The translations under genes were made by a program, and so were the position numbers. 64,000 nt of DNA from Moniliella sp. 'wahieum' (lineage: Eukaryota): positions 124,001 to 188,000 of the forward strand of contig RSEE01000117.1 of assembly GCA_003971905.1 (NCBI GenBank), read 5' to 3'. The number at the start of each line of letters is the position of its first letter. Position 1 is the stretch's first letter. Below the pieces are notes generated by a model, which saw only the letters and a program-made list of their open reading frames with translations, searched no databases and was not told where the DNA came from. Positions 1-64,000 of the stretch are shown piece after piece.

Positions 1-51
1 TCTATATGCGAGCAGGCAAAGAAAATGTGCAACCCTACTGCCCGCCGACCT

Positions 52-236
52 GCACGTGTGGCCGGGGCGGGCGACGCCAATCATCGGGCATATGACAGAG
101 TCGCGTCGACGCGTCCCTCCACCCCGCCGGTGCCCCCATTGCGACACCGACGCCCACACTCGCACACGGTGCCCCTTCAATCCACGCCCACGGTTGTGCC
201 CCCACTGCGGTCGACCTGGCCACAAGGCTGCCGCGG
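52..236 (+). mobile_element. Degenerate retroelement gag/ORF1 fragment with CCHC zinc knuckles
   Basis: Intact C-x2-C-x4-H-x4-C (CPHCDTDAHTRTRC, 131-172). A second knuckle CPHCGRPGHKAAAE lacks the last Cys. A possible eroded third knuckle (GDANHRAYD) lies upstream in another frame. Confidence 0.5.
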
Positions 237-932
237 AGCGGTGGAGCAAGGGGAAAGCAATTGGGGTCTTTGCGACAAAAATAAGGTGGGGGGGGGAGAG
301 GACAAGAAGGGGGGGAGGACAAGAAGAGAGGGGGGGACAAAGGGAATTGGTGGAAGGATGGAGCAAGGATGATCGATGGTCCAGCGGTGGCGGGCTCGAT
401 CCATGTAACGTGAATTACGACGACCCTGTCGCAGGTGGACCCTGCCAGGGGCTCACTCAGGTTGATGGGGTACAATCCCTTAAGTGAAAGACGACTCACG
501 GTAGTTTCGGGCTTGGGCTACTTGGTGGATCCGAGCGAAGAGGAGAAGCATTGGGCGTGAAGCCGAGGCGGCTGCACGCGTGGCGAGGCTGCGTATACGC
601 CGGCTGGAGGGTAGTAACGCGTCGGAAGCCTACGGGGCTGAGAGACGGGTAGATGCAGTGGAGCGGACAGACACTGCCAGGGCTGAGGCATGGCAGTGGT
701 TGTGAAAGGAACCCACGCGACATGCTGTGGTACGGGGAACCGACGCGGCTGATGGAAGGCTCGCGCGACTGGGCAGATGGAAAGCTGGAGGACGAGGTTG
801 GATGATGAAGATGATGCAGCTAAGTGGAGAGGTTGCCTGTATTACTGAATCAATTGGCTGGAAACGTTCAGGAGTTGGACAGGAAAGGCGGGAAGGGACG
901 AGAACGGAAGGTGGGATAAAGGATCCCCACCA

Positions 933-1350
933 ATCGAGGATGCTGACTGTTGGTTGCCCCCTCTTTTTGGTAATCCCCTTCTGTCTAAGCCCCATCGCAC
1001 TGGGATAGATGTTGACAGAGCGAAGCAGACGAAGCTGCTAAGAGTGCGACTGGGAGCACTCGCGATCCTATGGATGAGCTGCAAAGCAGCCTTCAGACAG
1101 GCGTGAAGGCAAAGGGGTGACCACAAGTCTACAAGCAACATCTGAATTGAAGGGAAGGAGAGACAGGAGAGAGGGAAGGGAGATGAAGCGAGCAGGGCGT
1201 ACGCGCCCTGCGAGCGGAACTCTTCCGCCCGGGTAAGTGAGGCGTCACCGATCCACCGAGGGCCGTGCAAGGGAACCCCAGCACTACCCTCCAACAGAAG
1301 CAAGCGAAGGCAGCGAAGGCACTAAGAGTATCATCCGATAGCACTTCCTC
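933..1350 (-). repeat. Dispersed repeat copy A (interrupted by a solo LTR); inverted relative to copy B at 5547-5709
   Basis: 933-1035 plus 1297-1350 align with few mismatches to the reverse complement of 5547-5709 (e.g. ATCGAGGATGCTGACTGTTGG, ATAGATGTTGACAGAG, TATCATCCGATAGCACTT). Confidence 0.9.
1036..1296. mobile_element. Solo LTR, 261 bp
   Basis: Starts TG (TGCTAAGAG) and ends CA (CTCCAACA). Flanked by the direct repeat GAAGC (1031-1035, 1297-1301). Copy B has a single GAAGC and no insert. Confidence 0.75.
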
Positions 1351-1402
1351 GTGCATCATGTGTGAGAAGGCACAGCCCGGGGGAAATATGAGGAAAAGAA
1401 GA

Positions 1403-1473
1403 GACTCGAATGGGATTCGAACCCATGTCATCGCCTATTGGCCAGGGATGCGTTACCACTACGCTATCCAGCT
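1403..1473 (-). pseudogene. Degenerate tRNA / tRNA-derived element, isotype unassignable
   Basis: Minus strand AGCTGGA-TA-GCGT-AGTGGTA-ACGC-A-TCCCT-GGCCAAT-AGGCG-ATGAC-ATGGG-TTCGAAT-CCCAT-TCGAGTC. D and T stems are perfect and A/B boxes intact, but the acceptor stem has mismatches and the anticodon loop lacks U33. Confidence 0.75.
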
Positions 1474-2340
1474 GGGATAGAGCCGCTGCAGGATCACAGT
1501 CTAACATCATGCGAGCACGCGTTCACCTTGCGCATGCATCTGCCTTCACCCATCAATGAGAAAGGCATCGCTTGGTATTACGGTCTCTATTTCCGACAGT
1601 GTTGAGCGTACCGCCGCTGCGAGTAGGTCCGCTGATGCCTTTTTGCTGCTTCGCCCACAAGTCATATGGACTCGACTCGTTCCTTGGTACGCGGCACGCG
1701 CCTCCGTTTTTTCGGGCTTCAGTCGGGCATTTCACAGCCACAGCGAATGCCCCTCCCAGCTTTAAGCTTCAGGGAGAAGGACAAGGGGAACCAGTGGGAG
1801 CTCTCAGGGGACTGTACGTTGATTCTGCTCTTGCTTCTTCCCACGAACGATCGCCACATCCTTTTGGCCTAGTCTCGACTCTGGTCTTTGCTTTAGCCCC
1901 GACTGCGACATTATTATTGGTGGGGAGGAGCAAGAGCAGAGGACATGGTGCGAAACGCTCTGGACGTAGCCTCTCGATGAGTGTTGAGGTTTTGAGTACT
2001 TAGGAGAGCGCAGTACCGAGAGTGGGGTTTGGTTTTCCTGGTTTTGTGTGGTTGTCCCTGTTATACCGTAAGCGGTATACGGCCCGGTTATCGAGGTTAT
2101 CGAGGTTTGTCCTATCGGCTATGGATTATCGCCCCAACATGCGTGCAGCCCAACATAAGACTGCTCAAACTTTCCCCTTCGACGGCGGAAGAGACAGAAA
2201 GAAACGGTGGTGGGGAGAGGCGTACAGCTTACAGGTCCACACAAACCGTCTGCGTCAACGTACCGCGGTTTTAGACAAGAGCCGGCTAGGGTTTAACGCG
2301 TTCATGTGTGTAGGCGAGTACATCAGAGTGAAAAGGCGGA

Positions 2341-2620
2341 GTCAGCTAGTCACTAGTCACTAGTCAGCCACTATACTAGTCCGCACAGTCAGCGATAATC
2401 TCACTATAGTCTCGCTTGTACGTATTGACTACTAGACTGGTCACCCGGTCACTCGCTCAGCGCTCACTGGTCACTCTGCAATAGTCACTAGTCGTTAATC
2501 ATTGAATATTGACTGTACTGAGCACTGAGTACTGAGTACATGAGTACTCAGACTGAGTGCTGATAGCTGACCAGTGACTACAGAGTCAGATCGATCAGAG
2601 CAACACTGGATATCGGATTA
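2341..2620. repeat. Array of short palindrome-containing tandem repeats ((CTAGTCA)n, (ACTGAGT)n)
   Basis: ctagtcactagtcactagtca; actgagcactgagtactgagtac. Confidence 0.7.
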
Positions 2621-5546
2621 TCTCAGTATCGGCTACGGTGGTGGGAAAGCGGGAGGGGTGTCGGGATGGGGAGTGGTAGGCGCAGGCAGCCGCTAGGCGG
2701 GTGAATCTGGAATGTCGGGCGTGGCGTAGGCGCACTGGACAGAAGGCTGAGCGCTGATGGGGGGAGGGTGATTATGATTTCGGAAACAAAAGCCGTTCGG
2801 GCCTGTCTCTGTTTGTGTGTTTTGCATTTTGTGGGTTCGCAGAGAGGCACAGGAGTGCACTGCACGCGTGGAAGTTGACGGGTGCTGTATAGCGATCGAT
2901 GACGCGAGGACGACCGTACAAACAAAAAAATGACCGATGGGTGGCGCTGCAACCAGCGCCCACTTCAGCACCACTCCGAGCACCTGGCCAGGGGCAAATA
3001 GACGGTGGCAAGACGGATGCGCCAACCGACTGTCGAATTGGAGATCGATGTGGTGTAGAGTGGTGCGGCCGGGTGGTCAGGCTGAGCTGCTGACATGGCC
3101 CGAAGAGACCGCGGATCGAGTAGGGTGTATACCCCAGAACACCCACAGAAAAGCCCTGGGCCACATCGATCATCTGCCACAGACACTCACTTCAGTCACT
3201 ATAGGCACTCTGTGACTTCTGACACAGCGGGCGTTGGCCTGGTCTGCTGGTGCCCATTTCCAATAAGAGGCGGGAGCCATGCTTTGCACCATTCCCTGCC
3301 TGCTTCTTCGTCTTCCTCCACTCATTACCTCCAATGGACGCCGACCTGCTGCTGCGCCAGCTTCTTCCCCAGACCAACCACCGCAGCAGCAACCCACGCT
3401 GCGCCCCTGGCTCAGCCACAGCCGCAGCCCACTCCCCCTTCCCACCAGCCAGCACGCCTCTATCCATGCCCACCCCGCATCAAGCGACATGACCCCCACC
3501 CCCACCAACCGGTCCGCACAGCTCCTCCTTATCCCGGCCCGCCTCTTCTCCGTCCGCTCGGTGGCGGACCACCGCACCTCCACCTGCCTCCTCCGCCGGC
3601 CCCGCCGTTTTCTACCCACCTGTGCCCTGGCTTCCAGATCCCCAGAAGACGCTCCATCTAGTCTCACCATACCCTTCCACTCCTTCCCAATGATGACGAC
3701 GATGCCACAGCGAGTTGGCACCCGAAGACGCAGCGAGCCAGACCCACGCCAACGCAGCTTCATCCTTCCTTACTAGCCACGCCCCCCGCGGCCTCCTCGA
3801 GCTTGCCCCCCCGCAACCCCCACCCGACGAGCGCACCCAATCTGCCATCCTTGCCTTGGAGACGAGCATGGCCCAACTCCGCCTTCCCCCCACGTCAAGA
3901 AGCAAGGGGAATCAGGGCTCCGCCCCAGCAGAGGGCGCGCGACGAGGGGCGGGAAAGAGGCCTGACACTGCCCTCTGGCCCAGCTGGAAAAGGATGGGAC
4001 GTCCGCGCGCACGACGGTTGGATCGGCACTGCTCTACCGCCCCTTCCCGAGGCTGGCGAGGCAAGTCCCACCTACACATACGAGCCAGTTCCATACCGAC
4101 GACCAGCGCAACAACCAACCAGACTCATGCCACGGGGCTGACAGATCTGTTGTTTTTCAATATCTATCCACAGCCCTTTGGGGCACCATTGATGTCCCGC
4201 CACCGTCCACCTCGCACCTTCCATCCCGCTCCCCGCCGCTCCCGTCTACTCGGAGAGCGAGGGGCTTTACGATCTCCCACCCTCCACGGGGAATAAGACA
4301 CGACCTCTCTTCTCTCTCGCCCTTGCCCAGGCCGTGCCCGCTCTCGCTCCATCTTGTGCAACGATCAGTTGAGCGGGGTTCGCGGTCCTCGTCCCCTGGA
4401 CACGAGCGATTGTCTTAACTTTCTCGCCACCATTCAACGATGCGTGGTTCGCGGTTGAATGTTGAACCCTCGTCCTTCCACTTCCATTTTGTACCATCCA
4501 GGGTTTCCATTCTTGCCTCATCTAAAAATCACGCCCGTCCGCGTCTTCCGCCTGCTACGATGCACATGCCCTGTCCCCCCCCGCCCCAGTGTTGCACCCA
4601 CCATCTCCATCCCCGCTTCCACGCCGCTGCCCAATTCCTTTCTCCTTCAGTTTACCATTTCCTTTCCTTAGCCAAGTATGGCGCTTCCTACATTCCCATC
4701 TCGTCTACAGTAAGCGCTGTTTTTGATTAGCTATGTGGGCAGGCCCAGGCGTGGTCGCACTCCCACCCGAGTCAAGCATCACGGTGATCAGGTTTTATCC
4801 CAAGTTGTAGAAGGTCAGTGGCCAGCCCCATCGGTTTCCTCTCACATTATTCTGATGTTCCCCAAAGAGCCGAGCACGGGGAGCAAGCAGCGGAGTGGGC
4901 ATCACAAATATGTATAGGGATGACACACTAACGTCGGCTACATTGACCCCGGCCGAGCTCAATATGGGGCATCGCGGGTTTCCGCAAGCCGTTCTAGGGT
5001 TCACGTTTACGAACCGATCCTGGTATATCTGGACAGAGAGTACCACAGCTCTCCTAGACCTCTCATCGAAACGCGCTATAATGCTGTTAGACGAAGTAAG
5101 AGAATCATCGAGCAAAACTTATCCATGTTGCGGATATCCTCCGCAGACGGCCATTGCGACTGCAAAAGCCCAAAGTTCCAATACTTCGCGTGTCCATTGC
5201 GCACCCGGTCTTACCATACCCTTCGTCTGTTGCGCACCGACTGTGCCAGACACAACCGCACTGAAAAAGCGTGTGGGCAGTGTTTTACCCTTTGGACCCC
5301 TTTTCGACCGTGCTGTTCTTTTGATGGCCTAAGCAGGTTGCTCCCATTCCAGAAGTTCAAATCGTTTCTTGAACGTAGGCACAATAATCCAAATCAATGG
5401 GTCTCTCACACCTCTAGCTCGGGTCTTACGGGCTCTAAAGCCTCCAAGAGGGTATACCCTTCAACTATATATTCAAGGGGGCAGGTCCAACCTCGAGCGC
5501 CACATATAATGATGCATAACACACCGTGTGTAATTGGACGTGCCAA

Positions 5547-5709
5547 GGAGGAATAAGTGCTATCGGATGATAATCTTAGTGCCTTGGCAGCCTTCCTAGC
5601 CTTCGCTTGCTTCGACTGCTTCCCTCTGTCAACATCTATGCCAGTGGGATGGGGCTCAGACAGGAGGGGGTTACCAAAAAAGAGTCAGCCAACAGTCAGC
5701 ATCCTCGAT
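5547..5709 (+). repeat. Dispersed repeat copy B (uninterrupted, empty LTR site)
   Basis: Reverse complement of 933-1035 joined to 1297-1350. Confidence 0.9.
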
Positions 5710-8488
5710 CAACACCCATGGCATGTTAACCCCCTAAAGCTGGAGGGAAATCGACGGAAAAGGATGCCTGGACAAAAGGATTCGGGAAGACCAAGTGGTC
5801 GCCAAGTGGTCGCTGAAGCAGGTCGATAGGACTGCTGGGGAACTAGGGCGAGTCACGCGAGTGTTGCCGGTGTGGCGAGTCAAGGAAAATGGATTCGCAA
5901 AAGGAGATGATGATAACGTCTCGTTAATAGGGGGAAGAACATAGAACAGAGGTTATACTACAGACAGATTTTTATTGAACGACGTAGAAGACGAAGGAAT
6001 AACAGCGAATGGCTATCAAAAAAGGAGCACAAATCACTTAGGGAGAGGTTATCACGCTCAGTTGGGAACAGGAACAGTCAAACACGACAAAGACCCAATG
6101 AAATGAGTAAAAGCTCTCCGCCCTCACAGCAACAACGTGAAAGGCATAATGGGAGAATCTCGCAAGAATGAGAAGCTCGGACTATAAGAAACTGGCTTTA
6201 GAGTTCACTTGCGTACAATTACAACACCAAAGACCAAACATTTGAAGAGTCGGATAACATCAGTAGGGTCTCAAAGCTCACATGCACGGATATCATCAGC
6301 CGTACGGAAGGGACTCGAAGTTGGTTTCACGCCAGATCGAAAGAAACATGCTCCATTTGTTAGGCACATTTATTAGGCACAAAACGGAGTAGATGGGTCT
6401 TTAGGTAACTGCCAGCCCACAATCCAAATAACGAAACGGACTGTGAGAGCTCGATATCTGATGCATTGGTGCTTGGCAGAAGGTAAGTGGCTACTACTTA
6501 CCTTCCGAAAGAAGCTTGATCACCCAAATGGATTCACGCATTGAGTCGGACGAAAGATCGGGCTGGTCGTATGAGAATCTATGTGGGCGTTTCTGTGGCG
6601 GTGAACCACCCCGAGGCAAGTTGGCCATGATGCACGAGACAAAGCATGTGGCATGATCAGAGCGATGGGCAATGGCGGTCATCCGAATAAATTAATAACT
6701 TATGCAGAACTGGGGACATGAGTGACCACATGTTGTGGTCGTACCGCTGCTTACATGTGCACCCCAGATGCTTTCTTCCTTGGGAGTCCTGAGCTACCAG
6801 CTCCCCACGGGTTCCCCGTTTATTCGCAAGGGGTTTACCGCATAGCTAATCGAAAATGCTGGTAACAAGGTTCCGGATAGATATGTGAGGACTACGTACA
6901 AAATTCAAGGTTGGCAAGGCTGTGCAAGATTGTGCGCAAGAAATTTCGATTAGCCATGCGTATACGGCCACACGTGTGCGCTCAACAACCAACATTTCTA
7001 TGCCACTCATTCATCCTTCCTAACGCAACCACCCCCAAAGCTCTTCGATCTACACCTCTGTTACCTAGTAAGAAAAGGGCCACAGTCGGCCAAGGGACGG
7101 TACATGTGTGGCCTTGGCCTGAGTTATATCTGATTTCCCGCTATACATTCTTGTTCCGACCACGACGCTCGAAGTGCTCATCATTTCCCTTATACGTACA
7201 TCGTTCTTTCACGCTGAAGGTGTAGATGTAACATGCGGAGTTGGGGGCGAAAAGCTTGAAAGTAAGAAAATGCCAGTTCGGGAGCGGACAGACCCTCTTC
7301 TGGGACCCCTGGAGCGCAACTTCACCACCAGGTGCATCATGCTTCAGGCCCTCAGGCCTCTCAGGTTCCTCTCAGGACATGGGATAAGCAGGCCTCCTAG
7401 TTGGGCGCTTCGTTCCACATATCTTGTGTGCCCGCGTGATTGCGGTTTATGAGATCTCTTCGAAGGGGGGGGATGGTCGATGGCAGCACACATACTCGCA
7501 TCCGTGCTGGCAGTGCGTGAAGACATTGCAGCGACTGCTGAGTGAGGCCTGAGTCTGACAGCGCCAGCGCTTAACGTGTTCAACGTAGAACGTTCAGTTG
7601 AACGTTCAGTTGAACACCCCTGTAAATGTTTAAGTACGCTAAGCGCTAAGCGTTAATTATTCCACACACATGCGCTTGCGCTCTTTCAACCTCAAACAAG
7701 CATGCACACAACATACTTCTTGCTCCAAAAATCAAAACTGACAGGCAACCCTCGCAGACAAAAATGCTATTACTTGTTTGCTCTCCTCCTTTTTTCACGC
7801 AGTCTCGACCACAAAACGTAACAGATTGCACGTGGAGAACGTGGCGGCGGAGGGCGGAGGTGGCCCCGTGGATGTAACATGTGACACGTGACATGTGGCG
7901 TACGTGACGTGGGGATCGATCACACAAATCACAAATGGGATGCACTCTCCGACTGTCTAATTGCTATACCGACGAACAAAACCGACAACTCCCGACATTA
8001 GTACTGAGACTCAGTACCATCAGTATGGAGGGCTAGGAGGCCGGAGGAGAGACATTCTCCGATTTGGAAGCGTCCCTATATAGTCTCTGTCGAACGAGAG
8101 ACAGATCGGCTACGCTAGGGTGCTATACAGTGTGACATCAATCATACGCTCAAGGACTGAGCGCGGAGCGCCGGCTGCGCGGACTAGTAACTAGAAAACC
8201 GGAGTAACTAGGCAACTGACTCAGTAACTCAGTGCTCAGGGCCTCAGGGCCTCAGGCCTGAGCTTGACCTCAAGCCTCAGGCTTTGAGCAAGCCCTTGCA
8301 CCCGTTTTTTGGCCCTTTCCCGGCGAGCTGGATCATCGATCAAAGCTCTTGGATTATCGATTAATAGTTGCTGCGCTCGCCCCGAGCAGTAGCTGATTGG
8401 AGACAGAAGGCTGAGGCGGTGAATGTGATGATATGATCGATGACGATGATCGACGAGAGGAAGCTGGAAGGAGCGACCAAATGCAACA

Positions 8489-8622
8489 GTGACTAGTGGC
8501 TAGTGGCTAGTGGCTAGTGACTATAGTGACTAGTGACTTCACTAGTGAGCTAGTGAGCTAGTGAGCTAGTGAGCTAGTGAGGCTTGAAGCGTGAAGCTTG
8601 AAGGGCCTGAGGCCCTGAGGCT
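8489..8622. repeat. Tandem arrays (GCTAGTG)n and (GCTAGTGA)n
   Basis: gtgactagtggctagtggctagtggctagtga...ctagtgagctagtgagctagtgagctagtgagctagtga. Confidence 0.85.
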
Positions 8623-9067
8623 ACACTTTGGAAATGGAGAAGAGACTGTGGGTTGTACAGCAGTGGAGACGGCGCTGGTGTTGAGTGACGTGCGAGCCGG
8701 GGGAAGCCCGGGGGGCTGGTCAACGTGGTCAACCACTCTTTCTCAAGTAGTTCTTACAGCGCACAAAAAGTGGGGGAGAGCCGAAAAGCGTGGGTATGTT
8801 GAGAAGCTAGAAGACGTGTTGAATGAGACGTTGAGGAAGTGAGGAGGCCCGTAACAATATATAGTACGCACAGCAGGCCATATTCTGCGATTGCGTTGAC
8901 TCATCTGCCACCCAGCGTGGGCCTGGCAATGCTCCGTTCATTAGTGTGGAGCCCTACGAAGCAAAACCCCATACACTGTAGGCGGAACTCCATCATTGAT
9001 ACCATCTTAGCTTCAAGCGTCAAGCTTACGAGGAGACCACCGGGCCTACGGCCCGGTCAGCTGCTGC

Positions 9068-9220
9068 GTCGCCACCGTAGCCACCGTTCCCCTGTCACCA
9101 CCTTAGCCACCGTTGCCCCTTCGCCACCGTAGCCACCGTTCCCCCGGTCCACCGTCGCCACCTTAGCCACCGGTCCCCTCGCCACCTTAGCCACCGTTCC
9201 ACCGTCGCTACCGTTCCACG
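9068..9220. repeat. Minisatellite built from about 9-bp CCACC(G/T)TNG units
   Basis: More than a dozen CCACCGT/CCACCTT cores arranged in higher-order units of about 25 bp. Confidence 0.85.
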
Positions 9221-10441
9221 CTGGAACCCTTCCACGCTGGAGAGGGCAAATAATATCACCGATACTCTGGCTGCGGGTGGCTGGGAACGTGGCACGGGCC
9301 AGCTGATGTAAAAAGTGCACAGGCGTTTCCCACGGCAATATGGAGTAGAGATTAACTTGTGATGCTGGCTGAGCTGCTGAGCCGCTGAGGGTTGTTGGCC
9401 TGGGTTAGCATGTTAGCAGCTGGCGTATTTGTCTTTCGAAGACCCTGGCGAATGAGTGCTATGCCGACCGGGGTGTTGCGGTGTTGGCCATTCAATTTCA
9501 AACGAAGCTGGACGCCCCCCGACGAGGCTCTATAGCTGCCGCGGGCAAAAGGCTTGATAGGCTCGAGGCACCTCTACTGCCGGTGCACCGCCACACTGCT
9601 GGCGGTGACATACATATGGGGGCCCTGGATTATTTCGAAAGTCTTGTGCTTTGGGCTTTGGTGGCACCTCAGGCCTCGGGGCGCCTCTGTCTGCCTGCGT
9701 CTGCCCGTGGCAGAGGGTCGGAATATATATCTTTTGCCTCTGCCTCCGCTTGGCAGAACACACTCAGTGGGTGGCGTTTCGGCTTCTCTTGTCTCACCCT
9801 CCCCCATCCTCTGGTGCAAGGCACAGGGGGGACACTGCCCTTCCGCCAGTGCGCGGCAGAGCAGCCGGCACAGATGGAGCACCCCGCCAGTGTCCAATCT
9901 CGTTCGACCATGCACAGTGCCCCTCCCCTCACGCGTAGCAAGGAAGGGGAATGCAGCTTGCTTTCTCAGCCGCTCAGGCTCAGTGCTCAGTTGCTCAGTT
10001 GCTCAGCTTCTGGGCCGTTCATCTCCATCCCATCTCAGCTTGGGGTGCATTAGATACTCTGGCCTTCCAGCTGACATCGCTATAGCAGCAACCACGCTCC
10101 GTGGGTGGAGCGGACCACCGGGCTAGAGACTCATCGATGAGTAGTGTACAGCGACACGTGTTGTTGAACGTATATGGTACTAACCAATCCGACACTTGAC
10201 CGTATAATCCGCACAGCACTTTCTTCCTCTTTCTCCACCTCCACCAATTCAAAAGCGCTTCCAGTTCACGGTCGACGTTGTCGTTGGCCACGTTATCCTT
10301 CCACACATCTCTCGCCAGTCCGCTCCGCTCTCGTCTCGCATCCTCCTTCGACGAGACCAGATAAATCTCCTCGTTCTCCATTACTCTGCATTTTTAACAT
10401 CTTCCCATCTCCCTTTTTTCACTCCACTTGCCACGCACATC

Positions 10442-12219
10442 ATGTACGTTTGGCTTTTCCTTCCGTCCGGAGTTTTGGAGCTGTGCATACTGAACATTGA
10501 GATTCATTCTCCCTCTTTCGTGGTTTGCTCGGTTTTCATTCATACAACAGGCATTTGTGTAAGCTCAACTCCTCTCTTTGTTGGACTTTGGGCGAGGCGT
10601 AATTCTGACTGCTGTATCCGATTCGCATTGAAACAGACGGAGCAATCATATTTACCCAAGACAAAAACACCCACCGCATCCCTCTTCTGGCCGCATGGGA
10701 TCTGAGCCCTTTCAGCTGGCTGCGGAGGCAGCAGATGCAGGACCAAATGGCCTCTGATTCCAAGGTACGTGTGCCTCTCTTTCCGGGAAATGCGCCAGCA
10801 CATCTAATCTCACATGATATTCCTTTTTGCAGGAGTTGGCAGAGGCGACGCCACCCAACGGCCAAGTCCAGCTCGAATCCAGCGAATTTGTGGCCTTCTC
10901 TTCCGGCCGGCCAAGAGAAGATGAGCTGTGCGGGGTGATTGACGGATTCGGAGTACCCACGGGATGTAGCACTAGCTGTGCTGGACAAGATGCTGGAAGA
11001 AATGGTGGTGCGAGTGCCCAAAGCTCGGTACCAAGCCCGCATCGCCCAGCTAGTCAACTCAAACCCGACCGAGTTCATGGTAGACTATACGTCCGACGCC
11101 ACTCTGCCCACACCCAATAAGGCGCCTGAGCCAGAAGATTGGACTGGATGTATGCCACGTCTCGGTGATAAGGACATATTTGACCCAGTGCAAGCCGAAT
11201 TCCAACGGAGACAAGCTGAGGGCAATCGTGTAGGGATTGATGATCCTGTCCTTGTTGCCGCCTTGGAGTTCCCTTCAGCACAGGAGTACCTGACCCGCTA
11301 CCAAGACCTCAATTTGGCACGCGAGCTGGCCTTAAATCAGTTCGAGTCCCGTACCACGGGGGGGAGAGCGTTTGGCGTAGCCTCGGGGCGCAAGTTGATG
11401 GATAAGAAGCGATCGTTCCTAAGTTTGGGACGGCACTCTCCCCGAGTTCCTCCCACCGAGCACCCCGTACGGACGGTGCAGCATCAAGCATCTCTCGTCT
11501 CGACCGTGCCATCGCAAGTCAGTACGGCTGGCCTAAGCGAGGGCACGAGCTGGACCAGCGAAGCGCATTCGATCTCTGCCACGTCGGGAAACAAGGGCAC
11601 CGACACTCCTTCCACACGACCTAACACGCTCCCTGCTCCCAGCGCTGCTCCCGCAAGCGCTGGCACCGACACCCGTGCTCGAAGCACAACGGTCACGCTA
11701 GGTGGCGCAGTGCCTCCCCTTGAACATGGCACCGACTTGAAACCGCCCGAGACGGGGGTGCAAGAGAGTCTGAGTCAACTTCGCAAATTGCGGTCTTCTG
11801 CTACCTCAACCCCGGATGTGGACGGCAGCGAGCCCGAGACAGAGGAACAGGATGCACGGACACCCACGCCTTTGGCCGGGTATGGTGCCATTCGCGCTGC
11901 CCTCGCCTCCTCGCCCACCTCGAACCGCACCACCTCACGGCTCCAGACGCGCGCATCGCCTACGCCTCACAAGGAGAGCCCCGCACCGTTGCATCTGGAA
12001 CGGCGAATGCCCGTTGCTCCCATACTACCCATTGTAGAAGAACCCGGGAATAGTAGGCGCCCTGTCGACCCTACCCTGCCTCCTCCTAGTCCATCCTTGA
12101 TCATGGACAGGCGCGCCTCCCATCTCTCACGCAAGGTCCATGCTAGCTCGGGCCGGCTGGCCATGCCTGGTCGCAAGCGCTCGCACACGGAAGGGGACGA
12201 GAATTGCATTGTGATGTAA
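10442..12219 (+). CDS. Ykt6-like longin-domain protein lacking the SNARE motif, with C-terminal CaaX (CIVM)
   Basis: Exons 10442-10443, 10551-10558, 10637-10764, 10833-12219 (one indel near 10938) give MHLYGAIIFTQDKNTHRIPLLAAWDLSPFSWLRRQQMQDQMASDSKELAEATPPNGQ...LCGV-LTDSEYPRDVALAVLDKMLEEM...LEFPSAQEYLTRYQD. This is colinear with Ykt6 longin motifs (DLSxF, TDxEYPxRVA, YLxxYQD). The protein ends NCIVM*. Confidence 0.75.
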
Positions 12220-12687
12220 CTAGGCCTCCATCTGACGTGGTTTGCACGGTCTCGCTGGGAGGGTCTTCGTGCAAGCCCTCCATCATGCCTTTTTTCTTGT
12301 TCATAATTCTCACGCCATCCTCCACACTCCTTTGTCCTATCCCTCTATACGATCTTGCTGCTCCATGATTTGCCTTTGTCCTCTGGTGCCCCTCTAACTC
12401 TCGATTCTTCACTTATAGGCTGTATGAGGATTAGCCTAATACACTCCGCCACAAAAACCTCTTTGCAAAATAACTGTTGCCTCGGCCCAAATAACGGAGA
12501 AACTGGAGACATCAAAAATGTTGCTCTACTGCAGGACAGATGGTGTGGTACGGAGGTCATCAACCACGGACGGTTGCCCCAATACATGATTCGGCAGTGG
12601 GAGGAAGAAGCCAGCCACTCGTGCTTTGGGAGAATGGCGACCCACTCCCCCCTCTTCCCCCCTCCCGTCCTGCTAACGCTTCTCGTC

Positions 12688-12855
12688 CGCGTCGCCGACA
12701 ATTTCAAACGGAACGCGAGACGCGCTCGGCGGCTGCAATTTGAAACGCCGCGCCCAGATCCGAATGCCGCGGGCGGGGGAGGGACACTGGCCTGGTGCCC
12801 GGGTGCAGCGCGTCGCGTCCCCGCCCTGTGCGCCCGCGCGCACTGCCGACGCGAT
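12688..12855 (+). promoter_or_regulatory. POL1 promoter with MCB-like CGCG elements and a repeated CAATTT(C/G)AAACG motif
   Basis: ACGCGA at 12713, ACGCG at 12720, CGCGTCGCGT near 12809; CAATTTCAAACG at 12699 and CAATTTGAAACG at 12736. Confidence 0.4.
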
Positions 12856-12936
12856 GGGGCGCTGCGGGCAGGCTCGCGTATACAATAAAGACGGCGCGGT
12901 GCAGGGCGCGTCCTGTGCTCTGCCCCCACCACCCCC

Positions 12937-15900
12937 ATGTCCTCTCGAGCGGCGCGTGCTTCGGCGCTGCAGGCGCTTGCTGCGCGGCGCAAGGGCCATG
13001 CGCTCCCCGTCAGCGACTCCGACGACGACGGCCGCATCTACGACGAGGTCTCCGAGGCCGAGTACAGCAGCTACGTCCGCGGCCGCGTCCTCGCCGACAC
13101 CTTCATCGAAGACGACGACGGCAGCGGCTATGTCGATCATGGCCAAGATGAGTGGGCCAGCGACGGCCCCGACAGCGACGAAGAGTACCGCCGCCACTTT
13201 GGCACCGGCAAGAAGAAGGCCAAGCGCGCCCTTCCTGAGCAGGGCGACTACTTTAGCTCCGCCCCCCGCCGCAAGAAGCCCGCCGCTCCTGCCCACAATC
13301 CCGCCGCTCGCGCCCGCACCCTGTTTGGCACGACCCCTGTCTCACACCACTCGAAGCAGGACGAGGAGGCGTTTATGAACAACATCCTCAACAATCTCGA
13401 TGCTCAGCCGGAGGAACCTGCTGCCCCCCTTCTGCGGCCCATCCAAGGCCAGAAGCGCACCCGCCCTCCTGAGTTTGGAGGATTCGAGCGCTTCCGCACC
13501 GCTCGGCGCGCTCCCGCTAGCCCCGCCAGCAGTTCCACTGGAATACCCAGCAGTGACCCCTTGATCGAAAGCCCACCCACGAACAAGCCCGCCCCGGGTG
13601 CGCATCATGCAGCCAGCACCGACGGACGACGATGAACTGAGCTGGCTCAATGAGGCCCCTGTCCCTTCCCTTCGTCCAGTGGCGAGCAAGCGGGCCAAAA
13701 CCCAAGATTCCCCCGCCGCATTGGACGTGGTAGCAGCTGCGATTCAGCCTAAGATTTCCGTCTTTGACGAGGACGACAGCGAGGATGAAGGGGTGCGCGC
13801 TGTGCAACCACAAAGCAAATTTGAGCGGGCCACCGCCCAGTCCCGTACCCCTATGACTAAGCCTGCTTCTGCTTCTGCTTCTCCCCCTGCTGCTGCTCCT
13901 GTTGCTCATCCGGGAACGGCGACGGCTGTACCAGCAAAGTTGGATATTGACTGGCGCCAGATCCATGAGGCGCTCATTATGGACGATGACGACTGGGAGG
14001 CCGACCTGATGGAGGAGGATGCAGCAATCGAGGCTCAGGCTAAGGCTCAGGCATCGGCACCGACACACACGACCCGCTCTCCGCCCTCCACCCGCGAAGA
14101 GAGACCCAATGACCGACGTTGCTTTGGGCGACCGCGAGAAGAAGGTGCGTGAGGCATACTATGAGTCCGATGGAGGCGTCTACTTTTACTGGCTGGACCA
14201 CTACGAACAAGGGGACAAGATCCATCTGATTGGCAAGCTTCGTTCCAAGACTACCCAGGAGTGGGAGAGTTGTTGCGTTACGGTCGAAGGCATGGAGCGG
14301 TGCTTGTATGTCCTGCCCAAGCAGGACCCTGCAAATCAAGGTATGTGTACCCCCTTTCCCACAAAGTTGTACAGTACTGACTCCACTCTAGATCTTGAGG
14401 CGGCCCGTAAGATCCGGGAGGACAAGCTGGCGCGTCGTGCTAAGACGCGTCGAGGCCAGAATGTCGACAACATTGAGATTGATGATGAGGAAGAACAGCC
14501 ATGGCAAGAGGAAGTGTTCGATGAGTTTGATGCGCTGCGATCCAAGTTTGGGATCAAGTCGTTCCTGTCCACCTGGGTGTTGCGGGACTATGCATTCGAA
14601 TTGCCCGACGTGCCACGACAGTCCCGATACCTCAAGGTCCGATATGGGTTTGACGAGACGCAACTTCCTTACGACTTGACGGGAGAGACGATTGCGCAGG
14701 CGTTGGGTATGGAGGAGGGTGAGGAGGGGTGAAAGTAAGATTGCCGTGTGTTGGTACGGGGTCATCGGCATTTGAGCTTTTCCTGCTGAAACGGCGGATT
14801 ATGGGTCCTTGCTGGCTCAAGCTCAACGATCCTACTCCCCGTTCCGTTCGGGGCCAACCCGTCCACACGGGCGACGAGGTTGTGAGTTGGTGCCAGACCG
14901 AGTTGTCCGTGGACGAACCCAAGGCTGTTTCGGTCGTCACGAGTTCAATGCCTGACGCCCCAACTGGTACACCCGCCGCTCAAGATCATGTCCTTGAGTG
15001 TGCGTACCGTCGTTAACTTTAAAGCGAACCAGCGGGAGGTGTTGTGCGCGTCGGCACGAACGTGGTCCGATTATGCACTGGAAGACAAGCCGGTCAATGG
15101 AAAGTTCGAAGATCGTCCATTTGACAAGCGTCCCTCCACGGTCAAGAGTTTTGTCCGACCTATTGGAGGGAGTTTTCCTGATGGGTTTGACAAGTTGGTC
15201 AGTCGGCGACGATCCAAGGTTGTGGCTGTCAATTACGAGCGTGGCCTGCTTAACGCCCTCCTCGCTCATATCCAGGGACAGGACCCTGATGTTATTGTGG
15301 GTCATGACATGATTGGGGTTTCTTTGGACGTGCTGCTGCACCGGATGCGGGAGCTCAAGTCGGACCAATGGTCACGCGTCGGTCGGATGCGGCGGCGAGC
15401 ATGGCCACAACTGACGGCGAACTCGGCTATCTATCTCATGGCCGGCCGGTTGCTGATGGACCTCTCTTCTGATTGTGGGAAGAGCATGATTGCCTCCACC
15501 TCTTGGTCGCTCACTGAGATGGCATCCACCCACCTTGGCGTCTTGCGCGACGAGATTGACCCCGACGAGACGGCGGGCGCGTTCCTGGATCCGGCCAAGA
15601 TCTGCCTCTTCCTCAGTCATAGCGAGATGGATACGTGGCTCGTCATGGCGATTGCTGCCAAGTTGCAAGTCCCGCTCACCAAGCAACTGACCAACATCGC
15701 CGGAAACAGTTGGAATCGGACTTTGAACCGGGGGCAGGGCCGAACGGAACGAGTACATTCTTCTCCATGACTTTTACGACAAGAAGTATGTGTTGCCCGA
15801 CAAGGTGACTGGCCGAGAGCGTATGCACGCCAAGCGCATCCGAGACAAGTTTGCCGTCCCCCAACCTAAGGCAGTGGCAACCCCCAAGGTCAAGCGCGAT

Positions 15901-17898
15901 AAGTTTAAGGGTGGCTTGGTCTTTGACCCCAAGCGTGGCCTGTGCGACAAATATGTACTGGTGATGGACTTTAACTCGCTGTACCCCTCCATCATCCAGG
16001 AGTTAACATCGACTTTACCACCGTTGAGCGGGTCAAGGGGGAGCCCAGGCCTGTTGAGAACCAAGAAGGGAAGAAGCCCAACCGGGGAAGAAGTTCCGGA
16101 AGTGCCTTCTTCAGATGTGGAGCAGGGTGTGCTTCCTGCACTCATTGCTACCCTAGTTGACAAACGCCGGGCCGTTAAAGGTTTGATGAAGGACAAGCGG
16201 GCCACCAAGGCACAGCTAGCCCAATGGAACGTCAAACAGCTCGCTCTCAAGTTGACTGCCAACAGTATGTATGGCTGTCTTGGGTTTGAGAACTCGCGCT
16301 TCTATGCCCGCCCCCTTGCGGCTTTGACCACTTTTAAAGGGCGTGAGATTTTGCGGCAAACTCGCGAACTCGCCGAAGGAATCTCTCTCGAGGTTATCTA
16401 TGGTGACACGGATTCCGTCATGATCAACACCAACAAGGTGACTTACGACGAGGCAATGCAGATTGGGCGTGAGTTCAAGAAAGCGGTCAACAAGCATTAC
16501 AAATTGCTGGAGATTGACATTGATGCCGTATTTGAGCGCATGCTCCTGCTCCAAAAGAAGAAGTACGCTGCTCTCAAGGTCGAGGACGATGGCTCCCGCA
16601 CCAAGGAGATCAAGGGCCTCGATATGAAACGTCGCGAATACTGCCAGCTTTCCAAGGACGCATCGAGGTACGTCTTCCTTACTATTTTCTCTCTTTTTCT
16701 TCGTATTGACTCGTGTATCCACAGCTCCGTCCTCTCCCAAATCCTCTCGGGCGAAGCGACAGAGACCGTGGTAGGTGAGATCCATGAGCTCCTCCGCACG
16801 TTGGCGACCGAGGTGCGTGAGGGCCGCAAGACACTCGATTCCTTCATCATCTACAAGCGCCTAGGCAAAAACCCTGAAGACTACCCCGACGCCAAGTCGC
16901 AGCCACACGTGCAAGTGGCGCTTCGGATGAAAGAGAAGGGGTTGTCCGCCCGGGCTGGGGATGTGATTCCTTACATCTTCACTGTTCCCGAGGGAGAGGA
17001 AGCGTCTACCAAGTCGGCGCAAGCGTCGCGTGCGCACCACCCAGACGACCTTCGTCGTGACGGCAGCTCACTCAAGGTGGATCTCGAGTATTATCTCTCG
17101 CTGCAGGTGCTTCCCCCATTGAACGTTTGTGCGAGAGCATCGAGGGTACGGATCGTGCCCGTTTGGCTGAATGTCTTGGACTTGATGTTCGCCGCTACAC
17201 TCAATCGAACGAGAAGGACGAGTCAGCAGCCCAGGGAGGCGCATTTGCTCCACTCGACAGCCAGCTCACCCCAGAGCAGCGATATGGGCACTGTGACAAG
17301 CTCACCTTCCACTGCCCATCTTGCAACGCGCGATACTGCCTTTGAGGGTCTGCTTGCCGCCTTCGCCAAGGAACAGCTTGTCTCGGGTCCGACGGTCGCA
17401 CCGGCCAATAGCGTGGGCATCCGCTGTTCAGGTTGCCAGCGAACCCTCGGACTGCCGTTGCTGGCGGTCCAGCTCAACCGTCGGATGCAGCAGCACATCA
17501 ATCGCTACTATGCTGGCTGGCGCGTGTGCACCGACTCGGGGTGTGGGCTGCGTTGCCGCCTACCGGGAGTGTACGCAATGCGCTGCCGTTCTCGCGGCTG
17601 CCCTGGGACTACAGTGGAGGAGTACACGGACAAGGACCTGTACACCCAGCTTTCGTACTACCAACATCTCTTTGATCTCACCACCGTGGCCAACTCCGCG
17701 GAGGCACACAGAGCCCCCGGCGCGGTGCTGCAGCTGCGCATGCGCCATGCCCGACTTGCCAAGGTGCTCTACACGACCGTCGACCGTATGCTCTCCCGCT
17801 CGGCGAGGCGGTACGTCGACATTGGCTCCCTTTTTGCTGGAATCACCCTTTCCGGCTCGGCGGCAGCACCCAAGCGGCCGGGCGTCGCGTTCGCGTAA
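12937..17898 (+). CDS. POL1: DNA polymerase alpha catalytic subunit (several indels; introns about 14341-14390 and 16668-16724)
   Basis: N-terminal IYDEVSEAEY...FIEDDDGSGYVDHG; family-B motifs DFNSLYPSII, KLTANSMYGCLG, YGDTDS; C-terminal Cys-rich zinc finger and YTDKDLYTQLSYY. Confidence 0.97.
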
Positions 17899-18139
17899 CC
17901 CCCTTCTCACCATGGGTATCCTATCCCATTCCCGTCCTGAGCCCACTCACGGGCCTTCCCAACATGTCCATATCTAAACCCTCTCTAGCCTTGTCCCCCT
18001 GTTCCTTGCAAGAATATGTTTCGTTTCCCAGCTCACCTTTATATCCATTAGCGACTGTCTGCACTGTAGTGGAGCGATCCGGCGAGGGCTTGATTCTGCC
18101 CTGATCATTTTGTATTAGCAGGACAAGAGAAAAGTTGAT

Positions 18140-21100
18140 TCATACTAGTTTAGCGCTCTCAGTATCGAGTACGTCGCTCCTTGTGCTCGACATGGCCGCG
18201 CTTGGCTGCTGGTCAAACGCTTTGCGCTTGCGCGAAGCGTGTTTTTGGTGCTGCCGATGCGCCCGTCTCCTGGCTGCTTGAGCCGGGTCAGTGATGCTTT
18301 GCATCCGCACCGCATTCTTCCTCCCCCGGCGCTTGGCCTCAACCTTCTTGCGGAGATCGGCGAGGACAGTGGTAAATGCAGCTGCCCCAGCTTTACCCTG
18401 TGTTGCCTTCTGCAGCTCGCTCGCGGCCGCACGAATGTCCACTGCAATACTCAGGTCAGTTCCAATGCTTCTACGCGTGGGGTGGGACGTACTGTTCGAC
18501 TGCCAGTCCGATACTTTGAACGAAGCTTCGTCCAGGAAGAGCGAGGTGGGATGGATCAGGTGCGGCAAGTACCGTCCCACGTCCTCCTCAGAGATGGCTT
18601 GGAGTGCATCGAGTAGCGCCCCAAAGAGAACGACAGCCTGGCGAGAGATGTTGTCCTTGTCCGATCCAAAGCGGTTCCATTGAGGCAACAAGTTACGCAG
18701 TCCAAACGATAGCCGGCTGAACCACCAGGCCAGAGGGGACTTCCGATGCGCGTGGTGCGTCCTCTTGTTCGTCTCCTCGAGGGACTCGGGCTCTTCAACC
18801 TCTTCCTTCTCGCCTCCTCCGGGGCCTCGGGCTCTTCAGCCGCTTCCTTCTCCGCCTCCTTGGAATTGGTCTCGTCCTCGTCACTAGACTCTTCCATCTC
18901 ATCTTCGGTATCAGCCTCCACATCCGACTTTCCTCTTTTAGCTCCGTATCCTCCTCGGCATCCACCGTCGCACCACTCTTGTAAAGCAAGGTCGCGACCT
19001 GGGCCAAACACGTGCGGTAAACGCTACCCAGCTCTTGAGTCAAAAAGGGAGATGAGGGAGTGGGTGAGCATACGGGTAGCTTCCAGAGAGACGAGCTGAG
19101 CTGCTGAAAGAACCTGCTGCTTGGCCTGAACACCTTCATCGAGCGAAGCCAAGGCATCCGAGAGCAGGTGGGACAAGAAGGTACATGCCGTTTGGTCGAT
19201 GGAGCGAATGGGGCTCGCCACGCACAGCATCAATGCGTCCCACAGCTGCGATCCGGCAAACTGATGCAAGCTCGCAAGCGGCACACCTTGTCGCGGCCCC
19301 ACCGTCCCAATCAACACAAGGGCATGCGACGTGGCCAATGCTGCGTCGGGGTTGCCGGATTGTGCTTCCTCGGCCTCGGCGACCAGAGTGGCCGCCGCAC
19401 TGCGCAATGCCTGACCCAGCCATTCTGGCTGCTCCCCGGTGCGAGTTCTTGGCAGCAACGAGGTAGCAGAGCATCCCCAGCTTGGCCACATTGGGCTTGT
19501 CGGTCTGCTTGGCCCAGTTTTGGACGAGCAGGAGAAGCGTGGCAAACTTGTCCTCGGGCACAGCAGCCAACAGATCCTGCAGAAGCCTGGTCGACGTTTC
19601 CCGCACTTTGACGGAATCGTCGTTGGCAACTCGCATGACAAGGGCAATGAAGAGCGAGTCAATGGAGCCGGCTAATGCGCCCGCATTGAACTTGGCCACC
19701 ACAGCCCGCAGCAGTTCCAGCACTGACAGCCGGCCAGCCTCAAACTCATAGCTCAAGTTGCTGATGAGGAAGCTGAGTTGGTTGGCGTGTCGAGCCTTGC
19801 CGTGGGGGTAGTCCAACAGGAACTTGAGATAAAGCGCGGCAGGCGTCCCGTACATGCCCCGTCTGGTTGGTCACAAGCACCTTGGCCACTTCGTCCATCA
19901 CGTCGTAAATGATGGGCACTACGACCTGTTTGTCGAGCAAGACACGGAGCAAGGAAAACAGCGCCGATTGCACAGCCGGTTCTTCCAAGTCCGTCTTGGT
20001 CCATTCGAGCAGCTGGACCAGCTGTGCCTTCAGACCATGCTCTTGCTCATGCCTCATGTCGGGGATCTCCCGTAGCAAAGCACTGACCAACTTGAGTGCA
20101 AACTGAGATAGCTCAGCATGGAGGCCTCCATTGTGCTTGATCAGCTGCATCCCTTGATCGATCAGGACGTGCACCCGGGACTGGCCCTCCTCCCCGGCAG
20201 AGAGCGCCGGCAGATCCATCCGTGCAAAGGCCGTCATGGCCCGCAAGCTGCTTTCGACGATGGAGCTTTCAGAGGCGTATAGGGTGTTACCCACTGGATC
20301 GACAAGGCTGTTGAGACGGGAACGGTCCTCATCTTGGTCCAAATCCCATCGGCTCTTCTTGAGGTTGATCAGGAGGAGGTCCAAGCCGAGACTGACAAAA
20401 AAGTGCGCGTTCATAGACCAGGCCTCTTGAACCGAGGCATTATCCGACTCCACTTCCTTGCGCTTGCGCATCGTAATCAGGCTCGGTGCCGCTCCCGCTC
20501 CGCGTTCCACCCCTTTACCCGTAGGCACCGCTTCCTGGCTGAGGGAGGATGACTCCGTGATAAGCGAATAGCACAGCGTGGCCATCTCAGCTTTGCTGAT
20601 ATGCGTGTTCTCAGCTAGCCCAGAGGCCAGGTGGCGAAAAATGGTGTGGAATGTGGTCTTGACGTTGGGCATGGGCAGTTGCATCTGTTCTCGCAGAGGG
20701 AGAAGCAAGTCTCTTAAAGCTGGTCCCGCACAATACTTGGCCAAGAGTTCAACAGTGTTGATGCTCTTGCTCCGTTTCATCTCGCGCTGCTTGAGCTTGC
20801 CCTCGGCGGTCACTCGGTCTTCAGCCACCCGGCCAAACATGTCTTCCCTGGCAACCGACATGATGAGAGCTACCGTTTCGGGCGGGATAGGGAGTTGGGG
20901 GTCATGCTCGACAGAGTGGAACAGAATGTCATGCACAACAAATGCCGCGGTCGCCTTCTGCGCATCTCGCGTGAGCATAGTCTGCAGCGTCTGAACCATG
21001 GGGTAAAGGGCTTCCGGACCAAACGCATCTTGGACTTTGAGCAGCATCTCGCGTCCCATGTCCCGGGTTGTCTGCGCGCGGGCACGCAACACGTTGGCCA

Positions 21101-24100
21101 AGGAACGGTAAAGACGAATGGACATTTGCGCGCGCTCGTTAGACGGGAGTTTCTGCGCAATGTACACCACTCCCATCGCGATTGGAATCCGGGTGTCATC
21201 GTCGGATTCCTTGCCCGGTTCCATGTAGGCCAACAGGGTAGGGATCAACTTGCCCGTCACACGGGACAAAATCGTGGTCCGTGCTGCGCCCCCTGACTTG
21301 GCCACCGCTTTGGGTTCGTCCACGTCCATCTTGTCCTCCTTGTCTTCCTCCTCTTCCTTTCCTTGCGCCCTGCCCACCCGATTCATCGCCTGCATCATCC
21401 GTCAACTGGAAGGGGAAGCGTTGGAGAATGGCAACGATGAGCCTGACCATGATCCGCTCCTCCTTCGAGCGCTCCTTGACTTTGGACAGGTAGCCGGAGA
21501 GGAAGTGATAATAGGAGCGCCAGTCCAGCCCTGCCACAAGGCCGATAGAGCGTTGAGGGAAGAGTCGAGTAGGGCAGTAGCCCCCTCGGTGGCTTCAGTG
21601 AAAATCTTCCGCACGATGGGGAGGAGATATGCTTTGATTGCTGCAGGGGAGAAAAGGCGGGAGTCGGTGAAGCCGGCGAGACGGTTGAGGGCACGGTTGC
21701 GACGATGGTCTGGATATGATAGACGTTCTCGAAGAAGGATGCCTCGTCGTCCCCGTTGGCGCGCAGCGGACGCAGTTCGACCAATTCCGGAAAAAGTTCG
21801 ACCTTGTCCACAAGAGTGGAGAGGAGCCTGAGACCCTCAGTGCGCACCAATTCGTTGTTTGACACACCTGCTTTCTTGACTGCTGGAATGACGTATGCGA
21901 GGAGCAGGCGCGCCGCTTCGCTTTCCTCTCCCTCCTCCGCGGCAACGGCAATAAACTTGCGTAGAAGATTCGATGCGTTAGAGCGTACCGCCATATCATC
22001 ATCTTGCAAGAAGGTTGCTGCATTGGCCAGAAGAAGGAGCTGCTCAAACGTCTGCAACTCGGACCAGTCCAACTCATCAAGTTTGTCGAATGCGTCCAGA
22101 CGTCGATCAATGTCAATCTCGTCGAGGAGCTTGGGGTCGTACGCATTCAGGTCGCTCACCAGACTGGCAACGGGAGCCAGCTCTTCGTCCACCGCTGCCC
22201 AGGAGGACAAGGTGGTACACGCGGCAGTGCGCAGTGAGGGAAGACGAGCGTCCATGAATGTCTGGGCCAGAAGCGTGATGAAGGAGCCAGGCGAAAGGGC
22301 GTTGTTCGAGTCGAGTACCACCTTGTCCGTGGGCAACTTGGCCAGAAGACCAGAGAGGATAGATAGGACCTGAGCCTTCAGTCGTTCGTTACGACCCAAG
22401 CTTCCTGCTGTCACGAGGGCAACGAGCGCATCAAGAGAAGCGTTGCATCGGCCGCGTCAATCTCGAAGTTGGTGGCTAATTTGATGAGCTGTTGAGTGGC
22501 ACGGAGCAGAATCTGGTGCTTTCCCTCGGCCGCATGTTTGCCTTGGTTGGCACACCACGCTGCCACATCCCGGGTAAAGAGGGTAGCAACTGATCCCACC
22601 AACGCGGAAAGTACCACATCCCGGTCTGATTCGTCCTCGTCCGCTGCGGGCAGAGCAAGGTCAGTCAAATTCTCCATCACAGCCAGTACCGCCGAGGCCA
22701 CGGGCTCCTTGACCGCCGGCGCAGCAAGGAGCGCAAAAAGTTGCGGTAGAGTGGCCTCGTCGGCACCCAACCAGGATGCCAGCTCTGAGCTCTTAGACCA
22801 GGAGAGGAAGAGGGTGTGCAGCGCGCCCACCGAGTCAGCACCCTCGCGAGGCAGGTCCTTCAGTCGAGGGCTAACCAGCTCGGAAATGATGACTGGCTTG
22901 AAGGGCGACCAGTCGTACCGCATCTCATCCACTGGAAGCGTGAAGAGATCGTTGAGCCTGCGCAAGCCCAGCTGGCGAAGCGCACGTGGGCCGGAGCTCG
23001 CCCCTCCCTCGTCCTTGGCAATCGCGGCCGAACGGGCGGCTTGAACAGTAATAGTCACCACACAGACCGACCACCTCCTTCCAGTACGGGCCCAAACTGA
23101 GACGGAGGTAGCGCAGGACATCGGCCAGAGCCGCGAGGAAGCCGCGCTGCTGTCGTGGAGAGGCCCCCAATGGACTAGGAGACGGACGGAAGCTTCCTGC
23201 CGGCCCGTGAAATCAAGTTGGGCCACATCCGCCTTGAAAGGCACAGTCATCAAGTCAAAGAACGGTCGCAGTTCTTCCGGTAGACACCTGGCCAAGCTAT
23301 TAAGCATGGCGATCCTCCGCGACTTGTAGCCAGACTTATTGCGGCGGCCGGTGGTAGCCGTTATCTGGCCAAAAAAGATATGCTGAACGACGGGTAGGAG
23401 CATGCCACGGTGTGCCAGATCGATTTGCCCAGCGTCTGGGGCAAGGTCGAACTTGGCCAGCTCATCACGTTGGCTGCTTTTACCCAACAAGTTCTCCAGA
23501 GACTTGGTGTACGTCGTCAGCTCAATCTCGCGGTAGGCTAGGAGGGCAGCCAAAGCACCCATTTGCACTTCCGCGTCTTTAGCCGCACAGCTTTCGAGGA
23601 ACGCACTGCGCAGCTCAGACGAACGATCGACCTTGCGCAGGTGGGGCATGCGAGAGAAGACCTTGAGCAGAGATACGTAGGTGTTTGTCCTCTGCTTCTG
23701 CCCAAGTCCAGTCCAGAGGGTTTCATGCGGGGTAGCGTAGACAGACTCGACGAGGTCACCCTTGACTTGGAAAAGAGCTGAACCATGGGCTTGTTGTTCT
23801 GCTGAACGGCTTGAGGGATGAGAGCGAGAAGTGAAAGGATCTGCAGGCGGTAGTTGGTAGGTCAAGACGAGCCATCGGGGCGGACACTTCCGTAACTGAG
23901 TCCTCCGAAAGCGCAGCGTCGACGCTCTTCTCACGGGTGACGAGGAAGGGATCAACCCACTCCTTGGGAGGTTGGGGAATACCCGTCTCAGCAGGGAAAA
24001 GCTCTTGCGGAATCGCCGAATCGAGGGATGGGGTGGTTGGCGCCACTGGGCCTGCCATCTCGCGTGTTGGGGGAGGCGCAATGAGAGCCGGCGCGGTCAG

Positions 24101-27013
24101 CTCCTGAACGCCACGCCGAACACCAAGTCAGGTACCGCATTCGCCACATCGGCGAGGGCCGTGTTGGCTTCCTTCCATAAGGGGCGGAGGTTGATCTTGA
24201 GTGTAGACACAAGCGCATCGACAATCATCTTCCTTGCCTCAGCACTGCCCTCCAGTGCTGTGCGTCCCAAAGCCTTGATCTTGACTTGGCGGTTGCGCAC
24301 AAGTTCGGCCTGGAGGGGAATCTGCTCCATGTCCCGCAGCTCGTTCACCAAGTGTTCCAAATCGCCAAGAGGGCTAAAAGTAGGACCTCCCAAGCGGCGG
24401 AGCGGATGCTGACGTCCGAGGCCATGGCCAGCGGGCGCAAGGCTGCGTACGTCACTTTTTCCTTAAACGCTTGCGGCAACTTGGGAGCCAACCTTGCCCT
24501 TGGAGGGCAATCAGCAAGTCGCGGAAAGCAAGGAAGAGCCGAGTATCGCCAGGTCCGGATTGGAGGGCAAGCTCGTAGCACTGTGGAATGAAGGATGAGG
24601 ATGAGAGGGCACTAAGCTCCACCCCCTCGACACGCTTGAACTCGAGATTACTCACAGCAGCCCCGAGGTGTGGGAGAAGGCCGGTGATGGCCTCCCTATT
24701 TTCGGCAGAAACTGCACAGGCGACCAGCCTGTCTAGGACAGTGACCAATGACGGGTTACTGTTCACCAGTGCTGCGCCGAGTTGGGCAGCTGGGAGCAAG
24801 CCTACCCGAACTGAGGGGCGACAGGCCTGTAGCCACGTAGCCCTCGAGAACAGTGAGGACGTACTTGGCCATAGTACGAACGAAACGGGCGGTGTTTGGG
24901 TTCGGAGTGGTGGGATGGAGGAGCGAATCGAGTTGCCCAGTTGGCATCAGCTTGGACAAGAGAAGAAGAACGTGTGGGTGTGTGCCTCGTCATCATTGCT
25001 GGATAGCTGGAGCGCTCGTTTTGTAATGACCGGCAGAGCGAATTGGGAGAACCAGTATACTCATTCACGGGGTCGGCTAGAGCAGCGAGGAGAGGAAGCA
25101 GTGCGTTGTCTGAGCTTGCGAGCGCGTCGAAAAATTTAACCACCACGGTCATCTGCTCCTGTATCCGGCCCGTCGGGATTAGGAAGACGGCGAGTTTGAT
25201 GAGGGTGGTGCGGAGCGGGTCCTCAGCCTTCCGTAGTGCGGTGGCGAGAGGCGCCAACATAGCGAAGAGGGGTGTCTTAATTGAGTCTAAGAATGGGTCA
25301 GTTAGTTGAATTTGGGAATGGACTCGAACGTACCATCAACACGTTTGCCTTTACGGATACCGACGCAGACGCACAAAGCCTGGGCTGAGGAAACAACCTC
25401 ATCAGAGGCGGCGCCACTCGTGTTGAACTCGGTGAGGGTACGGAGGAGGCGATCCAGGGTAAGCTGGATCAACTCGGTAAAAAACTTCGCTTTGGTTTCG
25501 TGTCCTAGGTTGGCAAGCATTAAGCGGGAGACAAGCGAACGGACGTCTGCATAACCCGAATCCGGCGCTGGGTCGAGCATGGTGGACGCGATGCCCACGG
25601 CATTAGTATTCAAGCCGTCGTCAACCGACTGCAGCTGGTCAGCATCTGAAGCAGAACACGAAGAAAACAACATACCTTGCAAGCGTCTGCCCAAGCACCC
25701 GCAATGCCACGGGCAAAGGTAAGAATGTTCCGGACTACCCTCCTTCCGGCTGCACTTGTTTCCCCCTGCTCCCCGCGGGCCGCAAGCATCTCGCTCAAGT
25801 CGGCCAGCATAAGTGACGCCAGAGTAGCGTTGCGGGACTTGACCACGTTGGCGGCACGGTCAGACATGGCTAGTTGATCCCCGATCCGAATGAGGTGCGC
25901 GAGAGCTTCACTAGAAAAGCGACGAACGTGCGGGCTGACCTTAACCTTGCGAGCGAGATAAGAATGCGTCCGTTTCTCCTTCTCAGCGTCGTCCTCTTCT
26001 TCGTCGTCATCGTCATCATCCTCTTGTAGATCCTCCTCCTCCCCATCATTCTCTCCTCCTCCTCGTCATCGCCACGAGCTGGCAAGGGTTGTGTAGCGGG
26101 CCCAGTCGAGGGAGGGGGAACAAATCCGAGGTACTGTCTCAAGATGCGCCAAGTGTCGGCACGACATTGGTCTGCGCTAGGCTCGGTGGATCGCAGCATC
26201 CACGGCCCCATGATCTTCAAGAGCGCTGTGGCGCACACAAACGCGCGTTCAACCAGATCGGCTGCAGCCGCTTCGTCGCCTTCTGTCCAAGTTTTTTGAA
26301 CCTGACCGGCGAGGCTGAGGGCGGCCTCAAGCGCAGCAGGGTAGAGACGGGGCAAACTCTTCGCCACCGCCCAAATCAAGGGCCAAACGAGGAAAGAGGT
26401 CCAGACCAGTGTCAAAGCCATGGCGATGGCCCGACCCCTTTTCTCCGGGCGCCAGGTTTCCCACATCGGGGGGAGCGAGGAGGGTGAGCAAGGCTTCGCT
26501 AATTTCCTCGCGATGGTGAAGAAGGAGCGGGAGACTGCCGCTCCATGGGGTAACCAGGGCACTGAATTCGGAAAATGCAACCGAGGTTCAGTTCGGCCCA
26601 TCCGGCCAGAGCGGCGCCAAAGCGGGTGGAATACATGTCGTCTGTGTCCGGCGGGGCGGTGAGCGGATCCAGGCCGGCGGTTGGGCGCGAAGTTGCGCCG
26701 GTGAAGCGGTCGAGCTTAATGTTGGCGAGGCGGTGGTTGAAGGAACGGTAGCGGTGGACACGAGCCAGGCTCTGATCGTCCTGGGACGCATGCGAGGGCC
26801 TGGGGCTTGGGCCTGGGCCAAGATGCGGTCGGCACGCAAGGCAGCCGAAGGCCCGGCGTGGCGCTTGGCTGCGTACCCGCCGCGCGCGGCGGCCGCCTTG
26901 GCGCGGGCCTGCTGCTCGGCCTGGAGTTGCTTGGCAAACGCAGCCTGGCGCGTCTTCTTCTTGCCCGCGTCCCGGCCCTTGGAAGCTGCCTTCTGGCCCT
27001 TCTGCACGGCCAT
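18140..27013 (-). CDS. UTP20: U3 snoRNA-associated protein 20 (SSU processome HEAT-repeat protein), many indels
   Basis: About 8.9 kb helical-repeat gene. N-terminal HRYRSFNHRLANIKLD; LNAYDPKLLDEIDIDRRLDAF; FFENVYHIQ; FLLDYPHGK...LSYEFEAGRLSVLELL; C-terminal TDPAQAARRR...RKRK. Confidence 0.9.
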
Positions 27014-27284
27014 GGGGGGGTCGGGTGGTGTGGGTGGTGTGATGGGGGGGCTGGGGGAGACGGAGACGGCTGCTGCTGGAGCGCCGAGCTGTCGAAGAAA
27101 AAAATTTAAACACGCCCCAGCGGCCGCTGCACGTTTCAACGTTCAAATCGGCGGCCACCACCCGCTTTGCACCGACACCCCCCACGTGACGTCGCACGCA
27201 GGAATGCAGCATTCCGCCCGATTGCTTTTTTTTCTGTAAAGCACCCTCGCTCATCAGTCTGCCATAGCCCTCCACCCATCCGCC
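27014..27284. promoter_or_regulatory. Short bidirectional promoter shared by UTP20 and KRI1
   Basis: Divergent ATGs are about 270 bp apart. RRPE-like GAAAAAAATTT at 27097-27107, PAC-like GCTCATC at 27249-27255, CACGTG at 27183. Confidence 0.5.
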
Positions 27285-29464
27285 ATGGCCAAGAAGGAAC
27301 TGCTGGCCTCCGACTCGTCCGACTCGGACGCCGAGGTGGGCTTACGATCAACAAGGAGTACGCCAAGAAGCACCAGCACCAGCAGGAGCTTGCCGAGCGG
27401 TTCCGTCTGGAGGCCAAGTACGGCAAGCAACCGCCGCAGACCTGTCCGAGTCCGAGTCCGACTCGGAGGAGGACGTGACGGAGGATGAAGACGGGGAGCA
27501 GGTCACGGCCGATGTGGATGCCGCCATCCTACGCACGCTCATCAAGATCCGAAGGGGCGACAAGGATGTGTACGACCCTTCTGTCCGCCTGTTCGATCGG
27601 GAGCGGCAGAGCCTTGGCCCTGCCCCGACCTCGGCCCAGCCTGCCCGAGGCAAAAAGCTCACGCTCGCCGCCATGCAGCGGGAGCGCTTCGCGAACTGGC
27701 GACAGATGAGGCGCATGCTGCTGAACGTCTGGCCGAGGCAAGCATCCACCCTAGCAAGCGTCTCGGAGATGAGGCCAAGCCGGCTCCGCCCACGCACGCA
27801 CAGGAGGAGGAGGCGCTGCGGCGTGAAACGCTCGCTGCCTTCCATGCGCCCCTGAGGATGAGGGAGAAGATGGGCTGTTCACCAAGCGCACTCATGAGGA
27901 AGGTGGGAGCTACCGTGACTATCTTCTTGAGGCCTTGGGGGGCGACAGGCCGCTGTCGATGCGGCGTTGAAAGAGCGCTCGAGGAAGCACAGCGGGTTAT
28001 TGTGCCTCTGGAATCCCGGGAGGGAGACGAGGAGTCCAGTGCGCCTGCTGCCAACCAGGCGGAGAAAGACCAGGAGTTCCTCATGAAAATACTTGAACGG
28101 GGGTGGGTGGAGAAGGCGCCTTCAGGGACTGGGATTGCTGAGCAGCCGAACTCGAGTCGGATGCGTCCTTGCCTCCCATGCGGACGAGTGGGAAAATGAG
28201 TTCAACATGCGGTATGAGAATGGGGACGGGACGGCGGTGCCCACGTTTAGCCGGAACGCGGCCGCTGTTAACTCGGTGCGGAGGGAGGAGAGCAAGCGCA
28301 AGCGTCAACGTGAGGAACGCAACGCTCGCAAAGCCGCCGAGAAGCAAGAGCGGATGCAGGAGATTGAACGTTTGCAGCATCTCAAACGCAAACAGATCCT
28401 TGAGCGGGTGGAACAGTTGCGTCTTGCCACTGGAAACCAGAACATTAATGTCGAAGATTTGGATCTCGAGGGTGAGTTTGACCCGAGCGCCCACGACAAG
28501 GCGATGGACAAGGCGTTTGACGAGGCGTATTATGAGGAGGAAGAGCCTGCGGAAGGAGGGCTCACGTTCGATGCCGATGGGAAACCGGTATGGGAGGACG
28601 ACATTGATATTGGGGACATTCTGCGGGAAGAGGAAGAGTACGAGCGTGCGCACACTACCTCAAGGAGCGCCGCCAGCAGGCCAAGGCGGACAAGAAGAGT
28701 AAGAAGGAGAGTAAAAAGGCGGGACAAACTGCCGCTGCGCTGGAGCCTGAGGGGGAGGGCTACGAGGGCGAAGACGAGCGTATCGAGATGGACGCTGACT
28801 TTGTCGGTAGTGCCGCACCTACGGGCGGATTCAGCGAACTTGTCCAAGAAGGAGCGCAAGAAGCTCAAGAAAAAGGCCAAGAAGGAAGAAAAGCAGGCCG
28901 CGCCAATCCCATCCAGAGGCAGGGGTGGATGAGGACGAGATGGATGCAGACCGTCATCCGTCCAAGCCCATGCCACAGACGGAGGAGGACCTCGCTGGCC
29001 TTTCCCCCGAGGAGAGGAAGAAGGCCATCAGCCGGATGCTGGATGAGTACTACCAGACCGGAGCGGAAGACGTGATTGGGGGCATGCCCACACGGTTCAA
29101 GTATGTGGAGGTACCCAAGGGTTCATATGGTATGTCGGCCGTTGAGATTCTGTTGGCGGACGATAAGGATTTGAACGAGGTGGTGGGCGTCAAGCATCTT
29201 CAACCCTACCGTCGCGAGATTGGCAAGTCGACCCGCCCCAGTTCCTCAGCCGCAAGCTGAAGGACTTCCGCCAAAACCTTGCGACGCGGTACGACGATGG
29301 CTCCGGTCTGGGGCGCCTTCTCTAAGGCCACCACCTCGACCCACAACGAGGACGAGGGTACGGGGGAGAAGAAGAAGCGCAAGGGAAAGAAACAGCGCGA
29401 GCTGGAGAAGAAGCGCAAGGCCGAGCAAGATGAAGCGCGGCCCGAGAAGAAGTCCAAGCACTAG
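27285..29464 (+). CDS. KRI1: KRI1-like 40S biogenesis protein
   Basis: INKEYAKK...EAKYG; EDEDGEQVTADVDAAILRTLIKIR; FNMRYE; FKYVEVPKGSYGMSAVEILLADDKDLNEVVGVKHLQPYR (Kri1 C-terminal motif). Confidence 0.93.
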
Positions 29465-29568
29465 ATGCGATATAGGCTTCTCCGAACAGCGATTATTTCG
29501 CCTATGCATTCGTGTTCCTATAAATGTTCCTATAAAAGTGTGTGGAGTCATGCAATGCGAGTTGATTT

Positions 29569-32500
29569 CTACTGTCCGATCTGGGCGTGCATCCCATAGA
29601 CCACCTCACGCACCGCGACCAAGTCCTGACCTACATTACCCTCAACAATGATCTGGGGCCATGCTCCGACGCTTCGTCGCCACCAGCCTTGCGAATTGTC
29701 ACGGCCTCGGCCCGAGCCGAAGTACTGGTAGAACGGTTGTTGCGCCAGCCGGCGACCAAGAGTCCGTCTCCAGCAAACTCGGCCGGCACACGGGAACGAG
29801 CGAGACGTGCCTTGAGCGCAGAGAGACGTAGGTCCCCGATCAGCATCGTCGACGGCACTCGTGAAGGGGCCAGCTTGATTTGAACGCTGGACTCGTCCTT
29901 CTCCTCGTCCTTAACCTCAGAGGTAGTAGACGGCTTGGCGTCATCACCTGTGTCCTCTGGCTTTTCCTGCTTGGACGGTTGCTCCGCTCCCGCAGGAGAA
30001 GCAACCTTGGGTTCGGCGCTGTTTTCGCCTTCCCCCTTGTCCTCGGCCTTGTCATCAGTTTGTCCTCAGCTTTGTCCTCAGCCTTGTCCTCAGTCTTGTC
30101 CTCAGTCTTGTCCTCAGTCTTGTCCTCAGTCTTGTCCTCAGTCTTGTCCTCAGTCTTATCCTCAGTCTTTCCCTCCTTATCCTGAGCGGTCGGTTGGGGC
30201 TCGGCGGGGTTCTCAGCCTCTGTTCCTGCCGGCTCCTTATTCTCCTCGCCCTCTTGCACAGCTTCGTCATCTTCGATCCAAGCCAGGCTAGGCAGTCCAT
30301 TGGCGGGGTTGGTCCGGCCCACCCAGCGGGCGGTAAGACGAGCCAGTTCGTAGTCTTCAAACCTTGACCATTTGAGGTGGCCGAGAAGACGGTTCTGAAG
30401 GTTGACACTCAAGCTCTTGGTGAGGCCATCGTCGGCGCTGGTCGTGATCACCGTTTGGGCCCCAAGAGGAGGTGCCCAGATATGGTGTGTCATTCCCTTG
30501 ATGGCCAAAAGCGTGTCGCGCACTTCGGAGCGTGTAGACGCATCTCCACCAACCAAGACCAGTCGGCGCGGCTGCAGCTGCGGCAAGAGGTACGCCAACG
30601 CCTTGCCATCTCCCAGCCCAGCATTATCCACGTACCCCCTGGCACACGAGCCGGAGCGGACAATCGTACTGCGTCCCATACTTGGCCGGCGCAAACTTCT
30701 TCGCTCTGGCCTTGGCAGCGGCACGTTTGCGTTCTTCTTCTTCGCGTGCGCGCAGTCGTTCCAGCCGAGCCAGTTCGCGGCTATCGGTCGGCTGACCTGA
30801 CAGCTCCTCTGCCCGTTTGATCCAGCGCGACTTATCGATCAGTTCGCCGTACGCATCCATCCGCCTGCGTTTCTCCACGGTAGGTACCATGCGGTACCGG
30901 ACCCCTGCCGCGCCCCCCGCACGACCCGACCAAAAGGAGACAATCTTGCCGGCCTCACCACGAACATACACATCCGAAACCAGGTCCCGTACCGAATCCT
31001 TGACCAGCGCCTGACTTGCCCGCCGTTTCTGTGGCACGACACCCACCGACGGCTGGTCTAGGTCACCCGCCAATGGCTCTGGTGTCGCCTCACCCTCCGC
31101 GTCCGAACCGGACGAATCCGAGTCGGATGCTTCCTCCTCCTCCTTCTCTGCTTGCATCCGACGCCGGGAGCGAGCAACAAGCGAACGGCGCTGGGCTGCC
31201 TTGGCACGCGTTGCAGCCAGCGCTTCCTCGTACGCGGTCAGCTCAGCACCCCGCAACTTGATGCGAGAATACACGTCCACATGGAGCGTGAATTCGCTGG
31301 TTGGGACGGGAGCACCCAAGGGGGGAGGCACAGCGTCTGATCTGACTCGAGGGGCAGAGCCGAGTCCTGGCCTAAAGCCACTGGGTGCCTAACACGCCGC
31401 CCTTTCCCCACTTGGCTTCCGGTCGCTGCCGTTTCTTCCCATTCGTCCCAAAGCGCACGCAGGGGAGAGTGTGCTTCTCCCCGCGCAGTGAGCAGGATTA
31501 GGTCGCGGGTATCGCCAGCAGCTGAAAAGCGGGTGATGAGTTCCAGCGCGGGCCCATGGAAGCCAGATTGATGCACAGCCAGCACAACTTTCGGCAGACC
31601 GGGTGGCAGTTCTTCCTGCATTGCCGCCACGGAGGGGAACACGCGCACATTTCTAAAAAAAAAAAAAAGTCAGTTCTTTCTCTCTATCCACCCTGTGCAG
31701 GAAAGTGGAACGTACTTGAAATCCAGTGGAGACGACACAGCGTCCTTCTGGAGTTGGTGTTTGGACTTGGGTTTGCTCTCGTCGTGGCGGTCGGTTGATG
31801 CCCATTCCCTTGTAGTCCATTCCATCAGCGTCCGTGCCCGTTCCAGTGTTTCCGCTCCCGAGGGAGAGACGAAGCAAAGGTGAGGTCGGGGGCCCGGGGC
31901 ACCCCAAGCACGGTTGTCGTACGTGGTAGCCCAATGCTGGTCGAACAGCACGAGCAGCTCCAACGTCCGTGCCGAAGGGTCGACGGGAAGGATGACACTC
32001 CCACCTCGGTTGACGGCGTCGGTGACCCAGCCCAGCAATGCCGAGTCTCGCTCCTTGCGTTGAGGTTGGTGATCCGTCCTCGGCCGATTGAGGTGACGAG
32101 AACGTCGGCGCGGAAGAGCTCAGCGCCTTTGGAAGCATCTCCCGAGTGGGGCATGAGAGCAGCCCCATCCAAATGGCGCTCGCGGTTATGATTCCAGTCG
32201 AGAGCAAAGAGGATGGTGCCCTGATCGGGAGAGCGGAGTTTCCATAGAGCGCCACCCAGCGAGTGGCCCGCATTGTACGCCGTTAGCGTCGTTCCTGCCA
32301 GCCCGTCAGAAGAGAAGCGATGGGGCTGGAGGAATCGGAGCGCGGTGATATGATCAAATGTCTCGTCCACTTGTTGCTCCGTTGGCACACGCAGCCGTCG
32401 TCCACTCGCTGCTACACGTGTCCGCACCTCAGCCACGTGCACCCCTGCTGGATCGCGCTGGGCAGTGATGGTAGAAAGAGCCTGGGCATGGAGCCAGGCC

Positions 32501-33116
32501 TCCTCGGCGTCAGGGTCAACGTTCGGCCAGTGCGGGGGAACATCCTCCTTTTTCGCACTGAGCGCACCGGGTACGCCCGCTCAATGTCCAGTTCGTCGGC
32601 GACGCGCATCTCCAGGTCGACGTCGCGCTCGGCGCGGAGGGAGCGCACAGCAGAAAGAACAGTCATGCGGCCCATGGCCTGGGTGGCCATGGTGGAGAAG
32701 ATGGGGGCGGTGAGGCCAGCGTGGGCGCGTGCCCAGGCGAGGGTGCCAAGGTGGGCGAGGCTGCTGTGGGAGGGAGGACAAGGTCGATGGTGGGGGCGAT
32801 CTCGAGGAGGAGCTCGTCGAGGGGACGCTGGGCGGCATGGAGGATGCTCTCGGCGCCCTCCCAGCCGTGGGCGACGATGGGCGAAGGGGCGCTGGTGCTG
32901 GCGCGGGCAGCGCGCGCGCGGGTGCGGGGGTCGGCGGGGCGGCGGTGGGGCGGGCAAAGGAGAAGCACTCGGTGCCGCCGCAGCCGAGGAGGATGCGCGT
33001 GTCGTCGAGCTGGACGAGGTACGCGTACACCGCCGCCTGCTCGGCCTCGGCCTCGGGTGCGGCGCCGGGGCAGGCGCAGGTGCCCAGGGGCCGCTGAGCG
33101 GCGTGAGGGTGATCAT
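29569..33116 (-). CDS. CFT2: Cleavage and polyadenylation specificity factor subunit 2 (CPSF100, MBL/beta-CASP fold)
   Basis: MITLTPLSG; AYLVQLDDTRILLGCG; AYNAGHSLGGALWK; DWNHNRERHLDG; IGDLRLSALKARL...AEFAGDGLLV; C-terminal IVEGNVG...VREVVY. Intron about 31653-31716. Confidence 0.92.
30036..30170 (-). repeat. Coding 12-bp tandem repeat, (KTED)n, inside CPSF2
   Basis: (ttgtcctcagtc) repeated about 9-10 times. Confidence 0.9.
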
Positions 33117-33403
33117 CGGCGGTGGTGGTGGTGGTGGTGGTGGTGGTGCTTAGTGGGGGCCTCGATGGCGCTCACCGGTGGATGCGAGGGCAGCGGCTGA
33201 TGGTGTGTGTTACGTAATTCTTCTGCTACCAGGCTGGCGGATGAGGGTTTGGAGGTCCTGGTGGCAGCTGGTGGCTCCTCGTGGCTCCTCGTGGCTCCTC
33301 GTGGCGCCTGAGTGGGGCGGATGTTGCAGCCACACTAACCCCGCCCTTCTTCTTGCCTCGCACATTTGATCGCCCAACCAATCCCACCCAACCACCACCG
33401 CCC

Positions 33404-34446
33404 ATGTCTGCCGACACCCCCCAGCACCGCCTCCGCTACATCAAGAGCAGCACCGCCGCCCTCGTCTGCCCCAGCACCGCTGGCCAGGGCAAGGCCGGCG
33501 TCGAGCACGGCCCCAACGCGCTCATCGAGGCTGGCCTGCCTGCGCAGCTCGAGCAGCTTGGCTGGCACGTCGAGTTTGATGGCCACCAGGACTTTGCCAC
33601 GATTGCCACCCCCGAGTTCGTTGCCAGCGACACCGATCTCGACGGCATGAAGAAGCCCCGGACCGTGTCGGCGATCACCAAGCACGTGGCCGAGGTCGTT
33701 GCCGCCCACGCCACGCAGGGCAAGATTCCCGTCACGCTTGGTGGCGACCACAGTCTGGTGCGTTGCTCCCCCCGCTTCGTTTTGTCTGAGCTAACGCGCC
33801 AATGCGGCTGTTGCTAGGGTTTGGGCACTGTGCTTGGCACCCTCACTGCCCACCCCGACGCGGGCTTGATCTGGGTCGACGCTCATGCCGACATCAACAC
33901 GCCCAAGTCGACCGAGAGTGGCAACCTGCACGGCTGCCCCGTTTCCTTCCTGCTTGGGCTCAAGGACAGCCTGGTGCACCCGTTTGAGTGGCTGCCTGGT
34001 CCGGCAGGCAAGTTCCTCGACCCGAAGCGGCTCGTGTTTATTGGCCTACGGGATGTGGATGCGGGGGAGAAGCAGATCCTGCGCGAATACGGCATCAAGG
34101 CCTACTCGATGTTTGAGGTGGACAAGTATGGATTGGTGCGGTGGTGGACAAGGCGTTGGACTACCTCAACGACGGCGTGCAAGGCAAGCGTCAACGCCCC
34201 ATTCACCTCTCCTTTGATGTCGATGCCATGGACCCCACTGTCGCCGCCAGCACGGGGACCCCCGTTCGCGGAGGCCTCACCTTCCGCGAAGGCCATTTCA
34301 TCTGCGAGGCGCTGTACGAGACGGGCAATCTGGTTGCCATGGACATTATGGAGGTCAACCCTGCTCTTTCTCCCGAGAACGCAGAGGCAACCGTAGCGAT
34401 TGGCTGCTCCCTTGTCCGCGCTGCGTTGGGGGAGACGTTGCTCTAA
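33404..34446 (+). CDS. CAR1: Arginase (intron 33758-33817)
   Basis: [56 protein letters not shown]. Confidence 0.97.
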
Positions 34447-35941
34447 GGCTGAGCGCTGAGCCGCTGCGCGCTTACCGCAACCCGCGCTACCCCCCGCTTT
34501 ATCGGCCTCGCCTGCCCTTGTCCGTCATACTATTTGCAACAACTTGTCAAGTTCGCAATGCATTATCAAGTACTTGTCCACCACGTGTGCCGCTGGCCCG
34601 ATCCAATCCGGTTGGATGGGGGGTTGACGGCAGAACGGTGTTCGTATTCATACAACAACGTTTGAGGAGGCCACGAGAGGTGTGTGCTACGCAAACTAGA
34701 ACGAGATAGCATTTGCCAGGGACGTTTGATACCATTGCTGTCCCTATCGACTACCATCAGATCAAGCAGACCAGTAGACATTTTTGCTGTCACCATGTCA
34801 TTGACATCCCCCTGCCCTCGGACCAGACTGAGAATACTGCATGGCTACTGCACTGGCAGCCATCGATCTTGTGTCCGCTGTGGCACGATGAAAAGTAGTG
34901 CGAATGAGAGCGCAGCCTTCCTTGCACGCTGTGTCGATAGGCGGGTCGGGTGCCACGGGCGTGAGGTGTGCTGTGTGCTGGGTGGCGAGTCACTGGGGGT
35001 GTCGACGCAGGAGGAAGGTGGCGCAAGGGCGGGGCGGACGAGTGGATGGCCAAGGCAGGGCGACATGGATGGGGAGCGGGACGCGTTGGAGGGGAAGGCA
35101 GGTGTGCTGGGCCGGAGGGGCAGAGGCTGAGCCAGGAGAGTCGCAGTCCGCTGGCAGCTGTGGCCAGAGTGACTAGTGACCCGTGGCATGCGGCCGTACA
35201 CTCTAACTCAGGCGAATTATGGTGCGCATCAAAATGCGTGGGTTGCTAGGGTGTGGATTCGCTTGCCCCAGTCGCGCCGTCGTACGCACGTCCGTCCCAT
35301 CCCTCCTGGCGGTGGGCCCACCGCCGCCGCCTAGAGAGCAGCAGCGCCCTTCTTGCCCGCCAGATCCGGGCGCCACGCCACGCAACCAAGCGGGCAAGCG
35401 GACGAGTGGACGCACGCGTGGACCGTACTGGTAACGCCCACGACTGGGAGAGCAGCCGGCAGCGCGCTAGGCTGGCACTGTCTACTAGTACGCTTGGACG
35501 TCCCTCTGCCACTCAACCACGCTCCCCCTCCCTCGGCCTCATGGCGTCGCCATCGAGTATCCTATATCATCATCGCTTACTAGTTACTTCCCCGTTGCGA
35601 ATCCTGCCAGTTCCTGCATCCTGTACGACTGGCCCTACCCCCCCCCCCCAGGCACAACCTAGCACCCCCCCGCATCGTACACCGTACTAGACAGCCACTG
35701 TGCCTCCCCAAAGAAGAAGAGGTTCACAACCCCCGCCCTGCGCGTGATCCTACGAGGAACATGATCTGTGCCCAACCAGGCCAAATTAGCACACAGCCAT
35801 GTAAGACACCCACCCCCCGCTTGTCTCCCCAGCACATATCTTGCACGCTTGATCAGCCGCGCCCTCGTTTCCCTCTCTCCCTCTCTTCTTCCCTCTGCCC
35901 TCCCCACCACCACCCCTGCGCCTCGCTCCTACCTGCCCCGC

Positions 35942-36689
35942 CTGCCTGCCCCAAGACTGCTGCGCCCAAGAAACCCGATGCGCTCTCCTACGAGGTACGT
36001 GCTCTGCTTCGCGTGCCGTTGGGGCGCCCTGCGCTCGCCGCGCGCCTGAGGCTGTGGGAACGACAAGGGACAAGTTTGCCACCCTGGACTCTGGCGCTGC
36101 CTTGCTGTCTCGCTGCTCAATATTCAATGCTCAATGCTCAATGCTCGGTACTGACACGCTCCCTGGCTGATGCAGGCAATGATCAAGGAAGCGATTCTTG
36201 CTCACCCGGAAGCCGCGCGGCTGGGCTGTCGCGTCAGCTGCTCAAGAAGTGGATTCAGGCGCAGCACCCGACCACGGCCCAGCGCCCCGCAGCTACCTTT
36301 AGCGGACTGGTTGCTCGCGCCATTGCCAAGGGCGCGGAGAAGCATGTGTTCCTCCTCCCCAAGGGCCCGGCCGGCAAGGTCAAGCTGGCTCCGACCGCCA
36401 AGGTCGCAGTAAAGAAGGTGCCGTCCAAGTCGGCTGGGCCAAAGAAGGCTGAGAAGAAGACAGCTAAAAAGACGTCGAGCACGACAAAGAAGGCCGTTCG
36501 ACCAAGAAGGCGGGTACGAAGGCTAAGACTCAGACCAAGGCTAAGGCTAAGCCTACCACGACCAAGGCCAAGGCCAAGTCCACCACGACCAAGGCGCCCA
36601 AGGCCAAGGCGCCCAAGGCCAAGGCCAAGACTGCCAAGGCTGCCAAGCCCGTCAAAGCCGCGCCCAAGGCAAAGAAGGTGGCGGCCTAG
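35942..36689 (+). CDS. Linker histone H1 (intron 35995-36175; start codon not intact in this sequence)
   Basis: Globular H15 domain SYE|AMIKEAI...SRQLLKKWI...AIAKGAEKHVFLLPKGPAGKVKL followed by a K/A/T/P-rich tail. Confidence 0.88.
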
Positions 36690-37203
36690 GTCGTACGAGC
36701 CTTGGGTCTGCTCTTGTCGTTTGACCAGCGTGGCTCGATCGACTTGGGTTCGCGCGTGATCCGTCTGTGTACTATTTTTCCTTTCTCCTGCCTCCTTTCG
36801 CCTTTCGCCTTCGCCTTTCGCCTCCCTCTGTTCCCCTTCTGTCCTACCCTTTCCCCTCCTCCTTGGTGACATCCGTTCTCACTCCTGTACTATGTACTAC
36901 TTCATCCGCCTCCCCTTATGCTCTGTTCCGTCTGCACAAGATGGACTGGGGTTCATTTATAGAGCAGACTAGCTAGATCGTGGGCGCGAGAGCAAGGCAG
37001 CTGCCTACTACCGTTACTACCGTTCAAGCTTCAATGGCATTGGCTCGGTACCGTGCCGAGGCAAGGGACTAGGGCGATCAAATCAAATCAAATCAAATCT
37101 AACCAGGAGTAGTACATGGCAAGAAGGGAATAGAGGAGGAGATACAACAAGGCCACAAATCAGGTCCCAGTCCCAAAGGGAGGGTGCAGCTGCTCGAGAC
37201 GAG

Positions 37204-38612
37204 CTAGAAGGCAATGCCCAGGCTCTGTGCAATGCTGCTCATGTACGACTCGGCAAGACGGGTGAGCGAGTCGCGCTCCTCCTGCAGCTTGAGCACTTGC
37301 GCATGGTGCTTCAGGTGGATCTCCTCAATCTGTGCAGGTAAGGTCAGCATGTGTGTCGTCGTTGGAGCAGGCTCTAAAGTCAGGGGGGACAGGAAGGAAC
37401 ATACCTGGTTCTCCAATTCGCGGCATGTCTTGTCCCGAGCTGTAGCTTCTTGCAATTTGGCCTGCTTGTCGGCGGTAGCGAGCTTGAGGGACTGTTGCAG
37501 TTCCTCCCGCTTCTTGGTCCATAGGTTACGTTTCTGTTCCAAGTTGGCCAAGAGGCGTTCGGAACGGGCCGTGTCCACTTCGATTCGCTGGGCAGCCTGC
37601 TTGTGTTGGAACAGGAGGTCGTCCAACTCGGTTTCGGTCGCAGCGACATGAGCCTCCAACTCGGCCGCAGCCGTTTTCTCCTTATCGGCACGCGCTTGCT
37701 CACTGACCACACGGTGCATCGCTTCGTTGGCAGTGGCCAATGCGGCGGCCAAGGACGCGGCCGAGTCGCGCTGCCGCGCCGCATCCGACGCATTGCGCTC
37801 CTCCTCAGCTAGCTCGAGCTTGGCAATGCGCAGCGCCTCGTTGAGCTGCGTCAAGGCCGCCAACAAGGCTTCGGGACTTTGACGTGTGCGTCGCCGGAGG
37901 GCTTCGACCTCGGTGGCGAGGTTGTGAGCATGCTCTTCGTCCCGAACGCGCGCCGCTTCGCGCGTCGCCTTTTCCCGCTGCAACTCTTCCAACGTGGTCA
38001 GGCCACGGTTCTGCTCGGCACGCAATTCGCGCAGACGCTTGTCCAGCTTATCGTTCCTGCGAGAAATTTCGCCCAGTTCGGCTTCTTCGGCTTTCTCCTG
38101 CGCTTTGATCGCTGCAATTTCCCCTCCTTGCGCGCCACCTCGCTGCGCAACTCGTCCCGCTCCACCACAAGGGCATCGCTATTGGATGTCAAGGCCTCGA
38201 ACTCGTGGATGCGGTCGTGGCGGTGGCCCCAAAAGTTGTGCAGGGCAGAGAGGTGGCGCTTGAAGCGGCCCTTTTGAGGGCGGGTAAGGTCGAGCAGGGT
38301 AAAGTCGGTAATGGTAGCTGCGGTCATCAGCTCGCGCATCTCCCGAAAGGGTAGAGGATGTTAAAGGAGGACACGTAGAGCTCCTCGTGCTCCAAGCCAC
38401 TGACGGCGGTACGTCTGCGCTGGTCAATCAAGTCTTGGTTCACCCCGCTGAGGCCCTCGAGAAAGGCACTGAAGCAGGCCTCAGCCACCGCCCGGTTGGG
38501 CGACGAGATCTGCTCGGCAGATGGGACAGCCGAGCTCGGTCTGCAGCAGCTCGCTCAGCGCCTTGGCGGACACATGCGGGAAGGAGGTGGAGGTGACACC
38601 GGGCGCGGCCAT
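37204..38612 (-). CDS. NUF2: Kinetochore protein Nuf2 (NDC80 complex)
   Basis: RELMTAATITDFTLLDLTRPQKGRFKRHLSALHNF resembles the Nuf2 CH domain and is followed by a long coiled coil. MCB boxes lie upstream. Confidence 0.8.
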
Positions 38613-38710
38613 GGCGTGCGGCAGGGCAAGGAGCGGATGGTGGGGGGAGCGAGGGATGACACAGCCGATGGTAGACGAGTGTTGAACTCGACGTTGATTT
38701 GCGCTGGCTC

Positions 38711-38760
38711 ACGCGTGGGCCCTCACCCATCGCCGCCTCACCGCACGCGTGAGTCACGCG
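38711..38760 (-). promoter_or_regulatory. MCB elements upstream of NUF2
   Basis: ACGCGT at 38711 and 38745, ACGCG at 38756. Confidence 0.5.
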
Positions 38761-38823
38761 CCCAGAGGGGTTGCATCACGTGACAGGATATGTCTTCAAC
38801 TTTGCTACCTGCGGTTGTGGGGA

Positions 38824-38878
38824 ACGTCGAACGTTGAACGTTGAACATTGAACATTGAACATTGAACAGTGAACATTC
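38824..38878. repeat. Heptamer tandem repeat (TGAACAT/TGAACGT)n
   Basis: gaacgttgaacgttgaacattgaacattgaacattgaacagtgaacatt. Confidence 0.9.
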
Positions 38879-39952
38879 CTGCAAGCTGGGGTTGCACCGA
38901 TGGGGGAGGACCACGTGCCACGCGCAAAGACGGGGCCAGCGCTTCCCAGCCACGTCCTGGGTGAATGTACTTTACTGTGTACCCGCCGTGTGCGGCGGAA
39001 CCAGGGGGGGGGCAGGCACTGGACAGCACTGCACGTGCGCAACGCGGCGTGTGCTGAGTGGATGGGGGTGCATTTCAATGAATTGGACGCGCTGGCGTAG
39101 CGTAGCCCCTGGCGTCTTTGCCGCCCAGCGCCGCTCAGCTGCCTCCGCACGGCCCAGCTTCCGGCTCCAGTTGAACGTTCAAGTTCAAACGCATTGCCTT
39201 CCAACCAGCAGCCCCCTTCGGGTAGGATGTTGCCTGGGCAGCGTGGGTCTTGGCTCCCACAAGAGAAGCCCACGAAATGGGCAAGGGCCAGCGGAGGATA
39301 GGCGGTGGAGGCGACGCGGCAACGAAGCGCCGAGTTGGAGCCCGTGGGAATCAAGTGGAATATTGAATGCTGGCGGGGGGAGGGTGATGCGGACGGGTGA
39401 CGCGCAGGCGTGTGTCGAGCAGGGCGCTCGTAGCAGCTGTGGCCCGCAGCGGCAGAGGGGCAGTGTGTGCGCCGGGTTCGTTGGACGATGGATGATCGTG
39501 TCGAGGTGCCTCGGCTGCTTCCGCCCGCAGGCGCATCCACCCTCCAGACGCTCGGCATCATCACCTGCCTGCCCTCACCGCCTTGCGTCGCCTCCTCTCC
39601 TTCTCTTCTTCCCTTCTCCTTCTCCTTCTCCTTCTCCCTCGGGCCAGCGAGCGCGCGTGCTAGTGCCCGTGCCAGTCTCCGCGTCAGCTCCACCGGCAGC
39701 ACCGGTGTCACCGCCCTGCCTCCGTACCCTCCCTCAGGGCCTCATCCTGCACCCCCTGGCCACAGACCACCACGCCCTCCCTGACGTTGACCACCCTCTG
39801 CCATCACCCACCCCCATTGCCACCCCACCCCTGTCGCTAGCCCCGTCTCAGTCGCTGTCGCCATCGCCATCGCCATCGCCATCACCATCACCATCACCAT
39901 CATCATCACCATCGTCCTTCTCCCTCCCCCACTAGCCCCCCCACCCCGCGCC

Positions 39953-41408
39953 ATGTCGGCCCCCGCATCCCACTCAACCCCATCTGCCCCTCCTCTGCCC
40001 CGGCAACCCTCCTCGGGGTCTGCCAGCCCCCGTGCGCATGCTGACCCTCCCGGTCCCCCGCCAGAGTCCCACCCCCCTTCCCGCCCCCCCTCGCCCCCTG
40101 CACCGTCTTTGCATGGCCCGCAGTCCCAGCCCCCCCCGGGTCGGACCCAGCGGACCAGCCCAGACCACATCTCGACCTGGCCACCTACCCAGCCGGGACT
40201 TGCTGCGGGTGTTGGCCGCGCTATTGCAGCAGATTGCCAGTGCGAATGACCGCTTGAGCCCTCGGACCACCACCAGTGCTTCCCATTCTCACTCCCAGTC
40301 CAGTCCCAATCCCAGTCCCAGTCCCAGTCCCAGTCCCAGTCCCAATCCCAATCTCAGTCTCAGTCTCAGTCCCAGTCCCCGTCCCACTCTCATACGCGGC
40401 AGGCAGCTGCGACAATACCCGATTCTACGCCTGGGGAGGACGGGAAGCAGTCTACGACGACGGATTCTGCCAATTCTACTGGCTCTGCTGGTACGGTCAA
40501 TGCAGCTGCCCCACCTGCTGCGAACCGGTGGGAAGCGCTCGAGTCGAGTCTGGACCGGATTAGTGGCGCTCCACAGATGACGTCGGCAGCGCAAGGGGCG
40601 CTCACCACGGTAGGTAGCACACTGTGTTTCCATGCACGCACCGTACCCAGCATCTCGATTGCCGACTACTTGTTGCGCATCCTCAAGTACTGTCCCACCA
40701 CCAATGAGGTGTTTATCTCCCTCCTGGTCTACTTTGATCGCATGAGCCGCATGGGTGGTGCTACTTTTTTCCGCCTCCCCTTCTCTCGGCGACGACAAAC
40801 CCACTACGGCCGTCACGGCCGACAGTCTGACCCAGGCTAGGCTTTCGCCGCAGGACAAGCTGGCTCAGACCGCTCGTCCTGCTCGGGCTGCGCAGGACGA
40901 GCCCGAGGCCGAGTTGGTGTACCCTGGCATGAAGGGCTTTGCCATTGACTCGTTCAATGTGCACAGACTCGTTATTGCCGGCATCACGGTAGCGAGCAAA
41001 TTTTTCTCCGACGTGTTCTACACCAACTCGCGCTACGCCAAGGTGGGTGGACTGGGCGTGACTGAACTGAACCAGCTCGAATTACAGTTCCTGCTGCTCA
41101 ACGACTTTCGCCTCTCCATCCCGCTCGACGAGTTCCAACGCTACGCGGACCAGTTGCTCCAGTTTGGTTTGGGCCAGATCCCCGCCGCCCCGGACCCGAA
41201 GCAGCCAACACACCCCCCTTGCTTCCCACCCGCCCTCGCACCCGCACCCGCCCTCGCACTCGCACCCGCACTCGCACCCACACTCGCATTCCCACACCGA
41301 ACCAGGTGCACACCCTTCGGCACCTCGCCAACCTCACGCCCACTTTGCTGTGCCCTCGGGCCACAGCTAGTACCGCATCTCGCCTGCCCCATGTCCACTT
41401 GCACTTGA
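39953..41408 (+). CDS. Pho80/PCL6-PCL7-type cyclin (Pho85 partner)
   Basis: FHARTVPSISIADYLLRILKYCPTTNEVFISLLVYFDRM; IDSFNVHRLVIAGITVASKFFSDVFYTNSRYAKVGG...ELNQLELQFLLLNDFRL. Confidence 0.92.
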
Positions 41409-41570
41409 GGCGCAACGCCACTTGCCTGCTGAAGCGCTGAAGCTTGAAGCAGAATCGGCTACGCTGGGCCCGGTACGCCCCCCCCCCCCCTTCGCGCTCT
41501 CTCTTGCGCATCGATGTACTGTTCATCCATGCCGCACCCACCCGCGTGCACGGCGGGTCGTACGCTCCGA

Positions 41571-42350
41571 GTTCAGATCAGAGGCTCAGATCAGAGGCTC
41601 AGATCTGAGACTCAGATCTATTCTCTATTCCACTCCCTCATCTGTTCTGTCCTCGCTGCATGTAGGTAATCGGTAATCGGTACCCTTCATTCCGATCTAA
41701 TGCCTTACTTGCTCTTACCCAGTTCCTAGTTCCTACTTCCTAGTTACTAGTTCCTAGTTGCTGGCACTCCCCGGAACCAGATGTCCCGCGGGCGAGGGTA
41801 TCGGCGAGGCCAGTTGTCAGCATGTAACTAACTGGTAACCAGCCAAGTCACTAGTTGGTGACTAGTCACTACGTAGGCCAGCTGCCAGCGTCAGCGTCAA
41901 GCTACAGAGAGACAGGTATCGTGCTCCCAGAAAAGGGTGGGACAGTAGGTACAGCGCTGGGACAGCTGGTACAGCTCGCGTGGCGGCGCAGCGCTGCGAC
42001 GCTTGCATATTGCATGGGCCTCTTCCCCCTGTGGTTCCAGGCACCACACCACAACAGGGTACGGTACGACCCAGGAGCAGGGGGGGTAGTTACTAGTTAC
42101 TAGTTACTACTTACTACTTACTAGTTACTATGCAGTCCCAGCTCCCCCGGCAACCAGCCCACCTCTACCGGCTACTCCACCAATGCTATCCGTGATCGAG
42201 GGGTCGCAATTACATATACATGCCCCAACGCCCACGCTGGCTCCACCCCGGCGCCATCTCTGGTCCTCCCAGGCTCACCGCGCTCAACGTTCAACCAACC
42301 ACCGTCAAGCTCATCAAGCTTCAAGCTTCAAGCTTCAAGCTTCAAGCTTG
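41571..42350. repeat. Cluster of palindrome-cored short tandem repeats ((CTAGTTM)n, (TCAGATCAGAGGC)2, (TTCAAGC)n)
   Basis: Arrays at 41572-41619, 41720-41760, 42087-42130 and 42314-42350. Confidence 0.8.
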
Positions 42351-42684
42351 CCCATGCGCAGTGGAGCACCAGGAGCCCCTCAATGGCCATATCGATTCCG
42401 AGTGCCCCCCGAGCCTGTCCCAGCCCCTTGTGGGCTGTGGCCTACCTCCTTTCCGCCTGTCTTTCTCTTCTTTCCGCGCCCCCCCGGCAAGCAATTTCCA
42501 GTGCAACTGGATGCTTGATTTATACACTCATCGGCAGTGCCCGCTGTACCGTCACGGATCGATGCTATCGCTGGATGATGCACGATGCACGGCGCATAGG
42601 ACCAACTACACGACAGACAAGACGAGCTCCATACGAGGAACATGTATTGTACATGGTAAAGTACATGAGCGCATGCGCGCGGGC

Positions 42685-42927
42685 TTAGGTGCGCTCGCCA
42701 CGCAGCCGGCGGGCGAGGGCAATGTCCTTGGGCTGGATCGTGACGCGCTTGGCGTGGATGGCACACAAGTTGGTGTCCTCAAACAGCGAGACGAGGTACG
42801 CCTCGGCCGACTCCTGCAGCGCCATGACGGCCGAAGACTGGAACCGCAAATCCGTCTTCCAGTCCTGCGAGATCTCACGCACCAAGCGCTAGAAGGGCAA
42901 CTTGCGAATCAACAGCTCCGTGCTCTT
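42685..42927 (-). pseudogene. Histone H3 pseudogene (5'-truncated, in-frame stop)
   Basis: [82 protein letters not shown] at 42889-42891 replaces Q68 and no N-terminal tail is found upstream. Confidence 0.88.
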
Positions 42928-43279
42928 CCCGAGCAACGTCAGTCGAATCCAACCACGGAGCCGTACCTTGCCAGTCCACCTTGCTCAGGACCTCCCCCCC
43001 AAAGCACTAGGCAGTAGGTCTGGTGCGCGCGTCTGTTGCATGCTATGTGCATGGTGGAGTAAGGGGGAAAGGGGGAATGCGCTCAATCCGTAAATTAATT
43101 GCGCCGTGCAAATGAGCCTCCATACCGCCCCCCTGCTACAAAGGTACCTCCCGCAGCTGCATAGGGTTGCAGGACCTAGGGTTCCACGCTGCTTCCGTCG
43201 CAGCGTCCGCACGTGTAGCCGCGGCCTGGGCGCGACGCAGCGCCAGCCCCACCGCCTCGACCCACCCCCACTCACAACC

Positions 43280-43794
43280 ATGGCCACCTCGGAGCTCGCT
43301 GCCACCTACGCCTCGCTCATCCTCGCGGATGAGTCGGTGGAGATCACGGTACGTGTTCCTATCGCGTTGGCTTGCTTGCTCTCGAGAGTGCCCCTAGGGT
43401 AGGCTCGGTAGACTGGCCCAGCGGCACAGCGACTCTTTCTTGCTCCGGCCTGGCGCGCCACTTCCAAAATGCTCTGCTGACCCTGCGTACCCATTGGTTG
43501 TCCTAATGCTCCTGCTTGCATGCATGCATCGTAGGGGGAGAAGATCCACACGCTCACCTCGGCCGCGCACGTGGAGCTGGAACCGATCTGGGCGAGCTTG
43601 TTGGCCAAGGCGCTTGCCGGGCAAAACATCACGGACCTCTTGACCTCGGTCGGCGCGGCTGGCGCCGGCACAGTCGCCGCTGCGGCGCCCGGTGCGGCCG
43701 CTGGTGACGCCCCGGCCGAAGAGAAGGGAGGAAGAAGGAGGAGAAGGTCGAGGAGGAGTCGGACGACGACATGGGCTTTGGTCTGTTTGACTAA
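43280..43794 (+). CDS. RPP1: 60S acidic ribosomal protein P1 (intron 43349-43534)
   Basis: [17 protein letters not shown]...[17 protein letters not shown]...[14 protein letters not shown]. Confidence 0.96.
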
Positions 43795-44619
43795 CCTGCT
43801 CGTACCTGGACCTTGGACCCTTGGACCCTGGGCCTACTGCGCTTGGCCGTAGATCTTATCCCCCACCGCCCGGGTACATCCCACCACTTGTCATCATCCC
43901 AAAACTGCATTCTCCGTCTTGCACCTTAGCCCCTGCATCCTGCATGCGCTGCTGATCGATCTTGCCTCGCCGGCGCCCCCATGTCGCATGTCGCATGTCG
44001 CATGTCGTATCGACCGCGTGGGGTTGCAGCCGGCCCAGGAAAGGACTAGTTTTGTCTGTACGTCATTGTAGCCTAGCCTGCCGTCTCGCTTTCCTTCTTT
44101 GTCCTCCCGCGACCGATTTGGAGCACTGGGATGCCTACCTGGGGAGATGCAGAAGGGACCGGCGTAGGGTCGCAAGCGTGCGCATGGCGTCGACAGGGAC
44201 GCTCCGCCAGTTGGCCTCAGGCCGGTTGCACAGTATAGGCGCCTTGCTTCTGTCGGAGGCTGGTGGCATGCATGGATGGGCGAGCGTGGGACACCTGCTT
44301 CGCCAAGGCTGTGGCCATGAGGGAGGGAGGGCAGGGTGCTCCGGCTGAGTACAGAGTACTGCGTCGTAAAACGATGAATGGTCCAATCTACTCGCGGAGA
44401 TTCTACCGATCAGGGGGAGGAGCGGGTCTGGAGGAAAGTGAGTACTGAGTGAGTCCCATCTGTTTACCCCGGCCAGGCGATCGGCAGGCGGTGGGTGCCG
44501 AGCGACACGGCAGCCCCAGTGCCTGCCAGCCCAGCTCGATCGGTGCAACGCCTCCCCCGCAGCGCCACCGACACACATCACCACATCCACATCACACCAA
44601 CACCACCCACCGGATCACC

Positions 44620-44760
44620 AACACCATCTCCACCGCCATCTCCACCGCCATCTCCACCGCCATCTCCACCGCCATCTCCACCGCCATCCCCACCGCCATC
44701 CCCACCGCCATCCCCACCACCATTCCCACCGCAATCCCCATCGCCATCCCCACCACCATC
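44620..44760. repeat. 12-bp tandem repeat (ACCGCCATCYCC)n
   Basis: About 11 units immediately upstream of the nuclease ATG. Confidence 0.9.
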
Positions 44761-44765
44761 CTAGC

Positions 44766-45763
44766 ATGCTCCCTCGCGCCCCACCCTCAGCGGCCGAGCG
44801 CGCTCGGCCTCCCAAGCCAGGCACTTCGCCCCCCCCCCCCGACTCGTCCCTTTCGCCGCTCGTCTCGTCCGCTGCCCAACTCATCCTACCCCGCTTCGCC
44901 AACAATGCCGCGCTGACCCACGACGTGCTCAAAGCCACCCCTCGCATCTCCGGCACCGTCGTCAAGGTCGGCGATGCCGATGGGTTCCGCCTGGTACGCC
45001 CTCCTCCCCTCTCCTCCCCCAGCCTGGGCGGGACGTGTGCATGACTGTATGCACCCTCCCGCGCTGGGGACCCACGTGCAGATCGCAATGCACGACAAGG
45101 ACTGACGCGCACGATGGACTCTGTGTCGCTGTGTTGGTCTCTGCATTGTAGTATCACCAGCCGGGCGGGCGGGTGCTGGGGCGCAAGATGCACCCCGTTC
45201 CGTCGCGCAAGCTCCGGCTGGGGGAAGAGACGATCAGTGTGCGCCTAGCGGGAGCGGATGCGCCTGAGCTAGCGCACTTTGGTAAGGCAGGTCAAGCATT
45301 TGGCCCAGAAGCCAAGCAGGCGCTGACGGAGCTCATCTTGGGCGAGTGGGTGACTGTCGATGTAGGCCATGTGGACCAGTACAACCGCTTAGTGGGCACC
45401 GTGTACGTCTGGCGCGCGCCCTACGTCCAAGGCCCTATCAATGTCTCTCTCGCCATGGTGCAGAAGGGCTTGGCTACGGTCTACACCCAGTCTGGCGCCG
45501 AGTACGGCCACGCATCTTACCATCACATTTACACTGGCGAAGACAGTTCGGGCAAGGAGCGTCTGCTCGCCGCGCAGGAACATGCCAAAGCGCACAAACT
45601 CGGTATCTGGTCCCAAGCGCATGTCGTCACCCCAGCCGAGTTCAAAAAGGCACAGCGCATTGGACAGGGGCAGGGAAATAGCCCCAGCGCCAGCCCCAGC
45701 GCGCACGCAGATAGCAAGGCGAAAGCCAAGGGCCGCCGCAGGCGGCAGAGCGAGGAAGAGTAA
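44766..45763 (+). CDS. LCL3: Staphylococcal-nuclease-like endonuclease (LCL3 type; intron 44994-45151)
   Basis: GTVVKVGDADGFRL|YHQPGG; TISVRLAGADAPELAHFG; DQYNRLVGTVYV; AKAHKLGIWS...TPAEFK. Confidence 0.85.
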
Positions 45764-46002
45764 GACTCGGTTCCGGTGCGATTCCCACCCTGTCGTCGGG
45801 ACAGGAGCGGGATCCAAAGTGGGACACTGGGATCTTGGCAATGGTACGGCTATGGGGGTCCTGGCTTCCCCCACCACGGGGCTACGTGCGCACGCAGAGG
45901 GAGCCGTTGGCGAGGGAGTTGGCAAGGCGGATTCGTAGGGAAGCAGCAGACGAAAACGCCGACACTGACGCAGAGACGCAATGCGGGATGTAGATGGGGG
46001 GG

Positions 46003-49000
46003 CTACCCCCACATGCCCTCGGTGCGAGCATCGCGGTGCAGGAATCGATACAGCTCTTTGCCCGCGTCGTTACCGACCAACTCGCGAATCTCTGCGAGGC
46101 TCAGGTCGCAGAGCTCGGCGACGTTGCGCACCTCCCTCATCACATGCTCGGCATTGTGGTACGAGATACCGGGCATGGCACGCAGCAGGACTTGGGGAAG
46201 CCTGTTGAACGCCTGTTCCACCACCTGCTCCACCTCCCCGTTGGGACCGGGCTTACCATCGCGGTCGCTCACCCGACAGCGGCCACCCGCGTCGGGTCGG
46301 GCTCCGCATGGTTCTCCTTGAGTTCGCGAAAGATTTGTGCGGTGGCCGTGGGCGACGCGGACCAGAGGATGCGCAGACGCTTAAAGGTGATGGTCAGCAG
46401 GACCAGTTTCGCCTGCACATCCAGATCGTTCGGGCCTGCCCGCTCGCTCGCGCGGCGCCCGTGATGGGTTTCGCACCGCCGCCGTGTTGAGCAGCGCCTG
46501 CAGCGAAAATTCCCGGTCTTCGTCAAACTCGATCAGCAGCACGGGGTTCTTGTAGTGGATCGACATGATTTCCACTTGGGTGTACAGTCGGCCATCGCTA
46601 AAGGACCCAATCAGGTCACTGAGCGACTTGCGCTCCACGCAAATGTCCGGCGCCAACACATAGTCCCCCACTGTCAACCAGACTGGCACCACCTCCATCC
46701 CTGCTTCGGTCACATCGAAGGCAGTGCCGAGCGGAGCTCACGTCGGTCCACCACCACGCGCTGCGGCGCCTTGGTCGCTGTCAGCCGGCCACCGAGACGC
46801 GTGCTGATCGTCCGCAACAACTGGCTGTCGTGCTCGGCGTCCCGACCGCCTGCCGCACGCAGGGGCACGACCATGCCCGCCTTGTCCTTGATCAGCCGTT
46901 CGAACGCATCCTTCTCCTTGCGGATCGAAGAGAGGTAGCGCTGTTCTTCCGAGCTCTCGGCGTACAGCATAAAGTACAGTCGCACCTGCAACGACGGGTG
47001 CATCTTTCGGTACACTTCAATCTGCCGGATAAACCCAACGGAGGGATCAAAGAGGATAATGTACCGTGGTTTGATCTCTTGCAACACCTTGTCATCGTCC
47101 TCCTTCTTGTACGTTCGTACCACCACCAAATTCTCCATACTGAGACCAAAGTACGCATTGAACGTATCGTCGTTCAGTGTCTCGGTCGAAAGGCCCAAAC
47201 CAGGGCCGGTCGTTGCCGTCTCCTCCTCCGACTCGGATCCTTGGTCGGCATTCACCAGATCAATCGCCCGCTTGGAACTGGGACGAACCAAAAAACAACA
47301 AATCAGTGCCCAAGAACGCTTCTAACATGGAGGGGAAAAAACAACGTACAAGTCCGCCAACTCGTCCGCCTCTTGGCTACCATCTCGCCATGGGAAGCCG
47401 GATCGGTCGATGCCGACGCGGCAGCGGCCGAGCCGCCACCACGAACACGTCGCCGCTTGGTAGGCGGCGCATTGTGCGGAGTGTACTTATGTTTGAGCGC
47501 GTCGGACACGGGCTTGGTCCCGCCAGCCAAGGGACCGGGGGGCAAGGGGTCTTATCCAACGCGGCCGGGCGCGTGCCGCGTCCCAGCGCCCCCAAATCAG
47601 ATTTCCACAATAGGTACTCCTTGAACTGACGCCACATCATGATTCGGCCCGGGTGCTGCTCCGAGTAGCCTCGGCCTCCTCCTCGGCTGTGCCGGCCCAC
47701 GCTTCGGCCTCAGCGGTCGGGGTAGAGCACCAAGCCCGTCCGATGGTGCAACGTCGAGAGCAAACTGCGTACTTGCCACGTACTCCGCACCGAGGCCGTC
47801 ATGATCAAAATCGTGTTGTTTGTCCATCCGTCTGGGGCCGCAGCGTCACGTCAGCCGAGGTTAGTCTGAGCAGCAGGACAGTACAGGCGGGCAGGGGGGA
47901 GAAAGAGGAAAGAGAGGGACAACAACGTACAAGGATCCGGCTCCTGGGTCTGGATGTCTTGTTCAATCTCCCGCATCACATCCTGCAACAATTTCCACTT
48001 GGGCTGCTCCTCTAGGGTGGGGCTAATGCCCTCGGGGACCCAGGATGGCCAGGACTCGCCGGGAGGAGGAGGGAGAGGATGGGTGGCGCGCGTCTGTCCC
48101 GAGGCTGAGGACGTAGAGGAGGCCGGTTTGGACTTGGTGGTTTCGATCCTGCCTTCGAACACGCGCGCACGCGCCTCGGCAATGATCACGTTCGCCGCGT
48201 CCATCAAGAGCCAGGGCGACTGGTTTTGGCGCGAACTGGGGCCCTTGGGTGGTTGGCGGTTATGACGCTTTCGAGGTAGATCAGGTAATAGATCGCATCG
48301 TACTCGAGCAAGTAGGTGAGCAAGTTGCGCAGCGTGCCCAAGTCGGCGACCAGCTGCTTCGTCTTGGGCCCAACCTTGTTCCATACGCCGCTTAGCTGCT
48401 TGCGCGCCACATTGTCAAACGAACTGAACAGCGCATTGTCCACGGTAAACGTATCGACATCGCCCATACTGCTCCGCCGCAGCTCGTTGACCGTCGCCTC
48501 CAAGCACTCGAGGATCGCGGTCTGGATGCGCAGCATTCGTGGCGACAAGTCTTGGTACAGTTCAATCACATCCGCCTGCTTGGCCGCCAGGCTGCGCTGG
48601 ACCAACTTGTGAAACCGGGGCCAGAGCTCGACACGGCGCACGCGGAGCAGACTGGCCACGTGCTGGAGGCCGCGCGAAGCGAGGACCTGAGGCGCCTCGC
48701 TAAACGCTTTGAGAAAGCCTTCCTGGTTCTCGTCGCGAAAAGACGGATAATGTAAGCTTCCGTGCTGCCCTGCTCAAGCGTTCGGCATGGAGCACAACAA
48801 GGCCAGTCACCAGCTCGGTCGGAAGCACCTTGCGCAAAATGTCGACACGATGATCTGGCTCGTGGCCGAGACCAAGCCGCCGTTGAGGTAGAGTTGGCGC
48901 CGTTTGCTCTCGCCCTTGGCTTGGTCCACAATCTCCATCCCACCGGCGCCGAACGCCAAGCGTCAAGAGTTCCTCCCGATCGACGCTTCCTCCTCCGCAT

Positions 49001-49270
49001 TCGCACCCACCAGCAACACGAGATTGGACGGTGCATCGTAAATGCGTAAAATCGTCGACACCACCCGTCGTAGCCCCAGCCCAGGCGCCATGACCACCAG
49101 CGCATTCTCCTCGTCTTCGTCCCCACCACTGCCTCCTCCTCGTCGCCCGAGCCAGGGATGAGGGAGGCAATGATGGCCCGGTGATAGGGCAGCAGCACGG
49201 CTCTCTTGCCGCCTGCTGCATCGCTTGCTCCCCCCTGCGGGTCGACGAGCGGCTGCGAGTTGAGCGGCAC
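46003..49270 (-). CDS. RAD1: XPF/ERCC4 structure-specific DNA repair endonuclease
   Basis: [34 protein letters not shown], VVVDx[18 protein letters not shown] (ERCC4 nuclease motif), C-terminal HhH (LLRAMPGI). Confidence 0.95.
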
Positions 49271-49833
49271 GGCGGGGGGAAGGGAGGGCTGCGGGAGGGG
49301 CTGCGCGGGCTGGCGTGCGCAGGTGGCGGTGGCGGTGGTGATGACGGGGCGGTGGCGAGGGCGATGCGGGGGCAGGAGAAGGCGAAGGCGAAGACGCTGC
49401 CTCCATCTCTACCCACGCCGCCGCCGCCTTCTCCCACTCGCTCTGGCCCGACGCTGCGCCTGGGCGGCCATGGCGAGAGCAGCCCAAGTCAGTCGTCGCA
49501 GCAGGCAGACTCCGTAAAAACTAACTCTACTCACTTGGCGTCTGGCCAGCCGGTGCTTAAAGTGCAGCTTAGGTAAGCGGCAATCCTCAGCGTAAGCGTC
49601 GTCATCGACTTCTCATCCGATCTGTTTCGGCTTCTCTGCGCCCCCGACGCTCCGTCCGTCGTCCTGTCGGGTGGAGGTGTGGCTACGAGAGCCTATGGAA
49701 GTGGATGCAGCTGGGGTCATTCCGGGCAAGAAATAGCATGTGGGAGCAGTAGAGCGGCAGACTAACGGGGCAACAACGCCAACAGCAGCAGAGGGATTGT
49801 CCGCAGAAAGAGTACTAGTAGGCAGAGAGCGGA

Positions 49834-51130
49834 TTAGGCAATGGTGCGAATCACCTGGTCAAACGCCTGCGCCACATACTCCACGTTCGACCCGTTGAGC
49901 CCGGCCATGGAGATGCGGCCGTTGGCGGTGAGATAAATGTGGTGCTGGTCCACCAGCGCCTGGCACTGGCCCGGCGTCAGCCCCGTAAAGCAAAACATGC
50001 CAATCTGCTTGGTGATGCGACCAGTCGGTGGCCGCGGCCGGCGCGGGCGTCTGTCGCCGTTCGAGCGCGGCGCGCAACGCGGTGCGCATATCTTGGATCC
50101 GGTACGACATGCCCGCCACGTCCTTCTTCCACTGCGCAAACACTCGGGCTGGGTCAGGAGACGCTGCACCACCTGCGCGCCGTACGCGGGCGGGTTGGAG
50201 ATTTCGCTGCGACGAGGGTGGAGAGCTGCGACTTGACCTGCGCCGCGTGGCCCGGCGAGACGACATGCAACGCGCCAATCCGCTCGCCATACAGCCCGGC
50301 GTTCTTGGCAAAGCTCTGGCACACCAGCAGCGGAATGTCGCGCGCTGGACAAAGTGGCGCACGGCCCATGCGTCGGCATCCAGGTCGCCCGACGCAAAGC
50401 CTTGGTACGCACTGTCGAAAACGCAAAGTGGCGCTTGCGCGCAAACACATCGGCAATCGTCGTCCACTGCGCTCGCGTCGGGTCAACGCCGGTCGGGTTG
50501 TGCGCACATGCATGCAACAGAAACACGCTGCCGTCCGGCGCAGCTTCCAGCGTGGCCAGCAACCCTCGTCCAGCCCAATCGTCTTGGCGTCGTAGTAGAC
50601 ATAGTCAATCGGCCGGATGCCGGCCTGAGCCAGAATGGCCTTGTGGTTGGCCCAGGTGGGGTTGGAGAGGTAGACTGCTTGATACCGTTGGGGAAGGCGT
50701 AGAACTTGGACAAGAACAGCGCCCCCAGATGGTTCGCGCCCGTGCCCGAGATGGTCTGCACCGTCGCGACCCGGCCTTGGGCCAGGGCAGCACTGTCGGA
50801 CCAAACACCAGCTGGCCGCGGCGGCAGTGAACGCGGGCAAGCCCGTGATCGGCAGATACTCGTGGTTCAGCGCCGGGTCCTCGAGCCACGCGCGTGTCGC
50901 GGCCTGCACACTGGGCAAGACATAGGGCCGGCCCTGGTCGTCGCGGTACGCACCGACACCAGGTTGACCTTGGTCGGCGCCTTGTCCGCCGCGTACCCGG
51001 CGCTCAGCTTGAAGATGGCATCGGGCGGCGCCTGGGGCACGTCGGTCCACGCATCGAAGCTCGCCACGGGCTCGGCGGGCGCGGGGGGGCGGATGTGGTT
51101 GGTGATGGCATTGAGGCGATCGCTGGCCAT
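49834..51130 (-). CDS. AAT2: Aspartate aminotransferase, cytosolic type
   Basis: [79 protein letters not shown]. Confidence 0.96.
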
Positions 51131-54100
51131 GGCGGGGGGGTGAGATTGGATGGCGGAAGAAGGGAGGGGCGGGGGGGGGGGGTTTAACGTTTAAGGCGGT
51201 GTGTGCTGGGGGTGCTGGAGACGGAGACACGCACACGTCCGCTCGCCTGGCCACGGGCCAAAATGCTCTGACTCTGCTGAAACCAGCGGCGAGTGCGCAG
51301 ATAAGACACACGCCGCACGGGGGCAGTACAGCCCGCGCCCCTTGCGGCCCGCGGCGTGCGAGCAGCCGCCGGCAGCCCAGCAGTGTCCTGCGCGGCTTGC
51401 CCATGCGAGACACGCACGCCAGGCAGCCCAGCAGCTGCGGCAGTCCAGCGCACGCCACGGCCAAACACGCACCAGGTCCGCGCGCACCCGGCCAGTGTGC
51501 AGCGCGTCACACTGCCCCTGTGCGTGGCGCGTGCTGCAGCGGCAGGGGCAGGGGCGGCGGAGCAGGGGCTCAGCGCCACCAGCGTCAAGCCAAGCGATGC
51601 CCGCTGCCACTGTAACGCAACATTAGACGTTCGGCGGCGCGCAGTCACCATCCACACCCAAGTGCGTACAACCCGTACCCGTCGTCGGCAGACGCGGGGC
51701 TGCTTGCCCGTGCCCCTTTGCAAACACTTGCTACGGAGTCTTTGCACTTCCCTCCTGCGCTCCTCCTCCTCGCGGGCCTTGGCTTGCTGGCTTGGCTTGC
51801 TTGGCTCTCGGCTGGCGCGTGGGCAGCCCAAATGCCTACGACTGCCCTCTCGACCCAATCATTGTGGCCTTTTGCCACCTCCTGTCTTCGCTTTCCTCCT
51901 CCAGCTGCCCAGGGGCCAGTCCCCTTCGATCCACCCCGAGTGTGCGTGGGGCCAGTGTGCCAAGGGCTGGTGGCGCGTGGTACAGTGGGGCATGGCGCGT
52001 GGCATGGCTTGTGCATCAGCAACGTCCCCGGCTTTGGCCGGCAGGCACACCGAGCCGGGAGAGCATGCGTGCACCTGTTGCTCCGAGTCCTCAGGCCTCA
52101 TTATTGCACCATCGACCATTGATCACATCGATATCAATATCAATTGGGCAACTCAGCCGGTGGGGGTGCAGCCTAGGACGTTGATGCGCACTGAAGACCC
52201 CACAAGGGAGCCTTTCAGCAGAACGCCACGTTGGGTCCTGTAATGCTGTATGGAATGTGCGTAGTTGTCGGCGATGGATGGATGCTCGGGTACGTTTCTC
52301 CAACGACCGGCTGCCGTCTACGTTTTGTGTGGTCGTTGGACGCCTTTTGCCGGGAGAGGTTGGCTGGGCGGAGCATGATGGTGGCGTTCAACGTGCCAGA
52401 GAGAGCTGCTCACCCGATGCCCAACGCAACAGAATACTCCTAGCCTCTCATCGACCTCGTTACTGACTGGCCCACTACGTGCACTCACTCACTCAGATTC
52501 AATGGGCAACCAAGTGGACTCTCCAACCGTCGCGGAGACGAAATTATACTTAAGAGGCACAGGCGACTCGTCCTCCCAGAACATCCCTTACCTTCTCCTG
52601 TCCCTTGTCGACCCCACATCCGATCTGGAAAGGGTTGTTGTTGTCATATTTTCTCTTCCTGCTCATACTTACCTCCCGCACCAGCCGTGGGCCCCCCTCC
52701 ATCAGACTTCCAAACTAGAAGATCTGCGTTCATTCATACACACGATCTTCTATAGTTCATACCGTGCCTCGGACCGTTTCTTCTTGGCGCATATATCTGC
52801 TACCCCCCCCGTTCTCAACTTGCTCGTTGTGTCGGATCAAGCAAGTCAAAATTATAATGCCTCCTAGGGGGGTGGCCGTGGAGAGAGAACTAACCCGGGT
52901 GCACCGTCACTAGCCACTACGTATATAGAGCCCCTCTACTGCTTTTTTCTCCGTCCACAGTGTTGCGAGGGGCGTGGGGATTCGATAAACACCAGAGCAA
53001 CCAATTGTAGTAGTAATCATCAGCGATACGTTGATCTCAATGCGATGGGATGCCAACTCTTCAAGTTTACGAGCCCCTGATGGAAACACTAGCAGGTCAG
53101 ATCGGTTCCATCGTTGCGGTTGGGGTCGGGTACTGTGCGCCCTCCCACCGGCCACCCTCATCTGTGGAGCACGACGAAAGATGCCAAAACCAGACGGCGA
53201 AACACATCTGTGCGCCATATGAACCACAGTTGGAGAGTACTGAGGCCTGAGGTGAGAGCCAGCAGCATCACCGTCGAGTCGGACAGCAGCGCGCAAGCGC
53301 TGGGATCGGGACTGGGATTCAATGAGGCACAAAATCTTACGGCTGGTCCGTCGACTTGCAAGTCAATCGAGGAGGAATCAGGCGTTGGGAACTGTGCCTC
53401 GTCTCTACGGCTTGGTGAGTCAATGGGATATGTATTGCAAAAGGGAGGCTCTGCGAGTCGTGCTGTGATCTGCAGGTTCGAGTGGGAAACATTCCATTCC
53501 GTCGGTTTCGAGCTTGCCTTTAACCGTAGCTATTAGTACGATATAAGAGGCTCCACCAGGGGCCGGTAAGACCTGGGGGTTTTCCTGGCCGTATGAGTGG
53601 CTAAGGGAACGTGGCCAAGCCTCGTGACCGCACTGGCTCCTGAGTACCGCCTACTGAGTCCTGATGAGGTACGTGCGCCCCACTCCACTGCACAATGCGA
53701 TGCGTTCAACACACTACCCAGCCTTGCCGTTCTTGACAACCACCTCCACTAAATAGTACCATGGGGCGAACAGAGCAATTCTTAGCGGTGGATCGCACGG
53801 ATCCGTAAAGAACTTCACTTTTTGTTGAGGTGGACTTTGACCCCCCCCCCCACCCGCTCTGTCCTTTGACCCAACCCGTCCCCCACATCGCACTCACGGT
53901 GCTATATATACCCACTCAAACTCCTTCTCCCCCACTCTCCCTCTCCTCTCTGTCCTTTTTGTCCGGGGGGGTATGGTCTCCCGCTGTGCTCGTCGCACCA
54001 CGCTCATCCCTCTTAACCCACTGTATGACGGACCTCCTGCCCAACCTGCCCAACCTACTGGCTCTATACCGACCTCGACCGGGCTGTGGCCCACCGGCTA

Positions 54101-54679
54101 TCATGTCCGATCTGTAACATGCCCAGCAACCTCATTCCTCCTGTGGCCACACGCACCGATTGGGGATCCTATACCTACCCCCCGGCGCGTGTCATTCCTC
54201 GCGTCTGCTCGCACCCGCGGCAGGCGGATTGGGAGTGCGCGTTGGCAGAGTGGAGGGGGGGAAGGAGGCAACAAAACATAAGGCCACTTGAAAGCAATCA
54301 TAAAGGGGAAGGAAAACGTGCGATGGGCTTCTCACTCGCTCTGATCTGATCGAGCGTTGGGGCCAAGAGCCGCCTGGTGATCCGGCTCACACAATGCGGA
54401 GCAAGGAGCAGATGAGAACAGGAAAGTGTGCGAGGTGCAAGGTGCGGGGTGCGAGGGGTAGGAGGGTGCGGAGACGACACCCGACTGGTGCCAGACGTGC
54501 TAGGTGCTCTTACCGCTATGTACCGCCAGCATCGAGTCCCACCTATACGCCTAGTAAAAACCTGCAATCACAGAGCTCCCCCTACCACGCCAAACAAAAG
54601 CACGGAAGAAGGAAGGGAATCGGGGGCCGGCCAAGTAACGCCCGGTCCGGCGGGGGGTCCTGGCCTCCGGCCTCCGGCC

Positions 54680-56328
54680 TCAGGCCGGTGCTCGATCGTC
54701 GAGCTTACTGCATCTCGGCACTGGCACTGGTGTGCGCATGGTGGCGCTGCCACCAGGCGCGTTCGTGGCGGAAGAGGTTTGGACGTAGACGTAGGCCCAG
54801 CCGGTCTGGGCCAGCAGGACAAAGAGTAGCAAGGCCCATACGGGTGCCCAGGAATGCGCCAGGATGGAAACAAAGTGTTTCCCCTGGTTCTTGATCACCA
54901 CCACCAACGCCACCTCGGGTCCGAGCAGCATGACGAGCGGCACGGAAATGCCCCATACAGCACGGTGACCATATGGCGAAACGGCGGCTGGCGTGCCACC
55001 GACGCGCGAACGAGTCCCGAAACAGCATGCCACCACCACCATCGACCGCGGTCAAGTCGGGCCAGATGTAGGCCAAACCAGGGAGGAGCGGAGCGTGGCG
55101 CGCATGGCCCGAGATGGCCACGGGCGATCGCCAGCCCAGAGCGGACGCCAAGTTGAACAAGCCAAACGCCAGCCCGATAAAGGCAAAATGATAGGAGGAC
55201 TCAATGCCATCAGAGGCCAGTTGCCATAGTTGCCATCCAAACACGTGCCTAGGAGCAAGGTCGTTGCGCCGGCCAGGATGCCCCCGAGAAAGGCCCATTG
55301 GAAGATATCCCAGCACTCAAACGATCGTCGGATGCGTCGGCGCAAGCGCGTCCACCTCCCTCGTTGACTTCGTGCCGCGTGGTGAGAAACGCGCTGTTTT
55401 TCCGGTAGCACTCCCACCAGCGCCAAAACCATTGCGGGATCCTGCGTGCACACGCGCGGGGTCAGCACACCCAACAAGCAAAGCGAAACGGAAAAAAGCA
55501 AAGCAAAGCAAAGCAAAGCAAAGCAAAGCAAAGCAAGCAAAGCAAAGCAAAGCAAGCAAAGCAGCAAAGCAAAGCAAGCAAGCAAAGCAAAGCAAAGCAA
55601 AGCAACACAAAGCAAAGCAAAGCAAAGCAGACTAGACGACACCATGCCGCTCGGTTCCATTCAAGGGACGGATACGTTACGCACTGCAAAGTCCCGAGGG
55701 TCGCCGTCGTTGCACCATACAAAACTGTGGCAGAAGGAAAGTCAGGCACAGGCAACTCCCAGTCAGCTGATCCAATCGTTCCACAGAGAGAAACGCGAAA
55801 CGAGGAGAGGAGAGGAGAGGAGAGGAGAGGACTGGGGAGGGATGCGTACTGCTGTTGTCGCCACGGGCAATGTGGTCCGTATCCCCATGGTAGAGAAGGA
55901 CGTAGAAGATAATGTTGGGCAGATGGCATTGAAAAAGACCAGGGCCAAGACTGTGGGAGGCCAGCACGGTGGGTGTCAGCAGGGGGACGGTGGCGCAGGA
56001 GGGCGAGAGGGGGGCATACGCACTGTTCAGGCCAAAGGACAGACGACGGGCACGCCAGTCGTAGTTGAGACTGGGCGGTCGCGTCGGGTCGGACTCGCCA
56101 GGCTGGCGGCACGGCTGGAGGGCACAGGGCGGGTCTTATCGTCGCTTTCGAGATCGGTGCGCGAGGCGGGCGGCTCAGCGTCGAGCACGACGAGATGGGG
56201 CTCGAGGATGCGCATGCTGTGCTCTTCGGGCGCGGGCTTGAGGCTGTGGAGGAGAAGGCGTCAGAGGGGGTGAAGGCGGAGGCGGAGGCGGTGGTGGTTT
56301 GGCTGAACGCGGGCGCGTGGCCAGGCAT
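54680..56328 (-). CDS. Conserved fungal multi-pass membrane protein of unknown function (at least 3 introns, indels)
   Basis: Spliced fragments LALVFFNAICP-NIIFYVLLY, WDIFQWAFLGGILAGATTLLLG, PGLAYIWPDLTAVDGGGGMLFR..FARRWHASRRF, VWGISVPLVMLLG. GT...CTGAC...CAG introns are visible. Confidence 0.6.
55496..55628. repeat. (AAAGC)n pentanucleotide microsatellite, intronic
   Basis: About 130 bp of imperfect AAAGC units. Confidence 0.97.
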
Positions 56329-57454
56329 GGCGCGGGGGGGGGGAGGAGAGTAGTGTGGTGAGTGGAGAAGGTGGTGGTGGAGATGGTAGTGGTGGTGGTG
56401 GTGGCGATGGCGATGGCGATGGCGATGACAATGCCATTGACACTCCCAATGGCCATGGCGACGCGGATAATACCCAACGCGCAGAGTGCTGTGGTTGGGC
56501 TGGCAGATGGATGGGACGCTGGCCCATGCGGTAGTGCCTGCGGCCACGGCGCCAGTGTGCAGGCCCAGCGCCGCTGCCCCACACTGGGCCTCGGCTGCGA
56601 GCACCCACGCAGGGCGGCAGGGGGGCAGTGTTTTGTTATAGCGCCTGCTATCAGGCGCAGGATTATCCTCATCATCGACATCATCCTCATCCTCATCATC
56701 ATCATCATCATCATTATCCAGGCCTACCCTACGTATTTCCTGCCCGCCATGCGTTGCTTGTCCACACACCTCTTCTGCTCGCGCCCCATGTCCTCCGCCC
56801 TCCCCGCCACATGCGCGAAGACACGTGTTGTGCGCCTTGGCCTCCTCCATTCATGCCCCCCTCAGCACGCCCTCGCCTATCCTCGGCATCCTCCGCTTGT
56901 CCATCACGTGGACCAGACTAACCTATTCCACCCATCGGCTGTTTCAACACGGCTGGGTCCACCGTTCTGCCAAGCCCCCGACGAAGCCACACTGGCAGGA
57001 ATCATTAATCGCATGCCACACTCCCACCGTCCTAGACAGATCCTTCTTTGGCTTTTCTGGCCTGCGTGTTGCCATGTTGCCATCTGCTCAGCCAGGTTCG
57101 TTTTTTCTGTGACGCTGCGCCACAAACGCCAACGCCAGCACTCCCAAACCACAGTATGTAGTGTGCACAGCACTCCGCATTCTCTCGCCTCTTGCCTCCT
57201 CTCCTCTCGAGAATGGGTAGCGCAGCGTCTCGCGCAGACTTCTGTCTCATCCAACGGGCGCGTCGAGTAGTCGCCTCCGCTGGCCATCGACAGCCTCTGT
57301 TGGGTTACCGGTTATCCTGGCCGCGGCTGGATGGGCAGCTCGCACTTCCCACGACAGGGACAGTGCCCCCCCCTGCACCAGCCGCGCAGCACAGGCGCAG
57401 TGTCCCTTCACGCCGTCGCTCTCCCCCTCTCGAAAGCAGGGGGCTAGGGTTGTG

Positions 57455-57560
57455 TGCCACGTGGCCCGGCAGCAGCCAGGCACGGGCGCTGTGTGGACCG
57501 TCGGCCTGCGGGGGACGTTGGCGCTGCGCTGCGCCCCCCTCTGAAACAGGTGCCACGTCA
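57455..57560 (+). promoter_or_regulatory. Two UPRE-like TGCCACGT elements upstream of the bZIP gene
   Basis: TGCCACGTGG at 57455-57464 and TGCCACGTCA at 57551-57560. Confidence 0.55.
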
Positions 57561-57645
57561 CCGCCTTTCTCTTTCCCCGCCCTTTTCTTTTTTTCTCGCC
57601 ACCGCCACCGCCACCGCCACCGCCATCGTCACTCCGCCCACCCCC

Positions 57646-59065
57646 ATGTCCGCGGTGGCCACCGACACAGACGGGCTTGCTGCGCTGGCTTCGGCCTCGG
57701 CCTCGGCTTCTTCCTCACCCTCTGCTTCGGCCTCTCCCGAAGCCGGCCGGGCACGCAAGCGGCCCACTCCGCCTCTGGTCCCCGACGATCCCGCCCAGAC
57801 CACCCTGACCGCGGGGAGCAAACGGCCGAAGGTGCTTACGCCGGACCGGCAGGCGCGCTTGGAGGCGCGGCAGGCGCGCAACCGCCTGTCGGCCCAGGCC
57901 AGCCGCGACAAGAAGAAGAACTATGTGTCGCAGCTGGAGCGGCAGCACGCGCAGTTGTCGCAGGACCAGGCTGAGCTGTGGCACAAGCTGCAGGACTACG
58001 AGACTCGGTTCCACACGATTGGCGTGCTGCTTGGCGCGAACGCTACGGACGACGCACGGCACACGTTGCGTCAGGTAGCGGCCTATGTCGCTGCCGTCGG
58101 CCAGCCAGGTCCGGTACCCCTCGATCCGACCGTTCCCGTCCCCGTTCCCGCTGCTGCTCCCGCTTCCGCTCCCGCTCCCGAAGGCGAGAAGCTCGTCTCC
58201 ACCAGACCCACCAGCACCAGCCCCACAGCCTCCCCTCTTTCCTCCTCACATCTACCCTCGCCAATCCCACCACGCACGTCTTGCCCGCGTGTGGGCCAGC
58301 CCCGGCTCGTCAGCTGCGTCCAGCACGGCCCCCGCGCCACCTGCGACGCCAGCATCGGCATCGGCACCAGCACCACCAGCATCGGACCGGGATAAGGCTG
58401 ACCGCGACGTGCCCTGCGCTGCTTCGGCCGGGCCCGAGACGTCGGAATTGAGCGCTCGCCTTCCTGCAGTGAAGGCGATCTCCCGCTGCGAGCGCTCTTC
58501 CCTCGCCCTCGACGCCCGTGCCGCTGCGGCCCACGACGCCGTCCTGCTCAGCCACCACTTTGCCCACCCCGCTTGACCTCGCGTCGTTGTTCCCCGCGGC
58601 GCTAGCCCCGACTCTGGTCCCCCTCCCGTCCCGGCCCCAGCTTCGGCACCAGCTCCAGCCTCATCCGACACCGCCAACGTGCTTCTCCCGCCCGAGACGT
58701 TGGCCGCGCTCATGCTGGACGTGGAGGACGCGGAGCAGGAACCATGCCCGGCCACCACGACGGACACTGGAGGCTCCCTGCCCTCGTCGCAGCACACTTG
58801 GTCTTGCCCAGGACCGGACGCGCAGCCGTGGATCGACACGTGGCTCATGCCGCTCGAGAGCTTGCCTGGCTCGCCGGTGGGTTGCGACGCGTCGGTGCCG
58901 TTGCCGTTGCCGTTGCCGTTGCCGCTTGGGTGGGACGCGTCGGTGCCGTGGCTGCCTGCGTGGGACGCGGACGCGTGTGCGGATGCGTGTGCTGACCCCC
59001 CGCTAGACCCACACCTTTACCCAGAGCTGGATGGGCCCGTGGGCGCGAGCGAGGGCGCGCTGTAG
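57646..59065 (+). CDS. HAC1: HAC1/Hxl1/Cib1-like bZIP unfolded-protein-response transcription factor
   Basis: bZIP RQARLEARQARNRLSAQASRDKKKNYVSQLERQ; RLPAV motif over an Ire1-type hairpin; acidic W/D/L-rich C-terminus in a shifted frame. Confidence 0.78.
58450..58497 (+). other. Ire1-type bifurcated stem-loop; predicted unconventional intron 58467-58485
   Basis: 8-bp stem TCGCCTTC/GAAGGCGA with loop CTG|CAGT; 3-bp stem CTC/GAG with loop CCG|CTGC; closing stem GAGCG/CGCTC. Confidence 0.7.
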
Positions 59066-59866
59066 CTCTGCCCGCTTGGCCCTGGTTGCGAGTAGTGGTT
59101 AGGGCTTGTATTGTTGTTTGTTTGATGTTGTTCGTACATCGTTGTTGGGGGTGTGTCGTAGTGGATTCGGTGGAGGTGTCGCAGCAGACAGCGTTGGTTA
59201 CACGTTTAATTAAACGTTAAACGACAGGCGCACCCGGGCGGAACGCAGACACGCTGTTCCGCTCGAGTAGCGCTGCGGGTTAGGGGACGGACTGGTCACG
59301 CGTCACGCGTCCCTCTGCAGGCTCAAGTGACTAGTGACTAGTGACTGGGCACACGCCCCGCGGCAGCACCAGGGCGCCCTCGCGCCGGCCGCTCCCCTGC
59401 ACGGCATGGCGCCTGTGTGGGTGCAGGCCATCGCGTCACACACTGGCCTTGTGCGGCCGGCGGTGGGTAGGGTTGCGAGCTGTGTTACGTAAGACACAAG
59501 GCGGGGGACACTGGCGCGGTGGGGGGTATTGTGTGGGCACGGAGTGAGGGGCGGGGGATGGGTGACGGGGTGTCACCGGTCAGAGCTCCCCGCGCGGCCG
59601 CATCTCGTCGGCGTTTGGGCGCGTCGTCGTCTCTTCCAGGTGGTTGCCGTCGCCATCGCCAGAGCGCTCTCCACCACCGCCACGGCCGTCCCCGCCACCG
59701 CCTCCGCCGTCCCCGCCACCACCGTCCCCACCACCGCCACCACCGCCACCACCACCACCCCTACCGCGCACCTGGCTGCCTGTCTGCTCTCCTCCCTGCC
59801 CCCCCCTGCGCCAGCCCATGAGCGCGCTGCCGTAGACTGTGTGATCGCTGATCACTTTGTGCCGCC

Positions 59867-61093
59867 ATGGCCCAGCCGCCCGCCTACCCCTTCTCCCTCT
59901 TCCCGCCTGCCGCCACGGGCACTGGCCCCGGCACCACCAACGCCACCCCCGCCCCCAACACCATGTACCAGCCGCCCTCGAGCCAGTGGCCCTCGGCCGC
60001 CGCAGTCCCACCCGACTTTGCCTCGGTCCTGTCGGGTCTCTCGGCCGGCATGCCTTCGTCCCAGCTCCAGCCGCAGCAAGCGCAACACAGCAAGCGCAAC
60101 AGCAGCAGCAACAACAACAACAACAACTGCAACAGCAACAACAACAACAGCAACAACACAACAACAACACAACAACCGCAACAGCAGACACTCCCCAACC
60201 CCGCCCTGTTTGCCGCCATGATGGGGCTCCCGCCCGGCACCCCTTGCGCCCCACCAGCAGCAGCTGCTTCTCCAGCAGCTGCGCCAGCGCCAGCAGCAGC
60301 AGGCGGCGTTTGCGCCTGGCCTCGGCACGCCTGCTGCGACGATGGGCATGCCCGGGATGCCGACGGCGTCCAGCATGCCTTCTGCTCCGGGCGCAGGTGC
60401 GGGCGCGATGCATGCCACGCCGACGGTCAATCCGGCGCAGATGCTGGGCTCGCCCTGGGCTGCCGCCGCGCAGCAGCAGCAGCAACAGCAACAGCAGCAG
60501 CTGCACGCGTCGCAGGCCGTAACCGCCGGCCAGTCGCCCTCGCCTGCTGCGCACCGCACCCCGCAGCCCGCGCCGGCCCAGGCCCAGGCCCAGCTGCCCA
60601 CGCCGCAGCGCCAGCGCCAGTCGTTCGCCTCCAACCTCGCCGCGAGCAACATGTCCTTCCTGGCGCAGCGGGCGGGCACGGCCGCCGCCCCGGGCCCAGG
60701 CCCAGGCCATCCCAGTGCCAATGCCAATCCCAATGCGAATCCCAATGCGAATCCCAATCCCAACAATGCCACCGCCGCGGCCGCCGCGTCGTCCGACCCG
60801 AGCTCCAATCCGTTTGCTGCGCTCTCGAGCCAGCTCGGCACTCCGACCCAGCAACAGGCCACGCCGAGCCAGACGCCCGCGCTGCCTCTGGGCCAGAACA
60901 GCACGCCGTTGGCCGCTTGGCTTTCCAACAGCGCTAACTTACAGCGAGCGGTACGTCTCCTCCTTCTGTCTCTGTCTTGTCTTTCTCCCCGCCGCCCACT
61001 GACACTGACGTTGGCCGGCATGCTCAGCAGGCGCAAACGCAGGCACAGGCGCTGGCCCAAGCCCAAGCCCAAGCCCAAGCCCAGGCTCAAGCC

Positions 61094-61125
<32 letters not shown>

Positions 61126-62470
61126 AGCGCAAGCACAAGCTCAGGCGCAAGCCCAGGCACATGCGCAAGCTCAGGCCCAGTCGTCCCAACCCACGGCCTC
61201 TCCTATGCTCTCGCAGTTCGCCCAGGCGCAGGCGCAGCCCGCGGCGGCCGCGGCACAGATGACACCGCAGGCGCAGCCGCAGCCTGCGCCGTCGCAAGCA
61301 CCGGGCAGGTCGCCGGCCATGACGGATACGGCGGCGGTGGCGATGCAGCAGTACAACATGCTGTATGCGCGCATGATGGAGCTCAACCAGCAAATTTCGC
61401 GCGAACGCGACCAGCTCAACCAGGCCAAGACCAATGAGGAGCGCGGCCAGATGGAGCGTCTGATCGCAGATCGGATGAATGTGCTGTCGACGTTGCGTGC
61501 GCAGGTGATGCAGTACCACACGCTGGCTCGCCAGGCGCAAGCGCAAGCGCAAGCGCAAGCGCAAGCGCAAGCGCAGGTCCAGGCGCAAGCGCAGGCTCAG
61601 GCGCAAGCGCAAGCACAGGCCCAAGCGCAGGGCCAAACGCCTGGCCCACTGGGCCAGGGAACTCCGCCCCAGGGCATGCTCGCCTCCATGCCGGCGCCGA
61701 CGCCGGCGCAGCAACAGCAGATCATGGCCGCGACGCTGCAGGCGACACGGCAGAGCCTGACGGAGGAGCGTTTCAAGCACATCACGTCCGAACTGTTGGC
61801 CAAGCGCGGCTCGGCGTGGCCGGCAGATCCGCGCGTGAACAATGTGCCGGTCAACTTGTTCCGTCTGTACCAGACTGTGGCCGGGTACAACGGTTCGGAT
61901 GCGGTGAGTGCGGCGGACGCGTGGCCGAGCGTAGCGATGGCCTTGGACCTCGTCCCGCGCCCACCGGGCCCACCTACCGTCCCGCCCGCCGCGCGCCACG
62001 TCGCACCCGCCCTGCTCCAGCTCTACACGCAGTACGTCAAGCCGTTCGAGGAGGCGTGGAAGATGGTCGTGCGAAAGCACCAGATGTTGCAGGCGGCGCG
62101 ACTGCAGCAGCAGGCTGCGAGCCAGGCTGGCCAGGTGGGCCAGGTGGGGCCGACGGTCGGAATCAGTTCCCCGGCCGCGCCGCCTGCCTCTGAGCCGGCT
62201 CCTGCTCCGCCGTCGGTACAGGCTCCGGCTCCGGCTCAGGTACAGCCACAACCACAGCCACAGCCTCAGCCTCCAACCCAGGCCTCGCAACCGTTTGCCC
62301 AGCTGGCCAACTTGTCGCAAATCACGCCCCAGCAGCTGGCTTCGATGAGCATCACGCCGGAGCAGTTCAATGCCTTGCTGAGGAACGCTCAGCAAACTGC
62401 CTTGGCTCAGCAGCAGCAGCAGCAGCACACAGCAACAGCAACAGCAACAGCAACACAACAGCAGCAACAA

Positions 62471-62504
<34 letters not shown>

Positions 62505-64000
62505 GGCAACACCAATCACAACCGCCACAACAGCAGCAACATCTGCCACCACAGCAACAGCAACAGCAACAGCATCCGCAACAGCAACAGCAACAGCGAC
62601 ACCAGCCCCCGCCAAACCAGCAGCGGCCGCCCAGCCAGGCCCACCCGCAGGCTCAGTCTTCGCCGTTTGCGCAAGGACTTGCGCCGCAGCCTCCTGCTCC
62701 TGCTCCGTCCATGTCCCAGTCGTCTCAGCCCATGCGCCAGCCTGTGCCCGCCCCCGGTTTGGCGCTCAATGGCGCGCCTGGCACCGTCGGAGCGCCGGGA
62801 GCACCGGGGGCACCAGGGGCAGCGAGGCCTGGACCCGGCGGGACGGCTGCACCGGGTGCGCCCGGTGCGCCGTCGGCACTGACGATTACGCCCGAGATGG
62901 TGGAGGAAGGACGTCGGGCGACGTTGATGGTGGAAGAGGCGGCGCAGCGGGACGCGGAAGCGCGTCCGTTCCAACCCATCTCGGACATGCCCGAGTCGGA
63001 AAAGATCCAGGTGGTAGCTTCGCTGAGCCAGCTGCGGCCACTGACAATGCTAGCGCGCGCGCTGCAGCGCGTTCTGTGGGCGCTGGACCAGCGCGGACTG
63101 GCTAGCAAGCAGTTGGCTCAGGTCCTGCTGCTGTTGCGCGAACAGATTCGCCTCGCGCCCCAGGGCATCTTTATCATCCGCTACGCCGACCTCGAGCCGC
63201 GCATGCTCCAGCTCCGCCGCATCATCCAGGTCGTCCGCGCCAAGGCGCCCGAGCACGTCCAGCACATCACCACCAGCGTCGGCGCCGCGCTCGGCTTCCC
63301 GCCGTCGCAGTCGCAGCCACCCGCGGCGCCGCCGCCAGCGTCCTCGCAGCCGCCGAACGCGGCGGGACAGGCTGTTCCGGCGCAGCTGCCGGCCGCGCAG
63401 GCGCAGGCGGCTCAGGCACAGGCCCAAGCGCAAGCCCGCGCGCAGGCGCAGGCGCGCGCACAAGCGCAAGCACAGGCCCAAGCGCAAGTGCAGGCCCAGG
63501 CACAGCAGGCCAAGCACAGGCACAGGCCAAAGCACACGCCCAGCGCAGGCGCAGGCAGCACAGCCGGCGGACAGTGGCACGGCACGCCGCCCCTGGCCGC
63601 GAAGCGGGCGTCGCTCGAGGCGAGCCGGGCAAGCCCGTGTCGAAGCGCGGGCGTAACCAGGCCGCCGCCACGCCCGCCATCGACCTCGGCCTCGACCTCG
63701 ACCCCGGGCCGTCGATGCTGCCTCCGGCCGCGCCGCTGTCGGCGCCGGACGATGCCGGTGCGTGGCAAGCGCGCCGCGCGGTGCGCGGCCGCGGCAGCGG
63801 GAAACGTGGTGCCAGAGCCACGCTTCGTCCCACTCGGTCTCGTCGATGCCCAGCCCGGCGCTCGCCTCTGCTGCCTCCCCCACGTTTTCCTCCTCCTCCA
63901 CCCTGTCGGGCATCAAGGCGTCCGTGGCGTGCCGGACTGGCGGCGGCACAGGCGGCGCTGCGACAGCCGTCCAACCTCTCCCCAAGGACCCAGCCGCCAT
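59867..64000 (+). CDS. Q/A/P-rich ARID-domain protein, runs off the window end (intron about 60951-61029)
   Basis: ARID-like segment at about 61763-62059: [15 protein letters not shown]...[34 protein letters not shown]...[16 protein letters not shown], flanked by polyQ and (QA)n tracts. Confidence 0.75.

Follow-up and report, generated by a model that had tools for sequence, protein, structure and literature searches.

The window, a 64 kb stretch of Moniliella DNA, carries on its forward (+) strand, where all parts of the locus described here lie, a four-exon gene at 10442-12219 whose product is about 508 residues long. The spliced model (10442-10443, 10551-10558, 10637-10764 and 10833-12219) reads MHLY... 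in frame, with donors GTACGT, GTAAGC and GTACGT and acceptors ACAG, ACAG and GCAG. A pyrimidine (CT)-rich tract at 10200..10441, read directly and possibly serving as leader or promoter, precedes the ATG at 10442, which has an A at position -3 (cacatcATG). Exon 1 (10442..10443) comprises only the AT of the start codon (donor cat/GTACGT); the G is supplied by exon 2 (10551..10558), an 8 nt micro-exon that completes Met and continues with the codons for His and Leu and one base, the first, of the Tyr codon. Without exon 2 the upstream frame contains no ATG. The 107 nt intron 1 (10444..10550, GTACGT...ACAG) is placed by splice signals and homology only. We infer exons 1 and 2, with their split ATG, from the splice signals and from four similar residues, the MHLY start aligning with the MKIF start of strand beta1 in the Ykt6 sequence P0027; exon 1 and intron 1, in which we see no CTRAY branch motif, are the part of the gene model that we hold least certain. 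Intron 2 (10559..10636, 78 nt, GTAAGC...AACAG) has a branch-like CTGAC 28 nt upstream of its acceptor, and leads into exon 3 (10637..10764), which encodes longin beta1-beta2-alpha1 (GAIIF...AAWDLSPFSW...MQDQMASDSK; full translation from 10639, GAIIFTQDKNTHRIPLLAAWDLSPFSWLRRQQMQDQMASDSK). Intron 3 (10765..10832, 68 nt, phase 0, GTACGT...TGCAG) contains a branch-like CTAAT.

Exon 4 is read in two frames. The first (10833..10940; ELAEATPP...LCGVI) supplies the end of alpha1 followed by beta3-beta5, translates to ELAEATPPNGQVQLESSEFVAFSSGRPREDELCGVI, and is 68% identical to residues 1-38 of an orthologue, P0004. A frame break at 10938..10941, where there are either two bases too few or one too many, separates it from the second frame (10942..11031; TDSEYPRDVALAVLDKMLEEMVVRVPKARY), which supplies the end of beta5 and then alpha2. 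The long open reading frame that continues from there (10939-12216, 426 codons) reads LTDSEYPRDVALAVLDKMLEE ... FPSAQEYLTRYQD ... GRKRSHTEGDENCIVM and then stops. All sequence features listed in an earlier, sequence-only reading of this locus are present in the DNA, and its proposal that four spliced exons give a colinear Ykt6-like longin agrees with our in-frame MHLY... product and its splice signals. The position of intron 3 appears to be common to canonical Ykt6 genes, judging from intron read-through in ORF fragments: the canonical fragment P0009 carries 20 non-homologous in-frame residues exactly at this point, homology in the fragments P0008 and P0015 ends just upstream of TVAERT, and P0004 begins MQ/ELAE, matching the TTGCAG end of intron 3.

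The first 124 residues of the spliced protein form a gap-free alignment with residues 7-130 of P0027, the Ykt6 of Ceraceosorus bombacis (E 8e-29 for the pair, with 35% identity and 61% positives), and with the ..FP..YL.RYQD helix farther on the protein is colinear with Ykt6 across the whole longin domain, beginning at Met1 and reaching the ..YQD helix. Taken by itself, exon 3 shows 43-45% identity to the canonical Ykt6 sequences P0011 (residues 4-41) and P0027 (11-52). In a PDB sequence search with P0004, the best 5 of 8 matches were Ykt6 (E 0.012-0.07), and the ..LSRYQ.. helix was matched as a second stretch. The Pfam Longin profile (PF13774) scored 21.5 bits (E 2.2e-4) on the partial domain in P0004, the gathering cut-off being 26.2 bits, and 11.6 bits on P0001, a piece of the window protein with only part of the domain; the Pfam and PDB Ykt6 alignments of P0004 both span the equivalent of 10942-11031. 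An AF2 model of P0004 places residues 1-84 at pLDDT 71-86 and covers beta3-beta5, alpha2 and alpha3. Its best Foldseek matches were the Ykt6 structures 1h8m, 3kyq, 6j74, 3bw6 and 6j7f, followed by the longins of Sec22b and Vamp7. The best of these superimpose at rmsd 1.3-1.8 A over 64 columns; across the Ykt6, Sec22b and Vamp7 longins together the rmsd is 1.3-2.6 A, with about 60-69 columns aligned and weak E-values (0.015-0.3). No Foldseek match to this model reached E<=0.001, because only about 64 residues of the 580-residue, mostly disordered model can match, and more generally the PDB and Foldseek E-values are weak because the queries held only part of the longin domain. An ESM Atlas search with P0004 residues 1-215 gave a best score of 0.85, to Longin clusters, which is below the level at which the tool counts a match as more than a lead. 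At 11269..11364 lie alpha3 (FPSAQEYLTRYQD) and a short helix (LARELALNQFESRTTGG) which, in the alignment to Ykt6, falls at the very beginning of the SNARE region; their equivalents in the P0004 model are helices at residues 148-165 and 169-185. As judged from these comparisons, the longin match to Ykt6 is well beyond chance, and the Ykt6-derived origin claimed in the sequence-only reading is supported.

Between alpha2 and alpha3 lies a family-specific insert (11032..11268) with a conserved GCMPRLGD.D.FDPVQAEF.RR.AEG block, which in the P0004 model is disordered in part and forms a single helix (residues 128-138). The spacing from VPK to FP is 82 residues here versus 30 in P0027, the nearest canonical Ykt6, making this region about 50 residues longer; an insert had been noted before, at about 70 residues, a size that holds only against yeast and human Ykt6 at the lengths we take these to have. 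The R-SNARE motif of Ykt6, with its heptad layers and 0-layer Arg, is absent, and the region in its place is predicted to be disordered. The Synaptobrevin profile (PF00957) found no match at E up to 10 in either P0001 or P0004, and tblastn with full-length Ykt6 P0013 and P0027 across the 64 kb window matched only 10636-11064, revealing neither a SNARE exon nor a second Ykt6, so the claim that the protein is SNARE-less survives scrutiny.

The YLTRYQD helix is followed by a tail rich in S/T/P/R/A/G (11365..12168) that is predicted to be disordered, as had been recognized earlier; it measures 284 residues after RTTGG where about 300 had been estimated. Family tails are likewise disordered and run to about 280-570 residues, with pLDDT below 50 in the equivalent part of the P0004 model. 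Seven islands within the tail are conserved in all five lineages known to us (see below): KKRSF (11404-11418), STRPNTL (11611-11631), TRARSTTVTLGG (11671-11706), VQESLSQLR (11758-11784), ARTPTP..AALAS (11854-11910), LHLERRMPV (11989-12015) and DRRAS (12106-12120). Basophilic motifs in the tail occur at about 3-4 times the shuffle mean, with most per-sequence tests unremarkable (in the window, 2 observed versus 0.5 expected, a number reached by 98 of 1000 shuffles); the argument drawn from these motifs below leans on their aligned conservation and not on counts.

The C-terminus consists of a basic patch with an RxRxxT motif (GRKRSHT) and then an acidic stretch (EGDEN), both within 12169..12204, followed by the CaaX box CIVM and a TAA stop (12205..12219), with Asn before the Cys. 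The patch, the CIVM end and the Asn in place of the upstream Ykt6 Cys all agree with the earlier description. RxRxxT, a candidate kinase site, is found in 4 of the 5 lineages, P0005 reading RKQALT instead. Every one of the five has Cys-aliphatic-aliphatic-X as its last four residues, C[IVS][IV]M right at the stop, preceded by N, G or Q (N-CIVM in the window; N-CIVM, N-CVIM in P0005, G-CVVM and Q-CSVM among the relatives). A Met in the X position of a CaaX box favours farnesyltransferase. Like Ykt6, the protein thus has a CaaX box in place of a transmembrane helix. Unlike Ykt6, whose canonical relatives here end SCCVII or SCCTII, it has a single Cys in all five lineages. Given the acidic residues ahead of that Cys and the absence of a second lipid site, any membrane binding is more likely to be weak or regulated than stable. 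In alpha1 the window reads MASDSK, versus MAFMAK in P0027 and P0011 and IMFMSK in P0013, with Ser-Asp where the canonical sequences have Phe-Met; the altered segment (DQMASD) had been singled out before. The conserved Phe of the hydrophobic alpha1 patch, which we take to be yeast F42, is thereby lost, an observation from one lineage rather than five because only the window supplies N-terminal exons. According to PMC12001115, the CC pair of Ykt6 carries a farnesyl plus a geranylgeranyl group.

An exhaustive search of 1,835,955,588 representative proteins with P0004 as query returned 16 at E<=0.001, of which four (P0004 itself, P0005, P0006 and P0007) share this architecture and 12 are canonical Ykt6-like. 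All four are unannotated ORFs, and with the window they represent five lineages that have in common the longin core, the seven tail islands and the single-Cys C[IVS][IV]M end. A word-index homology search with the window ORF, whole or as residues 1-150, found P0004 alone, and a profile built from the five sequences found the same four clusters and nothing further among longer proteins. The family forms one clade (100/100) among Ykt6 sequences, joined to them by a long stem (2.05 substitutions per site); it attaches in a polytomy, so that its point of attachment within Ykt6 is not placed. The terminal branch of the window sequence (0.056) is the shortest in the family, and this copy shows no accelerated divergence. 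Among named taxa the nearest are Tilletia and Ceraceosorus, and both have canonical Ykt6 with the SNARE motif and a CC-aaX end. The orthologue search shows the gene to be a member of a conserved family and not a one-off decaying copy.

The reading we prefer, at a probability of roughly 0.6, is that the gene belongs to a family founded by a YKT6 duplicate that shed its SNARE motif while keeping the longin domain and CaaX box, with a weak, switchable anchor, and that the frame break in the window is an assembly error. An indel had been suspected near 10938, and a frame change is indeed located at 10938-10941, between ..CGVI in the frame of 10833 and LTDSEYP in the frame of 10939. An intron at this point was considered and rejected: LCGVI and TDSEYP adjoin in all homologues and leave no room for one. 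Programmed frameshifting was set aside because the orthologues use a single frame. The break could instead be real and the gene a recently inactivated pseudogene in Moniliella, of a family still functional in its relatives. The break does stand in the assembly, which is the one sequence at hand, and translation in the first frame would stop about 140 residues into the protein. Yet all three orthologues that cover the site read CGVI(L/F)(T/V)D unbroken, the 426 codons downstream are open and keep every conserved island as well as the CaaX box, the terminal branch is short as noted, and two housekeeping genes within the same 64 kb are similarly broken: UTP20, where Pfam profile positions 411 and 420 flank a break about 26 nt apart with no room for an intron, and aspartate aminotransferase, where residues 163 and 164 of yeast AAT (1yaa) flank a break on contiguous DNA. 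These last two look like single-base losses, whereas the present gene needs a change of -2 or +1, a difference that counts in favour of inactivation. Because the orthologues read through, the housekeeping genes carry equivalent breaks and divergence is not accelerated, we consider an assembly indel more likely, and a pseudogene unlikely. The sequence-only reading had allowed that a real frameshift would undo its proposal; a frameshift is present in the assembly, but is probably not real.

Under the preferred reading of a functional SNARE-less family, an intron-containing YKT6 gene would have been duplicated at the DNA level, probably in a basidiomycete lineage near Ustilaginomycotina, to found a lineage-restricted family. 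Of the parental features, the copy would have retained the complete longin domain together with the CaaX box at its C-terminus, but no longer the R-SNARE helix, the hydrophobic patch of alpha1 or the second lipidated Cys. New to it would be the alpha2-alpha3 insert and a disordered tail of roughly 280-400 residues. The Cys of CIVM, with Met as X, would be farnesylated and processed, and would presumably give only a weak, reversible attachment to membranes or proteins, which we propose because acidic residues adjoin the Cys and there is no second lipid. The longin domain, on a long flexible tether and unable to join a SNARE bundle, may act as a binding module for trafficking partners, and the basophilic motifs of the tail (KKRSF, RRSTL, RxRSxTV, and the RxRxxT by the anchor) may act as phosphorylation switches for attachment or partner binding.

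The same longin might act instead as a dominant decoy, either acting in trans to clamp canonical Ykt6 by its SNARE core or absorbing partners of the Ykt6 longin domain, and so inhibiting Ykt6-dependent fusion. Its core is well conserved with Ykt6, and the Ykt6 longin domain binds its own SNARE motif according to PMC2779197. The same paper describes mutation of the conserved Phe in the patch as abolishing that binding, and it is at the alpha1 patch that the window has Ser-Asp for the Phe-Met of the nearest canonical Ykt6; a decoy would also leave the seven tail islands and the conserved insert without a role. We regard this as quite improbable. It is more improbable still that the gene is the lineage's sole, highly divergent Ykt6 orthologue and not an extra copy: no second Ykt6 lies within the 64 kb window, but the SNARE motif is wholly absent, the nearest named taxa have canonical Ykt6, the long stem is as expected of a released duplicate, and Ykt6 is to our knowledge essential and near-universal in eukaryotes. 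A small longin gene wrongly joined to an unrelated disordered ORF downstream would explain why the join coincides with the frame break, but this two-gene model is scarcely credible and was rejected, contradicted by P0004, P0005 and P0006, each of which encodes the longin beta-strands, the tail and the CaaX box in one uninterrupted ORF.

The SNARE-less family, then, can be set beside several known systems. Ykt6 (1h8m, 3kyq, 6j74) gives the best matches in both sequence and fold. Phytolongins (Vedovato et al. 2009, PMC2779197; PMC4861013) are plant non-SNARE longins derived from VAMP7, consisting of a longin domain, a PhyL region and a transmembrane domain, and confined to land plants. The likeness lies in the duplication of a longin R-SNARE and in the order of longin, non-SNARE central region and retained anchor; the difference lies in a VAMP7 origin and a transmembrane domain there versus a Ykt6 origin and a prenylation signal here, and in the much longer, disordered central region of the Moniliella family. 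With best matches to Ykt6 and not VAMP7, and a CaaX end and not a transmembrane helix, the protein is no phytolongin, and the analogy drawn earlier is apt in just that sense, of an analogue and not a member. Kinetoplastids have a longin-domain protein that lacks a SNARE domain and is reported as lineage-specific, patchily distributed and closest to Sec22 (PMC5399786); it resembles the present family as a patchy, lineage-specific non-SNARE longin from an R-SNARE, and differs in being closest to Sec22 where the present family is closest to Ykt6. Our literature searches found no Ykt6-derived non-SNARE longin, in keeping with the earlier statement that no such fungal family was known.

The C-terminus invites a further comparison, with K-Ras4B, a GTPase that ends CVIM and is singly farnesylated with a basic cluster nearby. 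Both have a single CaaX box ending in Met (P0005 has the same CVIM), an upstream basic cluster and an intervening Ser/Thr site, a possible electrostatic switch. Unlike K-Ras4B, the window protein has a basic patch of only 3-4 residues, an acidic stretch before the Cys and no GTPase domain, so that stable plasma-membrane binding of the K-Ras4B kind would not be expected.

Taken further, non-SNARE longins may have arisen independently a third time, in this case from Ykt6, alongside the VAMP7-derived phytolongins and the Sec22-derived kinetoplastid protein. The product would be a longin platform on a long disordered tether, reversibly attached through a single farnesyl beside an RxRxxT site and switched by phosphorylation, that regulates a trafficking step in a small, so far unannotated fungal clade; we offer this fuller interpretation tentatively, at slightly less than even odds. 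Longin domains serve generally as regulatory modules in membrane traffic, and families that have shed the SNARE motif reveal the domain's own capacities. If true, the Ykt6-derived case would mean that each of the three longin R-SNARE lineages (VAMP7, Sec22 and Ykt6) gave rise to non-fusogenic derivatives. For Ykt6 itself it would amount to a natural experiment, in which a longin domain and a putative farnesyl are present but the SNARE core, in which the lipid is normally buried, is missing; this bears on how Ykt6 cycles between cytosol and membranes. The SNARE-less Ykt6-type design has so far been found in only five unannotated lineages, and the family is invisible to annotation: its relatives are all unannotated ORF fragments, and its N-terminus lies in micro-exons. 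The window's assembly, moreover, probably contains indel errors that make genes look like pseudogenes.

Sequence variation within clusters of near-identical proteins gives a pattern that is suggestive only. In the P0004 cluster, the 7 amino-acid sites that vary all lie beyond residue 253, and one motif serine, that of RRAS, is replaced by Phe in 2 of 3 members, a point against the phosphorylation-switch reading. In the P0007 cluster the variable sites are scattered along the protein.

The plus strand of the window carries at 10442-12219 a four-exon gene whose exons, read from the sequence (10442-10443, 10551-10558, 10637-10764 and 10833-12219) and four in number as the sequence-only reading had proposed, join into a 508-residue product starting MHLY. 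A long open frame of 426 codons occupies 10939-12216 (start LTDSEYPRDVALAVLDKMLEE, end GRKRSHTEGDENCIVM, then TAA); ELAEATPPNGQVQLESSEFVAFSSGRPREDELCGVI is encoded directly upstream of it in the frame of 10833, and GAIIFTQDKNTHRIPLLAAWDLSPFSWLRRQQMQDQMASDSK further upstream, by 10639-10764. The introns have donors GTACGT, GTAAGC and GTACGT and acceptors ACAG, ACAG and GCAG, with branch-like CTGAC (intron 2) and CTAAT (intron 3) 25-28 nt ahead of the acceptor. The 5' end is the weakest section of this model, with a start codon divided after AT, an 8-nt exon 2, and no CTRAY branch motif found in intron 1 (107 nt). Without exons 1-2 the frame entering exon 3 has no ATG, and the four residues they supply extend the alignment to Ceraceosorus bombacis Ykt6 (P0027), MHLYGAIIF against MKIFGLLIF.

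The product is judged from sequence comparison to be Ykt6-derived. Spliced residues 1-124 give a gap-free alignment with P0027 residues 7-130 (35% identity, 61% positives, pairwise E 8e-29), bearing out the colinearity with the Ykt6 longin domain that had been claimed, and match Tilletia horrida Ykt6 (P0013) at E 1e-25; canonical Ykt6 is 43-45% identical to exon 3 alone. For P0004, a relative with the same architecture, the best five PDB sequence matches are all Ykt6 (1h8m, 6j7f, 6j74, 3bw6, 3kyq; E 0.012-0.07), and a second short match, EFPSAQEYLSRYQD, aligns to the helix preceding the Ykt6 SNARE motif. The Pfam pattern expected earlier was a longin match and no Synaptobrevin match; the former was obtained on P0004 at E 2.2e-4, below the gathering score, in an ORF that holds a partial domain, and the latter held, the Synaptobrevin/R-SNARE profile giving no match to the longin ORFs at E up to 10. 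Modeled with AlphaFold2 on a 12-row alignment, P0004 has three strands and a long helix in residues 1-84 (pLDDT 71-86), further helices at 128-138, 148-165 and 169-185, and pLDDT <50 over residues 187-580. Foldseek ranks Ykt6 structures first and the longin domains of Sec22b and Vamp7 next, at rmsd 1.3-2.6 A over ~60-69 columns with weak E (0.015-0.3).

The region in place of the SNARE motif is predicted to be disordered in this model, in agreement with the absence of an R-SNARE motif noted from the sequence. A tblastn search of the 64-kb window for a spare SNARE exon, using two full-length canonical Ykt6, matched only 10636-11064, so the SNARE-restoring isoform raised as a counter-reading has no exon in the window from which to arise. 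The C-termini of the window protein and its relatives retain a single Cys (N-CIVM, N-CVIM, G-CVVM, Q-CSVM), whereas canonical relatives end SCCVII or SCCTII; the CIVM end with Asn for the upstream Cys had been read correctly, as had the altered helix alpha1, MASDSK in the window against MAFMAK or IMFMSK in the nearest canonical sequences. The conserved Phe of the Ykt6 longin patch is presumably yeast F42. Passages of PMC2779197 describe a hydrophobic patch with a conserved Phe by which the Ykt6 longin domain binds its own SNARE motif.

The spacing from VPK to FP is 82 residues in the window and 30 in P0027, an insert of ~50 aa relative to the nearest Ykt6. The 70 aa given by the sequence-only reading does not hold against that neighbor, and comes close only relative to yeast or human Ykt6. 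Compared with those same proteins, the nearest canonical Ykt6 ORF fragments (P0008, P0009, P0011, P0015) already carry a ~15-residue alpha2-alpha3 extension (..ITTGS..PSKGEG..), so the large insert of the SNARE-less family may have grown from a pre-existing lineage-specific loop.

An exhaustive HMMER pass with P0004 as query against 1,835,955,588 representative proteins returned 16 at E<=0.001, four with the SNARE-less architecture (P0004 itself; P0005, 779 aa, E 7e-75; P0006, 629 aa, E 1e-40; P0007, 564 aa, E 5e-22) and 12 that are canonical Ykt6 or fragments. Word-index searches of a collection of 5.8 billion clusters yielded those four clusters alone; their 9 sequences all come from run assemblies, each called as an ORF without introns. 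These orthologues, whose search had been suggested beforehand, make five lineages with the window. Common to all five are the longin core; an FPSAQEYL.RYQD helix; LA..LA..Q.E(S/T)RTTGG; seven tail islands, KKRS(F/N), (P)R(R/P)(S/N)TL, R(A/I)RS(A/T)TV, VQ(E/A)SL, ARTP(T/S)P...A(V/I)R.ALA, E(R/K)R and GRKRxxT; and an acidic stretch ahead of C[IVS][IV]M. A maximum-likelihood tree (18 rows, 163 columns, rooted on P0017) puts them in one clade (100/100) whose stem, 2.05 substitutions per site long, joins within an unresolved polytomy of basidiomycete-type Ykt6. Organism names on the nearest canonical sequences are limited to Tilletia horrida, Ceraceosorus guamensis and C. bombacis, the one ground for tentatively putting the window close to Ustilaginomycotina. 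By its sequence relationships the window gene is judged a member of a conserved family and not a lone decaying copy, and we assign the architecture and reality of this family a probability of roughly 0.7-0.8. Apparent read-through suggests that intron 3 came down from YKT6: in canonical fragment P0009, 20 in-frame residues without homology separate ..FMSK from TVAERT at precisely this point, in P0008 and P0015 homology breaks off immediately upstream of TVAERT, and the start of P0004, MQELAE divided after MQ, fits an intron end TTGCAG.

The indel suspected near 10938 is present in the window: in exon 4, at 10938-10941, the reading frame shifts by one between ..CGVI and TDSEYP. An intron was considered here and rejected for lack of room. 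All three orthologues covering the site read CGVI(L/F)(T/V)D in a single frame (P0007 cluster ORFs begin at or after it and are uninformative there), and the window is short of two L/F-codon bases, or one base over if its lineage has one residue fewer. Pfam was run, as an assembly-quality control, on 111 stop-to-stop ORFs no shorter than 180 aa (112 listed, the longin ORF having been scanned beforehand), and two housekeeping genes proved to switch frame where an intron could not fit. The UTP20 break (22438-22465, minus strand; UTP20_N 5-411 in ORF 22414-24096 and 420-610 in ORF 21398-22456, ~26 nt apart) looks like a single-base loss in the assembly; the gene spans ORFs 18143-24096 (minus strand). 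The aspartate aminotransferase break (50565-50568, minus strand, in a gene at 49837-51506) has profile positions 7-129 and 132-183 on overlapping DNA, with residues 126-163 and 164-213 of yeast AAT 1yaa in successive frames of contiguous DNA, and resembles the loss of one base from a short run of G or T. The other split families of the window (arginase, cyclin, DNA polymerase alpha and Lactamase_B_6) leave room for introns and were excluded from this count. The window has the shortest terminal branch in the family (0.056), and 426 of 426 codons downstream of the break are open, which by rough arithmetic on base composition has a chance of ~3e-7 in random sequence. Orthologue read-through, the two control breaks, the short branch and the open downstream codons together make an assembly indel the probable explanation. 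A real, very recent frameshift is considered unlikely. As a caveat, the longin break needs -2 or +1, whereas a single base seems to have been lost at each control break.

A C-a-a-Met terminus serves as a signal for farnesyltransferase. Ykt6 is farnesylated and then receives a second lipid on the adjoining Cys, according to the abstract of PMC12001115. With the second Cys gone and acidic residues adjoining the anchor, a single farnesyl would be expected to provide weak, reversible attachment, or protein contact. Auto-inhibition of the Ykt6 type would be impossible for the family longin domain, since the SNARE core is absent and, in the window, alpha1 has a polar patch. The domain would then probably be a binding module that is constitutively exposed and flexibly tethered by 280-570 aa. 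Four conserved tail islands match the basophilic kinase consensus motifs RRxS/T and RxRxxS/T-hydrophobic, and one such motif lies 6-13 residues ahead of the CaaX Cys in 4/5 lineages. Such motifs number 2-7 where 0.5-2 are expected, with only P0005 and P0024 clearly exceeding shuffles. Within the P0004 cluster, Phe replaces the RRAS serine in two of three near-identical members. As a specific mechanism, a phospho-switched, farnesyl-tethered longin platform is a tentative proposal.

Phytolongins are described in passages of PMC2779197 as plant non-SNARE longins, VAMP7-derived and with a transmembrane anchor, for which the authors call a Ykt6 origin unlikely. The likeness to them drawn earlier holds for the non-SNARE longin theme but fails for VAMP7 origin and transmembrane domain; the window protein also differs from Ykt6, lacking its SNARE motif and CC pair, and fits best as a new variant on that theme, derived from Ykt6. 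Ykt6 appears just as a standard R-SNARE in passages of a fungal SNARE survey (PMC2639358), and full-text literature searches found no Ykt6-derived non-SNARE longin family, consistent with the earlier statement that no such fungal family was known. The earlier interpretation is supported in part: its architecture and the family are borne out, and the gene is a putative paralogue whose lipidation and function are predicted. Limited to a few unannotated lineages, the family would be a tidy evolutionary case not described before, in which nature has usefully dissected Ykt6.

Among the recognizable genes of the window, none near the longin gene is a trafficking gene. The gene for the catalytic subunit of DNA polymerase alpha follows immediately downstream (12889-17895, plus strand) in several ORF pieces with DNA_pol_alpha_N, DNA_pol_B_exo1, DNA_pol_B and zf-DNA_Pol domains. 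The genes at 28087-58392 are ordinary fungal housekeeping context: Kri1 (28087-28929), an arginase family member (33245-34393, with a probable intron of 60 nt), linker histone H1 (35584-36756), a Pho80-type cyclin (40250-41405), a staphylococcal-nuclease-domain protein (45152-45760) and a bZIP factor (57448-58392). A CPSF-type metallo-beta-lactamase (Lactamase_B_6; 31828-33149, minus strand) is split between two overlapping ORFs (profile ranges 42-139 and 103-192), which could be another indel or an intron. Over 59000-64000 GC climbs to 0.65-0.70, with very long overlapping ORFs of Q/A/P/S-rich low complexity on both strands, (AQ)n runs at ~60950-61250, and an ARID-domain ORF (60938-64000) that leaves the window at its end.
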